Shown here piece after piece: positions 1 through 64,000 of a DNA stretch of 64,000 bases. The notes below the pieces were generated by a model. The model worked only from the letters and a program-made list of their open reading frames with translations, did no database searches and was not told the DNA's origin. A program made the translations under genes and the position numbers. The stretch is from an uncultured Ignavibacteriaceae bacterium. Lineage in GTDB: Bacteria; Bacteroidota; Ignavibacteria; UBA10030. Where the stretch lies: assembly GCA_964581115.1 (NCBI GenBank), contig CAZOMY010000001.1:325190-389189 (forward strand), in the 5' to 3' direction. Numbering within the stretch: the stretch's first letter is position 1; the number at the start of each line of letters is the position of its first letter.

Positions 1-206
1 ATCTGCATCAGTTCTGCCGCCATCACGACGAATTCGCCCGCGATCTCGAGGTCGAGTTGCTGCATGTAGTGAATATAGCTGAGAAACTCCTTCGTGATCC
101 GTGCGATCGGAATGTCGTAGATATCCAACTCGTCCCGCTTGATGAAGAACAACAGCAGGTCGAGAGGGCCTTCGAAATCCTGGAGCTTGACGGCGTAAGT
201 GTTCAT
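1..206 (-). CDS. scpA: Segregation and condensation protein A (ScpA), N-terminal part; the gene continues off the left window edge
   Basis: Minus-strand translation from the ATG at 206..204 gives MNTYAVKLQDFEGPLDLLLFFIKRDELDIYDIPIARITKEFLSYIHYMQQLDLEIAGEFVVMAAELMQ. This matches the conserved ScpA N-terminus (FEGPLDLLL..I...ELDI.DIPIA.IT.QYL.Y...M..LDLE.AGE.LVMAA). It is absent from the ORF track because the window truncates it. It starts 14 bp downstream of the trpS stop. Confidence 0.8.
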   Translation of the reverse strand, partial: MNTYAVKLQDFEGPLDLLLFFIKRDELDIYDIPIARITKEFLSYIHYMQQLDLEIAGEFVVMAAELMQ

Positions 207-220
207 CGGTTCAATGCGTC

Positions 221-1171
221 TCAGCCGAGCTTCATGACCGCATGCACGCGGTCCATGGTCTCCGCGGCCACGACGCGTGCGCGCGACTCTCCGTCGCGCA
301 AGATCGCTCGGACCTCGTCGGGACTCGATTCGAAGCGCACCCGCCGTTCGCGGATGGGAGCGGTGGCCTCCACGATCCTTGCGGCGCAGCGCACCTTGCA
401 GTCGACACAGCCGAGCCGGCCCGACTCGCAACCCTCACGGATCTCGGCAACCTCGCCTGGATTGAACTTCTGATGATACGCAAAGACCAGGCAGACATCC
501 GGACGTCCGGGGTCGTTCCGTCGGACCTTTTGCGGGTCGGTCACAGCCGTGCGCATCTTCATCCGGATCTCTTCGGGGCCGTCGGAGAGCAAGATCGAAT
601 TGCCGAGCGACTTGCTCATCTTCTTGCCGTCGAGACCGGGGAGTCGCGGAAATCTCGTCACGCGTCCCTCGGGCTCGGGGAAGACCTCTCCGTACTGCGC
701 GTTGAACCGGCGGGCGATCTCGCGCGTGATCTCGATATGCGGCAGCTGGTCCTCTCCGACGGGCACCACCTCGCCGCGATAGAGCAGAATGTCCGCGGCC
801 TGGAGGACCGGATAGCCCAAGTGTCCATAGGCGATGGTTTCGAGCTCGAGGTCGCGCACCTGCTCTTTCAGGCTTGGGTTGCGCTCCAGACGCGCAGTCG
901 TGATGAGCATCGAGAAGAGCAGATGCAACTCGGCGTGTTGTTTCACCTGCGACTGGCGGAACACGGGGCTGCGAGCGGGGTCGATGCCTGCCGCAAGCCA
1001 GTCCACGACCATCTCGAACGAGTTCGCCTCGAGCGAACTCGAATCGGGGTCTGTGGTCAGCGCATGATAGTCGGCGATAAGATGGTAATTCTGAAACTCG
1101 TCCTGCAGGGCGACCCAATTCTCCAGGGCGCCGACGAGATGTCCGAGATGCAGCTTGCCCGTCGGGCGCAT
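221..1171 (-). CDS. trpS: Tryptophan--tRNA ligase (class I aaRS)
   Basis: 316 aa. The N-terminus GKLHLGHLVGAL carries a HIGH-like motif and the protein has a KMSKSLGNSI motif. Length and layout are typical of bacterial TrpRS. The ATG at 1171 was verified. The TGA stop is at 221. Confidence 0.92.
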   Translation of the reverse strand: MRPTGKLHLGHLVGALENWVALQDEFQNYHLIADYHALTTDPDSSSLEANSFEMVVDWLAAGIDPARSPVFRQSQVKQHAELHLLFSMLITTARLERNPSLKEQVRDLELETIAYGHLGYPVLQAADILLYRGEVVPVGEDQLPHIEITREIARRFNAQYGEVFPEPEGRVTRFPRLPGLDGKKMSKSLGNSILLSDGPEEIRMKMRTAVTDPQKVRRNDPGRPDVCLVFAYHQKFNPGEVAEIREGCESGRLGCVDCKVRCAARIVEATAPIRERRVRFESSPDEVRAILRDGESRARVVAAETMDRVHAVMKLG

Positions 1172-1275
1172 CCCGCTCAGAATGACCCGCTTCGTGGATG
1201 GTGTCAGGGGATTGATACTCCTTCGTGTGGATCCCGCCGACGGATCGCCTCACGGCGGCTGGCGACGGGGGTGTG

Positions 1276-1800
1276 TCAATTCATGAAGAGGTACGGCTTC
1301 CAGTGATCGTCGACGGACCCGACGAAGTGCCTCAGGAACATGACATGATTCGGCCGGATGGGCCGGCGGCGCAGGACCATGTTCGCCTCGTGAGGAGTCC
1401 GGTCCCCTTTTCGGTTGTTGCAGCCAACACAGGCGGCCACAAGGTTCTCCCACGTATCGTTACCCCCTCTTGCGCGTGGGATGATGTGGTCGACGGTCAA
1501 CGTCTGGTCGCTGCGCCCGCAGTATTGGCAGACATGCCCGTCGCGTCGAAGGACGTTCTTCCGCGAGAGCACGATCTTCTTGTACGGTACCCGCACATAA
1601 ACCGCCAACCGGACGACGCTGGGGAACGGCATCGAAGAAGAGACGGAGCGCAACCGTTTGCCGTCCGATGCGGCGATTAATTCAGCCTTTCCCAGCCAGA
1701 GCAGACCGATGGCCTTTCGGACGTTGCAGACGCTCAGCGGCTCGTAGTTGTGATTGAGCACGAGAACCTTACTACCCGAAAGCCCGACACTCCGATGCAT
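1276..1800 (-). CDS. HNH endonuclease family protein (conserved ~175-aa stand-alone HNH nuclease)
   Basis: HNH signature CQYCGR...LTVDHIIPRARGGNDTWENLVAACVGCNNRKGDR. The ORF-track start at 1911 is a TTG codon. The in-frame ATG at 1800 (MHRSVGLSGSKVLVLNHNYEPL) matches the usual N-terminus of this family. Confidence 0.7.
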   Translation of the reverse strand: MHRSVGLSGSKVLVLNHNYEPLSVCNVRKAIGLLWLGKAELIAASDGKRLRSVSSSMPFPSVVRLAVYVRVPYKKIVLSRKNVLRRDGHVCQYCGRSDQTLTVDHIIPRARGGNDTWENLVAACVGCNNRKGDRTPHEANMVLRRRPIRPNHVMFLRHFVGSVDDHWKPYLFMN

Positions 1801-1920
1801 CTCATATTTCGCGCTGAAGACCCTTCTCCTCCTGATGCAGGTTAGAGAACTTTGCTCAAACACTGGTTGAGGAACCTTTGGCTTCCTACGTAAAAAATAT
1901 AGCCCATTCAATCGCCAGAG

Positions 1921-3138
1921 TCAAGAATTCAGTCGTTTTTTGCGGTTTTTCTCATTCCTGATATCTCCGAGCGGTTGATACCTCTCACGGATCTCGGACA
2001 TGGAGTCTCCTCCGTACTTCTCAAGAAAGGAATTCCCCAAGACGGGAGCCACGACCGCTTCGGCAATGACGCCGGCGGCTGGGACTGCGCATGCATCGGA
2101 GCGCTCGTAACGCCCCTTCGAAGATCGGCCTGTTGCAATGTTCACCGAGGGCAGGGGTACCGCAAGCGTCGCGATCGGCTTCATGGCTCCGCGAAGTACG
2201 ATCGGTTCGCCATTCGTAACGCCACCCTCCAATCCTCCAGCGCGATTCGTGGCACGACCGATCCGGCCGGCACGAACGACGAAGGCGTCATGCACTTCCG
2301 AGCCGAGTCGTCGGGCATTCTCGAAAGCGTCTCCGAACTCCACACCTTTCACCGCAGGAATGGCCATGATCGCCTGCGCCAGGGCGCCATCCAGCTTTCG
2401 GTCGGCTTGGACATAACTACCGAGGCCGATCGGCAGGCCGGTCACGAGAACTTCGAAGATCCCTCCGAGCGTATCTCCCGCCTTGCGTGCGCGCCGAATG
2501 GCTGCGACGGCTTTGGCGGCAACGCCGGGGTCCAACATACGCACCTCCGAGCGGTCCGCCTCCTCCGTCACCTTGTACGCTCCGCATGAGGCGCGCGTGT
2601 ACTTCGCGATCTTCCGATCGACGGCCGACCGATCGTCAAGACGCACGGGGCCGATGGCCGTGACATGACTGCCGACGAAGATGCCGACGTCCTCGAGAAA
2701 CTTCCGCACGACCGTTGCACATGCCACGCGGATGGCCGTTTCCCGCGCGCTCGCCCGCTCGATGACGTTTCGAAGATCAAGATGCCGGTACTTGACGCTG
2801 CCGACATAGTCGGCATGCCCAGGCCGGGGAATGAGCACCGGCTCGACGCCCGCTCCGTCACCCTCCACTGCCAAGACACGGAGCCAATGCTCGTGATCGA
2901 TGTTCCGGATCTGCAGAACCACGGGAGCTCCGGTCGTGCGGCCGAACCGGACGCCTCCGGCGATTTCAACGCCGTCGGATTCGATGCGCATCCGACCGCC
3001 GCGTCCGTATCCCTGCTGACGACGCCTGAGCTGGTGGTCGATGTAACCCTTGGCGATCTCGAGGCCGGCCGGCAGACCATCGATGATCCCGGTCAGGACT
3101 CGACCGTGCGATTCACCACCGGTGAGAATGCGGATCAT
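1921..3138 (-). CDS. aroC: Chorismate synthase
   Basis: 405 aa. The N-terminus MIRILTGGESHG is followed by GRTTGAPV, GHADY and further chorismate-synthase signature regions. The ATG at 3138 was verified. Confidence 0.92.
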   Translation of the reverse strand: MIRILTGGESHGRVLTGIIDGLPAGLEIAKGYIDHQLRRRQQGYGRGGRMRIESDGVEIAGGVRFGRTTGAPVVLQIRNIDHEHWLRVLAVEGDGAGVEPVLIPRPGHADYVGSVKYRHLDLRNVIERASARETAIRVACATVVRKFLEDVGIFVGSHVTAIGPVRLDDRSAVDRKIAKYTRASCGAYKVTEEADRSEVRMLDPGVAAKAVAAIRRARKAGDTLGGIFEVLVTGLPIGLGSYVQADRKLDGALAQAIMAIPAVKGVEFGDAFENARRLGSEVHDAFVVRAGRIGRATNRAGGLEGGVTNGEPIVLRGAMKPIATLAVPLPSVNIATGRSSKGRYERSDACAVPAAGVIAEAVVAPVLGNSFLEKYGGDSMSEIRERYQPLGDIRNEKNRKKRLNS

Positions 3139-3240
3139 GTTCAGCGCTCCTTGCTCATTTCCTTCAGAGACCGTTCGTCGCTACCCGGCCCATCGGGAAC
3201 AACATACCGCGATTTCGATGCACTGGCAATCGCCGACATG

Positions 3241-3273
3241 AAAAAAGGCGCTCCGGAACCGAACCGGAGCGCC
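3241..3273 (-). terminator. Rho-independent terminator downstream of htrA
   Basis: On the minus strand: GGCGCTCCGG-ttcggtt-CCGGAGCGCC, a perfect 10-bp GC-rich stem, followed immediately by TTTTTT. It sits 30 bp after the htrA stop. Confidence 0.7.
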
Positions 3274-3302
3274 TTTGAGCATCGCCTTGGCCGCCTAAGC
3301 CG

Positions 3303-4841
3303 CTATCGAGGCTTCTCGACCGCGACAAAGCGGACGCGTTTATCCGTACCCTTGACACGCAGCATGACCGCATCACCAGCTTTCAGCCGGTCGACCGCCT
3401 CCTTGAATTCCGAAGGATCCTGGACGGCTCGGTCGCCGACCGATAGAATGACGTCTCCTTTTGCGAGTCCGCGTGCATTTGCGGGACCGAAGGGATCGAC
3501 CTCGTCGACAAGAACGCCCCGCTCCACGTCGTAGGTCTTGCGGCTGCGATCATCCAGTCCGCGCACCTTCATGCCCAACGAGGAGATCTCCTCAACGGAC
3601 GGCTTCGACTCGGCCGGTGCCGGCCGTCGCTCGGACGGCGCATCGCTTGCCGCCACGGTCGTCTCCTCGTCATCGCGCGGTTTGAGCGTCACCTTCTTTT
3701 CAAGCACCTTTTTGTTTCTGAAGAGCTTGAGCGTGACGGTCTCGCCCGGGTAACGACTCGCCACAACGCTCTGCAGGGCATTGGCCGTATTCACCTCGAC
3801 GCCGTCCACCGAAAGGATGATGTCGCCCAGCTGGAGTCCCGCCTCCTCACCCGCACTGTTCTTGTTGATGCCTTGGACGATGACCCCGCGGGCCTTCTCC
3901 AGTCCCGCCGCTTTGGCCGTCACGGCATCGACGTTCTGGATCTGCACACCGATGAAACCGCGTCGCACCTTGCCGTACTTGATCAGATCAGTAGCGACCT
4001 TCTTTGCCAGATTGATGGGGATGGCAAAGCTATAGCCCTGATAGCGGGCGTTCGTCGTGGCGATGGCCGTGTTGATGCCGATGACGCTGCCATTCACGTC
4101 GACCAAGGCACCGCCGCTGTTGCCCGGGTTGACGGCCGCGTCGGTCTGGATGAAGTTCTCGATCCCATATCCGGTGTTTTGATCGTCGATGATCCGGATC
4201 TGGCGGCCGAGGGCGCTCACGATGCCCTGCGTCATGGTCGAAGACAGGCCGAGCGGATTGCCGAACGCGAAGACGACGTGTCCGACCTCAACTTCGTCAG
4301 AATTGCCGAGCGCCGCGACGGGCAGATCGCTGGCCTGGACCTTGATCACGGCGAGGTCCGTGTACTGGTCTGTTCCCACCAACCGCGCCTGGAACTCCCT
4401 TGTGTCGGGCAAACGGACGGTGATGCCGTTCGCAGCCGCGTTCTCGATGACGTGATTGTTCGTCAGGATGTATCCGTCCGGCGTCAGAATAACGCCTGAG
4501 CCGGCGCCAAGCTCGGGTCCGCGACGAGGCATTCGGAACTCCGGTCCGAAGAAGCGGTGGAAGAACTGCCCGCCGCCATCTTCATCCGACTTCGCTTCCG
4601 GGTCCGTTTTGACCGTGATGTAGACGACGGTCGGATTCACATTCCGTGCGATCTCCTGGTAGGCATCGTTGAGTGCCTTCAGTGCCGCGCTAGCCTTCGG
4701 CGGTGCCTTCTGGCTGCCGATCGTGACGTCTTGTACGGCGAACGTCACGCCAACGCCCTTGATGCCTGATACGAGGATCACTCCAAAAACGATCCCGAGC
4801 GACACGAGAATGACCGCCAGGATCACCGAACGGGTCGACAT
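3303..4841 (-). CDS. htrA: HtrA/DegP-family periplasmic serine endoprotease with two PDZ domains
   Basis: Trypsin-like catalytic region with GNSGGALVDVNGSVIGINTAI, followed by two PDZ-like segments and an N-terminal TM/signal. The start was chosen at ATG 4841 (MSTRSVILAVIL). This ATG is preceded by GGAGGAAGCT, a Shine-Dalgarno sequence 5 nt upstream. The ORF extends to 4877 upstream. Confidence 0.9.
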   Translation of the reverse strand: MSTRSVILAVILVSLGIVFGVILVSGIKGVGVTFAVQDVTIGSQKAPPKASAALKALNDAYQEIARNVNPTVVYITVKTDPEAKSDEDGGGQFFHRFFGPEFRMPRRGPELGAGSGVILTPDGYILTNNHVIENAAANGITVRLPDTREFQARLVGTDQYTDLAVIKVQASDLPVAALGNSDEVEVGHVVFAFGNPLGLSSTMTQGIVSALGRQIRIIDDQNTGYGIENFIQTDAAVNPGNSGGALVDVNGSVIGINTAIATTNARYQGYSFAIPINLAKKVATDLIKYGKVRRGFIGVQIQNVDAVTAKAAGLEKARGVIVQGINKNSAGEEAGLQLGDIILSVDGVEVNTANALQSVVASRYPGETVTLKLFRNKKVLEKKVTLKPRDDEETTVAASDAPSERRPAPAESKPSVEEISSLGMKVRGLDDRSRKTYDVERGVLVDEVDPFGPANARGLAKGDVILSVGDRAVQDPSEFKEAVDRLKAGDAVMLRVKGTDKRVRFVAVEKPR

Positions 4842-4876
4842 AGCTTCCTCCATGACTGTACTTTTTGTGGCCCGCA

Positions 4877-5701
4877 TTATTCAGAATGTGCCACCTGTGA
4901 ATCGATCACTTCACGAACCAGTGAAGACGTACGCAACGGCGTCCGCTGTTCCAAGTGAAACCGCTCATACAAACGCAGGACGGTTTCCATTTCGTTCCGG
5001 GTGGCAGTGGGCGAGGGATCGCGGCCCGCCTCGGACAACGGACAGGATTGCAGTCGTTGCAGCACATCCAACGTTCCGCTCGAAATGAGCGTTTCAGACC
5101 AATCTTCACGGCCGCCGCTCCGCTGGAGAAGGGTGATCACGGCCTGTTCGCACTCACCGCACAGGGGACCGCCTTTCCTCACATGATATCGCAAACGGGT
5201 GGGCGCTGACGGAAGCACGTTCGTCCCGCAGCGGACGCATCGGGCGAACGACGGCGCGAATCCGAGTGCGCCGATGGACTTCCATCGAAAAGCGATCAGA
5301 ACATCCGCGAGGCCCTCGTCTTGTCGGTCAGCAGCACGGAGTCCGTCGATCAGGAGCTCATAGAGGTCCTGGTGCGGCTCTCCCGGATGCGTCGAAACGT
5401 TGACCACTTCGACCATCTGCAACATGGCCGCTGTGGCCGCGAGGGACGACGACAAGCGACGAAAACGCTCCACGAGGTCGGCCTGAGCCAGCGTCTGCAC
5501 TTCGCGCGTCTCGCGCGCATGGTACACCGCTACGATATGCGCACCGGGGTCGAGGGCAGATCCGAACCTTGCCTTTGCCGACCGGGCTCCTTTGGCTACG
5601 ACGGCGACCTTCCCATGGTCCCTTGTGAATAGGGTGACGATCTTGCTTGTGTCACCGTACCGGATTGCCCGAAGCACCACTGCCGGTGATTTGACGATCA
5701 T
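4877..5701 (-). CDS. recO: DNA repair protein RecO
   Basis: 274 aa. The N-terminal OB-fold region is MIVKSPAVVLRAIRYGDTSKIV. A C-terminal zinc motif, CVRCG...CGEC, is present. The ATG was verified. The gene overlaps the mtnA stop by 4 nt. Confidence 0.85.
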   Translation of the reverse strand: MIVKSPAVVLRAIRYGDTSKIVTLFTRDHGKVAVVAKGARSAKARFGSALDPGAHIVAVYHARETREVQTLAQADLVERFRRLSSSLAATAAMLQMVEVVNVSTHPGEPHQDLYELLIDGLRAADRQDEGLADVLIAFRWKSIGALGFAPSFARCVRCGTNVLPSAPTRLRYHVRKGGPLCGECEQAVITLLQRSGGREDWSETLISSGTLDVLQRLQSCPLSEAGRDPSPTATRNEMETVLRLYERFHLEQRTPLRTSSLVREVIDSQVAHSE

Positions 5702-6732
5702 CGTTGGGCTCCGGTTCCAGCCATGCTTTCGAGCTGCGATACGTCCGGCGGGCGAACCACGCCCCGGTCCGTTATGATCGCCGCAATGAGCGCCGCAGGG
5801 ACGACATCAAACGCCGGGTTATAGACCTCACTTCCCTCCGGCGCGACGCTGCGGCCACCGCATCCGCTCACCTCGGCAGCATGGCGCTCTTCAATGGGAA
5901 TGGCTGAAGCGTCGGCGGCAGTGCGATCGATCGTCGTACTCGGGGCAGCGACGATGAATGGAATACCATGAGCCCCGGCAAGGACGGCGAGCCCATAGGA
6001 GCCAACCTTGTTGGCCACATCGCCATTCAGGGCGATGCGATCGGCACCGACGATCACCGACCGGACCATTCGTCGCTGCATCAGCACGCCCGCCGTCGAA
6101 TCGGTGACCAGGGTATGCGGAACGCCCAGGCGCTTCAGCTCCCACGCGGTGAGTCGCGCTCCTTGGAGCAATGGCCTGGTCTCACCGACGTACACGCGGC
6201 TGATCCGTCCTTGTTCCCACGCCCGGAAGATGACCCCAAGGGCCGTTCCGATGCCTCCGGTCGCCAACATCCCCGTATTGCAGTGGGTCAGGACCGCTCC
6301 GCCTACCGGCAGCAGCGGCGCTCCCCGCTCTGCGATGCGCTCGCACGCCAGCCGCTCATCCTCGTGGATCGCGCGGGCCTCCCGTTCGAGATCCTCCACG
6401 TCGTTACGGGTCACGAGCGTGCCCGGTTGCACCGATCTGCGCATCCGGTCGATCGCCAAGGCCAGGTTGACGGCCGTCGGCCGCGCCGTGGCAATGGCTT
6501 CCCACTGCGTTTGCACCTGCTCCCACGGACGTCCGACGTTTCGCTGTGCGGCAAGCACCGCTGCGTAGGCGCCCGCGATACCGATGAGCGGCGCCCCGCG
6601 TATCGCCAGCTCTTGGATGGCACCAACGACGACCGACGGATCGTCGGTGTCGACCATGGCGGTCTCGTGCGGCAAACGCGTCTGGTCGAGAAAGCGGAGG
6701 TGCCGTTCATGCCATTCAAGCGGTTCGATCAT
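5698..6732 (-). CDS. mtnA: S-methyl-5-thioribose-1-phosphate isomerase (MtnA / eIF-2B alpha-beta-delta family)
   Basis: The start was chosen at ATG 6732 (MIEPLEWHERHLRFLDQTRLPHE). This is the typical MtnA start, following the pattern I.W....L.LLDQR.LP. GAPLIGIAGAY and other family regions are present. The ORF extends upstream to 6813. Confidence 0.8.
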   Translation of the reverse strand: MIEPLEWHERHLRFLDQTRLPHETAMVDTDDPSVVVGAIQELAIRGAPLIGIAGAYAAVLAAQRNVGRPWEQVQTQWEAIATARPTAVNLALAIDRMRRSVQPGTLVTRNDVEDLEREARAIHEDERLACERIAERGAPLLPVGGAVLTHCNTGMLATGGIGTALGVIFRAWEQGRISRVYVGETRPLLQGARLTAWELKRLGVPHTLVTDSTAGVLMQRRMVRSVIVGADRIALNGDVANKVGSYGLAVLAGAHGIPFIVAAPSTTIDRTAADASAIPIEERHAAEVSGCGGRSVAPEGSEVYNPAFDVVPAALIAAIITDRGVVRPPDVSQLESMAGTGAQR

Positions 6733-6825
6733 CGCTGGTCGCAGAGGTAGGCTGGAAGTTGAACCGGCCATTCTCCGCGCGAACAGAGAACGGCCGGCGT
6801 CGACAACGCTCAACGTCCGATCGGA

Positions 6826-7740
6826 TCATGCTTCATCGAACCGGGAGAGGTCCATGAACGCCCGGAACCGGTCCTGGATCTTGAGCGTCGATAGATCGCG
6901 CAGGCCGTCGACGCTGAAGCGCTCAACGCAGAAGGATGCCAGCGTGCTGCCGAAGATAACAGCGCGCTTCAAATTGGCATCGGACAGGTCATCTGTCTTG
7001 GCCAACCATCCAATGAACCCCCCGGCGAATGAATCGCCCGCGCCCGTCGGGTCGTACAGATTCTCGAGGGGATAGGCCGGCGCGGAGAAGATCGTCTCTT
7101 CGGTGACAAGCAGGGCACCGTGCTCGCCTTTTTTGATGATGACGATGCGCGGACCCATGCTCCGGATGACGCGGGCCGCTTTGGTGAGGTTCGGTTCGCG
7201 CGTCAATAAACGCGCCTCGGAATCATTTAGAATGAGGACGTCGATGACTTTGAGCGTTTCGCGCAACTCGTTCGGCGTCGACTCGATCCAGTAATTCATC
7301 GTGTCGCCGACAACGAGCCGCGGCTTGCTGATCTGGTCGAGGACCTTGCGCTGGAGACCCGGATGGATGTTGCCAAGACACACATACGCGCTGCGCCGAT
7401 AATTGTCGGGGATCTTCGGGTCGAAGGCGGAGAAGACGTTCAACTCGGTCAGAAGCGTGTCGCGGTTGTTCAGATCATAGTGGTAGCGTCCGGCCCAGCG
7501 AAAGGTCCTGCCCTCTTTCACCACCTGCAATCCGTCGAGGTCGATCCCCCGCTCCTCGAGAAAGCGCATATGCTCCTGAGGAAAGTCTCCGCCGACAACA
7601 CCGACACACCGGATGGGCTTGGTGAAGAAGGACGCCGCCGTCGAGATGTACACCGCCGAGCCGCCCAAGGCGTTCTCGACGCGACCGAACGGCGTCTCGA
7701 CGGAATCCAACGCGACAGAACCGACGACCAACAGACTCAC
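6826..7740 (-). CDS. PfkB-family (ribokinase-like) carbohydrate/nucleoside kinase
   Basis: 304 aa. It has the N-terminal GG-containing sugar-binding region and the C-terminal DPTGAGDSFAGGF motif of ribokinase/PfkB kinases. The start is GTG at 7740. Confidence 0.8.
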   Translation of the reverse strand: MSLLVVGSVALDSVETPFGRVENALGGSAVYISTAASFFTKPIRCVGVVGGDFPQEHMRFLEERGIDLDGLQVVKEGRTFRWAGRYHYDLNNRDTLLTELNVFSAFDPKIPDNYRRSAYVCLGNIHPGLQRKVLDQISKPRLVVGDTMNYWIESTPNELRETLKVIDVLILNDSEARLLTREPNLTKAARVIRSMGPRIVIIKKGEHGALLVTEETIFSAPAYPLENLYDPTGAGDSFAGGFIGWLAKTDDLSDANLKRAVIFGSTLASFCVERFSVDGLRDLSTLKIQDRFRAFMDLSRFDEA

Positions 7741-7759
7741 GGGCGATCCTTTCGAATAT

Positions 7760-8230
7760 TCAAGCTTCGGGCATCCGAGTGCGCTCGGCCAGGTCTGGCT
7801 GTGCCAGCAGGTCTTCTTCGAGATAGTCGATCAGTCTGCGATCGCCGGGCCACGCCACACAATGCCGGGCTTCGTCGGGGACGAGCCAGCGCGCGTCCTG
7901 ATGCTCCGAGGACAGCACGACGTCGGCGGACGGTTCGACCTCGGCGGCGAATTGCGGCGTCAGATGCACGGTGTCGGTCCGAGCGCCATAGAAACCGTTG
8001 ATGCCCGGAACGACCCACAACGCTCTGATCGGCAGTCCGGTCTCTTCGCGCACCTCGCGCCATGCCGCCGCGACCGCCGACTCGCCATCGCGGATCGTGC
8101 CAGTAACGAACTGCCAGAGGCCGGGATACAATTGTTCGTGGGCGGACCGCTGCACCAGGAGGATCTCGAGACGCGCCCCGCGATGACGGAACACGAGCAC
8201 TTCGACGAACGAGGACGCGATCGATGGCAT
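7760..8230 (-). CDS. Nudix hydrolase
   Basis: 156 aa. The Nudix box is GTIRDGESAVAAAWREVREETGL (G.....E.......REVREETG). The ATG was verified. Confidence 0.8.
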   Translation of the reverse strand: MPSIASSFVEVLVFRHRGARLEILLVQRSAHEQLYPGLWQFVTGTIRDGESAVAAAWREVREETGLPIRALWVVPGINGFYGARTDTVHLTPQFAAEVEPSADVVLSSEHQDARWLVPDEARHCVAWPGDRRLIDYLEEDLLAQPDLAERTRMPEA

Positions 8231-8274
8231 GGAAGATAGCCGAAATTGAGGCCGATTCCAATGAAGCGCGAGAT

Positions 8275-9222
8275 CTACCGATCACCGACCGCAGGGATCC
8301 CGAAGGCGGGCGTGGCCCGACGGACAGCATTGCGGACGGCCTCGGGGATCAGTCGTGCACCACACTCCGCGATGACGTCGAGGTCGGCCGTTTCGTGGCC
8401 GCACGACAGGGCGTAGGAAACGTCTCCGTCGTACGACGTATGCACCGGGGCGATCACACGTGCAAAACCGTCGTGCATGCGTTGCGCCACACGCAGGCAT
8501 TCCACTTTGCTGAGCCCGGCGTTGGTCATAAGGACGGCCAGTGTTGTGTTGGTACGGTCAAGGACGCGGCCACGCGCAAACGGCCGTAACGGGGACCGTG
8601 CGGCGGACCAGGATCCGTCCGGTTCTCGAGCTCCAGCCACGATCGTGCCTTGGTCATCGAGCACGTCGCCGACGGCATTCACGGCCACGACGACCTGCAC
8701 AACGAGCGCACCCTCGCGCCATTCAGCCGCTCCGAATCCGCCCCGCATGCGGCCTTCGAGCCCGTTCCATTTGCCGACCGTGGCACCGGTGCCGACACCG
8801 ATCGATCCTTGCACATCGACCACTGAGCGCGCCGCCTCGCACGCCAGACGCCCCTCTGCCGGCCCCGGCCGAATCTCCCGCGAACCGACGTTCAGGTCGA
8901 AGATCACGGCCGCCGGAACGATCGGCACGACTCCCCACGGCGTGCGGTAGCCCGTTTCGCGCTCCTCCAGCCATCGCATGACTCCATCCGCTGCGGCCAG
9001 TCCAAATGCACTTCCTCCGGTCAGGACAATGGCGTGCACCTGCTCCATCTTCTTGTCGACCGCCAGCAAGGACATCTCGCGCGAGCCGGGCGAGCTGCCG
9101 CGAACTTCGGCGCTGGCTATTGTCTGCGGTGGACAGAGTACGACGGTGCATCCGGTACCGTTCAAAGGGTCGGACCAATGGCCCACCCGGAATCCATCGA
9201 GAAGCTGGATCGTTTCAGGCAT
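8275..9222 (-). CDS. DmpA/OAT-family (peptidase S58, P1) L-aminopeptidase/D-esterase
   Basis: It resembles DmpA-type self-processing aminopeptidases (AIVLTGGSAFGLAAADGV, GVGTGATVGK). The start was chosen at ATG 9222 (MPETIQLLDG). The ORF extends upstream to 9270, where it would overlap trmH. Confidence 0.75.
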   Translation of the reverse strand: MPETIQLLDGFRVGHWSDPLNGTGCTVVLCPPQTIASAEVRGSSPGSREMSLLAVDKKMEQVHAIVLTGGSAFGLAAADGVMRWLEERETGYRTPWGVVPIVPAAVIFDLNVGSREIRPGPAEGRLACEAARSVVDVQGSIGVGTGATVGKWNGLEGRMRGGFGAAEWREGALVVQVVVAVNAVGDVLDDQGTIVAGAREPDGSWSAARSPLRPFARGRVLDRTNTTLAVLMTNAGLSKVECLRVAQRMHDGFARVIAPVHTSYDGDVSYALSCGHETADLDVIAECGARLIPEAVRNAVRRATPAFGIPAVGDR

Positions 9223-10018
9223 GACGTTGGTCGGAAAGCGAGGACAATAGGATCGCACCCGCCGCGGCAACGTTCAGGGATTCAGCACGTCCGCCGCGGG
9301 GGATGGACACCCGATGTGAGGCCAGTGCCCGGACCGCAGGACTCACGCCATGCGCTTCGCTGCCCACGATGACTGCCGCGCGGTTGCGCGGAGCCCAGCG
9401 GTGCCATGTTCCACCCTCCACCTCGGCGGATGCCAGCGCCACACCCTGGTCCGCCAGCCACCGGCAAGCCGTCGGAAGATCGTCGACCTCGACCGTCACA
9501 AGATGAAAGAGGGATCCCATCGTCGCGCGAACGACCTTCGGATTGCTGATAGAGGCACAACCGGGACCCAGCACAACGCAGGTCAGTCCGAACCAATCGG
9601 CCGTGCGGATGAGCGTACCGACATTGCCGGGGTCGGCGACCGCGTCGAGCACCAGCACATCCCCCCGGCTCGGGACGTCCTGCATCGTCGCACGCCGAAG
9701 GCGCGCAACGGCGAGGATCCCTTGATCCTCGTTGACGTCGCTGAGCGCACGAAGATCGGATGCCCGGCCAGCGCGGACCACGACGGAACGTTCGGTACAC
9801 CGCCGGAGCAGGGAAGGTCCTTGAGGCGGGAGTCGTTCAAGGTCGATGACGACGCGGTCGACGGTCCAAGTTGACGATAACAGCTCTTCTACCGACCTCC
9901 ACCCTTCGACGAGCAGGGTTCCCGACGTCTCACGGCCCTTCTTGGTCGTGAGCGAACGAAGGTGCTTTGTTTCTGACTTCGAAAGCGGACGGAGGTCCGC
10001 GGGCCGGCGATTGCTCAT
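9215..10018 (-). CDS. TrmH/SpoU-family RNA 2'-O-methyltransferase
   Basis: The N-terminus LSKSETKHLRSLTTKKGRE..LVEG and the C-terminal SpoU methylase region (AVIVGSEAHGVS, ESLNVAAAGAILL) are present. The start was chosen at ATG 10018. Position 10027 is a GTG codon. Confidence 0.8.
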   Translation of the reverse strand: MSNRRPADLRPLSKSETKHLRSLTTKKGRETSGTLLVEGWRSVEELLSSTWTVDRVVIDLERLPPQGPSLLRRCTERSVVVRAGRASDLRALSDVNEDQGILAVARLRRATMQDVPSRGDVLVLDAVADPGNVGTLIRTADWFGLTCVVLGPGCASISNPKVVRATMGSLFHLVTVEVDDLPTACRWLADQGVALASAEVEGGTWHRWAPRNRAAVIVGSEAHGVSPAVRALASHRVSIPRGGRAESLNVAAAGAILLSSLSDQRHA

Positions 10019-10038
10019 GGCGTGCACGCTTCGGAGGA

Positions 10039-11916
10039 CTAACGAACGAGGACCATTTTCTTCGTGCTCACGAAATCGCGCACTTGTGCGTTGTCAAGAG
10101 GGTGCGCTTCGAGCTTGAAGAGATAGACGCCGCTGGCCAGTGAACCTGCTTCATAGAGGGTCTCGTATTGTCCGGCTGCTCGTTCACCACTGACGATCGT
10201 GGCCAACCGTTCACCCAGCATGGTGTAAAGGGCGATATCGACCCGGCTTCGGTGCTCCAACGCATACCGGATGATCGTTTGGCCTCCCGTCGGGTCGGAC
10301 GTCGGCTGTTCGAGGGTGAACATCCGTGTCGCCGCGGGCTCCCGCGTGATGACGGGAACGACGGGCGCCGAGAGGAGGCGGAACGAGCCGGTGTCGGGGC
10401 TCCACACCTCCGCCAATCCGTCGCTCACGCTTGTCGTCCATGAGTAGACCTGCTCTAAAGCCAATCGATCACGGCCGAACAATGCGATGCTGGTGTCGGA
10501 GATGCCGGCGATGCTCGTATCGAGACTTCCGCCCCACAGCCGGAGCGTGTACCAAAGCACGTCATCATCATCCGGATCCTGCGCCCCGCGCCAGGCCAGG
10601 TCGACCAGCCGGCCGAACGTGATCCGCGCCGTATCGTGACGCAACGCCGGCGTCGGGTAGACCGGAGGGCGGTTTCGGTCGAGGACCGTGACACGCATGA
10701 CCTCTTCGCTGCTTTGACGTCCATCACCGGCAGAGACGATAATGAGATAGTTGCCTGACTGCTCGTACCCCGGAGTCCACTGCAACGCTCCTCTCACGTC
10801 AACGGCGACCCCTTCCGGAGCAAGTTCGAGGTGGTAGCGCACGGAGTCTCCATCGGGGTCGAGCGCAGGCAGATGGACGATCAGCGGCTCCATTTCGAAG
10901 ACGACGGTATCGCGAATGGTCCTGGAGAACACCGGAGGACGGTTCGTCTCCTCCACATGGATCTGGAACCGGTTCGAGGTGTCGGCAACAGCTCCGTCGG
11001 ACACGACGACCACGCATGAGTAGGCCCCGGCTGCATTGAACCCGGGTGTCCACTCGAACACTCCGGTGTTGGAGAAGAGTTGGAAGCGATAGGAAGCCTC
11101 CACGAGAAAGTAGCTCAGCGAATCGCGGTCAGGGTCTTCAGCCGGTACGGCAATGACCAGCGGGCGGCCTTCGGCTGTCGTCAGGTCCGGCGCCGTCCGG
11201 GAGATCCTTGGCGGCCGATTGATGTGCGCCACCCGGATCCGTCCCCGTTTCATGACGACCTCTTCCCGTCCGTCGGTCACCGCCACTTCCAATGGATAGA
11301 CGCCGGCATCATCATAAGTCGGTTGAAACGTGACGTAGCCTGTCAGCGGCTCGATCGATGCCCCGGTCGGGGCCTGAACGAGCCGATACCGCAGCGTATC
11401 TCCGTCAGCGTCGGTGGCCAGCACGCGGAACCGGAGCAGTTGGCGCTCGTTGATCGTGGTGTCGGGGAATGTGCGGCGTATTTGCGGGGCGTGATTCCTG
11501 AAGAGCAGGATCCGCGTCACCCCGGCTTCCGGCGGCCAACTTCCCCGATACACGAGAGGCCCCCCTACGGTCCTGGCTTCGAACGAATCCCGTCGGGACA
11601 ACACGACCCGAAATCCAAGGCGTTCGCCGTCCACGAGCGTCTCCTGCAATCCCAAGCGTACGCCGAACTGCGAAGGGTTGGAAGGGTAGTGAGCGACCGT
11701 CCGGACGATGCTGCCATCCTCCCGAAGGATACGGACGAAGGCACCGGCGGGCACCGCGGCTCCGTCGAGTTGAATGCTCCCTTCGATCACCATCCGTGGC
11801 CGCTGTGCATGGAGCTGGAACGCCCCGGCCGACGCCACGAGCACGGTCAGAAGTCGTTGAAATACGGTCCAAGGATATGTACGACGTAGCCGCATCACGG
11901 TCGACAGGCGCCGCAT
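10039..11916 (-). CDS. Secreted protein with cadherin-like/Ig-like repeats and a type-A T9SS C-terminal sorting domain
   Basis: It has a signal peptide (TVLVASAGAFQLHAQ). It carries several ~100-aa repeats of the form RFRVLATDADGD..RYRL and RIRVAH.NRPP. The C-terminus is ...GVYLFKLEAH....TKKMVLVR, typical of a T9SS CTD. The ATG overlaps the MCM stop (ATGA). Confidence 0.7.
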   Translation of the reverse strand: MRRLSTVMRLRRTYPWTVFQRLLTVLVASAGAFQLHAQRPRMVIEGSIQLDGAAVPAGAFVRILREDGSIVRTVAHYPSNPSQFGVRLGLQETLVDGERLGFRVVLSRRDSFEARTVGGPLVYRGSWPPEAGVTRILLFRNHAPQIRRTFPDTTINERQLLRFRVLATDADGDTLRYRLVQAPTGASIEPLTGYVTFQPTYDDAGVYPLEVAVTDGREEVVMKRGRIRVAHINRPPRISRTAPDLTTAEGRPLVIAVPAEDPDRDSLSYFLVEASYRFQLFSNTGVFEWTPGFNAAGAYSCVVVVSDGAVADTSNRFQIHVEETNRPPVFSRTIRDTVVFEMEPLIVHLPALDPDGDSVRYHLELAPEGVAVDVRGALQWTPGYEQSGNYLIIVSAGDGRQSSEEVMRVTVLDRNRPPVYPTPALRHDTARITFGRLVDLAWRGAQDPDDDDVLWYTLRLWGGSLDTSIAGISDTSIALFGRDRLALEQVYSWTTSVSDGLAEVWSPDTGSFRLLSAPVVPVITREPAATRMFTLEQPTSDPTGGQTIIRYALEHRSRVDIALYTMLGERLATIVSGERAAGQYETLYEAGSLASGVYLFKLEAHPLDNAQVRDFVSTKKMVLVR

Positions 11917-13571
11917 CAGCCTCCCTCGTACTCACCCCACACGCCGCGGAGGACATCAGAGATCTCGCCGACCGTGGCCTTGGCCTCGACGGCCTCAAGG
12001 ATCGACGGCATGAGGTTGCGATGTTCAACGGCAGCGGAACGAACGCCGGCCAGGGCCCGATGCACGGCCGCGACCTCCCGCGCCTGCTTCATCGCCTTGA
12101 GCGATGCCACCTGCCGGGCGCGCGCGCCTTCGTCGACCTTGAGAGTCTCCGGCTTGACCGTTTCTTCCTGCTGGAATCGGTTGACACCGACGATGACCTT
12201 GTCGCCCCGTTCGATGGCCTGTTGGTATTTGTATGCACTGGCGGCGATCTCGGCCTGCATGTAGCCCTGCTCGATCGCACGCACGGCCCCCCCCAACGCG
12301 TCGATGCGGTCCAGATATTCGCGCGCCTTCGTCTCGATCTGATCGGTCAGCGACTCGACGTAGTAGGACCCGCCCAACGGGTCGGGCGTTTCCGTCACGC
12401 CCGATTCAAACCCGATGACCTGCTGCGTGCGCAGCGCCAGACGTGCGGATTCGGCCGTGGGGAGCGCCAGCGCTTCGTCGCGACCGTTGGTGTGCAACGA
12501 CTGGCACCCGCCCAGGACCGCGGCGAGAGCCTGGACCGTCACGCGAACGACGTTGGTATCGATCTGCTGCGCCGCGAGGGTCGCGCCGCCGGTCTGAGCG
12601 TGGAAGCGCAGGCGCTGGCTTTCGGGCGATCTCGCGCCGAAGCGATCACGCATCAATCGCGCCCACAGTCTGCGGGCGGCGCGAAACTTCGCCACCTCCT
12701 CGAAGAAATGATTGTGTGCATTGAAAAAGAACGAGATCTGAGGCGCGATATCGTCTACGGCAAGCCCTCGGTCGACCGCGGCCTGCACGTACGCGACCGC
12801 GTTGGCGATCGTGAAAGCGAGTTCCTGCACCGCCGTCGAGCCCGCCTCGCGAATGTGGTACCCGCTGATGGAGATCGTGTTCCACTTCGGGAGCACGTCG
12901 CGACACCAAGCCATCAGGTCGGTCACGAGCCGAAGGGAGGGAGCGGGAGGATAAATGTACGTCCCGCGCGCCGCATATTCCTTCAGAATGTCGTTCTGCA
13001 CCGTACCGGAAAGCTTGCGGAGGTCGGCTCCCTGCTCTTTCGCAACGGCGACGTACAACGCCAGCAGGGTCGACGCCGTGGCATTGATCGTCATCGAAGT
13101 CGACACATCCTGCAGTCGTATTCCATTGAAGAGGACCCGCATGTCATCGATCGAATCGATCGCAACGCCCACCTTCCCCACTTCGCCCTCGGACATCGGA
13201 TGGTCGGAATCGTAGCCGATCTGCGTCGGCAGGTCGAATGCGACCGAGAGTCCCGTCGTGCCGCTCTGGATAAGATAGCGATAGCGCTCGTTCGATTCCT
13301 CAGCCGTCCCGAAGCCGGCATACTGCCGCATCGTCCACAAACGGCTCCGGTACATCGTCGGATAGACGCCTCGCGTGAAGGGGAACTCGCCGGGAAAACC
13401 CAGGTCCTCGAAGTACGATTGGTCCCGGGGGACATACACCGGATCGATCGGTATGCCGGAGTCGGTCGCGAACGCCGGCTTGCGTTCGCCGCCGCGCTTC
13501 ATTGATGGGCCGCGCGTTTCGCGCTCCCATCGTTCGATGTCGTGCGTTGTGATCTTGTCGATGCCGCTCAT
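11916..13571 (-). CDS. Methylmalonyl-CoA mutase family protein: catalytic (CoA-binding TIM-barrel) subunit with no fused B12-binding domain
   Basis: ~550 aa, with strong MCM N-domain similarity ([45 protein letters not shown]). The start was chosen at ATG 13571 ([15 protein letters not shown]). The ORF extends to 13655, where it would overlap comEC. Confidence 0.85.
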
Positions 13572-13587
13572 ACGCAGTGATCCTCTG

Positions 13588-15924
13588 TCAGTGGTCGAAC
13601 CGGCCCCAGACGTGCTTGCGCCAACGTCGGCCGTCCGTTGTGAGCCACGCCGCACCCTCCTCCATCGTCAGGGTGACAATGATCCGGCGCTCATGAAACA
13701 ACGACAATCGCGCCGGAGACGGGTGGCCGAACGAATTACCCCGTCCGACCGAGATCACGGCCTGCTCCGGCCGCACACGATCGAGCCACCGAGGCGTCGT
13801 TCCCGTATTACTGCCGTGATGGGCCACCTTCAGCACGTCGGAACGCACGAAATCGCCGTATCGCCGCAGGACCTCATCCTCACCATCTTCCTCCAAATCG
13901 CCGGTCAGGAGCATCGACGCTTCTCCGGCCAGCAGTCGGATGACTACTGACCGATCATTCGCCGATCGGCTCACGGGAACAGGCCCGGGATGGAGCACAT
14001 ACAGGCGCACGGACGGATCGACTGAGACCTGTTCGCCCCGCCGCACCGTTCGGACGCGGACACCTTTTGAACGTACGAGGCGAAGGATCTCCGGTCCGGC
14101 CTCAACGCTGTCGCTGAGGGTCAATGTACGCACCGGAAGACGGTCGAGCAACCGTCCCAATCCGCCCGCATGGTCGCGATGACCATGCGTGATCACAACC
14201 TCGTCCAACGCTTTGACACCGAGTCGCTGGAGCAGCGGTACGATCGTTCGGTCCGCTGCGAACTCCGAAGGACCGGTGTCGACGAGGATGTTCGCCCCGC
14301 CGAACGTCTTGATGAGGTGTGCATCCCCCTGTCCAACGTCGATGGTGATGACCTGCGCCAACGGACGATCTCCGGCAACGATGGGACGCCAGATCGCAAC
14401 GACGCTCAACGCGCATGCACACGCCAGCAGACCGCGCCGAAGACCCGGGAGCGTTCCGCTGGCAATGACCCCAAGGAAGGCATACAGCGTCGCCATGGTC
14501 CAGGGATCGGGACGAGTCGACCCAACGGCGGCCATCGGCACAGATGCTCCCGTGCGGACAATGCCGAGCAGCAGGTCCATCACCAGGTCGTTAACGCCGG
14601 CGTAGACCGACGCCGCCCAGGTAGAGAGCGGCATGACGAGCAGTTCGATCACGCCGAACACGAGCGCGGCGCCCGACAGCGGGACGACCGCGAGATTCGC
14701 CACGACCGAGACGAGCGATATCTGACCGAAGATCGACATCGTCAAGGGCAAGGTACCGACCTGGGCCGCGGCCGAAACCGCCAGCAGTTGTACAACAGCG
14801 CGAACGACGTCGTGATCGCGGAATTCTTCCGGCAGCCGGTTCAACCAGGGCTCCAACAACGGCGAACCGATCACGATCGCCAGGACCGAGATGAACGACA
14901 GCTGAAAGCCAACATCGAACAACGACCGCGGGTCGAGCAACAGCAGCAGAACGGCCGCCACTGCCAACGACTGAAAAACGTCGGCTCGACGGCCGGTCAC
15001 GCCCGACGTAAGGACGACGATGGCCATGATACTCGCCCGAACGACGGAGGGGCTCGATCCCGTAACCCAGGCATAGAACAGGACCGATATCACGGCCGCG
15101 CCGAAGGCCGCACGCCGGCGTAATCGCACCAAGCCTGCCGTCACCAGGGCAACAAGGGCGATCAGGGCCACATTGCCTCCCGACACGGCGAGAATGTGAA
15201 CGGTGCCAGTAGCCAGAAATGCCGACCTCAGGTCCTCCGCCAGGTCCGCTCGGTAACCCAAGATCACGCCCTTGAGAAAGGCGGCTCGGTCTCCGGCGTG
15301 TAGTCTGTCGATCGACGTATAAGCGAGAGATTGAACCCGTCCCAGCACGAGATGCGGGTGGAACCCCTCCGTTGTCGGCACGCGGACCGCCTCGCGGGCG
15401 CGGATCACGACGTCGATGCCCGACATCGACAATACGGACCCGTAGTCCATCTCCCCCGGATTTCGCGGACGCGGAAACGGCTCGACAGAGCCGCGAAGGA
15501 GCCAAACGTCGCCGACCTCGGGGTGCAACGACGCGGAACGGTCCCCCTCACGCGGCACCGAGATGCGGGCACGCACGACCGGACGATCGCACATCAATTC
15601 GTGCGGAAGGCGAACGTCGGCGATGCAACTCCACGAACGCTCACGCTGGACCGGAGGGTCGACGATACGCGCGGTGAATGGCAACTCGACACCGGGTCCC
15701 GTCGGTCCGGGTCGCGCCGCGCTGGCCGCGCGTGTCACGTCGGCGTACCAGGTCATGCCGCCGAAGCTCAGACTCACAAGCAAGGCGGCATCCGCGGCCG
15801 CCGAACCGGCCCGGCGCAGAACAAGAGCGGCAATGAATGAGAGGACGAGGAGGGCGTACGAGATGGACGGCGGCCATCCGAGCGCATCGGAGGCCGCGAT
15901 ACCCGCGGCAAGCACCACCGCCAT
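13588..15924 (-). CDS. comEC: DNA internalization-related competence protein ComEC/Rec2 (polytopic membrane domain plus a C-terminal MBL-fold domain)
   Basis: It has many TM segments and the ComEC core. The C-terminal metallo-beta-lactamase motif is [12 protein letters not shown]. The start was chosen at ATG 15924 ([17 protein letters not shown]), because the longer ORF (to 16248) would overlap the upstream gene by 290 bp. Confidence 0.85.
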
Positions 15925-15956
15925 CCGAACCGCAGGCCGTGGAGCGAGCCATCCCC

Positions 15957-16868
15957 CTAAGGTGCGATGTTCAGGAGTTCGAGGACACACGGTGACACGT
16001 GTGTCAGGTTGCGAATACGGTCGGCACACCTCCGATGTCCGTGGCCGAGCGCAAGGCAGGGCACGGGATTCCGGGTGTGCATCTTCGTGCTCAGATCTTC
16101 GACATTCCCGTGATCGCTGATGGCCATCAGGAGCGTCGATGTCGGATCGACCGCCTCGAGTAATCCGCCCAGGAATGCATCGAGCCGTTCCAGCGACGTC
16201 ACGGCCCGCGACATGTCTTGGGCGTGCCCGACGTGATCGGTGATCCAATAGTCGAACACGGTCAGATCGTGGTCGGCGATGATCTCCGCCGCGTGCTCTC
16301 CCGCGACCTCGGGCGTCACCGGTTCCACGTTGGTATGTCCCATCTCCTTCCAGCGGTCGCGTACGAGATCGGCCGAGACCGCCCGGCCGGCCGCGAGGTC
16401 TTCGGCGGTCCTGAGCGGGATCTCGGCAGCGAGCGAAGCCATCGTCGGAACATTCAGTCGTCTCGTTCCCGATGCCGTGTAATCAAAGAACCGCTGGGGA
16501 AAAGCGTTCGCCAGGACCGCGCGCTTTCCTGCATCGCGAACGCGCCGGAAGAGGCTGCGCTCGGCAATGATCGGACGAAGACTGGTGGGGGGATACGGGC
16601 CGAAGTGACGGCCAAAACGCCTTGCGCCGTTGACACCTGTGAAGATCGCCGTCTGTCCGGTACCGCTTTGCGGGAGCCCGGGCATGCGCAGGTTCGCATC
16701 AACGGGGTGGAGCGACGCAAGGCTTGTCTGACGACGGCGATCACGGAGATGGGGGATGTCTCCAAGCAAGGATCGAAGGACGGGGAGACGAGCGACGAAG
16801 AAGGGATTCCGATCGGGATCGGCGGGACCGATGCCCACCCCGTCCAGGAACAGCAGGAAGACCTTCAC
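15957..16868 (-). CDS. Metalloenzyme-superfamily protein (phosphopentomutase / cofactor-independent PGM-like, PF01676-type)
   Basis: 303 aa. The N-terminus [22 protein letters not shown] resembles the metal-binding start of DeoB/iPGM-like enzymes. The later region MAISDHGN looks like the conserved metal ligands. The start is GTG. The gene overlaps the dtd stop by 4 nt. Confidence 0.55.
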
Positions 16869-17329
16869 CCCCGACCTCCCCCGGGAAGGATCTCCAGTTG
16901 GACGGTGACGGGCCCGTCGTTCACGAGTTCCACTTGCATCATCGCGCCGAAGGTTCCTGACGGAACGGGTCGACCGCCGAGTTCGCGTCGGAGCGCTTCT
17001 ATGAACCGTTCGTACAGGCGCTCAGCCTTTTCCGGCGGCGCGGCATCGGTATAGCTGGGGCGTGTTCCTCGGCGCGTGTCGGCATACAGCGTGAACTGCG
17101 ACACGACCAGCGCATCGCCGCCGACATCGCGAACGGATCGATTCATTTTTCCTTCCTCATCCGGAAAGATCCGCAGGACCGCGCATCGTGCGGCCAACTC
17201 GTCAGCCGCCGATTCTGCGTCATCGCGGTGAACGCCTAAGAGGATGAGCAGGCCGGGTCCGATCGAGCCGACCACACGGCCATCGACGGATACGGAAGCC
17301 TGCGAGACCCTCTGCAAGACGGCCTTCAT
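16865..17329 (-). CDS. dtd: D-aminoacyl-tRNA deacylase
   Basis: 154 aa. [17 protein letters not shown]...[10 protein letters not shown] and [16 protein letters not shown] form a canonical DTD signature. The ATG was verified. Confidence 0.9.
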
Positions 17330-18231
17330 TCTTTGAGGTTCCGAGGTTCGAACCAGGCTGATACAACCCTTTCGATCTGCTGCAGGTCGCGATGAGAGCG
17401 GATCTGGGTCGCTCCCGACTCATCGCAGAGGCGCATTACCTCGTTGGCCTGATCGTGTCCAACCTCCATAACGAGCGGTCCAGGCCGATGAAGCAGATCG
17501 GGCATCGCTTCGATGATCCGGCGAATGCATCGAAATCCGTCAGCCCCGTCGGTCAAGGCGCGTTGCGGCTCCTGGTTGCGGATGTGTGGCTCGAGCGTTT
17601 CCCACTCGAGGAGCGGAATGTACGGCGGATTACTCGCAACGATATCGAAGCGTGACCGGAGCCATTCGGGCAGTGGCTCGAAGACGTCCCACTCGATCAT
17701 CTCGATTCGATCGGCCAATCCGTGGTCGTTGACGTTTGAGAGGGCGACCTCGAGTGAACCGGGATGAACATCGACTCCGACCGCCTGGAGCTCCTTGACA
17801 TACTTCACGGCGGCCACCGCGATGTTGCCGCTTCCGGTTCCCACGTCGAGCATTCGAAGCGTCTGCCCGGGTGGCTGTTCTTTCGCCCAGAGCATGATCC
17901 ACTCCACGAGCGTCTCGGTCTCGGGTCGGGGGATGAGGACGCGCGGATCGACCCGCAGCGAGAGACCCATGAAATGGGCGGAACCGACGATGTATTGCAC
18001 GGGCTCGCCCCGAAGGCGCCGCAGGAGGACCCTCCGGAAGGCCTCCAACTCGGCGGTCTGCACCGGGAGCTCGAAGCCGGTGTAAAGCTCGATTCGCGGA
18101 CGCCGGAGCACGTGCGCGAGCAACAACTCGACGGTCAGGCGAGCCTCGTCGAGGCCACGCTGCTGCAGGTGGTCGATCGTCACGCGCATGAGCTCCCGCA
18201 CCGTCCATTGACGGGTGGAAGAGTCGAACAT
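17326..18231 (-). CDS. prmC: Peptide chain release factor N5-glutamine methyltransferase PrmC/HemK
   Basis: It has an SAM-binding region ([11 protein letters not shown]) and the NPPY catalytic motif (VASNPPYIP). The start was chosen at ATG 18231. The ORF-track start at 18240 is a TTG codon. Confidence 0.88.
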
Positions 18232-18236
18232 GCGGA

Positions 18237-18692
18237 TCAACGTTTGCGCCGCTTTGAAGTCCGGGTCGCCGGCTTCGTAGCGGACGTCGTGCCCCTCGGT
18301 GGTCGGTGTGTACCGTTCGAGCCTCTTTTTGCGCCCACCGATCTTGTCTCGGACAGGTGGCGCAAGGACAGGCTCGGCATTTCGTCCTCATCGTCCTCCG
18401 GCTGTCGTACAAGACGGCGGAGTGAGACGGTCCAGGATGACCAGATCCCCATGTTGACCAGGTCATCTTCCCGCTCTTCTTCCCCGGTTTCTCCGTCCAC
18501 ATCGTCGGCGCGGTCAACGTGGAACCGGGGATCGCATTCGAGCATGGCCGCGAAGTCGGCAAGCGCGCACATTTCGAAGCCGTCGGCGCGCGACCGCTTC
18601 GAGACCGATTCCCAGAGCGAGCGGAGCGGAACAGGGGTCGATGAACCTGCGGCAAGCACCTGGGCCGCGGCATGGAGGGTTCGTTCGAACAC
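18237..18692 (-). CDS. Hypothetical acidic protein with a basic C-terminal tail; weakly supported
   Basis: A 151-aa ORF fills the otherwise empty 515-bp gap between prmC and the MFS gene. Its stop lies 5 nt before the prmC ATG. It has no in-frame ATG near its start (GTG at 18692). The composition is DDVDGETGEEEREDD plus a KRRKR tail. No family was recognised. Confidence 0.3.
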   Translation of the reverse strand: MFERTLHAAAQVLAAGSSTPVPLRSLWESVSKRSRADGFEMCALADFAAMLECDPRFHVDRADDVDGETGEEEREDDLVNMGIWSSWTVSLRRLVRQPEDDEDEMPSLSLRHLSETRSVGAKRGSNGTHRPPRGTTSATKPATRTSKRRKR

Positions 18693-18755
18693 GGGGCTGG
18701 CGGCCGGCCGTGTGGACCGGACCGCATGAAAAGGTAGGAGTTCTGCGGTGAACTG

Positions 18756-19976
18756 TCAAGCCGGGCCGGGCGAACGCACCCGTTGAAGCAACGCCAGGCC
18801 GAGCATGATCGACGCGATGGCGACGAGAAAGACCATCTCGTACCCCCAACGTTCTGCAACGGAGCCGGCGGCCACGGTCAACCCCTGCCACGGTGCAAGC
18901 CAAACGTTGATCAGTCCGATATAGAGAGCCCGCTCGTCGGGCGATGAGATCTCGGCCGCAAAATTGTAGCGAGCCATCATCTCGGCACCGAGCGGCACAC
19001 CAAGCGCAACGAATGCAACGACCATCCATTCCGGCGTCGTCGCCGCGCTCGCAATACCCAGGGCTACCGCCGAGCTGAGCCCGCAGATCGTCAACGGCAC
19101 GATGGCACCTCTCCGATCGGTCAACCATCCAAGAACGCCGCCGCCGAGCATCTGCGCTGCGACCACAACGACGGTGTAGATGCCTACGGCCGAACCATCA
19201 GCACCGAACCGTACCGCGGCCGAAGGCAGGACGAACACGACGGCACTCGCCCCAGCGGTGACGAGTCCCCAGGCCAACAAAAAGCGACGAAGCCGGCGAT
19301 CGGTCCGGACGATGCGCACGATGTCGGCGAACCGATGGCGCTCTTCCCGCTCCGCCCCGCTCATGCGCACCGTCTCTTCGACTCGCCACTGTACGACGAG
19401 CGACACCATCTGGAAGACGAACGCCACGACGAAGGCAGCCGACATTCCCCATGAGAATCCGAACACAGCCAGCGCAGCGGTCAGAAAGAACGAGTTCACA
19501 AACGAAAGCATTGCTCCTGTCGCGGAGCGCCATCCAAGCAGGCGGCCTCTCCCGTTGGGTGAGGTCGTGCGTGTGACCAAGTCGAACCAGAGCGGCGAAA
19601 CGAGACCAGCCCAAAACTGATTAAGGGCCAGCAGGATGAGGAAGGCGGCGAGCGGCCAGGCGGTCGCGTGGGCGGCGGCGAACGCGATGACGACCGCCAT
19701 GCCAAGGATGTGGAGACGCTGGACGAGGCCGCCGAGCACAACCCACGGCTTGAGGAAGGGGAGCGATCTCGCGCGAAGCGCTGAGAAGATCTGCGGCGCG
19801 TAGAACGCGAAGTACATGACCAGCGGCAGCAGGCCGACGACAGCGGCCGAGCCCCCCAGTTGCAGAACGATCGCCGGGATGACGGTCGGCCCCGCGATGA
19901 AGGCGCCGCTGGAGATGTAAAGGGTCCCCTCGACGAAATGGAGTCGGGCGTTACGTCGTTGTCGATCGTGTTCCAT
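18756..19976 (-). CDS. MFS transporter
   Basis: It has 12 predicted hydrophobic segments and MFS-like loop motifs. The start was chosen at the verified ATG 19976 (MEHDRQRRN). The ORF extends to 20024, where it would run into the upstream terminator. Confidence 0.8.
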   Translation of the reverse strand: MEHDRQRRNARLHFVEGTLYISSGAFIAGPTVIPAIVLQLGGSAAVVGLLPLVMYFAFYAPQIFSALRARSLPFLKPWVVLGGLVQRLHILGMAVVIAFAAAHATAWPLAAFLILLALNQFWAGLVSPLWFDLVTRTTSPNGRGRLLGWRSATGAMLSFVNSFFLTAALAVFGFSWGMSAAFVVAFVFQMVSLVVQWRVEETVRMSGAEREERHRFADIVRIVRTDRRLRRFLLAWGLVTAGASAVVFVLPSAAVRFGADGSAVGIYTVVVVAAQMLGGGVLGWLTDRRGAIVPLTICGLSSAVALGIASAATTPEWMVVAFVALGVPLGAEMMARYNFAAEISSPDERALYIGLINVWLAPWQGLTVAAGSVAERWGYEMVFLVAIASIMLGLALLQRVRSPGPA

Positions 19977-19983
19977 GGAACAC

Positions 19984-20008
19984 AAAAAAAGGCCGCCGAC
20001 GGCGGCCT
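19984..20008 (-). terminator. Rho-independent terminator after the response-regulator gene
   Basis: On the minus strand: GGCCGCCG-tc-GGCGGCC followed by TTTTTTT. It lies 26 bp after the 20034 stop and directly upstream of the MFS ATG. Confidence 0.6.
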
Positions 20009-20033
20009 CGGGGCATCCGTGCACCCGGATCGG

Positions 20034-20444
20034 TCATTTCTTCTTCTTCAACTTGTCGGCGAACAGCTGTGCCACTTTCTCGATATCGTATCCGACCTTG
20101 GGAAGATAGAACCCGCCGTGCTTTTCAACCATCGCCTTGAGTGTATCGTACGCGTCGGCACTGCAGAAGAAGGTGGGCGTTCCCCGGTTGGGCCCCTCCT
20201 TCTTGGCCAGTTGCAGCAGCGCAATGCCGGGAAGGTGGCCCTTGAGGTTCGTATCCTTGAAGTCGTTGTCCAGTATGATCAGGTCGAACGACTCCGACTT
20301 GATCTTGGCCCATGTCTCGACGCTGGTGGCCGTCTCAACGATGGCGATCTCATCTTCGATGATCGCCGTCGCCACCTCGAGCGCGAAGCCGTGAGATTTG
20401 CGCTGGCCTTCGTCGTCGTCGGCGATGAGTACTTTGTAGGGCAT
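20034..20444 (-). CDS. Single-domain response regulator (CheY-like receiver) with a lysine-rich tail
   Basis: 136 aa. MPYKVLIADDDE holds the acidic pocket. A phospho-acceptor-like D is present in LIILDNDF. A conserved K region is present. It ends in KLKKKK. No output domain follows the receiver. Confidence 0.8.
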   Translation of the reverse strand: MPYKVLIADDDEGQRKSHGFALEVATAIIEDEIAIVETATSVETWAKIKSESFDLIILDNDFKDTNLKGHLPGIALLQLAKKEGPNRGTPTFFCSADAYDTLKAMVEKHGGFYLPKVGYDIEKVAQLFADKLKKKK

Positions 20445-20544
20445 GGTCGCTGGTGCGTCGGGACGGACGGAATGAACCTACGAGAAAATACGGGCAAATA
20501 CAAACTGACCGCCTGTTCGCGTCGATGACAGACGTGCAACGCGT

Positions 20545-22293
20545 TCACGGCTTGGCGTAGACCCTGCGGCCACCGATGTAGGTCGACTCGACCTTCGTGT
20601 CGAGGATGCGCTGGGGCGTCCTCTCGTCAAACGCATCCGACAGCACGATGAAATCGGCAAGTTTTCCGGCCGTGAGACTTCCCTTCTGCGACTCCTCGAA
20701 CGCCGCGGTGGCTGCCCACGTCGTATAGCCCTTGAGCACCTCGGCCAGTGTCATGCGCTCGCCCGCGTACCAGCCTCCGTCGAACACCGATGGATCGACG
20801 ATCCCCGCGTCGGACAGCTCGAAACGTTCGCTCGTCAGGTCGGCCGCCGAGCGCGGCTTTCCTTCGGCATCGCGGCGGGTGATCGCTGCGTAGACCCCCA
20901 GTAGGGGATTCGGGTACTCGACCGGAAAATCGGAACCGCACGGAATGATGACGCCGGTCGAGAGGAGCGACCTCCACGCATAGGCGCCTTTGGACCGCCG
21001 GTGGCCGAGCCGGGCCTCTGCCCAGTACATGTCGGAGGTGCAATGCGTCGGCTGCATGGAAGGCAGTACGCGCAGCTTCGCAAACCTCCCGATATCGTCG
21101 GGATGCAGCACCTGGGCATGCTCGACCCGCAGGCGGTGGTCTCGTGCCCCCGTCGCATTGATCGCCCGCTCATAGACGTTGAGCACGATCGAGTTGGCGC
21201 GGTCGCCGATGGCATGCGTGCAGACCTGGAACCCATGCTGCAACGCTTCGGTCACCGAAACGGTCAATTCCTGCTCGTTCGTGACCGTCAGTCCTCGATT
21301 CGCCGGATCGTCGGCATACGGCTCGATCAATGCCGCTCCGCGAGACCCGAGTGCGCCGTCGGCGTACAACTTGAGCGCGCGGACCGTCAGACGGCTGCGC
21401 CCGAAGCCGATGAGCGGACCCTCGACCTTGAAGCGCTCCCAGGTCGGTCCAGGTCCTCCAATCGCGGCATAGATTCGCATCTGAAGACGGTCCGATTCGA
21501 TGAGCCGGCGGTAGGCCGCAAGGTCGGTCGAGTCCACTCCCATGTCATGCACGCCGGTCAGGCCGAGCGAAAGGCATTCCTGCTGTGCCGTCAGGATCGC
21601 CTCTTCGAGCTCAGCATCGCTCGGAGGCGGCACGTGTAGGGCGACAAGCGACTCTGCGTTGTCGATAAGGACGCCCGTCGGGTTGCCTTGCGCATCTCGG
21701 ACGATCTTCCCGCCATCCGGGTCGGGCGTGGCCCGAGTGATCCCCGCGATCTCGAGTGCCCGCTTGTTCACCCAAAGCGCATGGCCATCGATCCGGCTGA
21801 GGACGACCGGATGGTCGGAGGCGATCTTGTCGAGCGTTCGGTGGTGCGGGAAGGCCCTAGTCGGCCACAGGTTCTGGTTCCATCCGCGCCCTCGGATCCA
21901 TTGCCCCTTCGAAGAGCGCCGGACGCGTTCCGCCACCCGCTCGGCCGCAGCCTCAGCGCTCGGAGCCCCGACGAGGTCTACCGTCATCCGGGCGATGCCG
22001 AGCGAAATGAAATGCGCATGCGCATCGATCAGCCCGGGAAGCACGGTCTTCCCCTGCAGGTCCACTACACTCGGCGCGGTGAACCGGCGACGGATCTCGG
22101 TGGTCGTACCGACGCCGACAATGCGGTCACCGACAATGGCCAAGGCCTCGGCATCAGGCTGTTCGTCGTCCATGGTCAGCAGACGACCGTTCATGTAGAT
22201 AGCGTCGGCCTCTTGTGGTATCCACCACCAGACAGCAACCGCGACGAGCAAGAGTGCGATGAGAAGAACGACAATGCGGGATCGGTTGTTCAT
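20545..22293 (-). CDS. Amidohydrolase-family (Amidohydro_3-like) metal-dependent hydrolase with an N-terminal membrane anchor
   Basis: 582 aa. The N-terminal TM is IVVLLIALLLVAVAVWWW. The first metal-binding strand is the HxH motif LPGLIDAHAHF. The later HAIGDRA/HCT regions are typical of the amidohydrolase 3 family. Confidence 0.8.
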   Translation of the reverse strand: MNNRSRIVVLLIALLLVAVAVWWWIPQEADAIYMNGRLLTMDDEQPDAEALAIVGDRIVGVGTTTEIRRRFTAPSVVDLQGKTVLPGLIDAHAHFISLGIARMTVDLVGAPSAEAAAERVAERVRRSSKGQWIRGRGWNQNLWPTRAFPHHRTLDKIASDHPVVLSRIDGHALWVNKRALEIAGITRATPDPDGGKIVRDAQGNPTGVLIDNAESLVALHVPPPSDAELEEAILTAQQECLSLGLTGVHDMGVDSTDLAAYRRLIESDRLQMRIYAAIGGPGPTWERFKVEGPLIGFGRSRLTVRALKLYADGALGSRGAALIEPYADDPANRGLTVTNEQELTVSVTEALQHGFQVCTHAIGDRANSIVLNVYERAINATGARDHRLRVEHAQVLHPDDIGRFAKLRVLPSMQPTHCTSDMYWAEARLGHRRSKGAYAWRSLLSTGVIIPCGSDFPVEYPNPLLGVYAAITRRDAEGKPRSAADLTSERFELSDAGIVDPSVFDGGWYAGERMTLAEVLKGYTTWAATAAFEESQKGSLTAGKLADFIVLSDAFDERTPQRILDTKVESTYIGGRRVYAKP

Positions 22294-22347
22294 GACAGGT
22301 CGGTCGGAGTTGTGGTTTCCATGGCTACCCCCAGGTGGGCCTTTGAC

Positions 22348-24099
22348 TCACGCAATAAGGCGGATGCGGCCGACTCGACGGTTCAACCACCACGCAGCAA
22401 CAACGACAACCCCACCGAAGAGGGTCGCCCTCCACGCGTCGCCCAGAATGAGCGAACCGACACCGAACAACGCCCCATAGATCAAGACGACGCCGGCGAT
22501 CCAGCTCGACAGGAGGATGCCGTGATCTCGGTCGCCTTGCACGTCCGGCGCCAGCGCCTGGATCCGCTTCCACCCGGCCCCTCCGGGATGGACCCGGCGG
22601 TAGAATGCCAGCAGGTGTCGGTCGTCCACGGGTCGCGTGGCGAGCGTGACCGCCAGCCATACAGCCGTGGTAATGCCGACGATCACGAACAGGGATCCCG
22701 GGAACGCCATCGGCCACCAAAGCTTCAAGGCCCCAGTCACGACCAGCGGCGAGATCATCGCGGCGATCTCCGACCATGCGTTGATGCGCCACCAGAACCA
22801 ACGCAGAATAAGCACGAGTCCAAGACCGGCGCCCGCTTCGATGATAAATGACCACGCTCCCGAGATCGTGTCGATGACCTGCGTCACGACCACCGAGACG
22901 GCCATAATAACGAGCGTCGTGATGCGAGACACGGCGACGAGGTTGCGTTCAGTTGCATCGGGCCGCATGAACCGCTTGTAAAGGTCGTTGATGACATATG
23001 ATGCCCCCCAGTTCAACTGCGTTGCCAACGTGGACATGTACGCGGCGAAGAAGGAAGCCACCAGCAGGCCCTTCAGCCCCGTCGGCAGGAAGTCGCGCAT
23101 CGCATAGACGTATCCGAGCTTCTTGTCGGCGGGTGCGAGGTCAGGGTACAGGATCAAGGTCGCCAAGCCGACCAGGATCCAGGGCCACGGACGAACGCAG
23201 TAGTGGGCGATCGTGAACCAGAGCGTCGCGAACAGAGAGTGCCTTTCATCTTTCGCCGCCATCATGCGCTGGGCAATGTAGCCGCCGCCGCCAGGTTCGG
23301 CTCCCGGGTACCACGAAGCCCACCATTGGACGCCAATGAAGGCAATGAACGCCCCCGCACTCAAGGCCATGGCGCCCGCAACTCCTTCCTGCAATCCCAC
23401 GTCGGAAATGGAGGGCGTAAAGGCGAAGGCCCAATCGGGCAGTTGTCGCGTCAGTCCGTCGATCCCCCCGACCTGGGGAAGGTCAAGGACAATGACAGCC
23501 AGAACGATCGTGCCGGTCATGGCGAGAATGAACTGGATCGCGTCGGTCACGGCCACGCCCCACATGCCCGATGTCGCCGAGTAAACGGCGGTGATGAGCA
23601 TCGCACCGACGACGTACCAGATCACCTCCGTACGGGGAATCCCGAACATCCCTTCGATGATGGCAGCCATGGCAACGTTCACCCAGGCCATGATGACACA
23701 ATTCATGAAGATGCCCAGGTAAAGCGAACGAAAGCCTCGAAGGAAGGCCGCGGGCTTTCCAGTGTAGCGCAGTTCGGCGAATTCGACGTCGGTGAGGATA
23801 CCGGCCCGACGCCACAATCGTGCAAAGAAGAAGACAGTAAGGACCGAGCCGACGACGAAGTTCCACCAGAGCCAGTTGCCCGCAATGCCGTTGCGAGCGA
23901 CAAGCTCTGTGACGGCCAGCGGAGTATCCGCTGCGAAGGTCGTGGCGACCATGGATGTACCGGCCAGCCACCACGGAAGATTCCTCCCTGAAAGGAAGAA
24001 TTCATGGATATCTTTGCCCGCGCGCCGGGCATAGTAGAGACCGATCGCAGCGCTCAGGATAAAATACACGGCGAGGATCGTCCAATCGATGATATGCAT
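22348..24099 (-). CDS. Sodium:solute symporter (SSF) family transporter
   Basis: ~583 aa with ~13 TM segments. The N-terminus MHIIDWTILAVYFILSAAIGLYYARRAGKDIHEFFLSGRNLPWWLAG is the classic SSF start. The ATG at 24099 was verified. The ORF extends upstream to 24186. Confidence 0.85.
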   Translation of the reverse strand: MHIIDWTILAVYFILSAAIGLYYARRAGKDIHEFFLSGRNLPWWLAGTSMVATTFAADTPLAVTELVARNGIAGNWLWWNFVVGSVLTVFFFARLWRRAGILTDVEFAELRYTGKPAAFLRGFRSLYLGIFMNCVIMAWVNVAMAAIIEGMFGIPRTEVIWYVVGAMLITAVYSATSGMWGVAVTDAIQFILAMTGTIVLAVIVLDLPQVGGIDGLTRQLPDWAFAFTPSISDVGLQEGVAGAMALSAGAFIAFIGVQWWASWYPGAEPGGGGYIAQRMMAAKDERHSLFATLWFTIAHYCVRPWPWILVGLATLILYPDLAPADKKLGYVYAMRDFLPTGLKGLLVASFFAAYMSTLATQLNWGASYVINDLYKRFMRPDATERNLVAVSRITTLVIMAVSVVVTQVIDTISGAWSFIIEAGAGLGLVLILRWFWWRINAWSEIAAMISPLVVTGALKLWWPMAFPGSLFVIVGITTAVWLAVTLATRPVDDRHLLAFYRRVHPGGAGWKRIQALAPDVQGDRDHGILLSSWIAGVVLIYGALFGVGSLILGDAWRATLFGGVVVVAAWWLNRRVGRIRLIA

Positions 24100-24299
24100 G
24101 ACAGTATGCTGATTCGTCAGGGCGGATCGAACAGGAGGGTGCGGGGGCGAGCTTGGGCGTGCCGTCGGCGACGGCAGAATGTACATGATGGCCCCCCAAC
24201 AAGCAATGCGTGATTCTTCTCACGTTCTTTCTTGCCGATCAGCCATGAATTCCTTATCTTCCACACACTTTTTCCCAAGTTCCGTCATCCACTGACAAA
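24100..24299. promoter_or_regulatory. Divergent promoter region between the symporter gene (minus) and the GH38 gene (plus)
   Basis: A 200-bp noncoding, relatively AT-richer spacer lies between two divergently oriented starts. Individual -35/-10 or -33/-7 elements were not confidently assigned. Confidence 0.35.
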
Positions 24300-27200
24300 A
24301 TGGCAATCGAACTCCTCGATCAGATCCTTGGCCATGTAAGGAATGCGATCCATCGGCAGCGTTATCCCCTGCTCGATTGGCGCATGAAGGAAGGGATCAT
24401 TCCGGGTGCGGAGCGTCCCGACTTCAAGGAAAAGGGATGGACCGATATTCGCGTGCCATTCGAATGGGGACGGTATGACAAGACGGTCTGGTTTCGGAGC
24501 GTATGGACCGTTCCGGAGGGCTCGACCGGCAGGACGGTGGGCGTCCGTCTCTCGTTCCCGGAGGCCCAACTGTACGTGAACGGCGAGCCGTTTCACGGCC
24601 TCGACACGAATCACTGCGAAGTGATCCTTACGGAGAGGGCGAGGCGGAATCAACGTTTTCAGCTTGCGGTTGAAGCCTACAGCGGACGGACCGAACAGCA
24701 CCACCAGTTCTCCGTTGCCGAATGCGTCGAAATTGATACAACGGCGCGCACGCTCTATTACGGGTTGAAGTTGCTGCAGGAGCTGACGAAGACCCTTGAT
24801 CATTCGAGCGAAGAATTCGCCGCTGTCAAGGAACTCATCCGCCGGACGCTGATCTACCTCAAGTACTTCGCCCCTGACGGCGAGGAGTATCCCAACGCCA
24901 TCGGCCGCGCGCTCCAATTCCTTCGCTCGGCCATTGGCACGGAGTTCCGGACGTCTGTTCCGGGACTCATTCATCTCGCGGGCCAGTCGCACATCGACGT
25001 CGTCTGGCTCTGGAAGCTTGCGGAAACGGAACGGAAGAACGGACGAACCTTCTCGACGGTCCTGCGCCTGCTGGAGCAGCACCCCGCCTTCTCGTATTCC
25101 CAGAGCCAGCCATTCCTGTATCATCAGGTAAAGCGGCGAACACCGCGCTTGTTCAACGAGATCAAGACGCACGTCGCTTCCGGTCGGTGGGAAGCGGTCG
25201 GTCCCATGTGGGTGGAACCCGACTGCAACATCCCATCGGGTGAATCGCTCGTGCGTCAGCTGATCCACGGCAGTCGCTTCTACCGACAGGAGTTCGACCG
25301 CTCCTCTGAAGTGCTGTGGCTTCCCGACACTTTCGGGTACAGCTGGGCGCTTCCGCAGATCCTGAAGAAGTCGGGCGTGCCCTACTTCTTTACAACCAAG
25401 TTGCGCTGGAACGATACGACTGTCTTTCCGCACACGTCGTTCTGGTGGCAGGGGATCGACGGATCGCGCGTGCTCGCGCACATTCCGCCGCTCGGACTGG
25501 AAGCGCTTGTGACGCCGAAGGATCTGATCAGGACCGCCAAGGAGTTCGGCGACGATCCCGATCCGCGGCCCGTGATGCAAACCTTCGGCTACGGCGACGG
25601 CGGCGGCGGACCGACCACCGAACAGGTGGAGACGGCGCAGTTCCTGACGTCCATGCCAGGATTGCCGATGGCCCAGATGTCGACTCCCACGACCTTCTTC
25701 AAGGACCTCGAAACGCGGGCCGACGGGCTGCCGGTCTGGGAAAAAGAGTTGTATCTCGAAAAGCACCGAGGCACGTACACGACGCACGCGCGCGTGAAGA
25801 AGCTGCACCGACAAGCCGAGCGCGCGATGTATCTCGCGGAATTGACGGCCGTTTTGCGTTCGACGCTCCCCGGCATTGCGCCGGTGCCGTACCCGACCAA
25901 AGAGCTTGACGCCCTGTGGAAGTCGCTGCTGACGAACCAGTTCCACGACATCGTCCCCGGTACGGCGATCAAGGAGGCCATGGACGAGGCCACCGCCGAT
26001 CTCGAACGCATCACCACGAGCGCTACGGCCATGACGCTCAAGGCGCTTGGCGGTCTGATGGAGAAGCGCTCGGCAAAGGGACCTTCGACCTTCACGGCCT
26101 TCAACCCGCTCGCCTTCCATCGCTCAGCCTACGTCGAAGTTGACGTCGTCGGCTCCGCCCCGCACTGGACCGTCCGGTCGGCCTCGGGCGAGCAGCTTGA
26201 GTCGCAGGTCTTGGAACGCGCAAAGTCGCACGTGCGCCTCCTTGTCCATCTGCCTCACATCGCCCCATTGGGAGCCGTGGCATTTGTCGTCTCGCCGTCG
26301 GAAGAGCCGACGCAACCGACGGTCAACGGTTGGAAGTTCGCCCTGAAGACCGTCGAGACACCGCGATTGCGTTTGCGGTTTGACAACAAAGGTGGCATCA
26401 GCTCGATCTACGACAAGACCGCACGTCGTGAGTTCGTCCAAAAAGGCAAGAGGGCGAATGCCCTCATGACGGCCCGGGACCTTCCGAAAGAATGGGAGGC
26501 CTGGGACCTCGAAGGGGACTTCGACCGGCGACGGACCGACCTCTTCGCCTTCAAAGGGGCGAAGGTCGTCGAACAGGGCCCGCTACGTGCAACGATCCGG
26601 CACGAGTACCGTACCGAGAACGGCTCGGTGATCGCGCAATCGATCCGACTCTATCATCGCTCTCCGAGGATTGAAGTCGAGAATCACGTCAAGTGGAAGG
26701 AGCAGCACACGATGCTGAAAGTGGCCTTCCCCGTCGCCGCGAAGGCCACCTCGGCCACCTACGAGATCCAGTTCGGAGCCGTCGAACGCGCATCACGTTC
26801 GAAAGACCCGGCCGAGAAGGCAAAGTTCGAAGTGCCCGCTCAACAATGGGCCGCCGTCGGCGACGGCAAGACGGGTGTGGCGATCTTGAACGATTCGAAG
26901 TACGGCTACGACTGCCGGGACAATCATTTGCGGTTGACGCTACTTCGGTCTCCCAGATTTCCTCACCCTGTAACGCCTCACAATCAGACCGACACGCACT
27001 GGACGGACATCGGCGAGCATGATTTCACCTACGCCTTCTTCCCCTTTTCCGGAGACTGGCGGTCGGCGGGCATCACGGCCGAGGCCCGAGGGTTGAACGT
27101 CCCGGTCATCGTCCTGCCCGGGACGCCGGCCAGGGCGATCCCCTCGTTCGCGAGCCTCAACAAGCCGACGATCGTGCTTTCGGCCCTGAAGGGGGCCGAA

Positions 27201-27419
27201 GACGGCGACGGCATCGTGATGCGCTTGTACGAATCGACGGGCGTCGCGACCGATGCCACGGTCACATTTGGACGCTCCCCGTCCCAATGCGAAGAGACCG
27301 ACCTGCTCGAGCGTCCCACGAAGGACCTTCCGGTGAAGTCGGGAAAGCTCCCACTGCGATTCAAGCCTTTCGAGATCAAGACGGTTCGAGTACGATTCGC
27401 CGGTCGGAAGAAGAAGTGA
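24300..27419 (+). CDS. Glycoside hydrolase family 38 alpha-mannosidase
   Basis: 1039 aa. The GH38 N-terminal catalytic region has GQSHIDVVWLW and the later WLPDTFGYS. The central and C-terminal beta-sandwich domains are of a length typical for bacterial GH38 enzymes. The ATG was verified. Confidence 0.88.
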   Translation: MAIELLDQILGHVRNAIHRQRYPLLDWRMKEGIIPGAERPDFKEKGWTDIRVPFEWGRYDKTVWFRSVWTVPEGSTGRTVGVRLSFPEAQLYVNGEPFHGLDTNHCEVILTERARRNQRFQLAVEAYSGRTEQHHQFSVAECVEIDTTARTLYYGLKLLQELTKTLDHSSEEFAAVKELIRRTLIYLKYFAPDGEEYPNAIGRALQFLRSAIGTEFRTSVPGLIHLAGQSHIDVVWLWKLAETERKNGRTFSTVLRLLEQHPAFSYSQSQPFLYHQVKRRTPRLFNEIKTHVASGRWEAVGPMWVEPDCNIPSGESLVRQLIHGSRFYRQEFDRSSEVLWLPDTFGYSWALPQILKKSGVPYFFTTKLRWNDTTVFPHTSFWWQGIDGSRVLAHIPPLGLEALVTPKDLIRTAKEFGDDPDPRPVMQTFGYGDGGGGPTTEQVETAQFLTSMPGLPMAQMSTPTTFFKDLETRADGLPVWEKELYLEKHRGTYTTHARVKKLHRQAERAMYLAELTAVLRSTLPGIAPVPYPTKELDALWKSLLTNQFHDIVPGTAIKEAMDEATADLERITTSATAMTLKALGGLMEKRSAKGPSTFTAFNPLAFHRSAYVEVDVVGSAPHWTVRSASGEQLESQVLERAKSHVRLLVHLPHIAPLGAVAFVVSPSEEPTQPTVNGWKFALKTVETPRLRLRFDNKGGISSIYDKTARREFVQKGKRANALMTARDLPKEWEAWDLEGDFDRRRTDLFAFKGAKVVEQGPLRATIRHEYRTENGSVIAQSIRLYHRSPRIEVENHVKWKEQHTMLKVAFPVAAKATSATYEIQFGAVERASRSKDPAEKAKFEVPAQQWAAVGDGKTGVAILNDSKYGYDCRDNHLRLTLLRSPRFPHPVTPHNQTDTHWTDIGEHDFTYAFFPFSGDWRSAGITAEARGLNVPVIVLPGTPARAIPSFASLNKPTIVLSALKGAEDGDGIVMRLYESTGVATDATVTFGRSPSQCEETDLLERPTKDLPVKSGKLPLRFKPFEIKTVRVRFAGRKKK

Positions 27420-28099
27420 CCCCCGCCCCCTTGATCCCCCGCGGCCTTGTGGTCTCCTGCCAGGCCGAAGAGGGAAGTCCGTTCAACGCCCCGGATTTTA
27501 TCGTTGCTTTCGCCCGAGCGGCTGAGTTGGGCGGGGCTGTGGCCGTTCGACTGCGCGACGTCGAGAATGTCGCCGCGGTCCGATCGCGCATCTCCATCCC
27601 GATCATCGCCTTGACGAAGGGTTCGTTCGCCGACGGCAGCGTGCTCATCACTCCCGACGAGAGCGACGTGGCACGGCTTTTCGATGCCGGAGCCGACATG
27701 GTGGCCCTCGACGTGACGGACCGCACCGGCCCGGACGGTCGACACCGACTGGAGACGTTCCGGCGTGTGCGGGCGGATTTCCGCCGGCCCTTGATGGCAG
27801 ACATTGCGACGTACGAGGAAGGGATCAAGGCCGCCGAGGCAGGAGCCGACGTGGTGGGGACCACATTGTCGGGTTACACTCCGTCAACGGCGAAGGCGAG
27901 AAGGGATGTTCCCGACTTCGAGCTGATCGAACGGCTGGCCAAGGCGCTGCCGGGAAAGGTGGTGGCGGAGGGAAGGATCTGGACGCCCGAGCAAGCGGCG
28001 CTGGCGTTTCGTTTGGGTGCGGCGTCCGTCGTGGTGGGAACCGCCATCACGCGGCCCGTGGACATCGTGCGGCGCTTTGTTTCAGCGCTCAACCGCTGA
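27416..28099 (+). CDS. nanE: Putative N-acetylmannosamine-6-phosphate 2-epimerase (NanE family)
   Basis: VVSCQAEEGSPFNAP...VAVRL...IPIIALTK matches the NanE pattern (LIVSCQAL..EPL). The start was chosen at GTG 27416, which overlaps the GH38 TGA (GTGA). No in-frame ATG precedes the conserved N-terminus. Confidence 0.8.
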   Translation: MTPAPLIPRGLVVSCQAEEGSPFNAPDFIVAFARAAELGGAVAVRLRDVENVAAVRSRISIPIIALTKGSFADGSVLITPDESDVARLFDAGADMVALDVTDRTGPDGRHRLETFRRVRADFRRPLMADIATYEEGIKAAEAGADVVGTTLSGYTPSTAKARRDVPDFELIERLAKALPGKVVAEGRIWTPEQAALAFRLGAASVVVGTAITRPVDIVRRFVSALNR

Positions 28100-30142
28100 C
28101 CGGTCGAAGACCATCGCCGCCGCTCCTAAGAGTCCGGCCTCTTCGATCATTGAGAAGACCAGCCGTACCCCCGCGCGCTGGACGCGCATGGTCCGTTCCG
28201 CGAACGCCTTTTGGAGAGCCGCACCGAACGCCTCCCCGCTCTTCAGCACGTTCCCTCCCACGACGACAACCTCCGGATTGAGGGCATTCACAAGCCCGGC
28301 CAGCGCCGTACCGAGCGCCGCTCCCCCCCTTGTGAGGACCTCCAGAGCCGCGCGGTCTCCTTCGCCTGCCAATACTCCAAGCGCCGTCGCCGACGCCTCA
28401 AGACCCGCTTCCCTAGCCATGCGAGCCAGACCGGAACCGGAGGCGTAGAGCTCGACGCATCCCACATTGCCGCAGGAACATCGAGGACCCCGAGCATCGA
28501 CGCTGATGTGGCCGATCTCTCCGGCGGCATTCGACGTGCCGCGTACGAGTCTGCCATTCACGATCAGTCCACCGCCGATCCCCGTGCCGACGTGGACGAC
28601 GATGGCATGCGATGCGGCCCGGAGCAGGCCGAATCGGGTCTCCGCGACCGCCGCACACTTCCCGTCGTGATCGACCCACGCCCGGAGCCCCGTCTCGCGT
28701 GCGAGTAACATCGCCAGCGGTACATCGTGCCATCCCTCCAGGAGCGCGGTCGAGTCCACAACCACACCATTCTCATGGTCCACGCGCCCGCCGGTGCTCA
28801 CCCCCACCCCGCGTGATCGGCGGCTTCCTGCCCGACCTATGGCGTGTCGCACCAATCCAAGCAGCGCCGCAATGATCTCCTCCCTCGAACCCGGCGTCCT
28901 GACCGATTCCCGCTCGAGCACCTCGCCCTGAAGTGTCACAAGCGCCGCGCGGAGTTGAGTGCCGCCGAGGTCGACCGCGATGGCCACGTCGGATTGCAGC
29001 TCCTGAGCGACATTCATAGCTTTGGGCCGGATGGGCGGTTTCAGACGATAGTCGCCCTTGACGAAGTGATAGATGTCCTCGTAGAATTCCCGCTCTTGCG
29101 CATCTTCGTGACGAAACATCTTCTTGAGCGAGCCGACACCGTGGAAGTGGGCGCATGCCGCGTCGAGCATGTATCCATACGTCACGCCTCCGTTGAGATA
29201 ATCGCGGAAGCGTGAGTGGCGTTCTCCGGTGATCGCGATCGGCTCATCCAACTCGAGATAGTACTCCATCTCGATGCCGGCATAGCGTTCCATCGCAGCG
29301 CGCGCCGCTCCCTCGATCGTCTTGCCCGACCGGTAGAACATGTAGTTCGGCTGGAGGAAGGCAAGGTCGAAGTAGTACGAGCGATAGTCGTCCAGCAAGT
29401 GGAGGTTGTACATCGCCCAGAAAGGGATCCAACTAGTGATCAGTCCGTGTTGATGGACGTGTGGTCGGAGCTCCTTCAACAGCCAGTGGTCGTCCACGTC
29501 CCAGCTGCGGTAGACGGACTCGAACATCCAATACACGCCGAGCAGATGGACATGACGGTGGCTTTGGGATCTCCATCGACGCACGATCTCATCGACGAAC
29601 CATCGTACCGCGGTCAGCCGTTGTTGTGTGGCCCTCATCAGGTTCTGGCCGCCGATGCCGAAATCGAGATCCGGTCCGTCCGGCGTCAGTCGACCCCAAG
29701 CACGCTGCGAGATGTGCGGATACGGCAACATGAGGATGACATTGCGCTTGCGGTCGGGGACCGTTCCGATCTCCTTTGCGCATGCTTCGATCGCGCGATC
29801 CAGCGTCTCCACCGCGCCCTCAGGACCCAGGTAGAACTCCAGCAACTCCTCCCAATCGCGCTTTGTGGCCGGACGTGGAGAGACCATGGCGAAGAAGTCC
29901 CCTTCGCCCGACATCGACGTGCCGAGATTCACGTCGGCGCAGAAATCACGCTGTTCGGCCGCCTTGACGTTCAGAAAGAGGAACGAATCGAACAGCCAAT
30001 CGTCCGACCGGCCGCTGGCGTCCTGATGCGCAACGTAGTAGCGCAGATCGTCGACAGTCCAGGGACGCTCGAAGCCTCCGTACATCAGCATCAGATGCCG
30101 GAGGTAATTCGTCGAAGGGTGCGATGGAGGGAAATAGGGCAT
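28082..30142 (-). CDS. Fusion protein: an uncharacterised ~390-aa N-terminal domain plus a C-terminal ROK-family sugar kinase (NanK/glucokinase-like)
   Basis: The C-terminal ~300 aa have the ROK signature (IAVDLGGTQLRAALV, GTGIGGGLIVNGRL, CSCGNVGCVELYASG). The N-terminal domain (MPYFPPS...HLLGVYWMFESVY...GIEMEYYLELD) was not assignable to a named family. The ATG at 30142 was verified. The 3' end overlaps the convergent nanE by 18 bp. Confidence 0.8.
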   Translation of the reverse strand: MPYFPPSHPSTNYLRHLMLMYGGFERPWTVDDLRYYVAHQDASGRSDDWLFDSFLFLNVKAAEQRDFCADVNLGTSMSGEGDFFAMVSPRPATKRDWEELLEFYLGPEGAVETLDRAIEACAKEIGTVPDRKRNVILMLPYPHISQRAWGRLTPDGPDLDFGIGGQNLMRATQQRLTAVRWFVDEIVRRWRSQSHRHVHLLGVYWMFESVYRSWDVDDHWLLKELRPHVHQHGLITSWIPFWAMYNLHLLDDYRSYYFDLAFLQPNYMFYRSGKTIEGAARAAMERYAGIEMEYYLELDEPIAITGERHSRFRDYLNGGVTYGYMLDAACAHFHGVGSLKKMFRHEDAQEREFYEDIYHFVKGDYRLKPPIRPKAMNVAQELQSDVAIAVDLGGTQLRAALVTLQGEVLERESVRTPGSREEIIAALLGLVRHAIGRAGSRRSRGVGVSTGGRVDHENGVVVDSTALLEGWHDVPLAMLLARETGLRAWVDHDGKCAAVAETRFGLLRAASHAIVVHVGTGIGGGLIVNGRLVRGTSNAAGEIGHISVDARGPRCSCGNVGCVELYASGSGLARMAREAGLEASATALGVLAGEGDRAALEVLTRGGAALGTALAGLVNALNPEVVVVGGNVLKSGEAFGAALQKAFAERTMRVQRAGVRLVFSMIEEAGLLGAAAMVFDRSAVER

Positions 30143-30159
30143 GCCATCATTTGAAAAAG

Positions 30160-30265
30160 CGTTTCACAGAGGTCCACAGAGGAACACAGAGATCCACAGA
30201 GAGCATCTCGTTTGAGTACTCGAGCAATGTTCGGTGGATCTCTGTGTGATCTCAGTGTAACGCTT
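30160..30265. repeat. Heptamer-built palindromic intergenic element A
   Basis: Four direct CACAGAG copies at 9-10 bp spacing (CACAGAGgtCCACAGAGgaaCACAGAGatCCACAGAGag) are followed by a 37-bp spacer. The perfect inverted copy GTGGATCTCTGTG (reverse complement of CACAGAGATCCAC) follows. Then come further CACTGAG-like units. Confidence 0.6.
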
Positions 30266-30272
30266 CATGGTG

Positions 30273-32459
30273 TCATTTTGCGGCGATCACGATGACTGCC
30301 GGTTCCGAGCCCGGATGGCCGTCCGACTCCGCCCGCACCAGCGTCAGGATCTGGTCCTTCGTCGCGACGCCGCACAGATCGACGATGCGATTCGAGATCA
30401 AAACGAAAACGTCGGGCGTGAGGCCTCCTGCGTCGCCGTACACCGTCGCCGACTCGACGAGCGCGCCTACGCGCGAACTCAATGACTGCACCGCGGCGGC
30501 CTCGACGATCGCGTTCGACAGCTTCAGCCGGATGACGCCGTCCGTTCCGACCACGCGCACCGGATGCCGCTCCATCGTCACCCAGCCGAACAACCTTGCC
30601 CGGCGGTAGACCCCCCGAAAGACGCGCAAGAATTCCGTCGAGCCGACGGCCTCGACGGGCTCAGCGCCCTGGCCCATCGACAGCCCGGCTATCCTTGCGA
30701 TCTCTTCGTCCGGAAGCCGGCTGCGGGCCAGATCGCGAGTTCGAAGTTCAGGCACACCTGTCGCAACGGCGATTAGGCGCTTCTGCTTGGTATCGACCTC
30801 GACACGGACGTCAATGGAATCGGCCGAGGCGCCCATTGCTGCGACCGACGCCGCCGCGTCAGCACGTATGCGCAGCAGATCCGCCTCGGTCGGTGAGATC
30901 ATGCTGCGTTCGACGGTGTCACGGATCATGCCGAGCGCCGCTCCGATGGCGGAGATCACTTCGGCGTGCGCCGTGATGGTGTACGGAAGTCCGGATTGTC
31001 GGGCCGATTCCGGAACGACGGCCTCCGCCCCTCCACCACCCCCCACCAACGACAGGAGCTCTCGGTCGAGTTCGTATTCGCGGATGAACTGCTCGACGAC
31101 ACGAGAGACCTTGCGAGCCGCCACCGCGAGGACCGTTGCGGCCCACGTCGACGGTTCCTGACGCACGAACGGACGCAGGATCTCGCCAAGCCGCTTCACC
31201 GACTCGGCATGTCCTCTGGCGTATCCGGTCGGCGTTCCGGTCAGGTTGAGGGCGTCGGTGGTCGTCACCGCCAGTGACGGCTTCCGTCCATCCTTCGGTA
31301 CCAGCACCGCGTAGTCGCCCGGATCACCCGGCCGGGGTTGAAGGCTCTGCGGTTCGACATCGGCCAGGTGCTGAGGATCGCTGAAACTCGGATAGTGCAG
31401 ACCCGCGATGTGGGCGCTGCGAGGGCCCACATCAACCACCGCGCCTTGCTTCCAACGAACCATCGACCCTCCGCCGATGCCGACGGTGCGAATGTCCAGC
31501 GTCTTGACAAACAGCCGGTGACCGCCAACCTCCGAGGTGCGGACCATCGGCCGTCCATTCTTGATAATAGAGATGTCGGTACTCGTGCCGCCGACCTCGA
31601 GGAACAGTCCGTCGGAGACCCGGGCGTACATGAGTGCCGCGGCCACGCCCGCTGCCGGTCCGGAGAGCATCGTGAGAATGGGACGCCGGCGCATCTCCTG
31701 AATATCCATGATGCCGCCGTCGCTGCGCATGATCATCAGGGGCGTGGTGATGCCCGCCCGGCGGACCGACTGTTCCGTCATGTTCGCCGCCTCGAGCATC
31801 TTCGGCAACATTGAGGCATTGATCACGGCCGTTCGCGTGCGTGCCCTCAATCCGTAAAGCTGAGAGATGTCCGATGCCGCGGTGACCAGAAGCCCTCTCG
31901 CCTGTAGCGCCTCAGCAGCCGCGTGCTCGCGTGACCGGTCATCCACACCGAACGCCTCGCTTACGACGAAGACCTCAGCACCCTCACCGCGCAATTCTTC
32001 CGCCGCCTGCACGATCGCTTCAGGCCGTACGCCGTCGGTGACATCGCAGTAACGGTGGAGCGTCTCGAGGAATTTGCCGGGGGCCAATTCGATGCGACCC
32101 ACCTTCGTCTGGCGACGTGCCACCCAGCCGTCGCCGCTTCGTCCAAGACCGATGATCCCGACGCGAGCCACGTCTCCTTCCAGAAGCGCGTTCGTCGCCT
32201 GGGTCGTGCTGTGGGCGATCAGCGACACGTCCGACGGCCGGATCTTCGACTTCCGGAGCAATTCCTGCATGACCTCCACCACACCCCGAGCCACCCCCTC
32301 TTTGGCGGCGTGCGTCGTTGGGACGACAGCCGTTCCAAGCAGCTTCAACGTCGATGCCTCGAGCGCGACGGCGTGCGTGAACGTGCCGCCGACGTCGATG
32401 CCGATCTTCACCTGGCGGCGAGTACGCCTTGCTTTCCTGTTGATGGGCCTGGAGGTCAT
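30273..32459 (-). CDS. Hydantoinase/oxoprolinase-family protein (Hydantoinase_A-like ATPase)
   Basis: ~729 aa. The N-terminal ASKHA motif is KIGIDVGGTFTHAV, and a second motif is LFLEVGGTSTDISII. The start was chosen at the verified ATG 32459 (MTSRPINRKARRTRRQVKIGIDVGGT). The ORF-track start at 32495 is a GTG lying inside repeat element B. Confidence 0.85.
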   Translation of the reverse strand: MTSRPINRKARRTRRQVKIGIDVGGTFTHAVALEASTLKLLGTAVVPTTHAAKEGVARGVVEVMQELLRKSKIRPSDVSLIAHSTTQATNALLEGDVARVGIIGLGRSGDGWVARRQTKVGRIELAPGKFLETLHRYCDVTDGVRPEAIVQAAEELRGEGAEVFVVSEAFGVDDRSREHAAAEALQARGLLVTAASDISQLYGLRARTRTAVINASMLPKMLEAANMTEQSVRRAGITTPLMIMRSDGGIMDIQEMRRRPILTMLSGPAAGVAAALMYARVSDGLFLEVGGTSTDISIIKNGRPMVRTSEVGGHRLFVKTLDIRTVGIGGGSMVRWKQGAVVDVGPRSAHIAGLHYPSFSDPQHLADVEPQSLQPRPGDPGDYAVLVPKDGRKPSLAVTTTDALNLTGTPTGYARGHAESVKRLGEILRPFVRQEPSTWAATVLAVAARKVSRVVEQFIREYELDRELLSLVGGGGGAEAVVPESARQSGLPYTITAHAEVISAIGAALGMIRDTVERSMISPTEADLLRIRADAAASVAAMGASADSIDVRVEVDTKQKRLIAVATGVPELRTRDLARSRLPDEEIARIAGLSMGQGAEPVEAVGSTEFLRVFRGVYRRARLFGWVTMERHPVRVVGTDGVIRLKLSNAIVEAAAVQSLSSRVGALVESATVYGDAGGLTPDVFVLISNRIVDLCGVATKDQILTLVRAESDGHPGSEPAVIVIAAK

Positions 32460-32469
32460 TGGAGGAGAA

Positions 32470-32560
32470 TTTGCCACAAAGAGCACAAAGGGCACAAAGA
32501 AGTGGGAATTAGGCGATAGTTCAACTTATGGCCTTTTGTGCTCTCTGTGTTCCTTGTGGC
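32470..32560. repeat. Heptamer-built palindromic intergenic element B (related to element A)
   Basis: CCACAAAGagCACAAAGggCACAAAGaagtgg is followed by a 28-bp spacer. Then comes GCCTTTTGTGCTCTCTGTGTTCCTTGTGGC, which is the reverse complement of GCCACAAGGaaCACAGAGagCACAAAAGGC. These are the same CACARAG heptamers at helical-turn spacing, arranged as an imperfect long palindrome. Confidence 0.6.
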
Positions 32561-32575
32561 CAAGCTTGTCTTGTG

Positions 32576-34063
32576 TCAGTAGAACAGCGCTCCGGCGATC
32601 GACAGCCCCAGCAATGCCGCCACCCAGGCATACGGCAGCGTGCGCCACATGATCTCGTTCACGTCGATGCGGACCTCGTTCGCCACCCAGACGTTCTGCG
32701 TATTGGTCGGGTCGCTGATACCCTGGATGAGGCCGAGCGACATGAGGATCCCCATCACCGCTCCGGCAGGAACTCCCGTCGCCAGCAGGATGCCACCGAC
32801 GCCATAGCCCAATCCCCAGACGTTCAGCGGACCGCGGTAAAGCGCCAAAGGTCCGAGGAGGGTGAAGAGCAGCACATAGCTCCAGCCGGACGACGGCACG
32901 ATCAACGAGAGCAACGGCTTCATGTCGGTCATGACCGGCCATTCAACGATCGCTCGGGCCGCCGCGTCGACATACCATGCACGACCGGGGCCTGTCGTGG
33001 TCGGCCCGAGGATGGCGCTCAACAGCATACCGATCCCGACCATCAACACCACAGCCGGTATGACGCTCGAGCTTCCTTCGATCATCGCGCGCGTCACCAT
33101 GTTGAGCGTGCCCCGCCGCAAGGTCACGATGATGCCGTAGACGAACGCCGCTATGAACGCCGCAATGAACGGAACGTCGAACATGAGGATCAAGATCAGC
33201 GGAACGAGCGGCGTAGCATACGCCCAAGCCGTGACCGATGAGACTGGACCGGAGGCACGGGTCCGGAATGCGCGTACGATCGACGACAATATCGCGTATC
33301 CCAACAGCGCGAGGATCGTCCATCGGAGCGGTGTCATGAGCCACGCTGTACCAATGTCGTTGAACGTCCATGCCAGCGCTGCCATGGCGACGCCGGTTCC
33401 GATCAGGCCCAGCACAGACGTACGGATCGTCCGAAATCGAACAGACCCACTCCGGAGCAACTCGAGGGTCAGAAATCCCACGGCAACGACCGCCGTTGTT
33501 CCGAAGAGGGCCATGGCATAAGACGACACCGCAGCGTCATCTAACCGCAGCACCGACCGATAGACCGCCCAGTTGTTCGCGTTCAGAAGTCCGCCAAGAC
33601 TGATGCCGACCAGCAGGACCCCGGCCGCCACGTGCTCACGTACGCCTAGCGACAGCAGGATCGGCAGGATCACCGCTCCGACCATGATCACTGCCCCGAG
33701 GCCGCCGATCGTAGTGAAGAGCAGCGTGACGATCGACAACATCACCAGCGCAACAAGCAACGGATTGTCGCCGGCAAACTCGGCCCCGCGCCGCACGATC
33801 TGTTCGGCCACGCCGGATCGCTGCAACAATTGGCTGACCATCCCGCCGAAGAAGGAGATGACCATCGGTTCGGTCAGTCGGAGGGCGCCGTCCGCGAGGA
33901 TGCCGGCGCTGACATCGGTCCACCCGAGGTGCCCGCTGGCGACCTGGACCAGCCCGATGCCAAAGGCCATCAGCGGAAGCGCCAGAACCGCCGGAAGCTT
34001 CCGGAGGAACATGAGCGTCGCGGCGGCGACAAAGATCAGCAAAATGAGGAAGGCGTTGAGCAT
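32576..34063 (-). CDS. Polytopic membrane permease (family unassigned; TctA/DctM/GntP-like size and topology)
   Basis: 495 aa, almost entirely hydrophobic, with ~12-14 TM segments and Gly-rich re-entrant-like stretches. The ATG at 34063 was verified. A family-level assignment was not possible by eye. Confidence 0.6.
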   Translation of the reverse strand: MLNAFLILLIFVAAATLMFLRKLPAVLALPLMAFGIGLVQVASGHLGWTDVSAGILADGALRLTEPMVISFFGGMVSQLLQRSGVAEQIVRRGAEFAGDNPLLVALVMLSIVTLLFTTIGGLGAVIMVGAVILPILLSLGVREHVAAGVLLVGISLGGLLNANNWAVYRSVLRLDDAAVSSYAMALFGTTAVVAVGFLTLELLRSGSVRFRTIRTSVLGLIGTGVAMAALAWTFNDIGTAWLMTPLRWTILALLGYAILSSIVRAFRTRASGPVSSVTAWAYATPLVPLILILMFDVPFIAAFIAAFVYGIIVTLRRGTLNMVTRAMIEGSSSVIPAVVLMVGIGMLLSAILGPTTTGPGRAWYVDAAARAIVEWPVMTDMKPLLSLIVPSSGWSYVLLFTLLGPLALYRGPLNVWGLGYGVGGILLATGVPAGAVMGILMSLGLIQGISDPTNTQNVWVANEVRIDVNEIMWRTLPYAWVAALLGLSIAGALFY

Positions 34064-34068
34064 GAACG

Positions 34069-35460
34069 TCAGAGGCGGGCGCCGCGCTTGATGAGTTCGG
34101 CGCGCAATCGAATGCCGTCAACCTTTCGGAAGGCCACGCCGTCCCTGATCGACATGGCCGAAGCCACCGCAGCCGCTTCGCCCATCGCCCGGCAATTCGA
34201 TTGCACCCGTATCGAGCTCTGCGCCTCGAACGAAGCCGAGAGACATCGTCCGGCCACTAGCAGTCCGTCTATGCCTACCGGAACAAGGCATCGATAGGGA
34301 ACCTCATGGTATTCTCCAGGAGGGAGCTTCGTCACGCCGTTGCGGGGGTCGTTCGGATCTCGATGGACGTCGAGCGGATAGTTGTTGCGAAGAACGCCGT
34401 CGGGGAACTTGGCGCCGGCGAGGACCTCTTCGGTCGTCAGGTAGTATTCCCCCCGGATCCGCCTCGATTCGCGCACCCCGACCATGGGCGCCGACAGGAC
34501 GAGATACGATCGTTCACATCCGGGGAGATACCGGCGGCAGAAGGAGACGTAGCGTTGAATGATCTCGCGACCTTTGATCTGGGCTTGAGTGAGATGATCG
34601 GGGTTCGTGCCGTCTACGTTCTCGCGGATCCGCGGGCAGTTAAAGGCCAGTTCGCCCGGCCGTCCGGCCATGCTGAACACCTGGAAGTAGTCCCCGTCGC
34701 GCTCAAGCAGGACACCCTCTTCCACCGCTTTGCGGAAGACCGGCTCGAGCGTCCAACCCTTTCCCCAGACCATCGCGGTGTGGATGAGCATCACATCGGT
34801 GCCTTCGGCATTCTCTATCACTTCATGCCGGCCGAGTGAGCGAAGGTATTGTGCGAACCGGGCCAGGTCGACGTTGCCAAGATGGAACCGCACTGAAAAC
34901 GGCTGGTTGCGTCCGGTCTCGGGGTCCCCCTGTTCAACCATGACCCCGGCCCGCGAAGCAACGTCCCCGTCGCCGGATGCATCGATCGTTCGTCGCGCCC
35001 TGATGAATCCCCTTCCGGCCTTGTTCAGTATGACAGAGCCGACGACAGATCCATCGTCCACGACCACGTCCTCAAACATTGTGTAGTACAGGATACGGGC
35101 CCCCATTTCGACGACCATTTGTTCGAGGGTGTACTTGAGCATCTCAGGGTTGAACCATCCTCGATTCCCGTCCTTCCAGACGCCCGACTCGCGCGCCGCG
35201 TTCATGCGCCGGTTGATCTCGAAGTCGATGCCGCCGTTGAGCGGCTCGCCATCGATCTGGTTGGGCATCATGGGGGTTACGAGCGCCCCCGTCTGTGTGC
35301 CGCCGAGGAAGCCCAGCTGTTCGACCACGAGTGTACGAAGGCCTTCGCGGCCGCCGGCGATCGCCGCGACCGCACCGGCCGTGCCGCCTCCGACGATCAG
35401 CAGGTCGACGTCCGCGACCGTCGGGATCGACTGCTCTTGGACTGAGCGCAACGAAAGCAT
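34069..35460 (-). CDS. FAD-dependent oxidoreductase (PF12831-like, GIDA-type fold)
   Basis: The N-terminal dinucleotide-binding motif is DLLIVGGGTAGAVAAIAGGREG, followed by a long FAD_oxidored-like body. The start was chosen at ATG 35460. Position 35463 is a TTG codon. Confidence 0.75.
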   Translation of the reverse strand: MLSLRSVQEQSIPTVADVDLLIVGGGTAGAVAAIAGGREGLRTLVVEQLGFLGGTQTGALVTPMMPNQIDGEPLNGGIDFEINRRMNAARESGVWKDGNRGWFNPEMLKYTLEQMVVEMGARILYYTMFEDVVVDDGSVVGSVILNKAGRGFIRARRTIDASGDGDVASRAGVMVEQGDPETGRNQPFSVRFHLGNVDLARFAQYLRSLGRHEVIENAEGTDVMLIHTAMVWGKGWTLEPVFRKAVEEGVLLERDGDYFQVFSMAGRPGELAFNCPRIRENVDGTNPDHLTQAQIKGREIIQRYVSFCRRYLPGCERSYLVLSAPMVGVRESRRIRGEYYLTTEEVLAGAKFPDGVLRNNYPLDVHRDPNDPRNGVTKLPPGEYHEVPYRCLVPVGIDGLLVAGRCLSASFEAQSSIRVQSNCRAMGEAAAVASAMSIRDGVAFRKVDGIRLRAELIKRGARL

Positions 35461-35540
35461 CAAACGATCCGTGGAGTGTGCGACGAGGTGAGACCATTGA
35501 ACGACCCGACAAGGTCGCCAAGGAACAGCCCAACATCAAC

Positions 35541-36260
35541 TCACAGCCGCGCGTGGAAGCCCATCCGGACGTCGAGCATCTGCAGGCCGCTGACGTTCTC
35601 CATGTCGAGCGCAAGCGCGGGCCAGAGCTCGCCGATGATCATCGTGTATCGCGCGCCAAGCGAGAACCAGAGGGGTTCAAACACCCGCACGCGCACGTCG
35701 GCGCCGAGGTCGAATCCGCCGCTCCATTCTTGCTGTCGGTTCTCCGGAACGTTCAGGATCGCCAGAGTCACGGGAGTTCCCAGCGAATCGGCAACGAGCG
35801 TCCCCCGAAAGGCGCCACGCAGGCTCGTCCAACGGTAGAAGCCGAATCCGAAGGCGCCATCGGCTTCGACGAACTCGCCGGCGAACAGTGGGAATGTCCC
35901 TGTCGCAAGCAGTCCGACCGCCTGTACCGAGACCTCAAGCCCGGTGAGCGGCAGGCCGAAGACCTGTTCGACCCCGGCGATCTCCTTCTTCCTCTTCAGC
36001 GCCAGGGCCTCGCGGTTCTCCTCCGTGAACGAGAGCCACTCCAGACGAGCCCCCCAACGAGGCTTGTCATCAGTGGCAGGCTGGACCAGAAGCGCACCCG
36101 ACCATCCGGGCTTGACACGATCGGATAAGCCACCAAGCGGAATGGCGATGCCGCCTTCGATGCCAACCACGGACGGCGACAAGATGATCTGGGCCCGTCC
36201 GTCAGGAGACGCCAGAGCGAGCCACAAGAGCGTGGCGAGGGACCTCAAGAAAGTCTTCAA
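35541..36260 (-). CDS. Small outer-membrane beta-barrel protein (hypothetical)
   Basis: It has a signal peptide (MKTFLRSLATLLWLALASPDGRAQ) and alternating amphipathic beta-strand patterning. The start is TTG and overlaps the upstream TGA (TTGA). It is the last gene of the co-directional operon. Confidence 0.5.
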   Translation of the reverse strand: MKTFLRSLATLLWLALASPDGRAQIILSPSVVGIEGGIAIPLGGLSDRVKPGWSGALLVQPATDDKPRWGARLEWLSFTEENREALALKRKKEIAGVEQVFGLPLTGLEVSVQAVGLLATGTFPLFAGEFVEADGAFGFGFYRWTSLRGAFRGTLVADSLGTPVTLAILNVPENRQQEWSGGFDLGADVRVRVFEPLWFSLGARYTMIIGELWPALALDMENVSGLQMLDVRMGFHARL

Positions 36261-36991
36261 TACAGAAACTCCAGTGCGATGCGGCCGGTGACAGAGCGGT
36301 CGAACGGCATCTCGTCAAAACCCATGGAGCCCTCGGTCGGAATGATCTGGACCAAGCGCCCCCCCGCTCGTATGCGCAACAACTCCGAGACCCTTACCGA
36401 TACGTCGAGCGATGCCATGGCGAAAAGAGGATTGCCCGCCTTTGGGTTCGAGAACTGTTCGAAGGTGTAGCCAAAGGTGTGGTCGACGGAAGCGAAGTAG
36501 CGCGTCCACGTCTCCTGCAGGTACAGTTTTCGCACAAAGAAAATCATGCCGCCTCCGATGGACGGCGTGACCGACACGCCCTCATCAGCGAACACCGGAT
36601 AGTGCAGTGCTACGGTGATCGGAAAGGCCTGCATACGCTGGATGGGCACGAGCGAGGCCGTGACGATCGAGGAATCCGGCCCGCGAACGATCGATTGTAC
36701 AAGACCGGCGTAGCGATCGTTCCAGAACGTCCAGTTCCATTTCTCCAGGGCACTGTCCTGATCGACCTCGTAGCGCTCATAGCCGAGACCGACCGAGATC
36801 GACAGATCACCAACCAGGCCGATGCGCACATCAACGCCGGCGCTCAGCCCGAAAGCATCGCGCACACGGATCCGCTCCGCGATCGAACGTGCATACCCGC
36901 CCGTGAACTGGACCGATTCCACCTGCGCGGCCGCGGTCATGACCATCAGGGCTGTCAGTGCCGCGCACGACGCCGAACGAAGGCTCTTCAT
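36257..36991 (-). CDS. Small outer-membrane beta-barrel protein (hypothetical)
   Basis: It has a signal peptide (MKSLRSASCAALTALMVMTAAAQ), beta-strand periodicity and a C-terminal aromatic residue (…ALEFLY). The verified ATG overlaps the upstream stop (ATGA). Confidence 0.55.
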   Translation of the reverse strand: MKSLRSASCAALTALMVMTAAAQVESVQFTGGYARSIAERIRVRDAFGLSAGVDVRIGLVGDLSISVGLGYERYEVDQDSALEKWNWTFWNDRYAGLVQSIVRGPDSSIVTASLVPIQRMQAFPITVALHYPVFADEGVSVTPSIGGGMIFFVRKLYLQETWTRYFASVDHTFGYTFEQFSNPKAGNPLFAMASLDVSVRVSELLRIRAGGRLVQIIPTEGSMGFDEMPFDRSVTGRIALEFLY

Positions 36992-37920
36992 AGCGACACC
37001 TGTACGGACATGCGCATCACATTCCCCAGCCGGCCGAACAGCACGTAGGCAAAGTCGAGCTCTACCGGCAGGCCGATGTTCGAACGAAGTCCCACGCCGA
37101 AGCTGTGGTCCTCTTCGTCATAGCCGAACTTATGTCCATAACGCAGCATGATCGATTCCTGCCACGCCACTTCGACCCCGCCGTGGATCCGCTCGTCGTT
37201 GTCGCTCGGGTGGAGCGCCTCCGCCATGATCGTCAGGCGCAACGGTTCGCCCGAACCGCCTATCGCCTCCATCGCAGCGCCCATCCGGAGCGTCGACGGC
37301 ATTCGGAATTCGTCGTTCACGAATTTCGCGTTCGTCCCGAAGTTCTGGATGACGGCTGCCAACCGCAGCGTCTGGAAACCGGTGTGGTAGATCATACCGC
37401 CGTCGAGCAGCAGATTGCTGGCGGCATACACGTCAACCCGCTCTTCGACGTATTTCAACGTTGCGCCGAACGCGAACTTGTCCGTCAGTCGTCTGCCGTA
37501 GGAGACGCCCAACGCCATCGACCGGGCACTGAAGGTTCCGGCCGCCGTAAACTCGCGTGTACCCACCTGACGGACCGTGCGCTCCATCGACCCGTGGTCC
37601 ATGACGTTGGCCGACACGCCGACCAGGCCGAGATCGAGCGGAATGGCAAACGCGACGCCGTAATGGGCGATGTCGGCGATCCAGGGGGCGTACGACAGTC
37701 CGACCGCCTGTGTCTCCATTGCGAATGCCGGACCAGCCGGATTCGAGAAGAGCCCTAAAGGGCCGCCATCGGCCCCGGCGAGGCCCGTTTCGCCCAACGC
37801 TGCATCGCGCGCCGACATCGGGACCTGAAGGAACGTGAATCCGGATGTGCCGGTGCGCTTGAAGGTCTGAGCGGACAGCGAAGCGCTGAGCGCAACGAGG
37901 AGAACGAATGCCCGCTTCAT
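36988..37920 (-). CDS. Putative T9SS-associated outer-membrane beta-barrel protein (PorP/SprF-like or PorV/PorQ-like)
   Basis: 310 aa with a signal peptide (MKRAFVLLVALSASLSAQ). The N-terminal region SARDAALGETGLAGADGGPLGLFSNPAGPAF resembles the conserved ..ARs.alGg...A.aDd.sa...NPAgLA stretch of the PorV/PorQ/PorP families. It is translationally coupled (ATGA) directly downstream of a CTD-bearing cargo gene. This is the typical context of PorP/SprF partners. Confidence 0.5.
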   Translation of the reverse strand: MKRAFVLLVALSASLSAQTFKRTGTSGFTFLQVPMSARDAALGETGLAGADGGPLGLFSNPAGPAFAMETQAVGLSYAPWIADIAHYGVAFAIPLDLGLVGVSANVMDHGSMERTVRQVGTREFTAAGTFSARSMALGVSYGRRLTDKFAFGATLKYVEERVDVYAASNLLLDGGMIYHTGFQTLRLAAVIQNFGTNAKFVNDEFRMPSTLRMGAAMEAIGGSGEPLRLTIMAEALHPSDNDERIHGGVEVAWQESIMLRYGHKFGYDEEDHSFGVGLRSNIGLPVELDFAYVLFGRLGNVMRMSVQVSL

Positions 37921-40007
37921 CGGATGATCGCCAGTTTGCCGATCTTCGTGCCCAACGGAGATTCGACGTGATAGATGTAGATGCCGCTCTCAACGAACTG
38001 GCCGAAATCGGTCAGCTGGTCCCATGCAACAATGCCACCGAAGCCATCGGGCACTGTCAGCGTCTTGACAAGGTCTCCTCGGACGGTGTAGATACGGATC
38101 GCGGCAGGATTGGGGATGTTGACGAACTGGATCTCGTCACCCTGCGTCGGCTGGGAGAAGCCTTCGCCGATCACGTACGGGTTGGGGACGACGAGAATGC
38201 CGTCGAGCGATGCCGACGCCGGCAATGTCATTTTGAATGGCGCCGTGGTCCGGTTCGCGAAGATCGACGATTCCAGCGGAGGCACGCGATTGCTGCCGGT
38301 CTCCGGGAAGATGGCCGACGGATTCACCGGCCAGGAGGCTTTGCCCGTGTCGTAGGCCGTCACGGCATAGTAATAGCCGGTCCCGACGTCTCCCGTCGAA
38401 TCGATAAAGGCATAGCGTCCCGTCGTCCCCGTGTAGAATTGCGGATCGCCGCGGGCGACCGTTCCGATCGGTTCCCAGGGACCGATCGGGAGGTACGAAG
38501 AGCGATAGATTCGGTAGCCGGCGAGGTCGAACGTGCCGTCATCGGGGTCGGCCAGTGATTCGGTCTCCGTCCCCCACGAGATCGACGTGGCAGCAAACCC
38601 GGGCCGGTCGCGAAGATACTCGAGCGTGAATGAAGGCGCGGCCGGTGGATCCGGATGGTTCAGCCCGGGCCGGCTGGCGAGCCGCGATTGATCGTACGTG
38701 AACTGCGCTTTGCGGGCCGTCGTCTGGAAGATCGTCGAACCGGCTCCGATGCTCGCCTTCGAGGCTGACGGGTTGACGACGACGCTGTAGTCGACGCCGT
38801 CCACGACCTCGGCTAGAGCGATGACGACCGAGTCACCCGGCGCGAGATTCCACGGGCCGATCGACATCAGCGACCAGACGCGTGTCCTCCGCATTTGCAG
38901 GGTGTCGGAGGACGAAGCGATCGGATTCGTGGCGTTCGCCGGATCACGGAGGACGTCATACCTTGACTCGAACGTCGCCTTGCCAGTAAACGGGCCTCCC
39001 TGATCGATCGACGGACTGCCCCCCGACCACGCGATCTTGTTGACGCGCGAGGTCTGTCCGAACTTGTTCGGACTGGCATAAAGCAATTTGACACCCACAT
39101 GCCCGGGAGCAAGCCATTCGCCGGTCGGGTCGCCGTTCGCGCTGATGGGCCCCTGGGTGCGCGACCGCATGTACTCTTCATCCTCTGGCGTATCAAGATA
39201 ATCGCCCGAGCGGGCCCACATCATGTTGTAGGTCGGGTGGTTCGGGTTTGTGCTCAGGGGACCGAAATGGTACGTGCCACGGGCCCCGGAGGGCAGCGTC
39301 GGAAAGAGGACGGTCCATGCCCGGGAATTGACATGCAAGCCATAGACGGCCAGGGCGTAAAAGTCAAAGAGCGTGTCCTGCACGGCACGCGCCGTGTCGA
39401 GCAGGCGTATCTCAGCAGAGATGTTCTTGAAGCTGTATTCGTGAATGATGTAGTTCTCGTCGCGTTTTGACCCGCTCCATTGATGCGACAGCCGGCTCAC
39501 GCGCAACGGCAGCTGGCGCTCCCGGTCATCGACACGGTTGTAGTTGAGGTTGTACTCCCACGAGGTCTCGATGACCTCCTCCCCCGTCCGTCCCGACGTT
39601 TTCAGGTGGTGGTTCGCTCCCCCCGGATACAGGTGACGGTGCTTCGTCACGATGTACTTTGCACTCGCTTCGTTCGCGATGCTGCTGGCATAGATCGCCC
39701 AGTCCTCGACCGCGAAGACCGAGTCGGCGTCCTTCTTGGCACCGACGTAGAAACCGCCGGTCACGAGATGCGACGGCGGACCACCGATGTCGCGAGCGAT
39801 CCAGGTGTCGTCAAACCCGGGCCAGTCCAAGCCGATGCCCCGGCGTCCCCAGTTGCTGTAGACCGGGCCAACCTTGCCGGCCTGGAGACTGTGCCAAAGC
39901 ATCCCCCGGCGAAAGCTCAGAATGGGAGACTCCACCTGCGCGACGGCATCGGACATCGCAGACGCGGCCAGCAGACCCAAGATCAGATGACGGAGGTTCG
40001 TTTGCAT
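37917..40007 (-). CDS. Secreted protein with a variant T9SS C-terminal sorting domain (type-B-like or divergent type-A), encoded in the SusD position after a TonB-dependent transporter
   Basis: 696 aa. The SPI-type signal peptide is LILGLLAASAMSDAVAQ, with no lipobox cysteine. The C-terminal ~90 aa are VVPNPYV...IRIYTVRGDLVKTL...WDQLTDFGQFVESGIYIYHVE...GTKIGKLAIIR. This matches the T9SS CTD architecture (PN.F/Y, IY..RG.LV, WDG...G..V.SG.Y.Y, G.K.G.L.IIR). The ATG overlaps the TBDT stop. Confidence 0.65.
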   Translation of the reverse strand: MQTNLRHLILGLLAASAMSDAVAQVESPILSFRRGMLWHSLQAGKVGPVYSNWGRRGIGLDWPGFDDTWIARDIGGPPSHLVTGGFYVGAKKDADSVFAVEDWAIYASSIANEASAKYIVTKHRHLYPGGANHHLKTSGRTGEEVIETSWEYNLNYNRVDDRERQLPLRVSRLSHQWSGSKRDENYIIHEYSFKNISAEIRLLDTARAVQDTLFDFYALAVYGLHVNSRAWTVLFPTLPSGARGTYHFGPLSTNPNHPTYNMMWARSGDYLDTPEDEEYMRSRTQGPISANGDPTGEWLAPGHVGVKLLYASPNKFGQTSRVNKIAWSGGSPSIDQGGPFTGKATFESRYDVLRDPANATNPIASSSDTLQMRRTRVWSLMSIGPWNLAPGDSVVIALAEVVDGVDYSVVVNPSASKASIGAGSTIFQTTARKAQFTYDQSRLASRPGLNHPDPPAAPSFTLEYLRDRPGFAATSISWGTETESLADPDDGTFDLAGYRIYRSSYLPIGPWEPIGTVARGDPQFYTGTTGRYAFIDSTGDVGTGYYYAVTAYDTGKASWPVNPSAIFPETGSNRVPPLESSIFANRTTAPFKMTLPASASLDGILVVPNPYVIGEGFSQPTQGDEIQFVNIPNPAAIRIYTVRGDLVKTLTVPDGFGGIVAWDQLTDFGQFVESGIYIYHVESPLGTKIGKLAIIR

Positions 40008-43000
40008 CAGAAGGTGAACCCGACGGAAAGGAAGATCTGGCGTGGGATGTTCCGGTACGCCTTGTACGGCGCCGCGATGTAGCTGAGCCTGAGCGGATCA
40101 TCACCCGGGTCGGCGACCGTGAATCCGCGTTCGACCCAGTTATTCCGGTCCACTTGTCCGTCCATCGGCGTCAGCCATTGGTTGTTGAACAGGTTCATGA
40201 TGCGGGCCCCCAAGACGATGTCGCGGTCCAACAGGCGCAACGTCTTGACGATATTGACGTCGACGCTCGTTTCAAGTGGATACCGCCGGTTGTACAGCAC
40301 GTCCTGCACGTCGAAATCGGTCACGTAGGTGAACGGAAGTCCGGACTGTGCGGCGTACGTGAGGCTGACGGACGTGTTCGCGAACGGCCGGACGCCCGCG
40401 ATCTCGGCTCCTTCGTCGTGACCCAGCCGGTACTGCACGAGCGCCCGGAGCACATGTGTCCGGTCCGACGGCGACAGGAATTCACCCGTGAAGTTGCGCG
40501 ACGCGAAAGCGGTCACGCCCTCCGGGAACTGCTCCTGCGGACCGTAATTCCCTTCCGTCGTCTGCGAGAGGTTGTAGCTGATGCGATAGTGCCATCGCGA
40601 CGGCGAGATGCGCTCGAACGTGATCTCGAGACCGCGCGTCGAACCGAATGCATTGTTCGCGAAGGTCGTATACAGATAGAGCGGAGTATTGTCGGGCAGA
40701 ACGCCCCGCGGCCGGTCGGCGCTCCCCGTCAGGGCCGCCACGCGCAGCAGTCCCACCTGGCTGACGCGGTCGTTGTAATACAAGGCAACATCAAATCGAT
40801 GGTCCTCATTGACGACCTGCTGAACACCGAACTCGTAATTGATCGTCTTCTTGGGCTCGAGGTTCGGATTGCCCCGGCCGGTCCAACCGCTTTGTGTCCG
40901 CTGCGAGAGGCCGTGTGCGAAGATGGGCATCGATGCAAAGTGGCCGTATTGTACCCGGAACGCCGTGTTCTCGCCGATCGGGAACGAAAGACCCAATCGC
41001 GGCATAAGGACCGTACGGGTCGCCGACGGCTCGGTCGACGGGTCGCCGACGGTACTCGGACGAACGTTGTTGCTGAGCGTCCCCTGGTAGAACGGGTTGA
41101 AGAGGTCGACGGCGACGTCCTCCTGGAAATTGTATGCCTCCGCACGCAATCCGATGTTCGCCACGAGCCCTTCGTACTCCATCTTATCCTGGACATACGC
41201 CGACAGGAGCCACGGATAGGCCCTGTAGTATTCGGCAAATCCGGACCGGAAGAGATAGGAATTCGCCTGGAAGGAGGAGTTGACGCCGTTGTTGACCATG
41301 TCCCAGTAGTAGCCCCGGATGCCGACCTTAAAGAGGTTGGTGGACGTGGCCTGATCGGTATAGTCGACCGCGATCGAGGCGTGTTCCGTCCGGTTGTACT
41401 GGTAGTAGTTCGTACTGAAGTTGAAGGGCTCACGGAAATACGACCCGTCCCACCAGACGCCTTGCCGCAGCACCGTCCCCGAGGCGTCGTTCAGGCTGTC
41501 GAGGCGATCGCGAGCCGACTCATAACCGGCCAGGTATTCGTACGGCAGCTCATACGACTCCACTTGGTGTGAGGCCGTGAGTTCGATGAACGAATGCGTA
41601 TCGATCGTGTAGACCCAATTGAAACTCTGGGTAAAGGTCTCTTCCGTCCGGACGGGGTCGGTCTTGATGTAGTACTTCGTCGAGATGCCGGGAGGACTGA
41701 ATGCGAGGCCCGACCAACGGATGTCATCGGAACCCGACCAGATACCGCCGCGATACCGTTGGTACATGGCGAGCAGCTTGAATTTGTGCGCTCGTACCGG
41801 CGTGTAGATGACGTTCGTCAGATAGTTCTGGAACACGAGGTTCTGTTCGGCAGTCGGTAGTCGCGTCGGCGCGTTGCGGTACTCTCCCGAGAAGAAGAAG
41901 CGCAGGAGCTCCGGGTCGCGCGTCAAGGGTCCGCCGAATCCGATCAGATAGCGCGTATACATCCCTTTCCGGTAATCGTAGACGCCGAGCGCATTGTCGT
42001 CGGCGGGCGTATGGTTCTTGAGCCAGATGTCATATGCCCAAGCCGCTTCTTTGAGGACCACGTCGCTCCATGCCGCCGAGTCGGCTCCCGTCGCGGTTCC
42101 GGTCTGGTACATCTTGTTGTACAACGCCGACGCACGCGTGTTGAGGCCCAGCTGGTCGGCGATCAATCGAAGGTCGCGGATCCAGTAGTCGAAATCGCCC
42201 CATCGCTGCCACTCATAGCTGTTCCGGTCGTAGACATACGGGCCGAAGTGATACTGCCCCGGAGGCCGCATCTCAACGCGGAATTCGCCGTTGAAGCGCG
42301 GGCCACCCTCCTTGGAAACCACCTTCACGACGCCCGCCTGCGCGTTGCCGTACTCGGCCGAGAAGCCGCCCGAGATGAGCTGCACCTGCTGGACCGCCAG
42401 CGGGTTGACGTCAAATTTCCACGAGTTGTCCGCCTTGCTGGTTCCGAACGAGCCCGGGGCCGTCGTCGATGCATTGATCTGTTGGACGCCGTTGATCTGG
42501 TAGTTGACCTCGTAGGCCCCCGAGCCGCGCACGCTGTAGTTGCCTTGCGCGTCCTTCTGGAAGCCGGCGACGAGATCGAGCGCACCTCGAATGCCCTCCA
42601 TCGGCGCCGACTTCAGCTGGGTCTCGCTGATGCTCTGGGCGGTCGAGGTCTGATCGCGGATGATCTTCGGCCGCTCAGCCGTCACCACCACTTCCTTCGC
42701 CTCGATGGTGGCGTCTTCCATCTGCAGGTCGATGTTCGTCGTCCGGTCGATGTCGATCTCTACGCTCCGTACAGAGACGCGATTGTATCCAAGCATGGAG
42801 CCGATGACGGTGTACGTTCCCGGAGGAATGTTCAGGATCGTGTATCGACCCTCGAAATCCGTGGCCACGCCGAGCGTCGTTCCTTCGAGGAAGACGTTCG
42901 CTCCGATCAAAGGTTCTCGGGTCCGGGCATCGACGACGCTGCCCGACAGCTTTCCACGCTGGCCCTGGGCTTGCAGCGGCCCGAGGCACACGGCCAGCAC

Positions 43001-43048
43001 GGAAAGGGCGAGAAGAAGGCGGTGTCGCACGGTCAACTCACTTGACAA
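40007..43048 (-). CDS. TonB-dependent transporter, SusC/RagA-like (CarboxypepD_reg N-domain, plug, 22-strand barrel)
   Basis: 1013 aa. The signal peptide is followed by KLSGSVVDARTREPLIGANVFLEGTTLGVATDFEGRYTILNIPPGTYTV, a carboxypeptidase-regulatory-like domain. The plug region and a long barrel follow. The C-terminus is the typical ...SVGFTF. The start is TTG at 43048. Confidence 0.88.
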   Translation of the reverse strand: MSSELTVRHRLLLALSVLAVCLGPLQAQGQRGKLSGSVVDARTREPLIGANVFLEGTTLGVATDFEGRYTILNIPPGTYTVIGSMLGYNRVSVRSVEIDIDRTTNIDLQMEDATIEAKEVVVTAERPKIIRDQTSTAQSISETQLKSAPMEGIRGALDLVAGFQKDAQGNYSVRGSGAYEVNYQINGVQQINASTTAPGSFGTSKADNSWKFDVNPLAVQQVQLISGGFSAEYGNAQAGVVKVVSKEGGPRFNGEFRVEMRPPGQYHFGPYVYDRNSYEWQRWGDFDYWIRDLRLIADQLGLNTRASALYNKMYQTGTATGADSAAWSDVVLKEAAWAYDIWLKNHTPADDNALGVYDYRKGMYTRYLIGFGGPLTRDPELLRFFFSGEYRNAPTRLPTAEQNLVFQNYLTNVIYTPVRAHKFKLLAMYQRYRGGIWSGSDDIRWSGLAFSPPGISTKYYIKTDPVRTEETFTQSFNWVYTIDTHSFIELTASHQVESYELPYEYLAGYESARDRLDSLNDASGTVLRQGVWWDGSYFREPFNFSTNYYQYNRTEHASIAVDYTDQATSTNLFKVGIRGYYWDMVNNGVNSSFQANSYLFRSGFAEYYRAYPWLLSAYVQDKMEYEGLVANIGLRAEAYNFQEDVAVDLFNPFYQGTLSNNVRPSTVGDPSTEPSATRTVLMPRLGLSFPIGENTAFRVQYGHFASMPIFAHGLSQRTQSGWTGRGNPNLEPKKTINYEFGVQQVVNEDHRFDVALYYNDRVSQVGLLRVAALTGSADRPRGVLPDNTPLYLYTTFANNAFGSTRGLEITFERISPSRWHYRISYNLSQTTEGNYGPQEQFPEGVTAFASRNFTGEFLSPSDRTHVLRALVQYRLGHDEGAEIAGVRPFANTSVSLTYAAQSGLPFTYVTDFDVQDVLYNRRYPLETSVDVNIVKTLRLLDRDIVLGARIMNLFNNQWLTPMDGQVDRNNWVERGFTVADPGDDPLRLSYIAAPYKAYRNIPRQIFLSVGFTF

Positions 43049-44456
43049 GCATCATCGTACGCGACAAGACCCCTTCGCGGGTCGTAAGCGTGTACGTATA
43101 GGCGCCGCTGGCCAGGCCGCCGCCGTCAAAGAATCGATGGTGGATCCCGGCCGACAGATCGCCATCCACCAGCGCTGCCACGCGCTGTCCGATGACATTG
43201 AAGACCTCCAGTCGGACCGGACCGGCCGACCGCAACGTGAAGGCGATCATGGTCGTCGGGTTGAACGGATTCGGATAGTTCTGGTACAGCGCGAAGTCCA
43301 TCGGAGACTGGGAGGCCGATTCGACGGTGGTCGCGGTCGTGTACTTGAACTGGAAGACCTTCTGCGCCACCGCATCCGAGACATAGGCGGTCAGTCCGTC
43401 GGGCGTCAATCCGACATCGGTGGGGGCGATCATTGGAGCACCGTTCGGGTCTGCGCTGAAGCCATCCTGATTATTCACCGACGGCAGGTCGAACGTTTCC
43501 ATGGCAAGAATGCCGCCTACGTCGAAGGCCTTCACCCATCGCTTCGTCGAATCGATGCCGGCGACCCAGAGGAGGCCGTCCTTGTCCATCGTGATCCCGT
43601 AGCTCACAGCGCTCGAAAAGGTCAGGAGCCCGGTGGCATCGGAGATCCGCGTCCCGCGGTAGGTACCCATCGCCAGTTGCTTGCCGCCTTGCCAGGCCGT
43701 GATACCCCCGGTCGACGTCGAGGCCGCGGAATTGCGGGACGTATAGAAGACGGTGTTCGTATCGGCGTAGTCGCCGTTGGGACGGAGCGCGATGTCTCGA
43801 ATGACGTCCACGCCCCCCGTTTGTTGGCCGCCGGGGTCGAGTTGCGATTCCGACGACCATGCGCCCTTGATGGGAGCTGTGATCGTATTCGTGAAGTTGT
43901 ACGACCTCACCCGCGGACCTGGCACTCCGGCCCCTGCCGATACACCCGCAAATGCGATCGTGTCGCGCGTCAGTGTCACCCCATGGTGAAACGTACCATG
44001 ACCCGACTGGGACGGCAAATAGTAGCCGAATTTCTGCACCAGCATCGTGTCTCCGGTGGGATAGTAGTACATGACACCCACCGTTGCCGGCTTGGTCCGC
44101 TGATACGGTATCGAGGCATTGATGATGATATCTGAACCGATCGAACCGATCCCACGCAACTGGCCGATGTTGCCGGTCAGCGTGTCGGCGTCGCCGTTGA
44201 GGGTGAAGTCGACCAACTTCTTCATCTCAGAGTCATTCGAATCTGCGTACCAGATGGCGTTTCGAGCAGTGGCATTGGTCGCCGTGGTCGAGATCACGTA
44301 CACTCGGCCGGCCGATGTGACGGTCAACAGATATGGTTGCACGTAGGAGGAATCCGTCGCCGGGAACGGGATCGCCTTGATGAAACGCCACTGCGGCTGA
44401 GCTGACGCTGTCAGCACGCTCAACGCCGTGATCATGACTGTCGCAAGGATCTTCAT
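43038..44456 (-). CDS. Secreted hypothetical protein (probable beta-propeller-like fold) with a type-A T9SS C-terminal domain
   Basis: The start was chosen at the verified ATG 44456 (MKILATVMITALSVLTASAQ, a signal peptide). The C-terminus is YQNYPNPFNPTTMIAF...GAYTYTLTTREGVLSRTMMLVK, a canonical type-A CTD. The 3' end overlaps the TBDT start by 11 nt. Confidence 0.7.
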   Translation of the reverse strand: MKILATVMITALSVLTASAQPQWRFIKAIPFPATDSSYVQPYLLTVTSAGRVYVISTTATNATARNAIWYADSNDSEMKKLVDFTLNGDADTLTGNIGQLRGIGSIGSDIIINASIPYQRTKPATVGVMYYYPTGDTMLVQKFGYYLPSQSGHGTFHHGVTLTRDTIAFAGVSAGAGVPGPRVRSYNFTNTITAPIKGAWSSESQLDPGGQQTGGVDVIRDIALRPNGDYADTNTVFYTSRNSAASTSTGGITAWQGGKQLAMGTYRGTRISDATGLLTFSSAVSYGITMDKDGLLWVAGIDSTKRWVKAFDVGGILAMETFDLPSVNNQDGFSADPNGAPMIAPTDVGLTPDGLTAYVSDAVAQKVFQFKYTTATTVESASQSPMDFALYQNYPNPFNPTTMIAFTLRSAGPVRLEVFNVIGQRVAALVDGDLSAGIHHRFFDGGGLASGAYTYTLTTREGVLSRTMMLVK

Positions 44457-44557
44457 GGCACATCTCCTCTTGGATGTGTCACCACCCGACAACCCCGGTG
44501 GCCGACTGATGGTATGGATGGAGAATGACGACTCGTTGCCAGGACAATGTCTGAGGG

Positions 44558-46534
44558 TCATTTCACGAGCACAACACGCCGAAGCAACCGGCGCCCGCTG
44601 TCCGGGGTCGCATCGGCATCCGACACATGAAGTACGATCAGATACACCCCCGTCGCCAACGATCCGGCCTCCCACGTTCGTCGGTGCATTCCCGCTTCGA
44701 AGGTCCCTTCGGCGATGGTCGCGGCAGCCCGTCCAAGCAGATCATACGCCATGATCCGAACGAACGAACGCCGAGAGACATCGAATCGGATCGTCGTCGT
44801 CGAATTGAACGGGTTGGGAAATGGAGGATGCAACTCGAATGAGCGCGGCGCCTCCGGATCGGAGGTGGACATCGAGGTCGGCGTTCCCGGCGAGAGACGC
44901 CGATTGCGCAACAGCATCAGGTCGTCGCCGACCACGTTCTTCCCCGAGCCGATGCCGGCGTTCGTCAGGGTGGCGATGTGCGCCACGACGCCGCCGGGCA
45001 CATACACATCTCCGAGTTTCGTCCAGCCGGCATTCAAGGCGTTGGACTGGTCAACAACGACCGCCTTCGGTGAAGACGCCGTGTCGTGCAAGAGATAGGT
45101 CGCCGTGGGCGTCAGAGCGTTCAATCCTGTCGGGATGTACGCGTAGAGTTCGTAGATCCCCGGCTCGGGGACCGTCGCCGTGTATCGCATCGTATCGGCA
45201 CCCGCAGCGTCGGCGTAGAAGACCGACCCACCCCACGCAGAGACAAAACTGAGTCCGACGAAACCGGAGCGGATGGCCGCCGAGTCGCGCGCAAACACCG
45301 GCGACGGACGCCAGCCGGACGAACGGTGCGGAACGGGAACCTTCGTAGAGTAGACCTGGTCTCGTAGGGAGAACATGTAACCCGCATCGCGAAGGTCATT
45401 GTAATACCACCACGCATGCCCCGTCAGGCCTGCGTTCCGGCTCGTCTGGACGAGATTCACGCCCTCGCTGATCGAGAAGAGGGTCCCGCTCGGCTTGATG
45501 GCGATACCGGCGTTCACCCTCTGCTGCGATGACGAGGAGAGACCGTACAGCGCCGAAGGGATGTAGTTCTGGAGGATCGATGAGGATTGATACATCTGCA
45601 CTTGGGCGGCGTCAAGCTTGCCCTGACCAAGCCACGCCTTCCAATCCTGCAGGTAACTATCGTAGGCAGGATAGGATCCGAGCCCCGATGCATAGTGGCT
45701 CGGCGCGTTTGAAACAACGACGTTCGGGTTCACCGACTTGATCGAATCGTACACATTGGCGTGGAATGAATTCAGCTGGTCGGCGCGCCAACGCTTCCAC
45801 GCGGCATTGGAGCCGTCCGTCGGGGGCGCGCTGCCGGTGGCCGTGGTATACTTGACGACCGACGCGCTGTCATATCCGAAGTCTAAACCGGGGTATCGGA
45901 TGCGGTCGAGCTCGATGCCGTCAACGTCGTATCGTCGCGCGATCTCTTCATGCAATTCCAGCAGGAATGAGCGCGCTTCGTCGTTGTTGTGCGACAACCA
46001 GTAGAAGTAGATGCCTCCCTCTGGATTGCCGATGAGGTCGTTACCTGAGGCATCCTTGCCAAGCCATGACGGATACCGCCCGAATAAGGGACCCTTGGGG
46101 AACCCGGGAAGAGTATAGCCCGTCCACCAACCGGCAAAGCCGTACTCCATCCACGCTTCGATCTCGAGCCCGTTCCGGTGGGCCTCGGCGATGGCTTCCT
46201 GCAAGATGTCTCGACCACCCGCAGCGGGATCAGTTTCATAGCCGGTCTCTCGGAAGAAGATCTCACTCCGGAACAGCGGGAATCCCCGGCTCCAAGCGTT
46301 GAAATAGACGACGTTGAAGTTGGAGGCGGCGATGGTATCCATCGTCCGGGCGATCTCGGCCTTCGTCCAGAAACTACCGCCCGTCCGGGGCGTCACCCAG
46401 ATACCGCGCAACTCTTGTGCGGCCGACAGGTTCCAGAAGGAAGCGAGACTGAGGATGAGGGCCGTCCACGGGATCCGTTTCAAAGCCGGTCGCGGGGGGA
46501 TGCACTGCTTGGGTGACCGTGGAAAGTGCATCAT
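44558..46534 (-). CDS. Glycoside-hydrolase-like family 10 (GHL10, PF02638/YngK-like) secreted protein with a type-A T9SS C-terminal domain
   Basis: A signal peptide is followed by ELRGIWVTP...NFNVVYFNAWSRGFPLFRS, which forms the GHL10 TIM-barrel start. The EAWMEYGF and DVDGIELDRIRYP motifs are present. The C-terminus is HPPFPNPFNSTTTIRF...GVYLIVLH...RRVVLVK. The ATG was verified. The gene overlaps the ROK regulator stop (ATGA). Confidence 0.75.
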   Translation of the reverse strand: MMHFPRSPKQCIPPRPALKRIPWTALILSLASFWNLSAAQELRGIWVTPRTGGSFWTKAEIARTMDTIAASNFNVVYFNAWSRGFPLFRSEIFFRETGYETDPAAGGRDILQEAIAEAHRNGLEIEAWMEYGFAGWWTGYTLPGFPKGPLFGRYPSWLGKDASGNDLIGNPEGGIYFYWLSHNNDEARSFLLELHEEIARRYDVDGIELDRIRYPGLDFGYDSASVVKYTTATGSAPPTDGSNAAWKRWRADQLNSFHANVYDSIKSVNPNVVVSNAPSHYASGLGSYPAYDSYLQDWKAWLGQGKLDAAQVQMYQSSSILQNYIPSALYGLSSSSQQRVNAGIAIKPSGTLFSISEGVNLVQTSRNAGLTGHAWWYYNDLRDAGYMFSLRDQVYSTKVPVPHRSSGWRPSPVFARDSAAIRSGFVGLSFVSAWGGSVFYADAAGADTMRYTATVPEPGIYELYAYIPTGLNALTPTATYLLHDTASSPKAVVVDQSNALNAGWTKLGDVYVPGGVVAHIATLTNAGIGSGKNVVGDDLMLLRNRRLSPGTPTSMSTSDPEAPRSFELHPPFPNPFNSTTTIRFDVSRRSFVRIMAYDLLGRAAATIAEGTFEAGMHRRTWEAGSLATGVYLIVLHVSDADATPDSGRRLLRRVVLVK

Positions 46535-47757
46535 CCTTTCAGCTCCGGAATGACCCCGTTGACGCGCGCGGGCTTGAAGAGATCATATAGAACCAGGCCG
46601 ACAGCACCCAAAAGAACGCCGTCGCTCCGAAGCTGTGCCGAACGGACCGTCACCGCCTTGGCCGGCTCGGGAAGATGGTCACGGCTCAGCTTCTCCTGGA
46701 CGAGGGCGGCCACCTCCGGCTCGGCAGCGATCGAGCCGCCAAGAACGATCATGGCCGGATTCAGCAAGTTGATGATGCCGATGCAGACGGCGGCCACCGC
46801 CGAGGTGGCTTCCTCGATGATCTTCTTGGCGAGCCCATCTCCGGCTCGAACTGCCCGCACGATCGCCTCGACCGTGGCGACCTCCGGGGAGCCTCCATGC
46901 GATCGATAGGCCATCATGAGCGATGAGTCGCCGAGCAATGCTCCGAGATCATACTGACCGTGATACAGCAACGGGAATCGGTCGGGCCTGGCAAGCTCAT
47001 AACCCACTTCATTGTAGCCGATCTCTCCCGCACTCGAGGTGCGGCCGTGCAATATCTTTCCGTCGACGATGATTCCCGTGCCGATGCCGTCCCCCACCCA
47101 GAAGAAGACCTGGTCGGCGATCTGCCGTCCTGCGCCGAAGAGGTACTCGGCAAGCGTCATGGCTTTGACATCATTCTCGACAAAGACCGGCAGTCCAAGC
47201 GCATGTCCGAACACCGTCTTGAGGTTGGTTCCCTTCCACCCTTTCAGTGTGTCGGCCACTCTCAGAATGCCGGTCTCACGGTCGATGATACCAGGCAATC
47301 CGACACCCAACCCGACGCTTCGGTCAAAGAGGGTTGGAGATTCCTTGCGCCAGGTTTCGAGATGGTCCAGGATACGACCGATCACCGTCTTGGGCGGATC
47401 GCCGGGTGTGATGTCGAACGCATCGCGCTGCAGGATGTTCGCGTTCATGTCGGTCGCGACGATCTGGACAGAACGCATGCGAATGTCGACGCCAAGGACG
47501 GTGCCGGCTCTTGGATTGAAACGCAGGAGCTCACGCTTGCGTCCCCCTCGGCTTGTGGAGGTACCCTCGCCGACCGGCTCAAGGAACCCACCGTCCAGGA
47601 ATCTGCCGACGATCTCGGTGACTGTGGTCTTCGAGAGGGAGCAACGCTGGGAGATCTCGGTGCGCGAGATGGGACTCGAGTCCCGGACGAGTCGGAGAAT
47701 GCGGTACTCGTTCGGTTCGTCGAAGGCGCTTCTTCGTTCGGCCAGTCTACGCCACAC
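46531..47757 (-). CDS. ROK-family transcriptional regulator (NagC/Mlc/XylR-like: wHTH plus sugar-kinase-like sensor domain)
   Basis: The N-terminal wHTH is ILRLVRDSSPISRTEISQRCSLSKTTVTEIVGRFLDGGFL. The ROK body has LGVDI, GWKGTNL, GDGIGTGIIVDG and a C.C-lacking regulator-type tail. The start is GTG at 47757. Confidence 0.8.
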   Translation of the reverse strand: MWRRLAERRSAFDEPNEYRILRLVRDSSPISRTEISQRCSLSKTTVTEIVGRFLDGGFLEPVGEGTSTSRGGRKRELLRFNPRAGTVLGVDIRMRSVQIVATDMNANILQRDAFDITPGDPPKTVIGRILDHLETWRKESPTLFDRSVGLGVGLPGIIDRETGILRVADTLKGWKGTNLKTVFGHALGLPVFVENDVKAMTLAEYLFGAGRQIADQVFFWVGDGIGTGIIVDGKILHGRTSSAGEIGYNEVGYELARPDRFPLLYHGQYDLGALLGDSSLMMAYRSHGGSPEVATVEAIVRAVRAGDGLAKKIIEEATSAVAAVCIGIINLLNPAMIVLGGSIAAEPEVAALVQEKLSRDHLPEPAKAVTVRSAQLRSDGVLLGAVGLVLYDLFKPARVNGVIPELKG

Positions 47758-48225
47758 GGGTAGATCTGCAGGAGAAGTATTGGTTTGTCAACCTGACGAA
47801 CAAACCCAATTTGCCATCCTAACTTCAGTCTGTCAAGTTAATTCCTCTGAGTTCAATTCCCAATCATGAGACAGGTTGCACCTCATGACTGACCGACGCA
47901 GTCCGCCCTATACGATGCGTCCACACAAGTCCCTGCCATATTCCTGACCCAGAGCCACCTCGACGAAATGCCGCTGGATCGAGCCCATCGGCCGAGGAAC
48001 ATCTCGGCCAGGACGACCCCCGCACCACCCTTGCGCGTGGATGAACTCAGCAAGCATTTCTCCACTCCATCGCACTGTTCTCCCCCAGGTCCCCTCCAAG
48101 GATCATTCTCAGATCTGTTCCTCCTTCCCTCCACCTACGGTGCGCAGTGTGAACTTCATTTCTACCAACCGGGGTTCTCCACAGACACTCCTTCTCTTGT
48201 TGCTCTTCCGATCTCCCTCGATGCT
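47758..48225. promoter_or_regulatory. Long (468 bp), lower-GC, CT-rich intergenic region upstream of the ROK-regulator operon
   Basis: There is no convincing ORF with sensible codon bias. The composition differs noticeably from the coding flanks (long CT-rich tracts, TTGTCAACCTGACGAACAA). It presumably carries the promoter/operator of the ROK-GHL10-TonB operon. An ncRNA cannot be excluded. Confidence 0.4.
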
Positions 48226-50448
48226 CTATTGCTCCTCGATGACCATGATCGTGTTCGCTACCGCCCTCTCGCCAGTCCGGTCAGATGGACTGTTCACGAT
48301 CTGACCCTCCACCACCATCGTCGTCGAGCCTCCTCCGTCCAGATTCACCGCATTCCATGCGCCTATCGATCTCAGAAACCTGGCCATCTCCCTGAAATCC
48401 ATTCCGATGCTCGAGGCTTGCCGCCCGTCGACGGTGCCGAGGTAGAGCACCGACGAATCCTCACTCATGCCGACGAATGTCCGTGGATGTCGATCGGTCG
48501 TGAACTTGATACCGATCCCCTCGCGCCGATGCTCTTCGTTGTCGACGTTTCGTCCATCCCTCAGGATACGTCCACCGGCTCCGACGACCTCATCGAGCAT
48601 CTCCTCGTTCTCCCACAGTCGCAACGACACGAGCACGGTATCACCTTTCTGGAGGACCGGTTCGCCCCCCTTCATCGACGACCAGACCCATGAGTCCCCC
48701 GAGATCGCCGCATTGCCGTCCATGCCGACACGGTCGACGATGAACTTCCCCATTCCATTGGGCCTGGGTTCAGCCACGGGCCTCAACACCATCTCGCACG
48801 TTCCTTTGATCGTGCGTGTGCTCGGACCCCAACGAGCATTGTACATCACTGTTCCGGAAGAATCGAGCAGATCGTTGATCGCTCGCACCGGGACCATGAC
48901 GCCCCGCGACGTCGACACGCTGCCCTTGAAACTCATCGGGTCCATCACCGGCCGCCGAGCCGACGTCACTGCGAAATGACTCCGTCTGGACGGTAGTCCG
49001 ACGACCCATGCACCCCGCGATGCCTGGCTCCCGACGGGCCAGTGCGTCTTGAAGGAGAAAAAGTCGGCATTGACCGCACCGATGACCTTTGCTCCTTTCG
49101 CCTCCCGGCGACGCACTTGCTCTGTGGTGGTCCGCAAGCTATCGGCTCTGAACGTCTCAATGCGCACTCCCTTCTGCTTCAGGTCGACCTCGAGGACGTT
49201 CAGCGTGTACGGGCCTTCGAGCGTGATCGAATGGTGACGGACACCCTTGCGCACCATTCGCACGTCGAACCGGTCATTGTGCGCCAGTGGATAGAGAGCG
49301 CGACTCTGGTACACTTCCTTCTTCAAGGTCTGTAGGAGACCCGCATCCCGAAGGTCATTGAAGTACCAGAACGCATGTCCGGTCGGCGTGTATCGGCGGG
49401 CGATCTTCACCAACCGCATAACCTCATTGGAGGTCAAGGCTTTGCCTCCGGGCTTAACCGCCAGTCCCGATGTCGTACGCCTCCGCAGTGAATCCGCAAG
49501 CGGTCGAAGCGCTGAGGTCACCAATCGTTCGAATTCCTCAGGCTGCGCATACATTTGGATCTGGACGAGCTCGACCGAGCCGTCCTTCAACCACTGGCGC
49601 CAGTCCTGGAGGTATTCCTCGTACGAACCGTATTCATCGCCGGTCGTGTAGTGACCCGGCGCGTTCGAAACGACGATGCGGGGGTTGGCCCGCTTGATGC
49701 GCTGAAACGCGATCCGTTGAAACTCAACGATGCGGTCGGCTCGCCACCGCATCCACTCGAGTTCTGAAAAATCCATCGGCGGCTGCGCGCCAGCATGGCC
49801 TTGGGCGTACAACGTCACCGTGGTCGAATCGTATCCGCAGTCGTTCCTGGGATAGCGAATACGGTCGAGCTCGATGCCATCGACGTCGTACTCGTCTGCC
49901 ACCTCTGCGTGAAGGTCGGCCAGGAATGACTGCACCGCCGGCTGACTGTGGGCCATCCAGTAGAATGTTCCGACGTGACCGCTGACATATTCTGCGCTCC
50001 CCTTGGAATCGCGCGCCAGCCATTCAGGATGCCTTCGAAAGATCGGACCCAGCGGTAAGGAGTCGATGCCGTTGCCCGACCACCACCCTACAAAACCGTA
50101 TTCCATCCACGCCTCAATGTGCAGGCCGGCTTCGTGGGCCGCATCGACCGCCTCGGCCAGAATATCCCGTTCGCCGGCCGCAGGGTCCGTAGAAAACCCG
50201 AATTCGCTCTGGAACAACCGGCTCCGCCACAGCGGCCATCCGCGCGACCAGGCCAGGAAGTAAACAGTATTGAAATTCGCGTCGGCCGTCTGCTTCATCG
50301 CGATCCGGATCTCTTCGCGACTCCATAGTCGGGACCCTTCGCGGGGGGTCATCCAGAGGCCTCGCAGTTCTCGTTCCTGGGAATCAGCGACCCCGGCGAT
50401 CAGAACAAAGACGAGTGACAATCGGACGAAACGAGCTGCGGCGTTCAT
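48226..50448 (-). CDS. Fusion: GHL10 (PF02638-like) domain plus a C-terminal phosphodiester glycosidase (NAGPA-like, PF09992) domain; secreted
   Basis: The N-terminal half is a paralog of the 44558..46534 gene (ELRGLWMTP, NFNTVYFLAWSRGWPLWRS, EAWMEYGF, DVDGIELDRIRYP). The C-terminal ~300 aa end in FLRSIGAWNAVNLDGGGSTTMVV, the hallmark of phosphodiester alpha-GlcNAcase-like domains. The start was chosen at the verified ATG 50448 (signal peptide MNAAARFVRLSLVFVLIAGVADSQ). Confidence 0.75.
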   Translation of the reverse strand: MNAAARFVRLSLVFVLIAGVADSQERELRGLWMTPREGSRLWSREEIRIAMKQTADANFNTVYFLAWSRGWPLWRSRLFQSEFGFSTDPAAGERDILAEAVDAAHEAGLHIEAWMEYGFVGWWSGNGIDSLPLGPIFRRHPEWLARDSKGSAEYVSGHVGTFYWMAHSQPAVQSFLADLHAEVADEYDVDGIELDRIRYPRNDCGYDSTTVTLYAQGHAGAQPPMDFSELEWMRWRADRIVEFQRIAFQRIKRANPRIVVSNAPGHYTTGDEYGSYEEYLQDWRQWLKDGSVELVQIQMYAQPEEFERLVTSALRPLADSLRRRTTSGLAVKPGGKALTSNEVMRLVKIARRYTPTGHAFWYFNDLRDAGLLQTLKKEVYQSRALYPLAHNDRFDVRMVRKGVRHHSITLEGPYTLNVLEVDLKQKGVRIETFRADSLRTTTEQVRRREAKGAKVIGAVNADFFSFKTHWPVGSQASRGAWVVGLPSRRSHFAVTSARRPVMDPMSFKGSVSTSRGVMVPVRAINDLLDSSGTVMYNARWGPSTRTIKGTCEMVLRPVAEPRPNGMGKFIVDRVGMDGNAAISGDSWVWSSMKGGEPVLQKGDTVLVSLRLWENEEMLDEVVGAGGRILRDGRNVDNEEHRREGIGIKFTTDRHPRTFVGMSEDSSVLYLGTVDGRQASSIGMDFREMARFLRSIGAWNAVNLDGGGSTTMVVEGQIVNSPSDRTGERAVANTIMVIEEQ

Positions 50449-50574
50449 GGTTGTTCTTCGAATGTGTCGATGCGGTGACGGATGATACGTACAATTGCGA
50501 CCTGGTGAAAGACTGCGGTGGATGAACGGTCGAGGTTGTACATTCAAACAACCCTCTCTTCCAGGAGCCATCCC

Positions 50575-51051
50575 ATGCGAAGACCGTTTGTCTCCCTCTT
50601 CCTCCTCATGTCCATCGCGTCGGCACTGGCCGGCCAACCTGTCCGCTGCACGTCATTCAACGATCTTCTGACGTCGCTCAAGGATGGTTGGAGCGTTCGG
50701 ATGACCATCGAATACGCCAAATGCCGTCTCGTCATCGATTCCGTCGAACAACGGTCTCCTGAGGCGGTCGGTGGAATGACCATCGATACCTACGAGTACT
50801 TCGCCCGAGGAGTCGTCAGAAACGCCAAAGCGTATCTTGCAACATCCGAGACGCACCTTATCAGCCATCCACGTTACGGCTACGTCCTCAATTATGTCCG
50901 CCTCCGGATCTATGAGGACGATGCCGTTGAGATCGTCGCCCGCTATCTGAACCCGTCGTCATATGCCGTTGTGATGGACGAGACCTTCTTCGGAGCGATC
51001 TCCGACGGATCGGACAGCAACGGACTTCATCTCTACCGTTCTCAGCCGTGA
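50575..51051 (+). CDS. Small secreted hypothetical protein (~158 aa)
   Basis: The verified ATG at 50575 is preceded by AGGAG 8 nt upstream. The signal peptide is MRRPFVSLFLLMSIASALAGQ. The stop overlaps the GTG at 51048 of the downstream GH27 reading frame. No family was recognised. Confidence 0.5.
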   Translation: MRRPFVSLFLLMSIASALAGQPVRCTSFNDLLTSLKDGWSVRMTIEYAKCRLVIDSVEQRSPEAVGGMTIDTYEYFARGVVRNAKAYLATSETHLISHPRYGYVLNYVRLRIYEDDAVEIVARYLNPSSYAVVMDETFFGAISDGSDSNGLHLYRSQP

Positions 51052-51074
51052 ATCCCCGTTGGAGGAGCGACAGC

Positions 51075-53348
51075 ATGCGCACTCATTCCGTGACTGCGGC
51101 GATCGTTCTTCTTGCCGCGGGTCTGACAAGCCAGCCTATGACGGTCCCGATCTCCGGACCCTGGCGCTTCTCGCCGGTGGACCACCCCGACCACGCCGGC
51201 GCCGACCTCTCCGATGCCTCGTGGCCGCTGATCCGCACGGGAAGCAGTTGGGAGAGGCAGGGATTTGACAAGCTCGACGGCCATGTGTGGTATCGTACCC
51301 GCGTTGTCATTCCCACAACACTCCGCGACGGGGCAACGATCAAGGAGGCGATCCGATTAGAACTCGGCATGGTCGACGATATCGATCAAACTTTTCTGAA
51401 CGGAGCGCTCATCGGGGTGAATGGGAGCGACATGCCTCCCGGGACACCCGCCGATACCGGGTCGCTGTCTCCGTACGGCTCAAAATGGAACACCGCAAGG
51501 TCATACACCATCCGAATCGATGACCCGCGGATACGCTGGAATGCCGAGAACGTTCTCGCCGTCCGTGTTTATGATGGCGGAGGTCCTGGAGGCCTCTGGT
51601 CGGGACAGCCACACTTCCGCGCCATGACGCTCGCGGATGTGTTGCTGATCGGACATGCGGACGAGCCCTTCCGTGAGATCGACGGAGCCCTCCAGAAGAC
51701 GTTCAACATCCTCAATCGCTCATCATCGGTCCGCATGCATGGCTCGCTCGTCATTCGGGTCGTCGATGGTATCGACGGTGCGGAACTCTCGAGAACGACT
51801 CGGCCGATCGTGCTGGAGCCCGCGACATCGTTGCCGGTGACGACACAGCTGGCACAACCTGAACGATCGACACTCCTCGTGTATCAGGCTTCGGTGGAAG
51901 GATATGGCGAAACCGTTCGGTCCCAAGATGAAGTGCCGTACGTGATGACTCCCAGACCGGGCGACGCTCCCCGCATCAACGGGCCATCAGTCGTCGGCGC
52001 GCGGCCCGGACGACCCTTCGTGTTTCGCATTCCGGCAAGCGGCAAACGTCCGATGCTCTTCGGCGTCGACGGACTTCCAGTCGGCCTTTCTGTGGACAGT
52101 ACAAAAGGCGTTATCGCAGGCCGCACACCAGCGCGGGGTGTCTATGCATTGAAGATCAGCGCACAGAACGCTCACGGGCACGACAACCGCGTTCTAACGC
52201 TGAAGGTGGGCGACGAGCTGGCGCTGACTCCACCGATGGGCTGGAACAGTTGGAACGTTTGGGGTTTGACGGTCGACCAGGAGAAGGTGATCGCCTCGGC
52301 CCGCGTGTTCGAGGAGAAGGGCCTTGCCGATCACGGCTGGTCGTACATCAACATCGATGATGGATGGGAGATCAAGGGAGACGATCCGCGCCCCAAGCGT
52401 CATCCCGACGGCTTGATCGTCGTCAATGAGAAGTTTCCTGACATGAAGGCTCTCGGAGACAGTCTGCACGCACTAGGTCTGAAGTTCGGGATCTATTCGT
52501 CGCCGGGACCGCTGACGTGCGGGGGCTACACGGCCAGTTACGGCTACGAAGCGCACGACGCTCGATCATACGCCGCTTGGGGCATCGACTACCTCAAGTA
52601 CGATTGGTGTTCCTACGACCGCATCGCCAAGGACAGATCGCGGGCTGAGCTGATGAAGCCATACGCCCTGATGCGGAGCAACCTTGACTCCGTTGACCGA
52701 GACATCGTCTACAGCCTGTGTCAATATGGGATGGGTAATGTTTGGGAATGGGGCGCCCAGGTGGGAGGCAACCTGTGGCGCACGACGGGAGACATCGTCG
52801 ACACGTGGGAAAGCATGAGCGGCATCGGTTTCAACCAGGTGGCGAACGCACCCTTTGCCGGTCCAGGCCACTGGAATGACCCGGACATGCTCGTCGTGGG
52901 TTGGGTCGGCTGGGGTCCCCGTCTCCACCCGACGCGACTGACGCCCGATGAACAATACACGCACATCAGCCTCTGGAGCCTTCTGTCAGCCCCCTTATTG
53001 ATCGGTTGCGACCTGACGCGGGTCGATGCGTTCACGCTGAATCTGCTGACGAACGACGAGGTGCTGGCGATCGACCAGGATGCGTTGGGACGTCAGGCGA
53101 CGCCGGTCCTCGTTCGTGACAGCATCCAAATCTGGACGAAGCCGCTGGCCGACGGATCGGAGGCGGTAGGAGTGTTCAACCTTTCCTCGACAGGCCTTCA
53201 GGTCTCTTTCGACCTGCGCGATGTAGGTCTGCCTGAGAGCGTGACGCTAAGGGACCTCTGGCGTCAGCGGCTCGCCGGCACGTTCTCCCGGCGCGCAACA
53301 TTCGAGGTGCCCCGTCACGGGGTCGTACTGTTGAAGTCCGTTCGATGA
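51075..53348 (+). CDS. Glycoside hydrolase family 27 alpha-galactosidase / alpha-N-acetylgalactosaminidase-like enzyme with an N-terminal beta-sandwich and a cadherin-like Ig domain
   Basis: The GH27 core motifs are PPMGWNSWNVWG, YINIDDGWE and LKYDWC. The N-terminal domain resembles a GH2-type sugar-binding jelly roll (DGHVWYRTR). The start was chosen at the verified ATG 51075 (signal MRTHSVTAAIVLLAAGLTSQ), preceded by GGAGGAG 7 nt upstream. The ORF opens at GTG 51048. Confidence 0.85.
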   Translation: MRTHSVTAAIVLLAAGLTSQPMTVPISGPWRFSPVDHPDHAGADLSDASWPLIRTGSSWERQGFDKLDGHVWYRTRVVIPTTLRDGATIKEAIRLELGMVDDIDQTFLNGALIGVNGSDMPPGTPADTGSLSPYGSKWNTARSYTIRIDDPRIRWNAENVLAVRVYDGGGPGGLWSGQPHFRAMTLADVLLIGHADEPFREIDGALQKTFNILNRSSSVRMHGSLVIRVVDGIDGAELSRTTRPIVLEPATSLPVTTQLAQPERSTLLVYQASVEGYGETVRSQDEVPYVMTPRPGDAPRINGPSVVGARPGRPFVFRIPASGKRPMLFGVDGLPVGLSVDSTKGVIAGRTPARGVYALKISAQNAHGHDNRVLTLKVGDELALTPPMGWNSWNVWGLTVDQEKVIASARVFEEKGLADHGWSYINIDDGWEIKGDDPRPKRHPDGLIVVNEKFPDMKALGDSLHALGLKFGIYSSPGPLTCGGYTASYGYEAHDARSYAAWGIDYLKYDWCSYDRIAKDRSRAELMKPYALMRSNLDSVDRDIVYSLCQYGMGNVWEWGAQVGGNLWRTTGDIVDTWESMSGIGFNQVANAPFAGPGHWNDPDMLVVGWVGWGPRLHPTRLTPDEQYTHISLWSLLSAPLLIGCDLTRVDAFTLNLLTNDEVLAIDQDALGRQATPVLVRDSIQIWTKPLADGSEAVGVFNLSSTGLQVSFDLRDVGLPESVTLRDLWRQRLAGTFSRRATFEVPRHGVVLLKSVR

Positions 53349-53451
53349 GTCGACAGGGCATAGCGGAGGCTTCGCTGGCGACTTCTCTCATTCACCCATG
53401 AGCATGACCTGTGGGGTTAAACGAAGCGGGCCGGCGGGCGTCCAATGTTGT

Positions 53452-56331
53452 ATGGGCGTGATCCGATGGCGTGTTTCTCGAGTATTCTGGCTGGTCGCCG
53501 GCATGACAGCCATGGCATCGTCGCAAACGGCCGAAGTGCTGGGCCGGGTCGTCGACTCCACGACAGGGACGGGCATTCGGGATGTCTCTGTCATGTTGCG
53601 GCGAGATGATGGTCCTTCGTTGCCTCTCGGCACGATCACTGCACCCGACGGTTCGTACCGGTTCGGTTTCGTCGTATACGGCCGATACCGCCTCATCCTG
53701 AGCCATATCGCCTGTGACACGCTCCGTCGGTCGGTCTTCATCGGCGCGTCATCGGTGGACCTCGGAACGTCGCGGCTTCGGGAGAGAATGGTACCCGAGA
53801 GGGAGGTTGTGGTACGTGGTGTGCCGCCGCCGGTCGAGCAAATCGGAGACACGACGCAGTTTTACGCCGACGCTTTTGCAGTGAACAAGGATGCCAGCGC
53901 GGAGGATCTCGTCTCCAAGCTGCCAGGCTTAACGATGGAGGGCACGAGCGTGCGTTCGCAGGGTGAGGACATCCGGCAGGTGCTCGTTGATGGCAGGCAG
54001 TTCTTCAGCGACGATCCGATGATCGCCCTGCGCAACCTCCCCGCTGAGATCATCGAACGGGTGCAAGTTTACGACAAACTGAGCGATCAGGCGGAGCTTA
54101 CGGGCTTTGACGATGGCCAGTCGGTCCGGACGATGAACATCATTACCCGTCTGAATCGAAGACAGGGCATGTTCGGCAAGACATCGGGGGGCTACGGTAC
54201 CGATGCCCGGTACGCCACCGTGGGCACGGTGCACGACTTCGACAACGACAGGCGCCTCTCGTTGTTCGGGATCAGCAACAATGTCAACCAGCAGAACTTC
54301 ACGATGCAGGATATCCTGGGTGTTCTGCGAAGCAACACCGCCGGACGCGGCATGTTGGGCGGAGGCCGTTTCGGCGGAGGACTCGGAGGACAACGACCCG
54401 GCGGCGGACGGGTGCTGGAGATGCTCTCGAACGCGGCGGTCCTTCAGCGCGGAGCGGCGGGACTTGCCGACTTCCTTATCGGCGAGCAGGGCGGTCTCAA
54501 CACGACGCACTCGCTCGGCGCCACGTATGGCAATGCGTGGAACGGCGGCTTGGAGCTCAACGGCAACTACTTCGTCAACCGCGTCGAGCATCGCGCGTCG
54601 GAGACGCTTGAGCGGGTCACGGCAACCACCAACGCCGATTCGGCACGCGTCTACGCCGAAGAGAACGAGGCCCGCAACGCCAACACAAATCACCGTGCCA
54701 TGCTGCGCACCCAGGTCCCGATCGACGAGCTGACCACGCTCGTTGTGCATCCCCGGTTCAGCGTCCAGGTGAACGAGGCCTCTGACCTGACCTTTGGACG
54801 CAATGCGATCGGATCAGCGCTCCTGAACACGTCGGAGGTTTCGTCGAGCTCCCAGAACGACGGCTGGAACGGGTCGTTCACGGCGGTCATGCGGCGCCGG
54901 TCGGACATCCCCGGTCGATCCTTGTCGGTACAGGTCGCAGGATCCTTCTCCGATCGGGGCAGCGATCGTTCGATGGAGGCTTCGACAGCCTTCCCCGCTG
55001 CCGGCGGCGGCTCCGCGACGATCGTATCGCAGAAAAGCACCCGCGCCAGCTCCGGTTCGACAGTCCGCGGCTCCGTGACCCTGACCGAGCCGGTCATGGT
55101 CAACGGTCTGGTTCAGGCCACGTACGCGGCGTCGACCTCCGGATCGTCAAGCGAACGTCTCACGTATGCGCTCGATTCCGTCACGCAGACCTTCGCGATC
55201 CTGCGCAACGATCTCTCAAGTGAAGGAAAGAACCGGGAGACCTCGCACCGCGCCGGTTTCGGATTTCGCTACGGAAGCCCCGATGGCTTCCGGGCCATGG
55301 TATCCGCCGATGTGGAGTGGGCTCGTATGTCGGCCGATCTTCGGATCCCCGTCGCCGAGCGGGTCAATCGCCGTTTCCGCACATTCCTTCCGATCGCCTC
55401 CGTGAGCTATAGGTTCTCCGGACTCGCCTCGGTGCAGGCGCAGTTGCGGTCGTCCACGCAGACGCCCTCGGCTACTCAGCTTCAGCGGGGGGTTGACAAT
55501 ACCAATCCCGTTCAACTGACCACGGGGAATCCGAAACTGGCGCAATCGGTTGTCACCTCATTCATCGTGCGACTGGGCCTTCCAAATCCTCTCGCGATGA
55601 CCAGCGTCTTCGCGACGCTGATCGCTTCGGAGACGAACGACGCGATCGTGAATGACGTAACGCTTGCTTCGGCTGATACAACATTGCCGGGTGGCATCGT
55701 CCTCCACCCCGGGACTCAACTGACGCGGCCGGTCAATATCGATGGCCAGCGCTCACTTCGGGGATTCCTGACCTACGGATTCCCGGTCCACTGGCTTGGA
55801 AGCAACCTGAACTTGATCGCGGACATCACAGCCAGCAGAACGCCCGCCGTGCTGAATGGCGCCACCAATTGGGCGATGGGGACCACGTATTCCGGCGGGT
55901 TCACGCTCGTCAGCACGTTCAGCCAAGATGTCGACCTGACCTTATCGTATGCCGGCAACCACACCACAAACACCAACTCGCTGCTGACGGCCTACGACGA
56001 GGCGTACGACTCGCATCGCGCAGGACTTCGCGCATCGGTTACTTTGTGGGACAACGTTGTTCTGCGCACAGATGCCACATACCGTCAGTCCTCTGGTCGC
56101 CGTGCTTCGTACCGGCAGGAGTACCTCGTTTGGAACGGAGGCATCGGCATCCGACTTTTCAGCCGAGGTCAGGGTGAGATCACCTTAAGTGTATTTGACA
56201 TCCTCGAGCAGAATACCAACCTGAGTATCAATACGACGGACCTGTACACGGAGACCCAGTCGACCAACGCCCTTGGTCGGCATTTTCTGCTGACGTTCAG
56301 CTACACGTTAAGGGCCTTCGACAGTATGTAG
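53452..56331 (+). CDS. Large outer-membrane beta-barrel protein, TonB-dependent-receptor-like (CarboxypepD_reg N-domain; OMP_b-brl_3-type)
   Basis: ~960 aa. The signal peptide is followed by AEVLGRVVDSTTGTGIRDVSVML...APDGSYRFGFVVYGRYRL, a carboxypeptidase-regulatory-like domain. A plug-like region is present (DLVSKLPGLTMEG). A long Gly/Asn-rich barrel follows. The ATG at 53452 was verified. Confidence 0.7.
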   Translation: MGVIRWRVSRVFWLVAGMTAMASSQTAEVLGRVVDSTTGTGIRDVSVMLRRDDGPSLPLGTITAPDGSYRFGFVVYGRYRLILSHIACDTLRRSVFIGASSVDLGTSRLRERMVPEREVVVRGVPPPVEQIGDTTQFYADAFAVNKDASAEDLVSKLPGLTMEGTSVRSQGEDIRQVLVDGRQFFSDDPMIALRNLPAEIIERVQVYDKLSDQAELTGFDDGQSVRTMNIITRLNRRQGMFGKTSGGYGTDARYATVGTVHDFDNDRRLSLFGISNNVNQQNFTMQDILGVLRSNTAGRGMLGGGRFGGGLGGQRPGGGRVLEMLSNAAVLQRGAAGLADFLIGEQGGLNTTHSLGATYGNAWNGGLELNGNYFVNRVEHRASETLERVTATTNADSARVYAEENEARNANTNHRAMLRTQVPIDELTTLVVHPRFSVQVNEASDLTFGRNAIGSALLNTSEVSSSSQNDGWNGSFTAVMRRRSDIPGRSLSVQVAGSFSDRGSDRSMEASTAFPAAGGGSATIVSQKSTRASSGSTVRGSVTLTEPVMVNGLVQATYAASTSGSSSERLTYALDSVTQTFAILRNDLSSEGKNRETSHRAGFGFRYGSPDGFRAMVSADVEWARMSADLRIPVAERVNRRFRTFLPIASVSYRFSGLASVQAQLRSSTQTPSATQLQRGVDNTNPVQLTTGNPKLAQSVVTSFIVRLGLPNPLAMTSVFATLIASETNDAIVNDVTLASADTTLPGGIVLHPGTQLTRPVNIDGQRSLRGFLTYGFPVHWLGSNLNLIADITASRTPAVLNGATNWAMGTTYSGGFTLVSTFSQDVDLTLSYAGNHTTNTNSLLTAYDEAYDSHRAGLRASVTLWDNVVLRTDATYRQSSGRRASYRQEYLVWNGGIGIRLFSRGQGEITLSVFDILEQNTNLSINTTDLYTETQSTNALGRHFLLTFSYTLRAFDSM

Positions 56332-56372
56332 CTGCCTTCGAGGCACATAACGCCCCTTCCTCACAGCCGACA

Positions 56373-58631
56373 CTACATCCTCCAGCGCACTCCGCCATAC
56401 ATCATCCGCCCCTGCACCGGTCCCCAGATGATCGAACTGTCGAAGTAAGGACTGGATGGATCGGCGGCCGAGATGATCGGATCACCCTGCCGGAAGTCCA
56501 GGAGATTCTCGACGCCCACATACAGATCCAGGTTCAGCAACAGCGTTCGGGTCACCTGACCATTGACCAGGAAGTAGGAAGGCGATGACGAGGGCCGGCG
56601 ATACGGCAGCGGACTCGCCGACGTCTCCGGCAGCCGCTTCGGTCCGAACCACGAGACCGTCAGGTCGTAGGCCATACGTCCGGAACCGTCGTCGTCAGGT
56701 TGCGTGGTGTAGGCCAGATTGACGAACGCCCGATGTTTCGCCACGTACGGCCGATCGCGAAGCTGGCCGTCGATCGTCTGCCGCACGTCCAGAAAGCGGT
56801 ACGCGGTGCGCACTTCGAACCGCTCCAACGGCTGGATGTTCAATTCGGCCTGTGCGCTATTCGAGAACGAAGAACCCGTCAGCGGCTGGAAGACGACCAT
56901 GCGCGCATCGCGGTCGAGATTCACGACCAGTTGATCGTCAAACGTCGTCCGATGCAGGTCGATCGTGAACGTCCCTTCGCGGCCATTCACCGTCACATAG
57001 CGCGTGGCGCTGAGGCCGATATTCCAGCCCGTCTCTCGATGGTACGCCATGCCCGGAGCCATTCCTTCGAGCGCCGGCGTCCGGGAACTCGCAAACAACG
57101 CGATGTTCTCCGCATAGATGTTCGCCGTCCTCTGACCCCGCCCCGCCGATAGGCGAAGCGTCCAATTGATGTCGGGCGCATAGCGCACATGCAGACGCGG
57201 GGAGATGAACGAGCCGAACAGATTGTGCCGGTCGCCACGCAGACCCGCAACGACCGAAAGGTCCTCGCCATGCGAGTAGGTGTACTCGACGAAGGCACCG
57301 GGCACCCGTTCGATCCGTGCATGGTCGGATCCGAACACCCGCTCATCGTAGTCATCCACAAGCAGACTAAGGCCGCCTCGCACCCGCTGGACGCCGGGTT
57401 CGATCTCCGCGTCGTAGAGCAGATTCAGGTATCCCGTCCGTTCTCTCCCGGAATACTCGCGGTGCTGGAGCGAAGTGGAGGTCCGATGATCCGCGGTGGA
57501 CCACTGAAGTCCGATGCTTCGCCCTTCGCCCTCGAAGACGTAGCCGGTCTTGCCGGAGATCCGCAATTGGCTTCCCCGCATACGATAGCGATACTGCAGC
57601 GGATCGGCCCCAAGCGCCAGATGGTCCAGATCGATCCCATGCATGGTGCCATTGCGCTTCTCATCAGATGTGTACTGCACGATCATCTGGCCCTCGACAC
57701 CCTCGAAGTCGTGCAGAGAGAATCGCTGCAGGACATGCGCCGCAGTACCGATCGGGGCGTCCAGAAACCGGTCGCCGTTTCGGTCCATCGACACGCGGCG
57801 AGTGTCCATGTTCACCATGGTCAGCGAAGACAGGTGCTCGCTGATCGGAGTCCGGAGGTTTCCGTTCAGCTCGAATCGTTGGTCATCGGTGCCGAACATC
57901 GTCAGGTAGACGCGCTGCTCGGCCTCGTTCCACGGTTTCCGGTACTCGACGTTGATCTGCCCGGTGATCGATTCGTAGCCGTTGGCCACCGAACCGACCC
58001 CCTTCGACACCTGGATGTTCTCGATCCAAGAGCCCGGGATGTACGTGAGGCCCACGTTGGAGGCAAGCCCCCGCACCGCCGGCATGTTCTCCAGCGTGAT
58101 CTGCGAATAGGTTCCGGCAAGTCCAAGCATCTCGATCTGCCGGGTTCCGGTGACGGCGTCGGTGAACGAGACATCGACCGACGGGTTCGTCTCGAAGCTC
58201 TCGGAGAGATTGCAGCAGGCCGCCTTGAAGAGCTCCTTCTCCGTCATCACGACCGTATTCGTCGTCGCCCGGTATTCTATGAAACTGGGCGCCCGTTGTC
58301 CGACGACGTTGACGGCATCGACCTCCGTCGCCTCGGAGACAAGCGTGATCCGCAGGACGCGCGGCTCGGCCACGGTCAGCGTGTCGGGCCTGAACCCGAC
58401 GCTGCTGATGACCAGCCGACCGCCGCCATCTTGGAATGCCAACTCAAACCGTCCCGCCGTATCGACCATCGTCCCGACCCGCGAACCGAGCCAGTAGACC
58501 GACGCGCCGACAACCGGGCGGAGTTGCCCCTCCTCGGTCCGTTCCACCACTCTCCCCTGCACGATCCCTGTCGATTGGGCGAAGAGCAGCGCGGGCACGA
58601 GGAGAGCGCTGAACAACCATGCGCTTCTCAT
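56373..58631 (-). CDS. TonB-dependent receptor (CarboxypepD_reg N-domain, plug, barrel)
   Basis: 752 aa. The signal peptide is MRSAWLFSALLVPALLFAQS. It is followed by GIVQGRVVERTEEGQLRPVVGASVYWLG, a plug domain (DAVNVVGQRAPS) and a barrel. The ATG was verified. Confidence 0.88.
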   Translation of the reverse strand: MRSAWLFSALLVPALLFAQSTGIVQGRVVERTEEGQLRPVVGASVYWLGSRVGTMVDTAGRFELAFQDGGGRLVISSVGFRPDTLTVAEPRVLRITLVSEATEVDAVNVVGQRAPSFIEYRATTNTVVMTEKELFKAACCNLSESFETNPSVDVSFTDAVTGTRQIEMLGLAGTYSQITLENMPAVRGLASNVGLTYIPGSWIENIQVSKGVGSVANGYESITGQINVEYRKPWNEAEQRVYLTMFGTDDQRFELNGNLRTPISEHLSSLTMVNMDTRRVSMDRNGDRFLDAPIGTAAHVLQRFSLHDFEGVEGQMIVQYTSDEKRNGTMHGIDLDHLALGADPLQYRYRMRGSQLRISGKTGYVFEGEGRSIGLQWSTADHRTSTSLQHREYSGRERTGYLNLLYDAEIEPGVQRVRGGLSLLVDDYDERVFGSDHARIERVPGAFVEYTYSHGEDLSVVAGLRGDRHNLFGSFISPRLHVRYAPDINWTLRLSAGRGQRTANIYAENIALFASSRTPALEGMAPGMAYHRETGWNIGLSATRYVTVNGREGTFTIDLHRTTFDDQLVVNLDRDARMVVFQPLTGSSFSNSAQAELNIQPLERFEVRTAYRFLDVRQTIDGQLRDRPYVAKHRAFVNLAYTTQPDDDGSGRMAYDLTVSWFGPKRLPETSASPLPYRRPSSSPSYFLVNGQVTRTLLLNLDLYVGVENLLDFRQGDPIISAADPSSPYFDSSIIWGPVQGRMMYGGVRWRM

Positions 58632-58643
58632 GACCGTCGCTCC

Positions 58644-59003
58644 TTAGTGGGTGGAATCGTTGTCGCGATAGAGGCAGCACCCCGGCAACGCGTCATAGAC
58701 CGAGTCCGGGGCCGAGAATTTCGGCGTGTCGTGTCCGACGGCGGCCAGCCGTTGTTGCAGCGAATCGACGGTGATGGCCGACGGACGATACGAAACGGTG
58801 AGCATCTTGGTCTGTTTGTTCCAAGAGGCCTTGTCGACCTCCTTGATCTTCATCGTCTTCTCGATGCGGTTCTTGCACATATTGCAGTTGCCGAAGACTT
58901 TGAAGGATGTTTCGACGACCTTCGTCTCCTGGGCAGCAACGACGAACGAGGCAACGAGCAGGGCGACAGTGACAGAAAGGATCGTTCGCATGATATTCCT
59001 CAT
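58644..59003 (-). CDS. Secreted heavy-metal-associated (HMA) domain protein
   Basis: A signal peptide is followed by an HMA-like fold, FKVFGNCNMCKNRIEKTMKIKEVDKASWNKQTKMLTVSY (a ferredoxin-like metal-binding domain with a C..C pair). A C-terminal GCC cysteine pair follows. ATGs at 59003 and 58991 were both verified as possible starts. Confidence 0.6.
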   Translation of the reverse strand: MRNIMRTILSVTVALLVASFVVAAQETKVVETSFKVFGNCNMCKNRIEKTMKIKEVDKASWNKQTKMLTVSYRPSAITVDSLQQRLAAVGHDTPKFSAPDSVYDALPGCCLYRDNDSTH

Positions 59004-59081
59004 GTTGAGTTTGATCGTTTGAGAATAGCACAACGCGACACCGTGCGGACGCACGCTGCCCTCAGACACGATCGGGACGAC

Positions 59082-59462
59082 TCAATTGAGGAACGAGCAG
59101 AAGAGAATGGTGGCCGGTACGGCCCGTGGGGGCGGAGAATCGGCTTGGGTGAGGGAGACGAGCGCCGGTTCGATGGCTGGCGCCTTGTCGACGAACGGGT
59201 AGACGACGTGCGAGGCCTCCAGCGTCACCTTGGGAGCGACGGCTGAGGCGAGTTGACCGTCATCCAACTGAAAGGTGGCAAGGTCAACCGTGCAGCAGCG
59301 GTCGGCTGGGTCCATAAGGTCAGCGCAGCCGCATGGATCTTCCTGGGTGACCGGCGCAAAATTGGCGTCCGTCGTCCCGCCGCATGAATGATGCAGGACG
59401 TTGACACCGATCGCCAGCCCTAGATAGATGGCCAAGAACGCTATGGAGAAGACTCGCCGCAC
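59082..59462 (-). CDS. Small Cys/His-rich membrane-anchored hypothetical protein
   Basis: 126 aa. An N-terminal TM (IAFLAIYLGLAIGVNVL) is followed by HHSCGG...CGCAD...DRCC. The start is GTG at 59462. It is the first gene of the operon with the HMA protein and the TonB receptor. It is weakly supported as a real gene. Confidence 0.4.
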   Translation of the reverse strand: MRRVFSIAFLAIYLGLAIGVNVLHHSCGGTTDANFAPVTQEDPCGCADLMDPADRCCTVDLATFQLDDGQLASAVAPKVTLEASHVVYPFVDKAPAIEPALVSLTQADSPPPRAVPATILFCSFLN

Positions 59463-59667
59463 GGATGTAATGTACGTGCCACTGGCGAAGGATGCAATGA
59501 ATGCAGAACTTGCGCGCCTGGCGTTGAGTTCCTTCGGCCCCCAACGCAGAAGCCCCCGGGGGTTCCCGAGAGCTTCATTTTACATCTTTCGTCTTGAATC
59601 GTACATCTTCTCACGGAAATGTTGTTTGCTGCTTCGCAGCATTGGTATAGGGCCTCCGGCTATCTTT

Positions 59668-59730
59668 CATCTTACATCTTACATCTTACATCTTACATCT
59701 TACATCTCACATCTTACATCTTACATTTCT
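59668..59730. repeat. Heptanucleotide microsatellite (CATCTTA)n, about 8 copies with one CATCTCA variant
   Basis: Direct reading of the sequence: catcttacatcttacatcttacatcttacatcttacatctcacatcttacatcttacatttct. The repeat lies in the intergenic region between the BNR/T9SS gene end and the Cys-rich/HMA/TonB operon start. Confidence 0.9.
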
Positions 59731-59734
59731 CCCG

Positions 59735-62700
59735 CTATTTCATCAGAACCATCTTGTTCGTCCTGACAAACCTCACCCCATCCGCTCCGACCGCTTCGAT
59801 CCGGAAGATGTAGAGCCCCGACGCCATGCCCGATGCATCCCAGCGAATTTGATGCTGACCAGCGCTCAACGAACCGTTCACCAACGTCGCCACCTCGCGT
59901 CCCAGCTGGTCGTAGATCTTCAGGCTGACACGTCCCTCCAGTGGCAAGGAAAATCGGATCGTCGTTGAGGGATTGAACGGGTTGGGGTAGTTATGTGCCA
60001 ATTCGAAGTCCGTCGGTTGTGAGTGGTCGACCTGCTCCACCGACGTCACTCGATCGAGCTGGCGAGCATAGAGATCAGCTCCGTAGACACCATAGATCAC
60101 ATTGCCCGAGATCCGCAGGTCCGAGGCTCCGAACAGCGGAAGCCCTTCCCTGACATCGGTCCACGTGACCCCCTTGTTGTTTGTCCGCCAGGTCCCGTAG
60201 CGGTTCGACACGATGACGGCGTTATCACTGATGGCCATCGCCTTGACCGTTTCATACTGTATGCCCTCCCCGCGCTCCATCCAAGATTGACCGCCGTCCG
60301 TTGAGACATAGAATCCCCCAGAGCCCGAGAAAACGCCTTTTGAGCCGAATGCACCGACATAGATCGTGTCGGCACGGACGATGATCCCACCCCAAGCGGT
60401 CGTGGGGCCAGCACTCACGGCAAGTCCTGTCCAGCCTGTTTCACCAGGTGTCCAGCGGTAAACGCCGGATAGATACGCAAACAACGTCGAACCCGAAAGT
60501 GTCACGGCCTTGGCATCTCCGGTCGCGATACCATCGCTTGGGGTGGCTCCCCAAGTTAAACCGAGGTCGGTGGAACGTCGCACACCTCCTCCAACGGTCC
60601 CTGCCAGGACCGTTGAACCCGACACGGCCAGGTCGTTGACGTCGGCGTTGATGCCGTAGGTTTTCTCTTCCCACGTGACGCCGGCATCGCTCGAACGATA
60701 CACGCCAGAACTGGCTGTACCGACGAACCAGATCCCGCCCCCGGTCTCGACGTCCCTCACGACACGAGAGAAGCTACCGATCGATCCTTGATTTGTCAGA
60801 GCCCATGAGCCTCCACCATTTGTCGAACGGAACACTCCAAAGCCATCACTGCCGACCAAGATCGTCGAACCGTCGACCGACATTTTCGTGAGCTTGAGCG
60901 CTCTCAATCCCCTCGAAGAACGGCTCCAAGATGCTCCTCCGTCCGTCGAACGATAGACCCCACCGCGCTCCACTCCGCTCGTGGCCGCGTACCATATGCC
61001 GTCCTTCGATGTCAGTTGCTGGACATACTTGTCGACCAATCCCGCATCTGACTTCACCCATGTCGCCCCGTCATCCGTTGACCGAAAGACTCCCGAAGCC
61101 TCATAGCCGAGCAGGTACGATATTCCGTTCGACCGCAGATCGTTGACCGTCGCCCCTGACGCACCTGTACTGTTCTGCCAGCTTGATCCACCATCGGTGG
61201 AGTACTTTGGCGAGGAATCGCCTCTCACGAAAGTTGTCCCGTTCGATGCCAGGAATTTCACGGAGCTGGTTCCCACGCTCGTCACCTGCACCCACATCGA
61301 TGAGCCGGCTGACAATTGGTAGAGCCCGAATGCCGTGCCTGCAAAGATTTCTTGGCCGTACTTTGCGAGGGTGTAGACGATGTTCGCCGATCCGGCGGGG
61401 ATTCCGGTCGAGAATCCCGTCCAACTCGAGCCACCAGATATGCTGCGAAAGATGCCATTGCTCGTCGCAAGATAGATCGTATCGCCCGATGCCACCATGG
61501 CGTTGATGCCGGATGCCGTGATACCACTGTTCACCGACGTCCACGTCTCGCCATGGTCCGTCGAGCGGGCCAATGCATTCGACGTCGTCGAACCATGATA
61601 GAGATGGCTGTTGACGACGAAGAGCTTTCCCGGATACGTGATCGGGCCCTTCGGCAGGAGCTGCCACGATGCCCCTGCGTCGGTCGACCGATACAGGCCC
61701 CGCCACGTCGTTGCCACGACGGCCGACGCTGTGGAAACGATCCCGTCGATCTCGCCGGCATCCGGTCCCGCGATCAAGGTCCACGAAGTACCGGCAACGG
61801 GAGGCCCTGACGTTCCTCCACCATCACCAGTCTCTCCCCCTCCCGATCCAATGGCCTGGAAGCTGAACGTTGTGGAATAAGGGGAGAGAATCACGCCTTC
61901 TTTCGCCCGAACGCGCCAGTAGTAGGTCTCTCCGGCCGTGAAGGGCCCGAAGGATACCGTTCCGGAATTTCCCGGCCGATTTGTGTCAGCAAAGACCACG
62001 TTCTGGAACAGGGAATCACGCGCCACTTGGATCTCAAATCTTGTCGAGAGCAAGGAGCCAGGTGTCCAGTTGAAGGTCACGGATGCCGCTCCCGCCGTAT
62101 CGCCGTTCAGCGGACGAACCAGATTCGGTCGCGGGTAGAGGTACTCGTATACAACTCCCACAGGTGTTGTGGTACCCGACACGGTCTCTGTGCCGTTCGA
62201 GAGCATCCAGGCTTCCGTCGGTCCAGCGAAGGCGAGGGCGCGTGGAGCGAAGTTGTTTGGAGCGAGACTCATCTGATACCAGGTGCGACCAAAATCCATC
62301 GTTCGGTAGATCCGGGAGCCAATGGCCACACCAAGGCCGACGGACGAGAACGAGACCGCCGTCAGGTTGGTGGACGTGCTGTTGAGAGTCGCGGGCTGCC
62401 ACGATACCCCGCCATCGGTCGTTCTTAGGATCCTCCCCGAAGATGTGAGCACGATGCCGGAATCGGGATCGAGCACATGCACATCCGTGATATGGCCGGG
62501 AGTTGGCAACCGGGTCGTGCTCCAATTCGCTCCGCCGTCGGTTGTTCGGAGGATGATCGAAGTGTCGTTCAGCGACTGATCCGTAAGCCACACGTGCTGA
62601 TGATCGAATACGCTGACCCGGTAGGTTCGTGATCCCTGTGGCACCGACACGGCATCCCATGATGCACCCGCATTGGTGCTGCGATACAGGTATCCGATCG

Positions 62701-63157
62701 GCAATTGACTCGTACCGCCGTACCCCACGGCGAAGGCCACCGATGAGCTCGCACGGCTGAATTCGAGGTCGGTGATATTCATGATCTCCGCCTGAGTGCC
62801 CGCCGACCACGACTGACCACCGTTCGTCGAACGAAGGAATTTGGCCGTTCCATCCTGGAAGGCTATCAGGGTCCCTGGAGCCGCAGGATGCGATGCCACG
62901 GCGTTCCCTTGAGACAGACCTGTCAGGTTCTCGAATCCGGCACCGATCATCCAAGGAGGGTCCATCGGTGTGTTCCGGATCTGGACAGGATACGCAATGC
63001 CCGGCGTCGTTGCTCCGATGATGAGGTTCGTGCGAGCACCCGTAAACTCGATGTCAGAGAATGTGAGTCCATACTCTCTGTGACGTTCGGTGAATTGCGC
63101 CTGTGCAAAGGAGACAAGAAACAGCAGCACGACGAAAAGTTGGATTGTCTTCAGCAT
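59735..63157 (-). CDS. Large secreted BNR/Asp-box repeat protein (sialidase-like/Ycf48-like beta-propellers) with a type-A T9SS C-terminal domain
   Basis: 1140 aa. The signal peptide is MLKTIQLFVVLLFLVSFAQAQ. About 16 Asp-box motifs S/T-x-D/N-x-G-x-S/T-W are present (STNGGQSW, STNAGASW, TTDGGANW, STDAGASW, STDHGETW, STDGGSSW and others). The C-terminus is HNYPNPFNPSTTIRF...GLYIFRIEAVGADGVRFVRTNKMVLMK. Confidence 0.8.
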   Translation of the reverse strand: MLKTIQLFVVLLFLVSFAQAQFTERHREYGLTFSDIEFTGARTNLIIGATTPGIAYPVQIRNTPMDPPWMIGAGFENLTGLSQGNAVASHPAAPGTLIAFQDGTAKFLRSTNGGQSWSAGTQAEIMNITDLEFSRASSSVAFAVGYGGTSQLPIGYLYRSTNAGASWDAVSVPQGSRTYRVSVFDHQHVWLTDQSLNDTSIILRTTDGGANWSTTRLPTPGHITDVHVLDPDSGIVLTSSGRILRTTDGGVSWQPATLNSTSTNLTAVSFSSVGLGVAIGSRIYRTMDFGRTWYQMSLAPNNFAPRALAFAGPTEAWMLSNGTETVSGTTTPVGVVYEYLYPRPNLVRPLNGDTAGAASVTFNWTPGSLLSTRFEIQVARDSLFQNVVFADTNRPGNSGTVSFGPFTAGETYYWRVRAKEGVILSPYSTTFSFQAIGSGGGETGDGGGTSGPPVAGTSWTLIAGPDAGEIDGIVSTASAVVATTWRGLYRSTDAGASWQLLPKGPITYPGKLFVVNSHLYHGSTTSNALARSTDHGETWTSVNSGITASGINAMVASGDTIYLATSNGIFRSISGGSSWTGFSTGIPAGSANIVYTLAKYGQEIFAGTAFGLYQLSAGSSMWVQVTSVGTSSVKFLASNGTTFVRGDSSPKYSTDGGSSWQNSTGASGATVNDLRSNGISYLLGYEASGVFRSTDDGATWVKSDAGLVDKYVQQLTSKDGIWYAATSGVERGGVYRSTDGGASWSRSSRGLRALKLTKMSVDGSTILVGSDGFGVFRSTNGGGSWALTNQGSIGSFSRVVRDVETGGGIWFVGTASSGVYRSSDAGVTWEEKTYGINADVNDLAVSGSTVLAGTVGGGVRRSTDLGLTWGATPSDGIATGDAKAVTLSGSTLFAYLSGVYRWTPGETGWTGLAVSAGPTTAWGGIIVRADTIYVGAFGSKGVFSGSGGFYVSTDGGQSWMERGEGIQYETVKAMAISDNAVIVSNRYGTWRTNNKGVTWTDVREGLPLFGASDLRISGNVIYGVYGADLYARQLDRVTSVEQVDHSQPTDFELAHNYPNPFNPSTTIRFSLPLEGRVSLKIYDQLGREVATLVNGSLSAGQHQIRWDASGMASGLYIFRIEAVGADGVRFVRTNKMVLMK

Positions 63158-63247
63158 GATCGTTGGGTTCGATACGTTACTTACATATGATGCCGCTTGA
63201 TCGTCGATCTTGCACTACAACATCATATAGTGATGTACTTGTACGCA

Positions 63248-63278
63248 CTGAAGCCCCAGGCGTTCCCGAGGGCTTCAG
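63248..63278 (-). terminator. Stem-loop downstream of the partial T9SS gene; a possible terminator but lacking a U-tract
   Basis: CTGAAGCCC-(13-nt loop)-GGGCTTCAG is a perfect 9-bp stem. No T-run follows on the minus strand. A homologous but degenerate structure lies at about 59549..59576, after the paralog. Confidence 0.3.
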
Positions 63279-63318
63279 TCGCACATCTTTCATCTCCCCT
63301 CTTTCTTCTTTCCTCGGA

Positions 63319-64000
63319 CTACTTCATGAGAACCATCTTATTCGTCCTCACGAACCGAGCGCCATCCGCTCCGACCGCCTCGATGCGGAAGAAGTAGAGC
63401 CCCGATGCCATACCCGAGGCCTCCCAGCGGGCCTCGTGCATCCCCGCGCCCAGCGACCCGTTGACGAGCGTTGACACCTCACGCCCGAGCTGATCGTAGA
63501 TCGTCACGGACACACGGCTTTCCGTGGGCAGTCCGAACCGGATCACCGTCGACGGATTGAACGGATTCGGATAGTTCTGCGCAACATCGAACTCCGCCGG
63601 CACCGCCAGATCCAGTTCGGTGACCGATGTCGTAAAGTTACCCCAGACCGTCCGTGCCTGCTGGGCCGCGGACTGCAGTTGCGTGAGATCATCCGCCGCC
63701 AGGAAGGCGATGCCGAATCTCAACGTATCGCCCGGCGCCAGCGCGAACGGTCCGGCGGTCAGCTGATTGCGCGTGTCGCCAGCACCGACGGGGACCGCCG
63801 GAAAGCTTGTCACATTCGCCGTCGATCGGACAAACTGGTTGTCGTTCCCGATCAAGAAGACGGCATGACCCGCCACCGGATGACTCAACAGGGCAAAGCC
63901 ATAATAGGCGGGGTCCGAACCTCCGCCCTGCTCGAACGCGTACGTCAGACCGCGCGAAGCGTCATAACCACCCAGGTTTGCGCCCGAATTGCCGATGTCG
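63319..64000 (-). CDS. Secreted protein with a type-A T9SS C-terminal domain (paralog of the 59735..63157 CTD); 5' part lies beyond the window
   Basis: The C-terminus QNYPNPFNPSTVIRF...GLYFFRIEAVGADGARFVRTNKMVLMK is near-identical to the neighbouring gene CTD. I translated the minus-strand frame by hand and it remains open with no stop up to 64000 (…DIGNSGANLGGYDASRGLTYAFEQGGGSDPAYYGFALLSHPVAGH…). The gene therefore continues off-window. The track start at 63888 is only a TTG codon. Confidence 0.65.
   Translation of the reverse strand, partial: DIGNSGANLGGYDASRGLTYAFEQGGGSDPAYYGFALLSHPVAGHAVFLIGNDNQFVRSTANVTSFPAVPVGAGDTRNQLTAGPFALAPGDTLRFGIAFLAADDLTQLQSAAQQARTVWGNFTTSVTELDLAVPAEFDVAQNYPNPFNPSTVIRFGLPTESRVSVTIYDQLGREVSTLVNGSLGAGMHEARWEASGMASGLYFFRIEAVGADGARFVRTNKMVLMK

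Follow-up and report, generated by a model that had tools for sequence, protein, structure and literature searches.

We propose that two adjacent genes in a 64,000-nucleotide stretch of Ignavibacteriaceae DNA (the window), which code for a 696-aa secreted protein with a variant C-terminal domain (CTD) and for a 310-aa outer-membrane barrel, are the core of an outer-membrane cassette. The 696-aa protein, a putative glycan binder, would be delivered via the T9SS (type IX secretion system) and held by its own PorQ-like barrel beside a TonB-dependent transporter, where it would do a SusD-like job (probability about 0.55). The 696-aa protein is accordingly put forward as a candidate surface glycan-binding subunit, and the barrel as a partner dedicated to docking the variant CTD.

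Results

The 696-aa (37917..40007) and 310-aa (36988..37920) open reading frames of the original prediction are present on the minus strand, and the ATGA fusion that it described is seen at their junction, ...ATC ATC CGA TGA AGC..., where the TGA stop of the first gene and the ATG start of the second share ATGA. While these adjacent tail and barrel genes are real, the cassette around them had been missed. All of its genes are on the minus strand. It begins with a 1013-aa TonB-dependent transporter (40007..43048), which meets the 696-aa gene in a TGATG junction, and continues through the 696-aa and 310-aa genes to a 244-aa signal-peptide protein (36257..36991), ATGA-coupled to the barrel gene, and a 239-aa signal-peptide protein (35541..36260), which is joined by a 4-nt overlap and is the last coupled gene. 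The cassette lies within a glycan-catabolism operon whose Pfam context includes a ROK regulator, GHL10, NAGPA, sugar-kinase-like and transporter genes. Upstream on the same strand are a type A CTD protein that overlaps the start of the transporter gene, a GHL10 hydrolase-like secreted protein that also carries a type A CTD (44558-46534; GHL10 146.8 bits, plus Golvesin_C and Por_Secre_tail) and a ROK-family regulator (46531-47757; Pfam HTH_24 and ROK). The ORF of the first of these was listed at 545 aa (43038-44675); it probably starts at M73, which would make it 473 aa long (43038..44459), and its orthologues in two other loci, L001 and L003, have 472 and 479 aa. Downstream, also on the minus strand and named by Pfam, are a FAD_oxidored gene (34069-35463), a 495-aa membrane protein (32576-34063), a hydantoinase-like protein (30273-32495) and a DUF4855-ROK gene (28082-30142). 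The order of these catabolic/uptake genes (28082..35463) is kept in loci L003-L006.

Among 83 Ignavibacteria-type loci, all those that extended far enough showed the same gene order. In the rows inspected, the 696-aa gene lay between the transporter (upstream) and the barrel (downstream); each of these two had a homologue in 82 of the 83 loci, the exceptions being contig ends. Homologues of the 244-aa, 239-aa, GHL10 and upstream type A CTD proteins were found in 77, 74, 76 and 72 loci, respectively. Over 180 full-length homologues of the 696-aa protein (50-94% identity), mostly named 'hypothetical', occur in Ignavibacteria-type MAGs, and relatives were present in 197 stretches of a one-genome-per-species collection. 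The module formed by its last two domains, an FN3-like domain and the CTD, marks out about 7,800 protein clusters, and each of the seven remote members sampled has a transporter and a PorV-like barrel beside it. Linkage of the transporter, the variant-CTD protein and the PorV-like barrel was invariable among the Ignavibacteria orthologues as well as the sampled remote paralogues. The remote trios adjoin other glycoside hydrolases, LacI/ROK regulators or an exbBD-tonB operon, as in the arrangements LacI-transporter-1025aa-PorV-like-NPCBM-GH98 (L086) and exbB-exbD-exbD-tonB-transporter-712aa-PorV-like (L085).

The 696-aa protein has a signal peptide (cleavage AVA|QVE) and no lipobox, and a Pfam scan assigned no family to it. 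Its AlphaFold2 model (pLDDT 86, pTM 0.86) consists of an N-terminal beta-supersandwich (about aa 24-445; 38673..39938), an FN3-like domain (about aa 455-555; 38343..38645), a linker and the CTD (aa 604-696; 37920..38198). The supersandwich has a galactose-mutarotase-like fold, similar to glycoside-hydrolase N-domains, and the catalytic (alpha/alpha)6 partner domain is absent beside it. The FN3-like assignment was based on the strand pattern of the model and on Foldseek matches to FN3 tandems; its conserved motifs are DLAGYRIYRS and YYYAVTAYD, and the domain is kept in remote paralogues (29-32% identity, E 5e-26 and 3e-21). On this modeled architecture, the product is predicted to be a Sec-exported non-lipoprotein composed of a carbohydrate-binding-type supersandwich, FN3 and a T9SS-type Ig-like CTD.

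The C-terminal tail (...ILVVPNPYVIGEGFSQPTQGDEIQFVNIPNPAAIRIYTVRGDLVKTLTVPDGFGGIVAWDQLTDFGQFVESGIYIYHVESPLGTKIGKLAIIR) carries VVPNPY ... IRIYTVRGDLV ... SGIYIYHVES ... KIGKLAIIR, with VVPNPY, IYTVRGDLV and KIGKLAIIR reading as originally quoted. It was modeled as a seven-stranded Ig-like sandwich with a low-confidence insertion of 9-13 residues after PNPY. A motif scan of window ORFs of at least 150 codons detected four other CTDs (43038-44675, 44558-46534, 59735-63157 and the partial ORF 63319-63999), all of them, as predicted, of the canonical type A form (..YPNPFN[PS]...[MV]VL[VM]K). Across 51 orthologues, mean pairwise identity was 70.6% in the variant CTD, the best-conserved part of the 696-aa protein, and 54% in the N-terminal domain; the variant is therefore not a chance feature. 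The upstream type A CTD protein (TIGR04183 26.9 bits, cutoff 23) was used as the canonical comparator; in 36 sequences (the window and 35 orthologues) its CTD and body showed 53.8% and 50.1% identity, respectively. Tail conservation above the rest of the protein, unlike that of the type A control, would fit a lasting specific contact.

The window tail and its family consensus scored 20.2 and 23.2 bits, respectively, with the type A model TIGR04183 (cutoff 23), and 28.5 and 35.9 bits with the PorZ C-terminus model. Both also matched the PorU C-terminus. The likeness to PorZ and PorU is confined to the tail and weak in absolute terms, with E-values of 0.28 and 0.71, respectively, in the PDB search. 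A profile-profile comparison (hhalign) related the tail family to the window's own type A CTDs with 96.7% probability (E 3.7e-10). The type B models TIGR04131 and PF13585 matched neither the window tail nor the family consensus at E<=10, and the type B assignment of the original prediction was not upheld. In 18 diverse tails of the wider superfamily, PF13585 (CHU_C) matched 15, with a best E-value of 4.3e-7; the 10 tails scanned individually scored 12-21 bits (cutoff 27), no better than their type A scores. TIGR04131 touched only one of the 18 (E 0.033). CTDs of PorZ and PorU are retained, i.e., uncleaved. As judged from sequence comparisons, the variant CTD is a distinct, unusually conserved class homologous to type A, with the uncleaved CTDs of PorZ and PorU as its nearest matches.

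The 310-aa protein, called a signal-peptide barrel in the original prediction, has a signal peptide, and its AF2 model (pLDDT 89) shows a 14-stranded barrel with an N-terminal hatch. It scored 181.2 bits with the PorV/PorQ family model NF033709 (cutoff 90) and 36.6 bits with Pfam PorV (cutoff 27), and no match to PF11751, the PorP family or SprF was found at E<=10; the proposed PorP/SprF identity was thus replaced. With 120.9 bits on the PorQ equivalog (cutoff 220) and 75.7 bits on that of PorV (cutoff 250), it is a PorV/PorQ-family barrel that reaches neither equivalog cutoff. The family profile matched PorV 6H3I_F in the PDB (E 2.6e-35). Foldseek placed PorV 8GL6_F first (E 4.7e-16, TM 0.75), with FadL/TodX/TbuX next; the closest fold is that of PorV in CTD-bound translocon complexes. 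The transporter exceeded the Pfam cutoffs for CarbopepD_reg_2 (82 bits), Plug (38.3) and OMP_b-brl_3 (39.4), and its translation includes a TonB-box-like KEVVVTAERP; its features are those of a TonB-dependent transporter, and its N-terminal CarboxypepD_reg domain is SusC-style. TIGR04056 (SusC/RagA) matched the N-terminal part only (68.5 bits, cutoff 368). The 244-aa protein, probably a small outer-membrane beta-barrel, gave a weak Pfam OMP_b-brl match (14.2 bits) and no match in the PDB sequence search. Pfam, NCBIfam and PDB searches with the 239-aa protein gave none, and the two proteins showed no detectable relation to each other. Both may be outer-membrane accessory subunits.

Discussion

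The original prediction likened the pair to type B CTD cargo with a PorP/SprF-like partner, and SprB-SprF and PG1035-PorP are organized in the same way: a non-canonical CTD cargo gene adjoins its own outer-membrane barrel, and by analogy the barrel here may likewise anchor the cargo and spare its CTD from cleavage. A type B tail with a PorP/SprF-like barrel would agree with the departure from canonical type A, the coupling to a small barrel gene, the CHU_C matches of superfamily tails and the faint precomputed PF11751 match that a few barrel orthologues carry alongside PF19572. However, the tail fails the type B models, the CHU_C scores seen individually are below the cutoff, and tail and barrel belong to the type A/PorV side. 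Membership of the type B and PorP families is refuted, and this reading is hardly tenable. A cargo-specific docking module remains plausible because the distinct tail class is strictly linked to its own barrel; the pattern is that of PorZ-PorQ rather than SprB-SprF. As in PorZ-PorQ, a CTD protein whose tail cannot clearly be called type A or type B is accompanied by a dedicated PorV-family barrel, the tail is nearest to the PorZ CTD down to its end (...FAVIR in PorZ, ...LAIIR here), and among the equivalogs it is that of PorQ which gives the barrel its highest score. These top-scoring models, the high conservation of the family and the finding of no genome twice among the 80 loci listed could mean that the pair is this lineage's own PorZ and PorQ, general components of the type IX attachment complex instead of a cargo-specific uptake module. 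We consider this improbable. Only the last ~90 residues align to PorZ, the remainder being supersandwich and FN3 and not two beta-propellers, and the scores are far below the equivalog cutoffs (23-28 against 260 bits for PorZ, 121 against 220 for PorQ). In addition, the two genes stand side by side and in every case follow a TonB-dependent transporter gene in translational coupling, within catabolic operons that have ROK or LacI regulators, and the divergent paralogous trios adjoin different glycoside hydrolases, which fits substrate-specific modules. A role in A-LPS delivery is not expected here.

It is also conceivable, although unlikely, that the pair has no type IX role: the barrel would act as a FadL-type channel or as a structural partner to the transporter, the Ig-like domain would serve only protein-protein interaction, and the 696-aa protein would stay in the periplasm or take another export route. 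PorV has the FadL fold, FlgD_ig gave sub-threshold matches to the tail, and tail relatives are named from Zixibacteria, KSB1, WOR-3 and Latescibacteria, phyla in which a T9SS is not established. Furthermore, in the Bacteroides BAM a surface protein is bound by BamG, a FadL homologue, with no T9SS role (PMC12578637). By analogy with BamG-BamH, the extracellular loops of a FadL/PorV-fold barrel may hold a surface protein beside another large barrel, but there the machine is BAM and BamH is a lipoprotein without a CTD; in the fold search, the 310-aa model gave a weak match to the BamADG structure 9hiv_F (E 7e-6). Against this account, the PorV/PorQ family model was passed with a twofold margin, PorV of the CTD-bound translocon is clearly the best fold match, and the domain is located at the extreme C-terminus, shows the CTD topology of seven strands and closes with a PorZ-like K-[FL]-A-[IV]-[IV]-[RK] motif. 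Since canonical type A CTD cargo is encoded in this operon too, a T9SS is expected, and Ignavibacteriota may have this system (PMC11285876). With the architecture unchanged, the 696-aa protein might instead be a surface-tethered enzyme, e.g., with an epimerase- or lyase-like supersandwich, and not a passive SusD-like binder, which we regard as a minor possibility. The supersandwich fold is also found in enzymes (epimerases, lyase accessory domains), and for that reason the binding role is only putative.

In the proposed uptake cassette, the T9SS would carry the 696-aa protein across the outer membrane. The operon's own PorQ-like barrel would then collect the variant CTD and hold it permanently, as modeled on PorQ holding PorZ, and the general PorV would not shuttle it to the PorU sortase for cleavage. 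Cognate PorV-like barrels have been hypothesized to guard CTDs against cleavage (PMC10202324). The supersandwich, thereby tethered at the cell surface beside the transporter, would capture the oligosaccharides that the co-encoded GHL10/NAGPA enzymes, which are secreted, set free, and would pass them on to the transporter. As in SusC-SusD (RagA-RagB) and the 'utilisomes', a SusC-style transporter gene is followed by the gene of a partner predicted to be surface-exposed, and as in Bacteroidota polysaccharide utilization loci (PULs) the locus includes secreted glycan-degrading enzymes and a dedicated regulator. Unlike SusC/RagA, the transporter is below the subfamily cutoff, and in place of a SusD-like lipoprotein there is a partner without a lipobox, with a T9SS-type tail and its own PorV-like anchor barrel. 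The trio recurs widely in relatives of Bacteroidetes and is apparently undescribed; its 696-aa member would be a functional replacement for the SusD lipoprotein of classical Bacteroidota PULs.

Results

The gene for the 696-aa protein (37917–40007, minus strand) and that of the 310-aa barrel located directly downstream (36988–37920, minus strand) meet in the sequence ATC ATC CGA TGA AGC. The stop codon of the former and the start ATG of the latter overlap in ATGA, so the gene fusion described in the original prediction was borne out by the junction sequence. The other genes of the cassette are arranged in a similar way. The end of the upstream 1013-aa gene and the beginning of the 696-aa gene meet in TGATG, the 310-aa and 244-aa genes are coupled through ATGA, and the 244-aa and 239-aa genes overlap by 4 nt. 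The last two, which code for signal-peptide proteins (35541–36991, minus strand), are translationally coupled to the barrel gene. Neither of these proteins matched a Pfam, NCBIfam or PDB family, and they have no detectable similarity to each other. Signal-peptidase I sites were predicted in six secreted proteins encoded between 35541 and 44459 on the minus strand (LQA|QGQ, AVA|QVE, LSA|QTF, AAA|QVE, GRA|QII and ASA|QPQ), and all six leave an N-terminal glutamine. This matches what is called the "Bacteroidetes Q-rule" (PMC5837995), in this case in a genome of the Ignavibacteria type.

The 1013-aa protein has the features of a TonB-dependent transporter with a Plug domain (38.3 bits, cutoff 23.9), a large barrel (OMP_b-brl_3, 39.4 bits, cutoff 27) and a CarboxypepD_reg N-terminal extension (CarbopepD_reg_2, 82 bits, cutoff 32.2). 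The sequence KEVVVTAERP, found between its N-terminal domain and the plug, resembles the TonB-box consensus by eye only. The protein scored below the cutoff of the SusC/RagA subfamily (TIGR04056, 68.5 bits vs 368), and no SusD-family match was found among the neighboring genes scanned.

The 696-aa protein includes a signal peptide of the SPI type, cleaved at the AVA|QVE site, and has no lipobox. Its structural model (pLDDT 86, pTM 0.86) consists of a beta-supersandwich at about residues 24–445, an FN3 domain at about 455–555, a linker and a seven-stranded C-terminal sandwich. The protein has no Pfam match, and a profile built on the whole protein matched no PDB sequence. More than 180 full-length homologues were found, with 50–94% identity; most of them are labeled "hypothetical", none has a Pfam domain, and those with a named source come from Ignavibacteria or Melioribacteraceae MAGs.

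The tail of this protein (residues 604–696) reads VVPNPY ... IRIYTVRGDLV ... KIGKLAIIR, as had been quoted. A motif scan of the ORFs of at least 150 codons in the window identified four more CTDs (43038–44675, 44558–46534, 59735–63157 and the partial ORF 63319–63999), all with the type A pattern YPNPFN[PS] ... [MV]VL[VM]K, in agreement with the original prediction. No second variant tail was found elsewhere among these ORFs. Two of the type A genes deserve comment. The listed 545-aa ORF at 43038–44675 (minus strand) begins at a GTG within the upstream gene; its true start is likely M73 (position 44459; MKILATVMITALSVLTASAQ), which gives a 473-aa protein, a length that resembles those of orthologues in two of the fetched loci (472 aa in L001 and 479 aa in L003). 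The ORF at 59735–63157 (minus strand) codes for an 1140-aa Sortilin/BNR-repeat protein, and its last ~90 residues are almost identical to those of the partial ORF 63319–63999, also on the minus strand (...GADG[VA]RFVRTNKMVLMK), suggesting that the CTD region was recently duplicated or underwent gene conversion.

The variant tail had been assigned to the type B CTDs, and neither it nor the family consensus matched TIGR04131 or PF13585 at E ≤ 10. When the full 696-aa protein was compared to NCBIfam, the only matches were the C-terminus of PorZ (E 1.9e-5), the C-terminus of PorU and TIGR04183 (15.4 bits). The tail alone (E ≤ 10) matched PorZ with 28.5 bits (E 5e-7) and PorU with 15 bits, and its score for the type A model TIGR04183, 20.2 bits, was under the cutoff of 23; the consensus of the orthologous tails reached 35.9, 18.6 and 23.2 bits, respectively. 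PF18962, the Pfam type A model, gave 11.6 bits, under the cutoff of 27. The PorZ match (NF052228) is not full-length: the aligned model positions are 666–742 of 757 only, with 23–28 bits vs a cutoff of 260. A generic FlgD_ig domain was also considered and discarded, with scores of 13–22 bits that were never the top match.

In the AlphaFold2 model, residues 605 to 694 span seven strands. In a profile–profile comparison (hhalign), the tail aligned over the whole domain with the type A CTDs of the window, with 96.7% probability and an E value of 3.7e-10, and differed from them in a 9–13-residue insertion following PNP[YF]. The protein thus ends, at its extreme C-terminus, in an Ig-like sandwich of seven strands that is homologous to the type A CTD. 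When a profile of 23 orthologous tails was compared to all PDB sequences, PorZ (5M11, residues 668–758, ending in KLIRFAVIR) ranked first and PorU (6ZA2) second; both matches are non-significant (E 0.28 and 0.71), and the ranking serves as corroboration of the NCBIfam result only. Based on the NCBIfam, PDB and profile–profile comparisons, the tail is a diverged offshoot of the type A-like Ig fold, nearest to the CTDs of PorZ and PorU. Neither of these two CTDs is cleaved, and PorZ is bound by PorQ, which may pick it up from the translocon (PMC10947112; PMC10202324; PMC11285876).

No region of the 696-aa protein is conserved as well as the tail: over 51 orthologues, its pairwise identity is 70.6%, vs 54–55% in the other domains. 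The CTD of a neighboring type A protein is conserved to about the same degree as its body (53.8% vs 50.1%). The excess conservation of the tail fits a contact that is specific and lasts, rather than a signal that is discarded. Together with the likeness to PorZ and PorU, it suggests that the tail may be retained after export rather than removed by the PorU sortase.

The 310-aa barrel had been proposed to be a PorP/SprF protein. There was no match to PF11751 or to the PorP family (NCBIfam at E ≤ 1, Pfam at E ≤ 10), and the protein passed instead the PorV/PorQ family model (NF033709, 181.2 bits vs a cutoff of 90) and the Pfam PorV model (36.6 bits vs 27). Its orthologues carry the NCBI name "PorV/PorQ family protein". 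The scores were under the equivalog cutoffs of PorQ (NF033711, 120.9 bits vs 220) and PorV (NF033710, 75.7 bits vs 250), and the score for PorV2 was 30.5 bits, with a cutoff of 325. A profile of 50 homologues matched Flavobacterium PorV (6H3I_F) with an E value of 2.6e-35. In the AlphaFold2 model (pLDDT 89), 14 long strands form a barrel of the FadL type with a hatch at its N-terminus, and the best Foldseek matches were PorV in the translocon complexes 8GL6 (8GL6_F) and 6H3I (6H3I_F), with TM scores of 0.74–0.75; FadL, TodX and TbuX ranked behind. Since the family model was passed, the equivalog models were not, and PorV was the top fold match, the 310-aa protein is a PorV/PorQ-family paralogue that is neither canonical PorV nor canonical PorQ. 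Among the larger window ORFs scanned, no other PorV-like family match was found besides the cassette. Although the finding merited a second look, both specific labels, type B CTD and PorP/SprF, were wrong.

In a collection with a single genome for each species, 197 stretches were found to encode relatives of the 696-aa protein, of which 80 loci were kept, from 80 different assemblies nearly all labeled as Ignavibacteria-type. The nearest of these is the MAG "Bacteroidetes bacterium Prado081" (90%). The window proteins were compared by tblastn to 83 fetched loci. Homologues of the transporter and of the PorV-like barrel were each found in 82 of them, with the exceptions at contig ends; those of the 244-aa protein were found in 77, those of the 239-aa protein in 74, and GHL10 genes in 76. 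The order transporter, 696, 310, 244, 239 was the same in the rows inspected.

The cassette is part of a same-strand run of ~20 kb. In this run it is preceded by genes for a ROK regulator and for two proteins with a type A CTD, the first of them a GHL10 protein, and followed by genes for an FAD oxidoreductase, for a membrane protein, for a hydantoinase-like protein and for a DUF4855-ROK protein; a GHL10-NAGPA gene is found near the run. This region is a glycan-utilization locus. The genes around the cassette (28082–35463 and 44558–50637, minus strand) form a conserved set of predicted catabolic genes in which one of two GHL10 proteins is fused to an NAGPA phosphodiester glycosidase, the FAD oxidoreductase belongs to PF12831, the hydantoinase-like protein is of the hydantoinase/oxoprolinase kind, the DUF4855-ROK protein is a fusion that accompanies the ROK regulator, and the membrane protein (495 aa) has no Pfam family. 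Farther along, an alpha-galactosidase gene (Melibiase_2, 51048–53348) lies beside two more CarboxypepD_reg-type TonB-dependent receptor genes (53398–56331, plus strand, and 56373–58631, minus strand).

A search of 1.84 billion cluster representatives with the 696-aa family profile identified 7,784 clusters (at 50% identity) with E ≤ 1e-3, and 2,566 with E ≤ 1e-10. In most of these clusters only the FN3–linker–tail module was aligned, always at the protein's own C-terminus. The neighborhoods of seven remote members were sampled, two reached through distant PorV-like matches and five through the tail. In all seven, the gene of the tail protein has as neighbors one for a CarboxypepD_reg/Plug transporter and one for a PorV/UPF0164-like barrel. 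The remote barrels scored 97–343 bits against the barrel profile, and the five outside that profile scored 97–276 bits. Over the FN3 domain and the tail, remote proteins share 29–32% identity with the window protein (E 5e-26 and 3e-21). Two of these loci have the arrangements LacI–transporter–1025 aa–PorV-like–NPCBM–GH98 (L086) and exbB–exbD–exbD–tonB–transporter–712 aa–PorV-like–type A CTD protein (L085). The remote trios also have other neighbors that recur: in L084, a gene for a GWxTD-domain protein (9056–10684) follows the PorV-like gene, and in L089 a 239-aa OMP_b-brl protein is encoded before the transporter (945–1664). The 244-aa and 239-aa proteins are missing from the remote paralogous trios whose neighborhoods were inspected.

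When 18 diverse tails of this superfamily were compared to NCBIfam, PorZ was matched by all 18, TIGR04183 by 17, PorU by 16 and TIGR04131 by one (E 0.033). In Pfam, 15 matched PF13585 and 13 matched PF18962; the ten seen individually were all under the cutoff, with PF13585 scores of 12–21 bits vs 27. The variant-tail class thus sits in between the models now available. Relatives of the tail with a named source come from Ignavibacteria, Bacteroidota, Zixibacteria, Latescibacteria, KSB1 and WOR-3, and their labels are "hypothetical" or "T9SS type A sorting / C-terminal target domain". Searching with the alignment of the 18 tails yielded for the most part short fragments from contig ends, which were used for taxon names, not architectures.

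Discussion

The comparisons show how the proteins are built from domains, to which families they belong, and that the genes of the transporter, the tail protein and the PorV-like barrel are invariably linked. We propose that the 696-aa protein would be exported by Sec and then pass through the type IX translocon, after which the PorQ-like barrel of the operon itself would receive and retain its variant tail, instead of the general PorV shuttling it to the sortase. The tethered supersandwich domain would capture oligosaccharides made by the co-encoded secreted enzymes and hand them to the adjacent TonB-dependent transporter. Such a module could do the job of SusD in lineages and loci that have no SusD gene. 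In a further-reaching version, the trio would be a widespread and as yet undescribed type of nutrient-capture machine in the outer membrane of the FCB superphylum, in which type IX secretion installs a substrate-binding subunit that a private PorQ-like barrel permanently holds. It would be a SusD-independent alternative to the classical architecture of polysaccharide utilization loci (PULs), with a third functional class of CTDs, "docking" tails recognized by cognate PorV paralogues. We consider this further-reaching version tentative, with a probability of about 0.4.

Other explanations have to be weighed against the proposed mechanism. A type B CTD with a PorP/SprF partner was discarded because neither protein matched the corresponding models. 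There are three main rivals. The 696-aa and 310-aa proteins may be a lineage-specific PorZ/PorQ pair, an idea to which the PorZ-like tail and the membership of the barrel in the PorV/PorQ family lend themselves; an orthologous pair was rejected because the PorZ match is confined to the CTD and the PorQ score is below its cutoff, and the N-terminal part of the 696-aa protein does not model as two beta-propellers, as in PorZ, and instead gives the supersandwich and FN3 domains. The barrel may also be a T9SS-independent partner of the FadL type, since proteins of this kind appear among its structural matches, all of them behind PorV. Finally, the passenger may be enzymatic rather than binding.

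Type A cargo stays on the cell by sortase-mediated attachment to LPS, and type B cargo by binding to PorP/SprF-like barrels. To our knowledge, these are the two known ways in which T9SS cargo is retained, and PorZ–PorQ is the single odd case outside both. The T9SS-type CTD, the PorV/PorQ-family barrel and the TonB-dependent transporter all belong to kinds already known. For a cognate PorV-like barrel there is a precedent in PorQ–PorZ, and the principle has been hypothesized more generally (PMC10202324). The arrangement of the trio was not described in the literature searched, itself incomplete (PorV paralogues, UPF0164 with TonB, and PULs of Ignavibacteria or Melioribacter), and this is therefore only weak evidence of novelty. 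As far as the searchable literature shows, what is new is a distinct class of tails of very large size, the obligatory pairing of these tails with PorV paralogues of their own, and the joining of tail and barrel to a TonB-dependent transporter in PUL-like loci of several FCB phyla.

The locus suggests that the PorZ–PorQ principle, by which a private barrel of the PorV family holds a tail that is not cleaved, is a general strategy used in large numbers, and that it was put to work in nutrient uptake next to TonB-dependent transporters. If this is true, the signature VVPNP[YF] ... CTIRIYT.[AR]GDLV ... SG[IV]Y.[YF]H[IV]ES ... GKFA[IV][IV][RK] would mark a class that the Pfam and NCBIfam models of today miss or mislabel. 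PULs of Ignavibacteria and candidate phyla would be better predicted, and the co-evolving tail and barrel pairs would be a natural set for the study of how PorV-like proteins recognize CTDs. It would also explain surface glycan-capture complexes in FCB lineages that have no SusD.

Follow-up and report, generated by a model that had tools for sequence, protein, structure and literature searches.

The window, a 64,000-nucleotide stretch of DNA from an uncultured Ignavibacteriaceae bacterium (FCB group), encodes two GHL10 proteins, A and B, with a ROK repressor gene between them. The locus raises the question of which glycan the two proteins act on, and why one of them is fused to a phosphodiester-glycosidase (NAGPA-type) module. 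Both open reading frames were confirmed, and the pair heads a 22-kb co-directional cluster encoding T9SS cargo, a TonB-type barrel and conserved outer-membrane proteins, together with a transporter and sugar enzymes of the cytoplasm. The interpretation presented here, of middling confidence, is that A and B are two glycosidases of a non-canonical glycan-utilisation locus that is linked to TonB and T9SS and lacks SusD. The central features are:

44558..46534, minus strand: gene A, 658 aa; signal peptide, GHL10, Golvesin_C and T9SS type-A C-terminal domain (CTD)
46531..47757, minus strand: ROK-family regulator; winged HTH at residues 13-68, ROK sugar-binding domain at residues 88-389
47760..47850, minus strand: conserved promoter-like box TTGACA-N17-CA(A/T)ATT, then the palindrome GTTTGTTCGTCAGGTTGACAAAC at 47783-47805
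48226..50448, minus strand: gene B, 740 aa from the ATG at 50448; Sec signal, GHL10 and NAGPA/DUF2233-type module
51048..53348, plus strand: secreted GH27 (Melibiase_2 + Melibiase_C + He_PIG), divergent from B

The GHL10 domains of A and B are homologous far above chance (47% identity over 387 aa, E = 2e-122), as the initial annotation had claimed, and the motifs it quoted (ELRG, NFN.VYF, EAWMEYGF, DGIELDRIRYP and NLDGGGSTTMVV) are all present. Pfam likewise places PF02638 in both proteins and PF09992 in B. The idea of a recent duplication did not survive phylogeny: the A-clade and the B-clade were each recovered in 100 of 100 bootstraps, and as sisters in 0 of 100. Judged from these sequences, the duplication is old.

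Protein A has a signal peptide (residues 1-39), a GHL10 TIM barrel from residue 41 to about 400 (Pfam match at residues 41-318, 1e-42, 146.8 bits, cut-off 27.9) and a T9SS type-A CTD at residues 572-658. Between them lies a Golvesin_C domain (residues 441-541, 7e-9), a CBM6/35/36-like beta-sandwich (PMC9166713) that had gone unmentioned when the GHL10 domain and tail were correctly recognised. The tail of A itself falls under the cut-offs for Por_Secre_tail (6.7e-4, 20.3 bits against 27) and TIGR04183 (18.3 against 23), but those of its orthologs pass, with 32 bits for the L024 ortholog and precomputed PF18962 matches. The combination of GHL10, Golvesin_C and a T9SS tail is standard in a large subfamily in Ignavibacteria, and the predicted fate of A is secretion or surface attachment.

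Protein B begins with a Sec signal peptide (residues 1-23), followed by a GHL10 TIM barrel at residues ~27-390 (nt 49279-50370; Pfam match at residues 27-302, 8.7e-46). The NAGPA-like domain reported for its C-terminus was confirmed as a complete PF09992 module (1.1e-33, 117.3 bits, cut-off 25), and it occupies residues ~393-740 (nt 48229-49272) rather than the C-terminal end only; stand-alone homologs align to B over 390-738. The DGGGS loop, reported to be invariant and catalytically essential (PMC13474241), is intact at residues 704-708 (nt 48325-48339), and NADFF and HPRT occur at 460 and 654. In the AF2 model of B (pLDDT 94.5) the NAGPA part forms a beta-rich domain of its own, matching Slr0280, BPSS2145, BACOVA_00430 and vertebrate NAGPA; DGGGS, RT and PSD align with the vertebrate enzyme. 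Structural matches of the modelled barrel are Cwp19 (TMt 0.76) and PgaB's GH153 domain (TMt 0.70). Neither a T9SS tail nor a lipobox was found in B, so it is predicted to be periplasmic. The proposal that the paralogs have different destinations holds, with a T9SS tail on A and a Sec signal without such a tail on B.

The B fusion is very rare, yet by sequence the pairing of GHL10 with NAGPA is recurrent. The only full-length matches to B among the best 120 matches of 5.8 billion clusters were P0001-P0005 (90% clusters). One other full-length match, P0005, was found among 1.84 billion representatives, and a survey of 185,579 species genomes yielded five loci. Linkage arose independently at least four times: as the B fusion, as adjacent genes in a sister lineage, and as two unrelated fusions, P0163 (Planctomycetota, six clusters) and P0237, which contain both domains and are placed by both trees as distant outgroups. 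In the sister lineage (L024, L025 and L028) the gene order is GHL10-only, secreted NAGPA, ROK, A-like, and the separate NAGPA protein is only 32% identical to the C-half of B. Stand-alone proteins that are 40-57% identical to this half (P0124, P0146 and one in L016) nest with it in the tree, and the counterpart of the module in related bacteria is a stand-alone periplasmic protein of ~375-404 aa. On the interpretation given here, B originated when such a module was joined to a GHL10 barrel of the Golvesin_C-bearing subfamily. The recurrent pairing would place GHL10 and NAGPA, two poorly understood families, on the same glycan.

The remainder of the cluster and the genes beyond it comprise:

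43038..44462, minus strand: 474-aa protein; T9SS type-A tail (TIGR04183, 27.4 bits), weak SGL/beta-propeller-like match
40007..43048, minus strand: TonB-dependent-type outer-membrane barrel; CarboxypepD_reg, Plug and OMP_b-brl_3 domains
37917..40007, minus strand: Y, a 696-aa secreted protein with an AF2 model
36988-37920, minus strand: PorV/PorQ-family outer-membrane protein
36257-36991, minus strand: small beta-barrel-like outer-membrane protein
35541-36260, minus strand: small beta-barrel-like outer-membrane protein
34069-35463, minus strand: PF12831 FAD oxidoreductase
32576-34063, minus strand: 495-aa polytopic membrane protein, putative transporter
30273-32495, minus strand: Hydantoinase_A-like ATPase
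28082-30142, minus strand: DUF4855-ROK sugar-kinase fusion
27287-28099, plus strand: NanE
24300-27419, plus strand: GH38 alpha-mannosidase, Ams1-like, cytoplasmic
22348-24186, minus strand: SSF symporter
20545-22293, minus strand: Amidohydro_3

The 474-aa T9SS-tail gene comes next after A in all related loci. The TonB-type barrel, which has no SusD partner in the cluster, is kept in L001, L002, L022 and L023, and in L022 and L023 Y is followed by the same trio of PorV/PorQ and two small outer-membrane proteins; in L002 a PorV-like gene and one more gene are visible before the locus ends. Y matches no Pfam family and is 49-62% identical across Ignavibacteria. Its model begins with a mutarotase-like beta-supersandwich, a carbohydrate-enzyme fold resembling the N-domains of GH94, GH15 and GH65, and continues with beta-sandwich domains and a CTD-like end. 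Y is a candidate partner of the barrel for binding glycans at the surface. A counterpart of the hydantoinase-like protein, 49% identical, adjoins a GHL10 pair in L007, and GH38 has no signal peptide. In L017 the Amidohydro_3-SSF-GH38 block, with a GH38 68% identical to that of the window, lies next to a stand-alone protein closely related to the NAGPA half of B. This adjacency, together with the independent linkages described above, strengthens the earlier suggestion that the fusion marks a shared pathway.

The earlier proposal of control by a NagC-like ROK regulator was supported only in part. The end of the ROK gene and the start of A share 4 bp, and the ROK orthologs are syntenic in L001, L013, L024, L025 and L028. 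The palindrome lies directly upstream of the ROK start in six loci, once per locus, within a spacer that is otherwise unalignable among them, and may be the operator through which the ROK-A operon is autoregulated. The overlap and the conserved palindrome support ROK control of this operon, but no such site was found upstream of B, and L002, which has the B-A pair, lacks a ROK gene; both observations count against the glycan-utilisation interpretation. The regulator is NagC-like in architecture only: it scores 145 bits against a 650-bit cut-off for the NagC model and the ROK zinc-binding cysteine motif is missing.

From the observed domain identities, paralogy, fusion rarity, recurrent linkage, synteny and conserved cis element, a model can be proposed for where the proteins act, how they divide the work, which way material flows and what chemistry they perform. 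A would be exported to the cell surface, where the polymer would be bound and cut, and fragments would be captured by the TonB-type barrel, Y, the PorV/PorQ-like protein and the two small outer-membrane proteins. B would act as a bifunctional periplasmic enzyme: its NAGPA-type module would split the glycosidic C-O bond of an alpha-HexNAc-1-phosphodiester, uncapping or releasing a phosphate-linked sugar, and its GHL10 barrel would cut the glycan backbone. Products may be taken up by the 495-aa membrane protein and/or the SSF symporter and be processed in the cytoplasm by GH38, the DUF4855-ROK kinase, NanE and the hydantoinase-like ATPase, while the ROK repressor would autoregulate its operon through the palindrome. 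The substrate most likely contains a HexNAc-1-phosphodiester and could be a cell-wall glycopolymer that has HexNAc-1-phosphate linkages or else a phosphorylated mannan; a GlcNAc-phosphate-decorated mannan or teichoic-acid-like polymer as the specific substrate is a conjecture. Counting against the model, the bacterial DUF2233 protein assayed by Das and colleagues in 2013 reportedly had only ~1% of the human enzyme's activity on GlcNAc-P-Man.

The best-surviving alternative, itself unlikely, is that the GHL10 enzymes and the NAGPA module perform housekeeping on the cell's own envelope. The barrel would cut peptide-free peptidoglycan strands, the NAGPA module would free a polymer bound to muramic acid via HexNAc-1-phosphate, and the outer-membrane module would serve envelope or T9SS biogenesis. 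The GHL10 family is no longer wholly uncharacterised: Cwp19 is a peptidoglycan lytic transglycosylase (PMC6016235), and DigH/YddW, a member of PF02638, hydrolyses denuded peptidoglycan glycans (PMC12288456). Both target peptidoglycan of the cell that makes them, which speaks against feeding, and the cell-wall reading that follows from them was not considered in the initial annotation. Elsewhere in this GHL10 branch, fusions to SLH and WG repeats or to PG_binding_1 occur, NamZ is close to the module in L022, and some stand-alone NAGPA relatives (P0126, P0133) lie in a block of alanine racemase, RlpA-like DPBB, NAGPA and SLT genes. The barrel-Y-PorV/Q-OMP-OMP-GHL10 module is core to Ignavibacteria, where a GHL10 pair is likewise conserved while the neighbours vary, a pattern that would suit an envelope role as well as feeding. 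However, the T9SS tail and CBM-like domain on A and hundreds of homologs point to action outside the outer membrane, away from the cell's own peptidoglycan, and genes for a sugar-responsive repressor, a TonB-type importer, a transporter and enzymes of catabolism are present at the locus. The DD pair of DigH and Cwp19 is replaced in A and B by ELDR (a single Asp, then Arg), and EYGF stands in place of the NPY of DigH, so the specificity of the characterised enzymes is not transferable. No GlcNAc-1-P-linked polymers are known on Gram-negative-type peptidoglycan.

Within glycan utilisation, it is improbable that the substrate is specifically a phosphorylated mannan or high-mannose glycan with HexNAc-1-P-6-Man (or Man-1-P) diesters, as the initial annotation suggested. 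In this scheme the NAGPA half would expose the phosphate, leaving GH38 and GH27 to complete breakdown. HexNAc-1-P-6-Man is the canonical NAGPA substrate type, the L017 block joins GH38 to a relative of this half, GH38 is again close to the module in L022, and GH27 is kept beside B in L001 and probably L013. However, L002 lacks GH27, the cytoplasmic GH38 is encoded 21 kb away from B, no endo-mannanase, GH92/GH76/GH125 enzyme or sugar phosphatase is recognisable within the cluster, and no mannan-active GHL10 enzyme is known. GlcNAc-P-Man is rare in the environment.

The same locus logic could apply to Gram-positive cell-wall debris, a rather improbable substrate. The NAGPA half would cut the GlcNAc-alpha-1-P-6-MurNAc linkage by which teichoic acids and secondary cell-wall polymers are anchored, exposed glycan strands would be cleaved by the GHL10 barrels, and ManNAc from ManNAc-beta-1,4-GlcNAc linkage units would enter metabolism via the ROK kinase and NanE. 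Peptidoglycan is the target of known GHL10 activities, NAGPA chemistry is GlcNAc-1-phosphodiester cleavage, and the same island has NanE, the NanK-like ROK kinase fused to DUF4855, and Amidohydro_3. Elsewhere, the P0237 gene belongs to an amino-sugar cluster with NagX-like HGSNAT, BadF-type kinase and SIS genes, GH18-CUB-GHL10 fusions occur (P0159), and a D-amino-acid enzyme accompanies NamZ in L022. Debris would nevertheless leave the recurrent GH38 association and GH27 unexplained, the cluster shows no evident amidase or peptidase, and the catalytic motif of A and B is unlike that of DigH and Cwp19. Moreover, the linkage-unit GlcNAc is O4-substituted, whereas the known uncovering enzyme removes terminal GlcNAc.

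Processing of exopolysaccharide or biofilm matrix that the cell itself secretes, as by PgaB, PelA and Sph3, would accord with the PgaB-like barrel, a Wza-like Poly_export gene divergent to B in L002 and the COG annotation of NAGPA-like EpsL as exopolysaccharide-biosynthesis related, but is highly improbable given an import barrel and catabolic genes in the locus, a Poly_export neighbour not kept in the window or L001, and no glycosyltransferase, polymerase or flippase genes found in the window's cluster.

Finally, the start of B is supported as the ATG at 50448, not the upstream TTG at 50637. The N-termini of orthologs back this assignment, as does a conserved promoter-like TTCAC(C/G)-N16-TATCAT box that lies 3' of the TTG.

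A, the ROK regulator gene and B are three successive minus-strand genes.

44558-46534, minus strand: A, 658 aa, GHL10 and Golvesin_C domains with a putative T9SS tail
46531-47757, minus strand: ROK regulator gene, 408 aa, overlapping A by 4 bp
48226-50448, minus strand: B, 740 aa, GHL10-NAGPA fusion, separated from the ROK gene by a 468-bp spacer

The initial annotation described two GHL10 paralogs around a ROK regulator, an arrangement that is borne out. Both proteins match the GHL10 model (Pfam PF02638, cut-off 27.9 bits), A at 1e-42 and 146.8 bits and B at 8.7e-46 and 156.9 bits, and they share 47% identity across 387 residues (E = 2e-122). The middle gene encodes a winged HTH and a ROK domain (Pfam HTH_24, 6.4e-7; ROK, 1.9e-40). 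The other Pfam family expected from the initial annotation, PF09992, was found in B at 1.1e-33 and 117.3 bits (cut-off 25), with no PF09992 match in A. The ATG start of B was confirmed. Each protein has a signal peptide, without a tail in B. A also contains a Golvesin_C domain (Pfam, 7e-9), which had gone unmentioned and which one paper equates with a CBM6/35/36-like domain (PMC9166713). The T9SS tail assigned to A scores under threshold in this copy (20.3 bits versus 27 for Pfam PF18962; 18.3 versus 23 for TIGR04183), but its orthologs score over it, with 32 bits in the L024 metagenome locus and precomputed PF18962 matches in most homologs. Elsewhere in the window are genes for a PorV/PorQ-family protein and for other T9SS cargo that scores over threshold.

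The architecture of A is the ordinary one. Among 5.8 billion protein clusters, the best 120 relatives of the B barrel almost all combine GHL10 with Golvesin_C, some carrying a T9SS tail and some not; these GHL10-Golvesin_C proteins originate from Ignavibacteria, Bacteroidota, KSB1 and Planctomycetes MAGs. Full-length B is shared by only five clusters of these best 120 (P0001-P0005, 53-99% identical). An exhaustive HMMER search of 1.84 billion 50%-identity representatives gave a single protein, P0005, that matched both halves of B; all other top matches cover residues ~10-390 or ~390-738 alone. The fusion was found at five loci in 185,579 species genomes, all uncultured 'Ignavibacteriaceae' or 'Bacteroidetes' MAGs. 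An assembly artefact is rejected, since a 737-740-aa ORF recurs on independent contigs from NCBI, JGI and Logan.

PF02638 and PF09992 also occur together, in the same order as in B, in the protein clusters P0163 (806 aa; six clusters, Planctomycetota MAGs) and P0237 (817 aa). All bear the sole annotation 'family 10 glycosylhydrolase' and are unstudied. They differ from B in length (806-817 aa), in having a middle region of ~200 residues and in keeping a DDR motif. The barrels are ~30% identical to that of B, and only the last ~90 NAGPA residues align. Because both are distant outgroups to B in the trees of both domains, it follows that these fusions arose separately. GHL10 and NAGPA have thus been linked at least four separate times: in the B fusion, in the adjacent genes of the L024 type, in P0163 and in P0237. 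No other result of the analysis is as strong. Repeated independent linkage is Rosetta-stone evidence that both activities serve one pathway, and it strengthens the earlier proposal that the fusion marks a coordinated pathway. B itself is a rare, new domain-architecture variant built from two known, poorly understood families, and is not a new type of system.

The history of A and B was examined with neighbour-joining trees (100 bootstraps). The A clade and the B clade were each recovered in 100/100 replicates, the latter in 96/100 once a GHL10-only gene from locus L015 was added. A recent tandem duplication, for which a phylogeny had been suggested, is rejected: A and B were never sisters (0/100), and B lies nearer to Planctomycete-type GHL10-Golvesin_C proteins. 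The B barrel is nested within the Golvesin_C-bearing radiation. The C-terminal half groups with stand-alone secreted NAGPA proteins of ~375-404 aa that are 40-57% identical to it (P0124, P0146, L016, L027). A metagenome scan revealed a sister lineage (L024, L025, L028) with the gene order of the window, unfused, as follows.

Gene 1: GHL10-only, 400 aa, 56% identical to the N-terminal half of B
Gene 2: separate NAGPA with a T9SS tail, 1135 aa, only 32% identical to the C-terminal half of B
Gene 3: ROK, 62% identical to the ROK protein of the window
Gene 4: A-like, 47% identical to A

L015 matches like this lineage, with only the GHL10-only gene within its short contig. That the NAGPA half of B came from the NAGPA gene next to GHL10 in the sister lineage is unsupported, given 32% identity versus 40-57% for the stand-alone type. 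Nor is B an ortholog of the 'short' GHL10 that precedes a long one in Melioribacteraceae (L022, L023). The short and long proteins are sisters of each other in a distant DDR-motif clade, so their duplication was independent of A and B.

The NAGPA module of B spans residues ~393-740, and stand-alone homologs align at 390-738. PDB sequence matches of the module are 3OHG, 6OZD, 5H3K and vertebrate NAGPA. An AF2 model of B (pLDDT 94.5, pTM 0.89) was compared with solved structures using Foldseek. The C-terminal domain of the model matches the DUF2233 proteins Slr0280 (5H3K, 8e-25), BPSS2145 (6OZD, 1.5e-22) and BACOVA_00430 (3OHG, 5.5e-15), as well as NAGPA (6PKU/6PKI, ~1e-13), and has their three-subdomain alpha/beta catalytic-core fold. 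The DGGGS loop, which is reported to be invariant and catalytically essential in NAGPA (human D286-S290; PMC13474241), is intact at residues 704-708 of B and aligns with the loops of guinea-pig NAGPA and 3OHG. The RT and PSD motifs are also kept. The PF09992 score, the DGGGS loop and the fold confirm the NAGPA-type domain first recognized at the C-terminus of B. The module differs from its structural matches in being only 14-22% identical to them, and from NAGPA in sitting behind a glycosidase barrel rather than being joined to EGF stalks. Compared with the Pfam model, of which only profile positions 41-168 match, it also has ~100 inserted residues.

The barrel of the B model matches Cwp19 (5OQ2/5OQ3; E ~3e-20, TMt 0.76) and also the GH153 domain of PgaB; by its 47% identity to modelled B, the barrel of A is predicted to be of the (beta/alpha)8 type as well. 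Cwp19 of Clostridioides difficile, a lytic transglycosylase (PMC6016235), and DigH (YddW) of E. coli, a hydrolase of denuded glycans (PMC12288456) that matches PF02638 at 6e-136, are characterized GHL10 enzymes. Within GHL10, the cutting of MurNAc-GlcNAc bonds in peptidoglycan or denuded glycans is known from experiments on these two enzymes only. A and B share with them the Pfam family, at scores far over the cut-off, the (beta/alpha)8 barrel, an invariant Asp ending strand beta-4 (D195 in B), and a secreted or envelope nature with an accessory targeting or binding domain. An Asp-Asp pair at the end of beta-4 (D195/D196 in Cwp19) has been proposed as catalytic or intermediate-stabilizing. DigH and Cwp19 read DGV(Q/H)F-DD and P0163 and P0237 read DDR, whereas A and B read DGIEL-D-R, with one Asp and an Arg (ELDR) in place of the pair; which Asp of the pair is retained hinges on a one-residue alignment choice. 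The NPY of DigH is likewise replaced by EYGF in A and B, and overall identity is only about 20%. The known enzymes carry CWB2 repeats or a lipoprotein anchor, whereas A carries Golvesin_C and a putative T9SS tail and B carries NAGPA. They act on their own peptidoglycan, whereas A is predicted to be exported past the outer membrane and is encoded in a catabolic-looking locus. Given the single Asp with Arg and the EYGF substitution, the specificity of DigH and Cwp19 is not transferable to A and B.

To our knowledge, GHL10 and bacterial NAGPA/DUF2233 are large families with almost no biochemistry. For GHL10 there are two enzymes acting on peptidoglycan and a single, doubtful report on starch; for bacterial NAGPA-like proteins there is one weak in-vitro activity. 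The initial view of GHL10 as biochemically poor was overstated in so far as Cwp19 and DigH are characterized. Literature searches on GHL10 CAZy reclassification, UPF0748/YngK/COG1649, DUF4855 and PF12831 returned nothing useful.

A 23-bp palindrome, GTTTGTTCGTCAG-N-ACAAAC, lies at 47783-47805, directly upstream of the ROK gene, and is preceded by a TTGACA promoter-like box (up to ~47850). The palindrome is present once per locus in 6/6 ROK-bearing loci (window 47783-47805; L001 12506; L013 9157; L024 7361; L025 8743; L028 10834), in spacers that are otherwise unalignable. This conservation makes it a candidate ROK operator and fits autoregulation of a ROK-A operon. No equivalent palindrome was found ahead of B, which leaves the proposed control of B by the ROK protein unsupported. 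A GGTTGT-N8-ACAACC element at 50534, from a post hoc pattern search, was rejected as a shared operator before B, since it is not kept in L001 or L013. A run of GGAGTAGTG-like tandem repeats occupies 12224-12350 of L001, in the spacer between B and ROK; the window has none. The regulator had been called NagC-like. It scores 145 versus 650 for the NagC equivalog of NCBIfam and 143 versus 530 for Mlc. The ROK zinc-binding motif (His + CxCGxxGC) is absent from it, and its only two Cys (C39, C325) are not at the motif position, where the region reads GEIGYNEVGYELARPDRFPLLYHGQYDLG. The protein is a predicted ROK repressor, not NagC.

B and A are the first genes of a run in one direction that reaches 28082, its members overlapping or separated by short gaps. 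After ROK and A, the run continues in the following order.

474-aa T9SS cargo protein
TonB-type barrel (CarboxypepD_reg / Plug / OMP_b-brl_3)
37917-40007, minus strand: Y, 696-aa secreted protein
PorV/PorQ-family protein
Two small outer-membrane proteins
PF12831 flavoprotein
495-aa polytopic membrane protein
30273-32495: hydantoinase_A/oxoprolinase-like ATPase, solo, with no HyuB partner
28082-30142: DUF4855-ROK kinase fusion

Past 28082 lie NanE, an Ams1-like GH38 (cytoplasmic, no signal peptide), an SSF symporter and an Amidohydro_3 gene, and the gene for a secreted GH27 diverges from B. Loci L001 and L002 keep the order B-(ROK)-A-cargo-barrel-Y-PorV, L002 without ROK. The barrel, Y, the PorV/PorQ-family protein and the two outer-membrane proteins, which are ~240 aa and family-less, constitute a five-gene module (window 35541-43048; L022 6992-14396; L023 6974-14463) that lies beside GHL10 genes in the loci examined (window, L001, L002, L022, L023). 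In Melioribacteraceae-type genomes, the genes after barrel-Y-PorV/Q-OMP-OMP are another pair of GHL10 genes, one short and one long, which arose by a duplication of its own. Y has no Pfam family, a mutarotase-like beta-supersandwich fold, and 49-62% identity across Ignavibacteria. The barrel scores 68.5 versus the SusC cut-off of 368.25 (TIGR04056). The gene after it encodes this beta-supersandwich and has no Pfam or NCBIfam match to SusD. The module may be an Ignavibacteria SusD-less counterpart of SusC/SusD. Like Bacteroidota SusC/SusD PULs with T9SS enzymes, the locus encodes a predicted surface or secreted enzyme with a binding module, a TonB-type barrel bearing CarboxypepD_reg and Plug, and a putative periplasmic second-stage enzyme, dedicated regulator, transporter and cytoplasmic finishing enzymes. 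Unlike those PULs, it lacks SusD, its barrel is far under the SusC cut-off and is partnered by Y, the PorV/PorQ-family protein and the two small outer-membrane proteins, and it has a ROK repressor instead of a hybrid two-component system or SusR/ECF sigma.

Three recurrent associations in other genomes support a putative catabolic island. In L007, a distant Ignavibacteria genome, a hydantoinase-like gene (14607-16769) that is 49% identical to that of the window adjoins a GHL10 pair. Opening the ring of a lactam or anhydro-sugar at the expense of ATP is a conceivable role for this ATPase. In L017, a stand-alone close relative of the NAGPA half of B adjoins an orthologous GH38-SSF-Amidohydro_3 block, with GH38s 68% identical. 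The genes around P0237 (NagX-like, BadF-type kinase, SIS and SSF) form an amino-sugar cluster. The PF12831 oxidoreductase was considered as a conserved fusion partner and set aside as weak, the proteins of the window and of L005 being only marginally similar.

The domains, synteny and linkage observed suggest where, in what order and how the two proteins may act. With its signal peptide, CBM-like domain and putative T9SS tail, A would act at the cell surface. B has a signal peptide but no tail and would act in the periplasm on imported fragments; its NAGPA half would take alpha-HexNAc off a sugar-1-phosphodiester and its barrel would cut the glycan backbone. The repeated origin of the fusion and the split-gene state of the sister lineage argue for both activities in one pathway, which narrows the substrate search to sugar-1-phosphodiester glycans.

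A housekeeping role in the envelope is a serious rival to this catabolic role. The outer-membrane module belongs to the Ignavibacteria core, and alr, RlpA-like and SLT genes surround some of the stand-alone NAGPA relatives. In L018-L021, other Ignavibacteria-like genomes with the stand-alone NAGPA clusters P0126 and P0133, a conserved housekeeping block contains ATP synthase beta/epsilon, alanine racemase, a ManC-like nucleotidyltransferase, an RlpA-like DPBB gene, RpiB, NAGPA, an M24 peptidase (L018/L019; an unassigned 447-aa gene at that place in L020/L021) and an SLT lytic transglycosylase, which hints at an envelope role for this NAGPA subgroup. Peptidoglycan or another cell-wall polymer as the substrate agrees with the activities of Cwp19 and DigH, with fusions of the GHL10 branch of A and B to SLH or PG_binding_1, with NamZ near the module in L022, and with the NanE and NanK-like genes, but the ELDR and EYGF motifs of A and B differ from those of DigH and Cwp19. 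Phosphomannan fits the repeated GH38 association and the canonical NAGPA substrate, GlcNAc-alpha-1-P-6-Man (EC 3.1.4.45), and calls for caution, as the same motif changes make specificity non-transferable. A 1301-aa fusion of GH18, CUB, GHL10, Ig/PKD and a T9SS tail (P0159) hints that the GHL10 branch of A and B works on HexNAc-containing glycans.

The recurrent, independent joining of GHL10 and NAGPA could reflect a dedicated and hitherto undescribed two-step chemistry for phosphodiester-linked glycopolymers, a reading we consider improbable. A GlcNAc-1-phosphate anchor, for example one holding a teichoic acid or secondary polymer to peptidoglycan, would be cut and the exposed strands then degraded; in Ignavibacteria this would be run by the SusD-less import module (barrel, Y, PorV/Q-like protein and two small outer-membrane proteins). 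If true, B would be the first known 'linkage-unit hydrolase' and A-type GHL10 a new CAZy family with a defined environmental substrate. Current understanding is not overturned by these results, and their value is as an enzyme-discovery lead. They offer experimenters a compact, predicted bifunctional protein to express, B, and bring to light a conserved, unannotated outer-membrane module of Ignavibacteria.

Several further genes of the island and its surroundings merit mention. The 686-aa protein encoded at 28082-30142 joins DUF4855 to a NanK-like ROK sugar kinase, and NanE (27287-28099) is adjacent on the opposite strand; this arrangement suggests that a glycosidase and a kinase are paired for a disaccharide containing ManNAc. 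At 50518-51051, a VirK-family (PF06903) gene for a small secreted protein is divergent from B and directly upstream of GH27, with a 4-bp overlap. The island is followed by an OMP_b-brl_3 barrel (53398-56331) and a TonB-dependent receptor (56373-58631), and positions 59735-63157 encode a 1140-aa Sortilin/BNR-repeat protein with a T9SS tail above threshold.

Follow-up and report, generated by a model that had tools for sequence, protein, structure and literature searches.

A TonB-dependent receptor, a periplasmic HMA-domain protein and a small Cys/His-rich membrane protein: a conserved module of Bacteroidota and Ignavibacteriota with a probable role in soft-metal import

The window analysed here, a 64,000-nucleotide stretch of DNA from an uncultured Ignavibacteriaceae bacterium, carries three co-directional genes, as an earlier note made from the sequence alone had described; all lie on the minus strand. 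The first (59082..59462, minus strand) codes for a small protein of the DUF8199 / HYC_CC_PP type (126 aa, GTG start), the second (58644..58991, minus strand) for a periplasmic HMA-domain protein of 115 aa, and the third (56373..58631, minus strand) for a TonB-dependent receptor (TBDR) of 752 aa that is identified by its Pfam domains. The gaps between them are indeed short, about 90 nt and 12 nt, and the spacing is identical at the orthologous locus L001. The receptor gene has the HMA gene and a convergent OMP gene as its neighbors. Homologues of the first gene start at the same position as the 126-aa small protein. The start of the HMA gene was set by comparison with orthologues. Its mechanical ORF extends over 58644-59069 (141 aa); since the orthologue is 115 aa long in L001 and most of 120 homologues measure 114-115 aa, we assigned the start to the ATG at 58991, from which the protein begins MRTILSVTVALLVASFVVAAQE. 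Were translation to begin at 59003 instead, the protein would have 119 aa.

The sequence of the small protein agrees with its earlier description as a 126-aa protein with a single helix and NVLHHSCGG, PCGC and RCC clusters. An N-terminal membrane helix (residues 2-18) is followed by a small beta-sheet and loops that bear H25, C27, C44, C46 and the vicinal pair C56-C57, then by a variable linker, P111-P112 and a hydrophobic C-terminal end (ILFCSFLN). Within the family C57 is invariant and C56 is conserved in at least 90%. With one helix and approximately three cytoplasmic residues, the protein cannot transport or signal alone. The earlier note saw no recognisable family in it, which did not hold once precomputed annotation and a profile search were combined. 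The precomputed annotation places PF26622, named DUF8199 for L001, on a 100%-identical protein (P0001) and on six relatives, and the NCBIfam model NF047658 (HYC_CC_PP) is matched by 41 of the 48 small-protein homologues detected by profile (best E=8.9e-15). The small protein itself gave no match to Pfam, in a local scan, or to NCBIfam even at E<=10, NF047658 included, and the same local Pfam scan likewise assigned no family to the proteins annotated with PF26622, so that this assignment comes from the precomputed annotation. The motifs that give HYC_CC_PP its name are all present as H25-S-C27 (with S in place of Y), C56-C57 and P111-P112, and the length (about 125-130 aa in the family) and N-terminal helix agree as well, but the protein belongs to a divergent subgroup, with HHSC replacing HYC and an extra CGC, that by itself does not score against NF047658. 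To our knowledge, neither DUF8199 nor HYC_CC_PP has an assigned function.

The second protein has a signal peptide, with cleavage near the VAA/QE junction, and the two Cys pairs ascribed to it before, CNMC and GCC. These lie in the motifs G-N-C36-N-M-C39-K-x-R-I-E and L-P-x-C105-C106-x-Y-R, between which stands G86-H87-D88; across 118 sequences of the family C36, C39, G86, H87, D88, C105, C106, Y108 and R109 are invariant. A profile check against Pfam HMA (PF00403) gave a divided answer, with 28-37 bits for orthologues and fusion partners but 20.6 bits for the window protein, which stays under the gathering threshold of 24.8. The domain is nevertheless genuine. In a phmmer search against the PDB the protein matched the HMA domains of Bacillus subtilis CopA (1p6t, E=2.4e-8) with the CxxC aligned, GNCNMC on GMTCAAC, and the HMA domain of the Zn-ATPase ZiaA (2ofg) was also found (E=1.6e-5). 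NCBIfam cut-offs for more specialized families were not reached by the protein, either for MerP (TIGR02052, 19.2 vs 92.55 bits) or for CopZ (NF033795, 20.2 vs 91 bits; NF033794, 19.5 vs 95 bits).

In the CopA alignment H87 falls on the tyrosine of GY, a motif toward the C-terminal end of the domain; this position, in loop 5, adjoins the metal site of HMA domains. Synechocystis Atx1 has a Cu(I)-ligating histidine, His61, at the loop-5 position, a possible counterpart of H87. Since BLASTP of the HMA protein against a sequence taken as that of Synechocystis Atx1 gave no alignment, this parallel rests on the position in the CopA alignment. Overall, the protein resembles CopZ/Atx1 and the N-terminal HMA domains of Cu-ATPases in sequence, including the aligned CxxC loop and H87 at the GY tyrosine, but differs from CopZ/Atx1 in being periplasmic rather than cytoplasmic, as its signal peptide indicates, in carrying the additional invariant C-terminal LPxCCxYR, and in having as partner an outer-membrane receptor, to which it is often fused. 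The earlier note had entertained a surface location, which is unlikely, because the fused proteins have the HMA domain ahead of both the N-terminal extension and the TonB box of the receptor; given the established topology of TonB-dependent transporters (TBDTs), this puts it on the periplasmic side, next to the TonB box.

The identification of the third gene product as a TonB-dependent receptor was borne out by Pfam matches to CarbopepD_reg_2, Plug (PF07715, 32.5 bits, threshold 23.9) and TonB_dep_Rec_b-barrel (PF00593, 66.2 bits, threshold 27), all over their thresholds. A signal peptide is followed by a CarboxypepD_reg-like N-terminal extension (residues 24-100), a TonB-box-like segment, the plug and a 22-strand barrel. 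The segment VDAVNVVGQR (approximately residues 103-113) resembles TonB boxes of Bacteroidota, and its V107 and G111 are invariant in the alignment, with an AF2 pLDDT below 35. The plug contains the invariant ELFKAACCNLSESFETNPSVDVSFTDAVTGTRQIEMLGL. The only cysteines of the receptor, C139-C140, are likewise invariant and lie in the most conserved segment of the plug. In the AF2 model the barrel reaches a pLDDT of 85-93, while residues 102-196 of the plug stay below 35, and the C139-C140 segment is thus unplaced.

Foldseek searches with this model returned TBDT matches at E values of about 1e-19 to 1e-20. Among them ZnuD ranked 8th and OprC 45th (13% identity), in a list in which TBDTs all score alike; because the similarity is generic throughout, it assigns the receptor to no substrate class. 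Sequence and profile searches of the PDB matched the N-terminal region only and found no close solved relative beyond it. In its conserved extracellular loops the receptor has Asp, Asn, Arg and Lys and not Cys, His or Met, so the external ligand may be a metal chelate, or may not be a soft metal at all. In the source annotation the protein is an 'outer membrane receptor for ferrienterochelin and colicins', and NCBIfam gave weak matches to FepA- and CirA-type models, local ones of about 70 residues that fall far short of their cut-offs. The earlier note had named a grouping with siderophore or B12 receptors unrelated to the neighbors as grounds for refutation, but the receptor does not group in this way and forms a family of its own, marked by the invariant AACCNLSE and travelling with both partners. 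With the SusC/RagA transporters of Bacteroidota it shares the CarboxypepD_reg-like extension ahead of the TonB box, but it is shorter (about 750 vs about 1000 aa), it scores 50.9 against a cut-off of 368.25 bits with TIGR04056, in the N-terminal part only, and no gene for a SusD-like lipoprotein lies beside it.

A scan of species-level genomes confirmed the AACCNLSE motif of the receptor in at least 595 genomic stretches. For a census of synteny, 80 receptor loci were taken from other genomes, spanning Chitinophagaceae, Saprospiraceae, Cytophagales, Flavobacteriales, Bacteroidales, Sphingobacteriia and Ignavibacteriota. Of these 80 loci, 79 have an HMA partner, which lies directly upstream in 41, is joined to the N-terminus of the receptor in 32 and lies downstream in five, and the small protein is encoded upstream of the receptor in 72. 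Fusions of HMA domain and receptor were confirmed with Pfam in the isolates Chitinophaga sp. RAB17, Segetibacter koreensis DSM 18137 and Haoranjiania flava. All three proteins have a vicinal Cys-Cys pair, which is invariant in the receptor and in the HMA family. Since the same trio recurs in more than 70 other genomes, the association is far beyond chance. Conserved synteny and natural fusions thus confirm the earlier suggestion that the three genes act as one functional unit, and both Bacteroidota and Ignavibacteriota have kept the trio as a module.

Little else travels with it. The 144 flanking genes in the census belong to 180 Pfam families, with no other recurrent neighbor and, among them, no recurrent inner-membrane transporter, regulator or cuproenzyme. 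In seven Chitinophagaceae loci a co-directional gene for a TlpA-like redoxin (WCxPC) is added, a linkage that would make sense if thiols in the periplasm must be kept reduced. Some operons carry extra HMA paralogues that have either HMBD domains (PF19335, E=1.6e-22) or CC-rich tails of the metallothionein type. The redoxin, HMBD and metallothionein-like additions are features of some Chitinophagaceae versions of the module. A literature search found no experimental study of the module or of the DUF8199 / HYC_CC_PP family.

The intergenic region upstream of the operon (59463..59734, minus strand) contains a GC-rich hairpin at about 59559-59590, located in an analysis of the plus strand, and, in an alignment with loci L001 and L002, the motif GGAACTC-N16-GTTCTG, which begins 70 nt ahead of the start codon, at about 59527-59532, and is common to the loci of the five closest relatives. 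We tentatively suggest that this motif may be a promoter of the ECF-sigma type; both assignments in this region are provisional. A sigma-70 consensus scan upstream of the first gene yielded no meaningful promoter, and the leader had no riboswitch match in Rfam at E<=1. The metal-responsive boxes that the earlier note proposed to look for (Fur, Zur, CsoR-type) were not found: 70 upstream regions of the module held no palindrome above shuffled sequences and shared no enriched k-mer above shuffles, a result that leaves room for lineage-specific regulators.

Of the functions that such a module might serve, uptake or hand-over of a soft metal, as originally proposed, remains the best reading. The trio is probably a self-contained, TonB-driven module for import across the outer membrane, in which a thiophilic metal, most likely copper, is handed off between thiols in the periplasm. 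Drawing on the proton-motive force through TonB, the receptor would carry the metal through the outer membrane, either as an ion or within a small complex. The vicinal Cys pair of its plug, in the segment left unplaced by the model, may assist passage or release on the periplasmic side. The periplasmic HMA protein would then receive the metal, with the CxxC, H87 and the C-terminal Cys-Cys as candidate ligands, and the HYC_CC_PP protein, anchored in the inner membrane with its His/Cys cluster presumably at the periplasmic face, could serve as the next acceptor or as a docking point. Because the module comes without an inner-membrane transporter, the metal may end up in cuproenzymes of the periplasm or the membrane, or be taken further by an importer encoded elsewhere. 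The genes and their domains, the conserved cysteines, the synteny, the fusions and the accessory redoxin and metal-binding domains are observed; which metal moves, in what order and in which direction, and what the small protein does, we infer. Copper is the likely cargo, judging from the sequence of the CxxC HMA domain, which is most like those of Cu-ATPases. HMBD domains, too, are found mainly in Cu/Ag systems.

Several characterized systems resemble parts of this scheme. The closest mechanistic analogy for the first two genes is the MerP-MerT relay, in which a CxxC HMA protein with a signal peptide delivers a thiophilic metal to a small protein of the inner membrane, one with a vicinal Cys pair in or next to its first helix. 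MerT, however, has three helices and leads to MerA, whereas the protein here has one helix and the genes include no reductase; the mer system has no TonB-dependent receptor; and the MerP and MerTP models score 18-19 bits against cut-offs of 92-180. For the receptor, there is a parallel with OprC / NosA of Pseudomonas, TonB-dependent outer-membrane receptors that import a soft metal via a Cys-containing site and may feed cuproenzymes of the periplasm with no inner-membrane partner of their own. PMC11213822 cites CxxxM and HxM as the copper-binding motifs of OprC/NosA. The CxxxM-HxM site of OprC is missing from the receptor described here, which contains no C...M or H.M pattern, and OprC in turn lacks an HMA or HYC_CC_PP partner, the CarboxypepD_reg domain and the vicinal Cys pair in the plug. 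We put forward, as a more speculative proposal that we consider possible but on balance doubtful, that the module represents an undescribed kind of outer-membrane metal import of Bacteroidota and Ignavibacteriota, in which copper would pass from Cys pair to Cys pair, from the plug to an HMA chaperone often tethered to the receptor and on to HYC_CC_PP, and reach envelope cuproenzymes without passing through the cytoplasm.

The same architecture might carry a different metal, zinc or else nickel, cobalt or cadmium, in which case it would be a system for TonB-dependent zinc scavenging with a Cys/His periplasmic chaperone. This version, which we count within the general mechanism and regard as unlikely, is consistent with the match to the ZiaA HMA domain (2ofg), with a Cys2-His-Cys2 ligand set that suits tetrahedral Zn(II) and, for what a rank means where TBDTs all score alike, with ZnuD in 8th place among structural neighbors. 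Zn/Cd/Pb-type HMA domains have Asp before the first Cys, but in the present family that residue is Asn, Val or Ala; the receptor has no His-rich extracellular loop of the ZnuD kind; and the census of flanking genes revealed no linked ZnuABC, ZIP or Zur gene. Periplasmic zinc proteins, moreover, mostly use His, Asp or Glu ligands and not oxidation-prone thiols. It is improbable that the HMA and HYC proteins detoxify, binding Hg, Cd, Ag or excess Cu in the periplasm as MerP/MerT do, with the receptor in some other role or in export. The weak NCBIfam matches to MerP and MerTP, the vicinal Cys pairs that MerT and MerF-type proteins use, and accessory metallothionein-like tails that look like buffering would fit, and one TBDT, Oar, is reportedly required for secretion (PMC6434023). 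Yet the MerP, MerTP and CopZ scores are about 19 bits against cut-offs of 92-180, merA, P-type ATPases, RND pumps and MerR/ArsR regulators do not recur nearby, and TonB-dependent receptors are importers as a rule. The module is also chromosomal, set among housekeeping genes and very widespread, unlike mobile resistance islands.

The conserved features of the trio are all cysteines, and vicinal Cys pairs can form strained disulfides; together with the TlpA-like redoxin linked in some lineages, this would be in keeping with a thiol-disulfide relay in which the cysteines act by redox exchange on a non-metal substrate or in maturation of the receptor. We know of no precedent for such a relay, and an HMA fold with an aligned CxxC, HMBD domains and metallothionein-like tails are hallmarks of metal binding; we regard it as slightly less probable than detoxification. 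The least credible reading is that of an ordinary siderophore, haem or B12-type receptor beside two unrelated small genes. It would follow from the source annotation and the FepA/CirA-type matches, but these matches are short and subthreshold, no close solved relative exists beyond the N-terminal region, and there is no siderophore ABC, PBP or Fur context. With partners kept at 79 and 72 of 80 loci and the HMA domain fused in 32, synteny and fusions largely refute it.

Many Bacteroidota and their relatives rely on copper enzymes of the periplasm or membrane, cytochrome oxidases and clade II N2O reductase among them. Even if the metal reading should prove false, the trio stands as a conserved three-gene unit. 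If soft-metal import is its function, the module would be a concrete candidate, open to testing, for the route by which copper or other soft metals cross the outer membrane of Bacteroidota and relatives, give DUF8199 / HYC_CC_PP a role, and offer, in the natural fusions of receptor and chaperone, a single chain in which to study how TonB-dependent transport releases cargo to a periplasmic acceptor.

Three co-directional open reading frames are present on the minus strand of the window, exactly where the earlier note had placed them. The first (59082–59462) starts with GTG and encodes a Cys/His-rich small protein of 126 aa (MRRVFSIAFLAIYLGLAIGVNVLHHSCGG...PCGC...RCC...SPPP...ILFCSFLN). The second extends mechanically over 58644–59069 (141 aa). 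Because its orthologues are 114–115 aa long, we take the ATG at 58991 as the real start, from which the product consists of a signal peptide (MRTILSVTVALLVASFVVAAQE) followed by GNCNMCKNRIE ... VGHDT ... LPGCCLYR. The third (56373–58631) encodes a 752-aa TonB-dependent receptor in which CarbopepD_reg_2, Plug and TonB_dep_Rec_b-barrel each score above the Pfam threshold. The intergenic gaps, of about 90 nt and 12 nt, are identical in L001, a related contig. The neighbours of the trio in the window are unrelated to metals and specify an alpha-galactosidase, GHL10-type hydrolases, a ROK regulator, other TonB-type outer-membrane proteins and T9SS-secreted BNR/Sortilin-repeat proteins. Two further large outer-membrane proteins carry CarboxypepD_reg and OMP_b-brl_3 (53398–56331, plus strand; 40007–43048, minus strand); the former has no Plug match, and its gene converges on that of the receptor, with a terminator-like hairpin at 56259–56281. 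Two T9SS-sorted proteins, one of 1140 aa with Sortilin/BNR repeats (59735–63157, minus strand) and one at 63319–63888 (minus strand), have near-identical terminal 34 residues, GMASGLY(I/F)FRIEAVGADG(V/A)RFVRTNKMVLMK, and this common tail suggests recent duplication or recombination of their sorting domain.

Scanned alone, the small protein matched nothing in local copies of Pfam and NCBIfam, not even at E<=10. The earlier note had regarded it as lacking a recognisable family, which is incorrect: a precomputed PF26622 (DUF8199) assignment exists for a 100%-identical database protein and for six relatives at 60–73% identity, and 41 of 48 aligned homologues match NCBIfam NF047658 ('HYC_CC_PP family protein'). 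Both are catalogued families without assigned function. An exhaustive search with a profile of its relatives recovered 276 cluster representatives (E<=1e-3), almost all of them 120–140 aa long. In the alignment (n=48), G19, C27 and C57 are invariant, and H25, C44, C46, C56, P111 and P112, together with helix residue Y13, are conserved at >=90%. Inward signalling by the protein is impossible, as only about three of its residues are cytoplasmic; Y13 and G19 in the helix hint that it may dock on another membrane protein.

The HMA identity proposed for the second protein was checked by profile: the window protein itself scores 20.6 bits, below the Pfam threshold of 24.8, whereas its orthologues reach 28–37 bits. 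Nevertheless, phmmer against the PDB matched the window protein to both HMA domains of B. subtilis CopA (E=2.4e-8), its GNCNMC aligning on the metal-binding GMTCAAC. Among 118 family members, C36, C39, G86, H87, D88, C105, C106, Y108 and R109 are conserved at or near 100%. The CopA alignment pairs H87 with the Tyr of the 'GY' motif, at a loop-5 position that adjoins the metal site. Synechocystis Atx1 has a copper-ligating His at this position, a possible parallel; BLASTP of the window protein against an Atx1 sequence produced no alignment.

Receptor homologues are numerous (>7,798 at E<=1e-20), many of them about 50% identical along their full length. Their signature is a near-invariant plug segment, ELFKAACCNLSESF(E/Q)TNPS(I/V)DVSFTDAxTGxxQIEMLGL, and C139–C140, the sole cysteines of the protein, are invariant in the family. 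An OprC-type CxxxM/HxM motif is absent from the receptor. No close solved structure was found, sequence and profile searches matching only the N-terminal extension and early plug of Bacteroides TonB-dependent transporters (TBDTs). Foldseek matched the receptor model to the whole TBDT superfamily at 10–15% identity (TM 0.5–0.57), with PqqU, FepA, PfeA and BtuB on top, ZnuD ranking 8th and OprC 45th. These matches point to no particular class of substrate. In the AF2 model the barrel has a pLDDT of 85–93 and residues 102–196 fall below 35. These 95 residues are the most conserved of the protein, comprising a TonB-box-like VDAVNVVGQR and the first half of the plug with C139–C140; the low values may reflect an unusual plug conformation or an alignment with too little variation there. 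Conserved extracellular loops offer Asp, Asn, Arg and Lys, and no soft ligands. Predicted loop 2 (residues 283–293, MDRNGDRFLDAP; window about 57755–57785) reads D-x-N-G-D-x-F-L-D-x-P; among 66 sequences D287, D291 and P293 are invariant and D283 and N285 are conserved at >=90%. By its sequence, this loop resembles Ca2+-binding DxNxD loops. In BtuB, extracellular loops form an aspartate cage that binds calcium.

Scanning one genome per species for AACCNLSE, the plug motif containing C139–C140, together with QIEMLGL yielded at least 595 stretches confirmed by tblastn. The best 80 of these come from Chitinophagaceae, Saprospiraceae, Cytophagales, Flavobacteriales, Bacteroidales, Sphingobacteriia and Ignavibacteriota. 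For synteny we used 80 loci with a recognised receptor motif (L001 plus the best 80, minus L022, whose motif variant the pattern missed) and searched six-frame ORFs with the small-protein profile and the window HMA protein. An HMA homologue is present in 79/80 loci: directly upstream of the receptor in 41, fused in frame to its N-terminus in 32 (five of which also have a separate HMA gene) and directly downstream in five, Flavobacteriales having the order small protein, receptor, HMA. The small protein lies upstream in 72 loci; in three of the eight that miss it, the upstream contig sequence is too short to tell. Pfam analysis of three isolate genomes (Chitinophaga sp. RAB17, Segetibacter koreensis DSM 18137 and Haoranjiania flava) recovered the fusion as a single polypeptide of HMA, CarbopepD_reg, Plug and barrel. 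Since the HMA domain is N-terminal to the TonB box in fusions, established TBDT topology places it in the periplasm, directly beneath the plug. Fusions in two loci, L022 and L078, have two tandem HMA domains before the receptor part, each followed by CC(K/L/Q)YR. Clustering of all ORFs in the loci returned the three families of the trio and no others. Judged by gene content and order, the trio is a conserved module, and the window copy is an ordinary member. One contig labelled as a 'Synechococcus sp. UW140' MAG (L035, CALRUG020000078.1) bears a Bacteroidota-type module; where the two were compared, in the upstream stretch and the N-terminus of the small protein, it is near-identical to a Sphingobacteriia MAG locus (L043). 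It probably entered the cyanobacterial MAG through mis-binning.

Among the 144 genes that directly flank the module, 180 different Pfam families are represented, of which only Porin_10 (7 loci) and thioredoxin-like proteins (4–5 loci) recur; no recurrent inner-membrane transporter, P-type ATPase, RND pump, regulator or cuproenzyme was found among them. Seven Chitinophagaceae loci (L011, L012, L014, L018, L038, L041 and L045) have an expanded operon with Porin_10 in front, the small protein, extra HMA, a TlpA-like redoxin and an HMA–receptor fusion. The redoxin (WCxPC; Redoxin and AhpC-TSA matches, E about 1e-21 to 1e-22) is co-directional, inside or right after the operon; two more loci have a similar gene nearby but outside it, convergent in L008 and about 1.9 kb downstream in L037. 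HMBD domains, one or two per protein (PF19335, E=1.6e-22 and 5e-14), occur in some of the extra HMA paralogues of these operons, and others end in metallothionein-like CC-rich tails such as DCCKDGKCSKEGHDGKECC.

In Bacteroidota loci a TAnnTTTG-type -7 box, read by eye, lies just upstream of the small-protein gene, and the operon thus seems to begin with that gene. No enriched palindrome or k-mer was found across 70 upstream regions, and an Rfam scan of the window leader gave no match. The window (about 59527–59499) and its five closest relatives (L001, L002, L004, L005 and L006), and only these, share GGAAC(T/G)-N16/17-(T/A)GT(T/C) 48–70 nt before the start codon. Tentatively, in view of the kinship among these six loci, we note its resemblance to an ECF-sigma -35/-10 promoter pair; no ECF sigma gene adjoins the motif. 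The stretch that separates the stop codon of the T9SS gene upstream (59735) from the operon hairpin and promoter region contains a perfect to near-perfect tandem heptamer repeat, (ATCTTAC) x 9.3 (59662–59726, plus strand; GTAAGAT on the minus strand). It occurs nowhere else in the window, and the orthologous L001 intergenic region lacks it. Slipped-strand variation is possible there.

The best-supported reading, which we favour with some confidence, is TonB-energised outer-membrane import of a thiophilic metal with periplasmic thiol-based hand-off. The receptor would import the metal, energised via TonB, and its plug CC would pass it to the HMA protein (CxxC, His, CC), which in turn would deliver it to the membrane-anchored HYC_CC_PP protein (HxC, CxC, CC); what the latter does is the least secure part of the scheme. 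A weakness of this explanation is that the receptor's outer face lacks soft ligands, which suggests a chelate as a possible external substrate. As to the metal, copper is our preferred candidate, rather tentatively, on account of the CxxC HMA type, the HMBD domains and the absence of a linked inner-membrane importer, consistent with the metal being destined for envelope cuproenzymes. HMBD domains are mostly found in Cu/Ag systems. Zinc or another soft metal is a possible cargo instead.

For the last two steps of the proposed import route, the closest mechanistic analogue is MerP to MerT, and for the first step OprC/NosA; membership tests for each of these families were negative. The searchable literature yielded neither an experimental nor a comparative account of the module or the HMA–receptor fusions. 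Each of the three protein families is already catalogued, and the module represents a variant of TonB-dependent metal uptake that is yet to be characterised.
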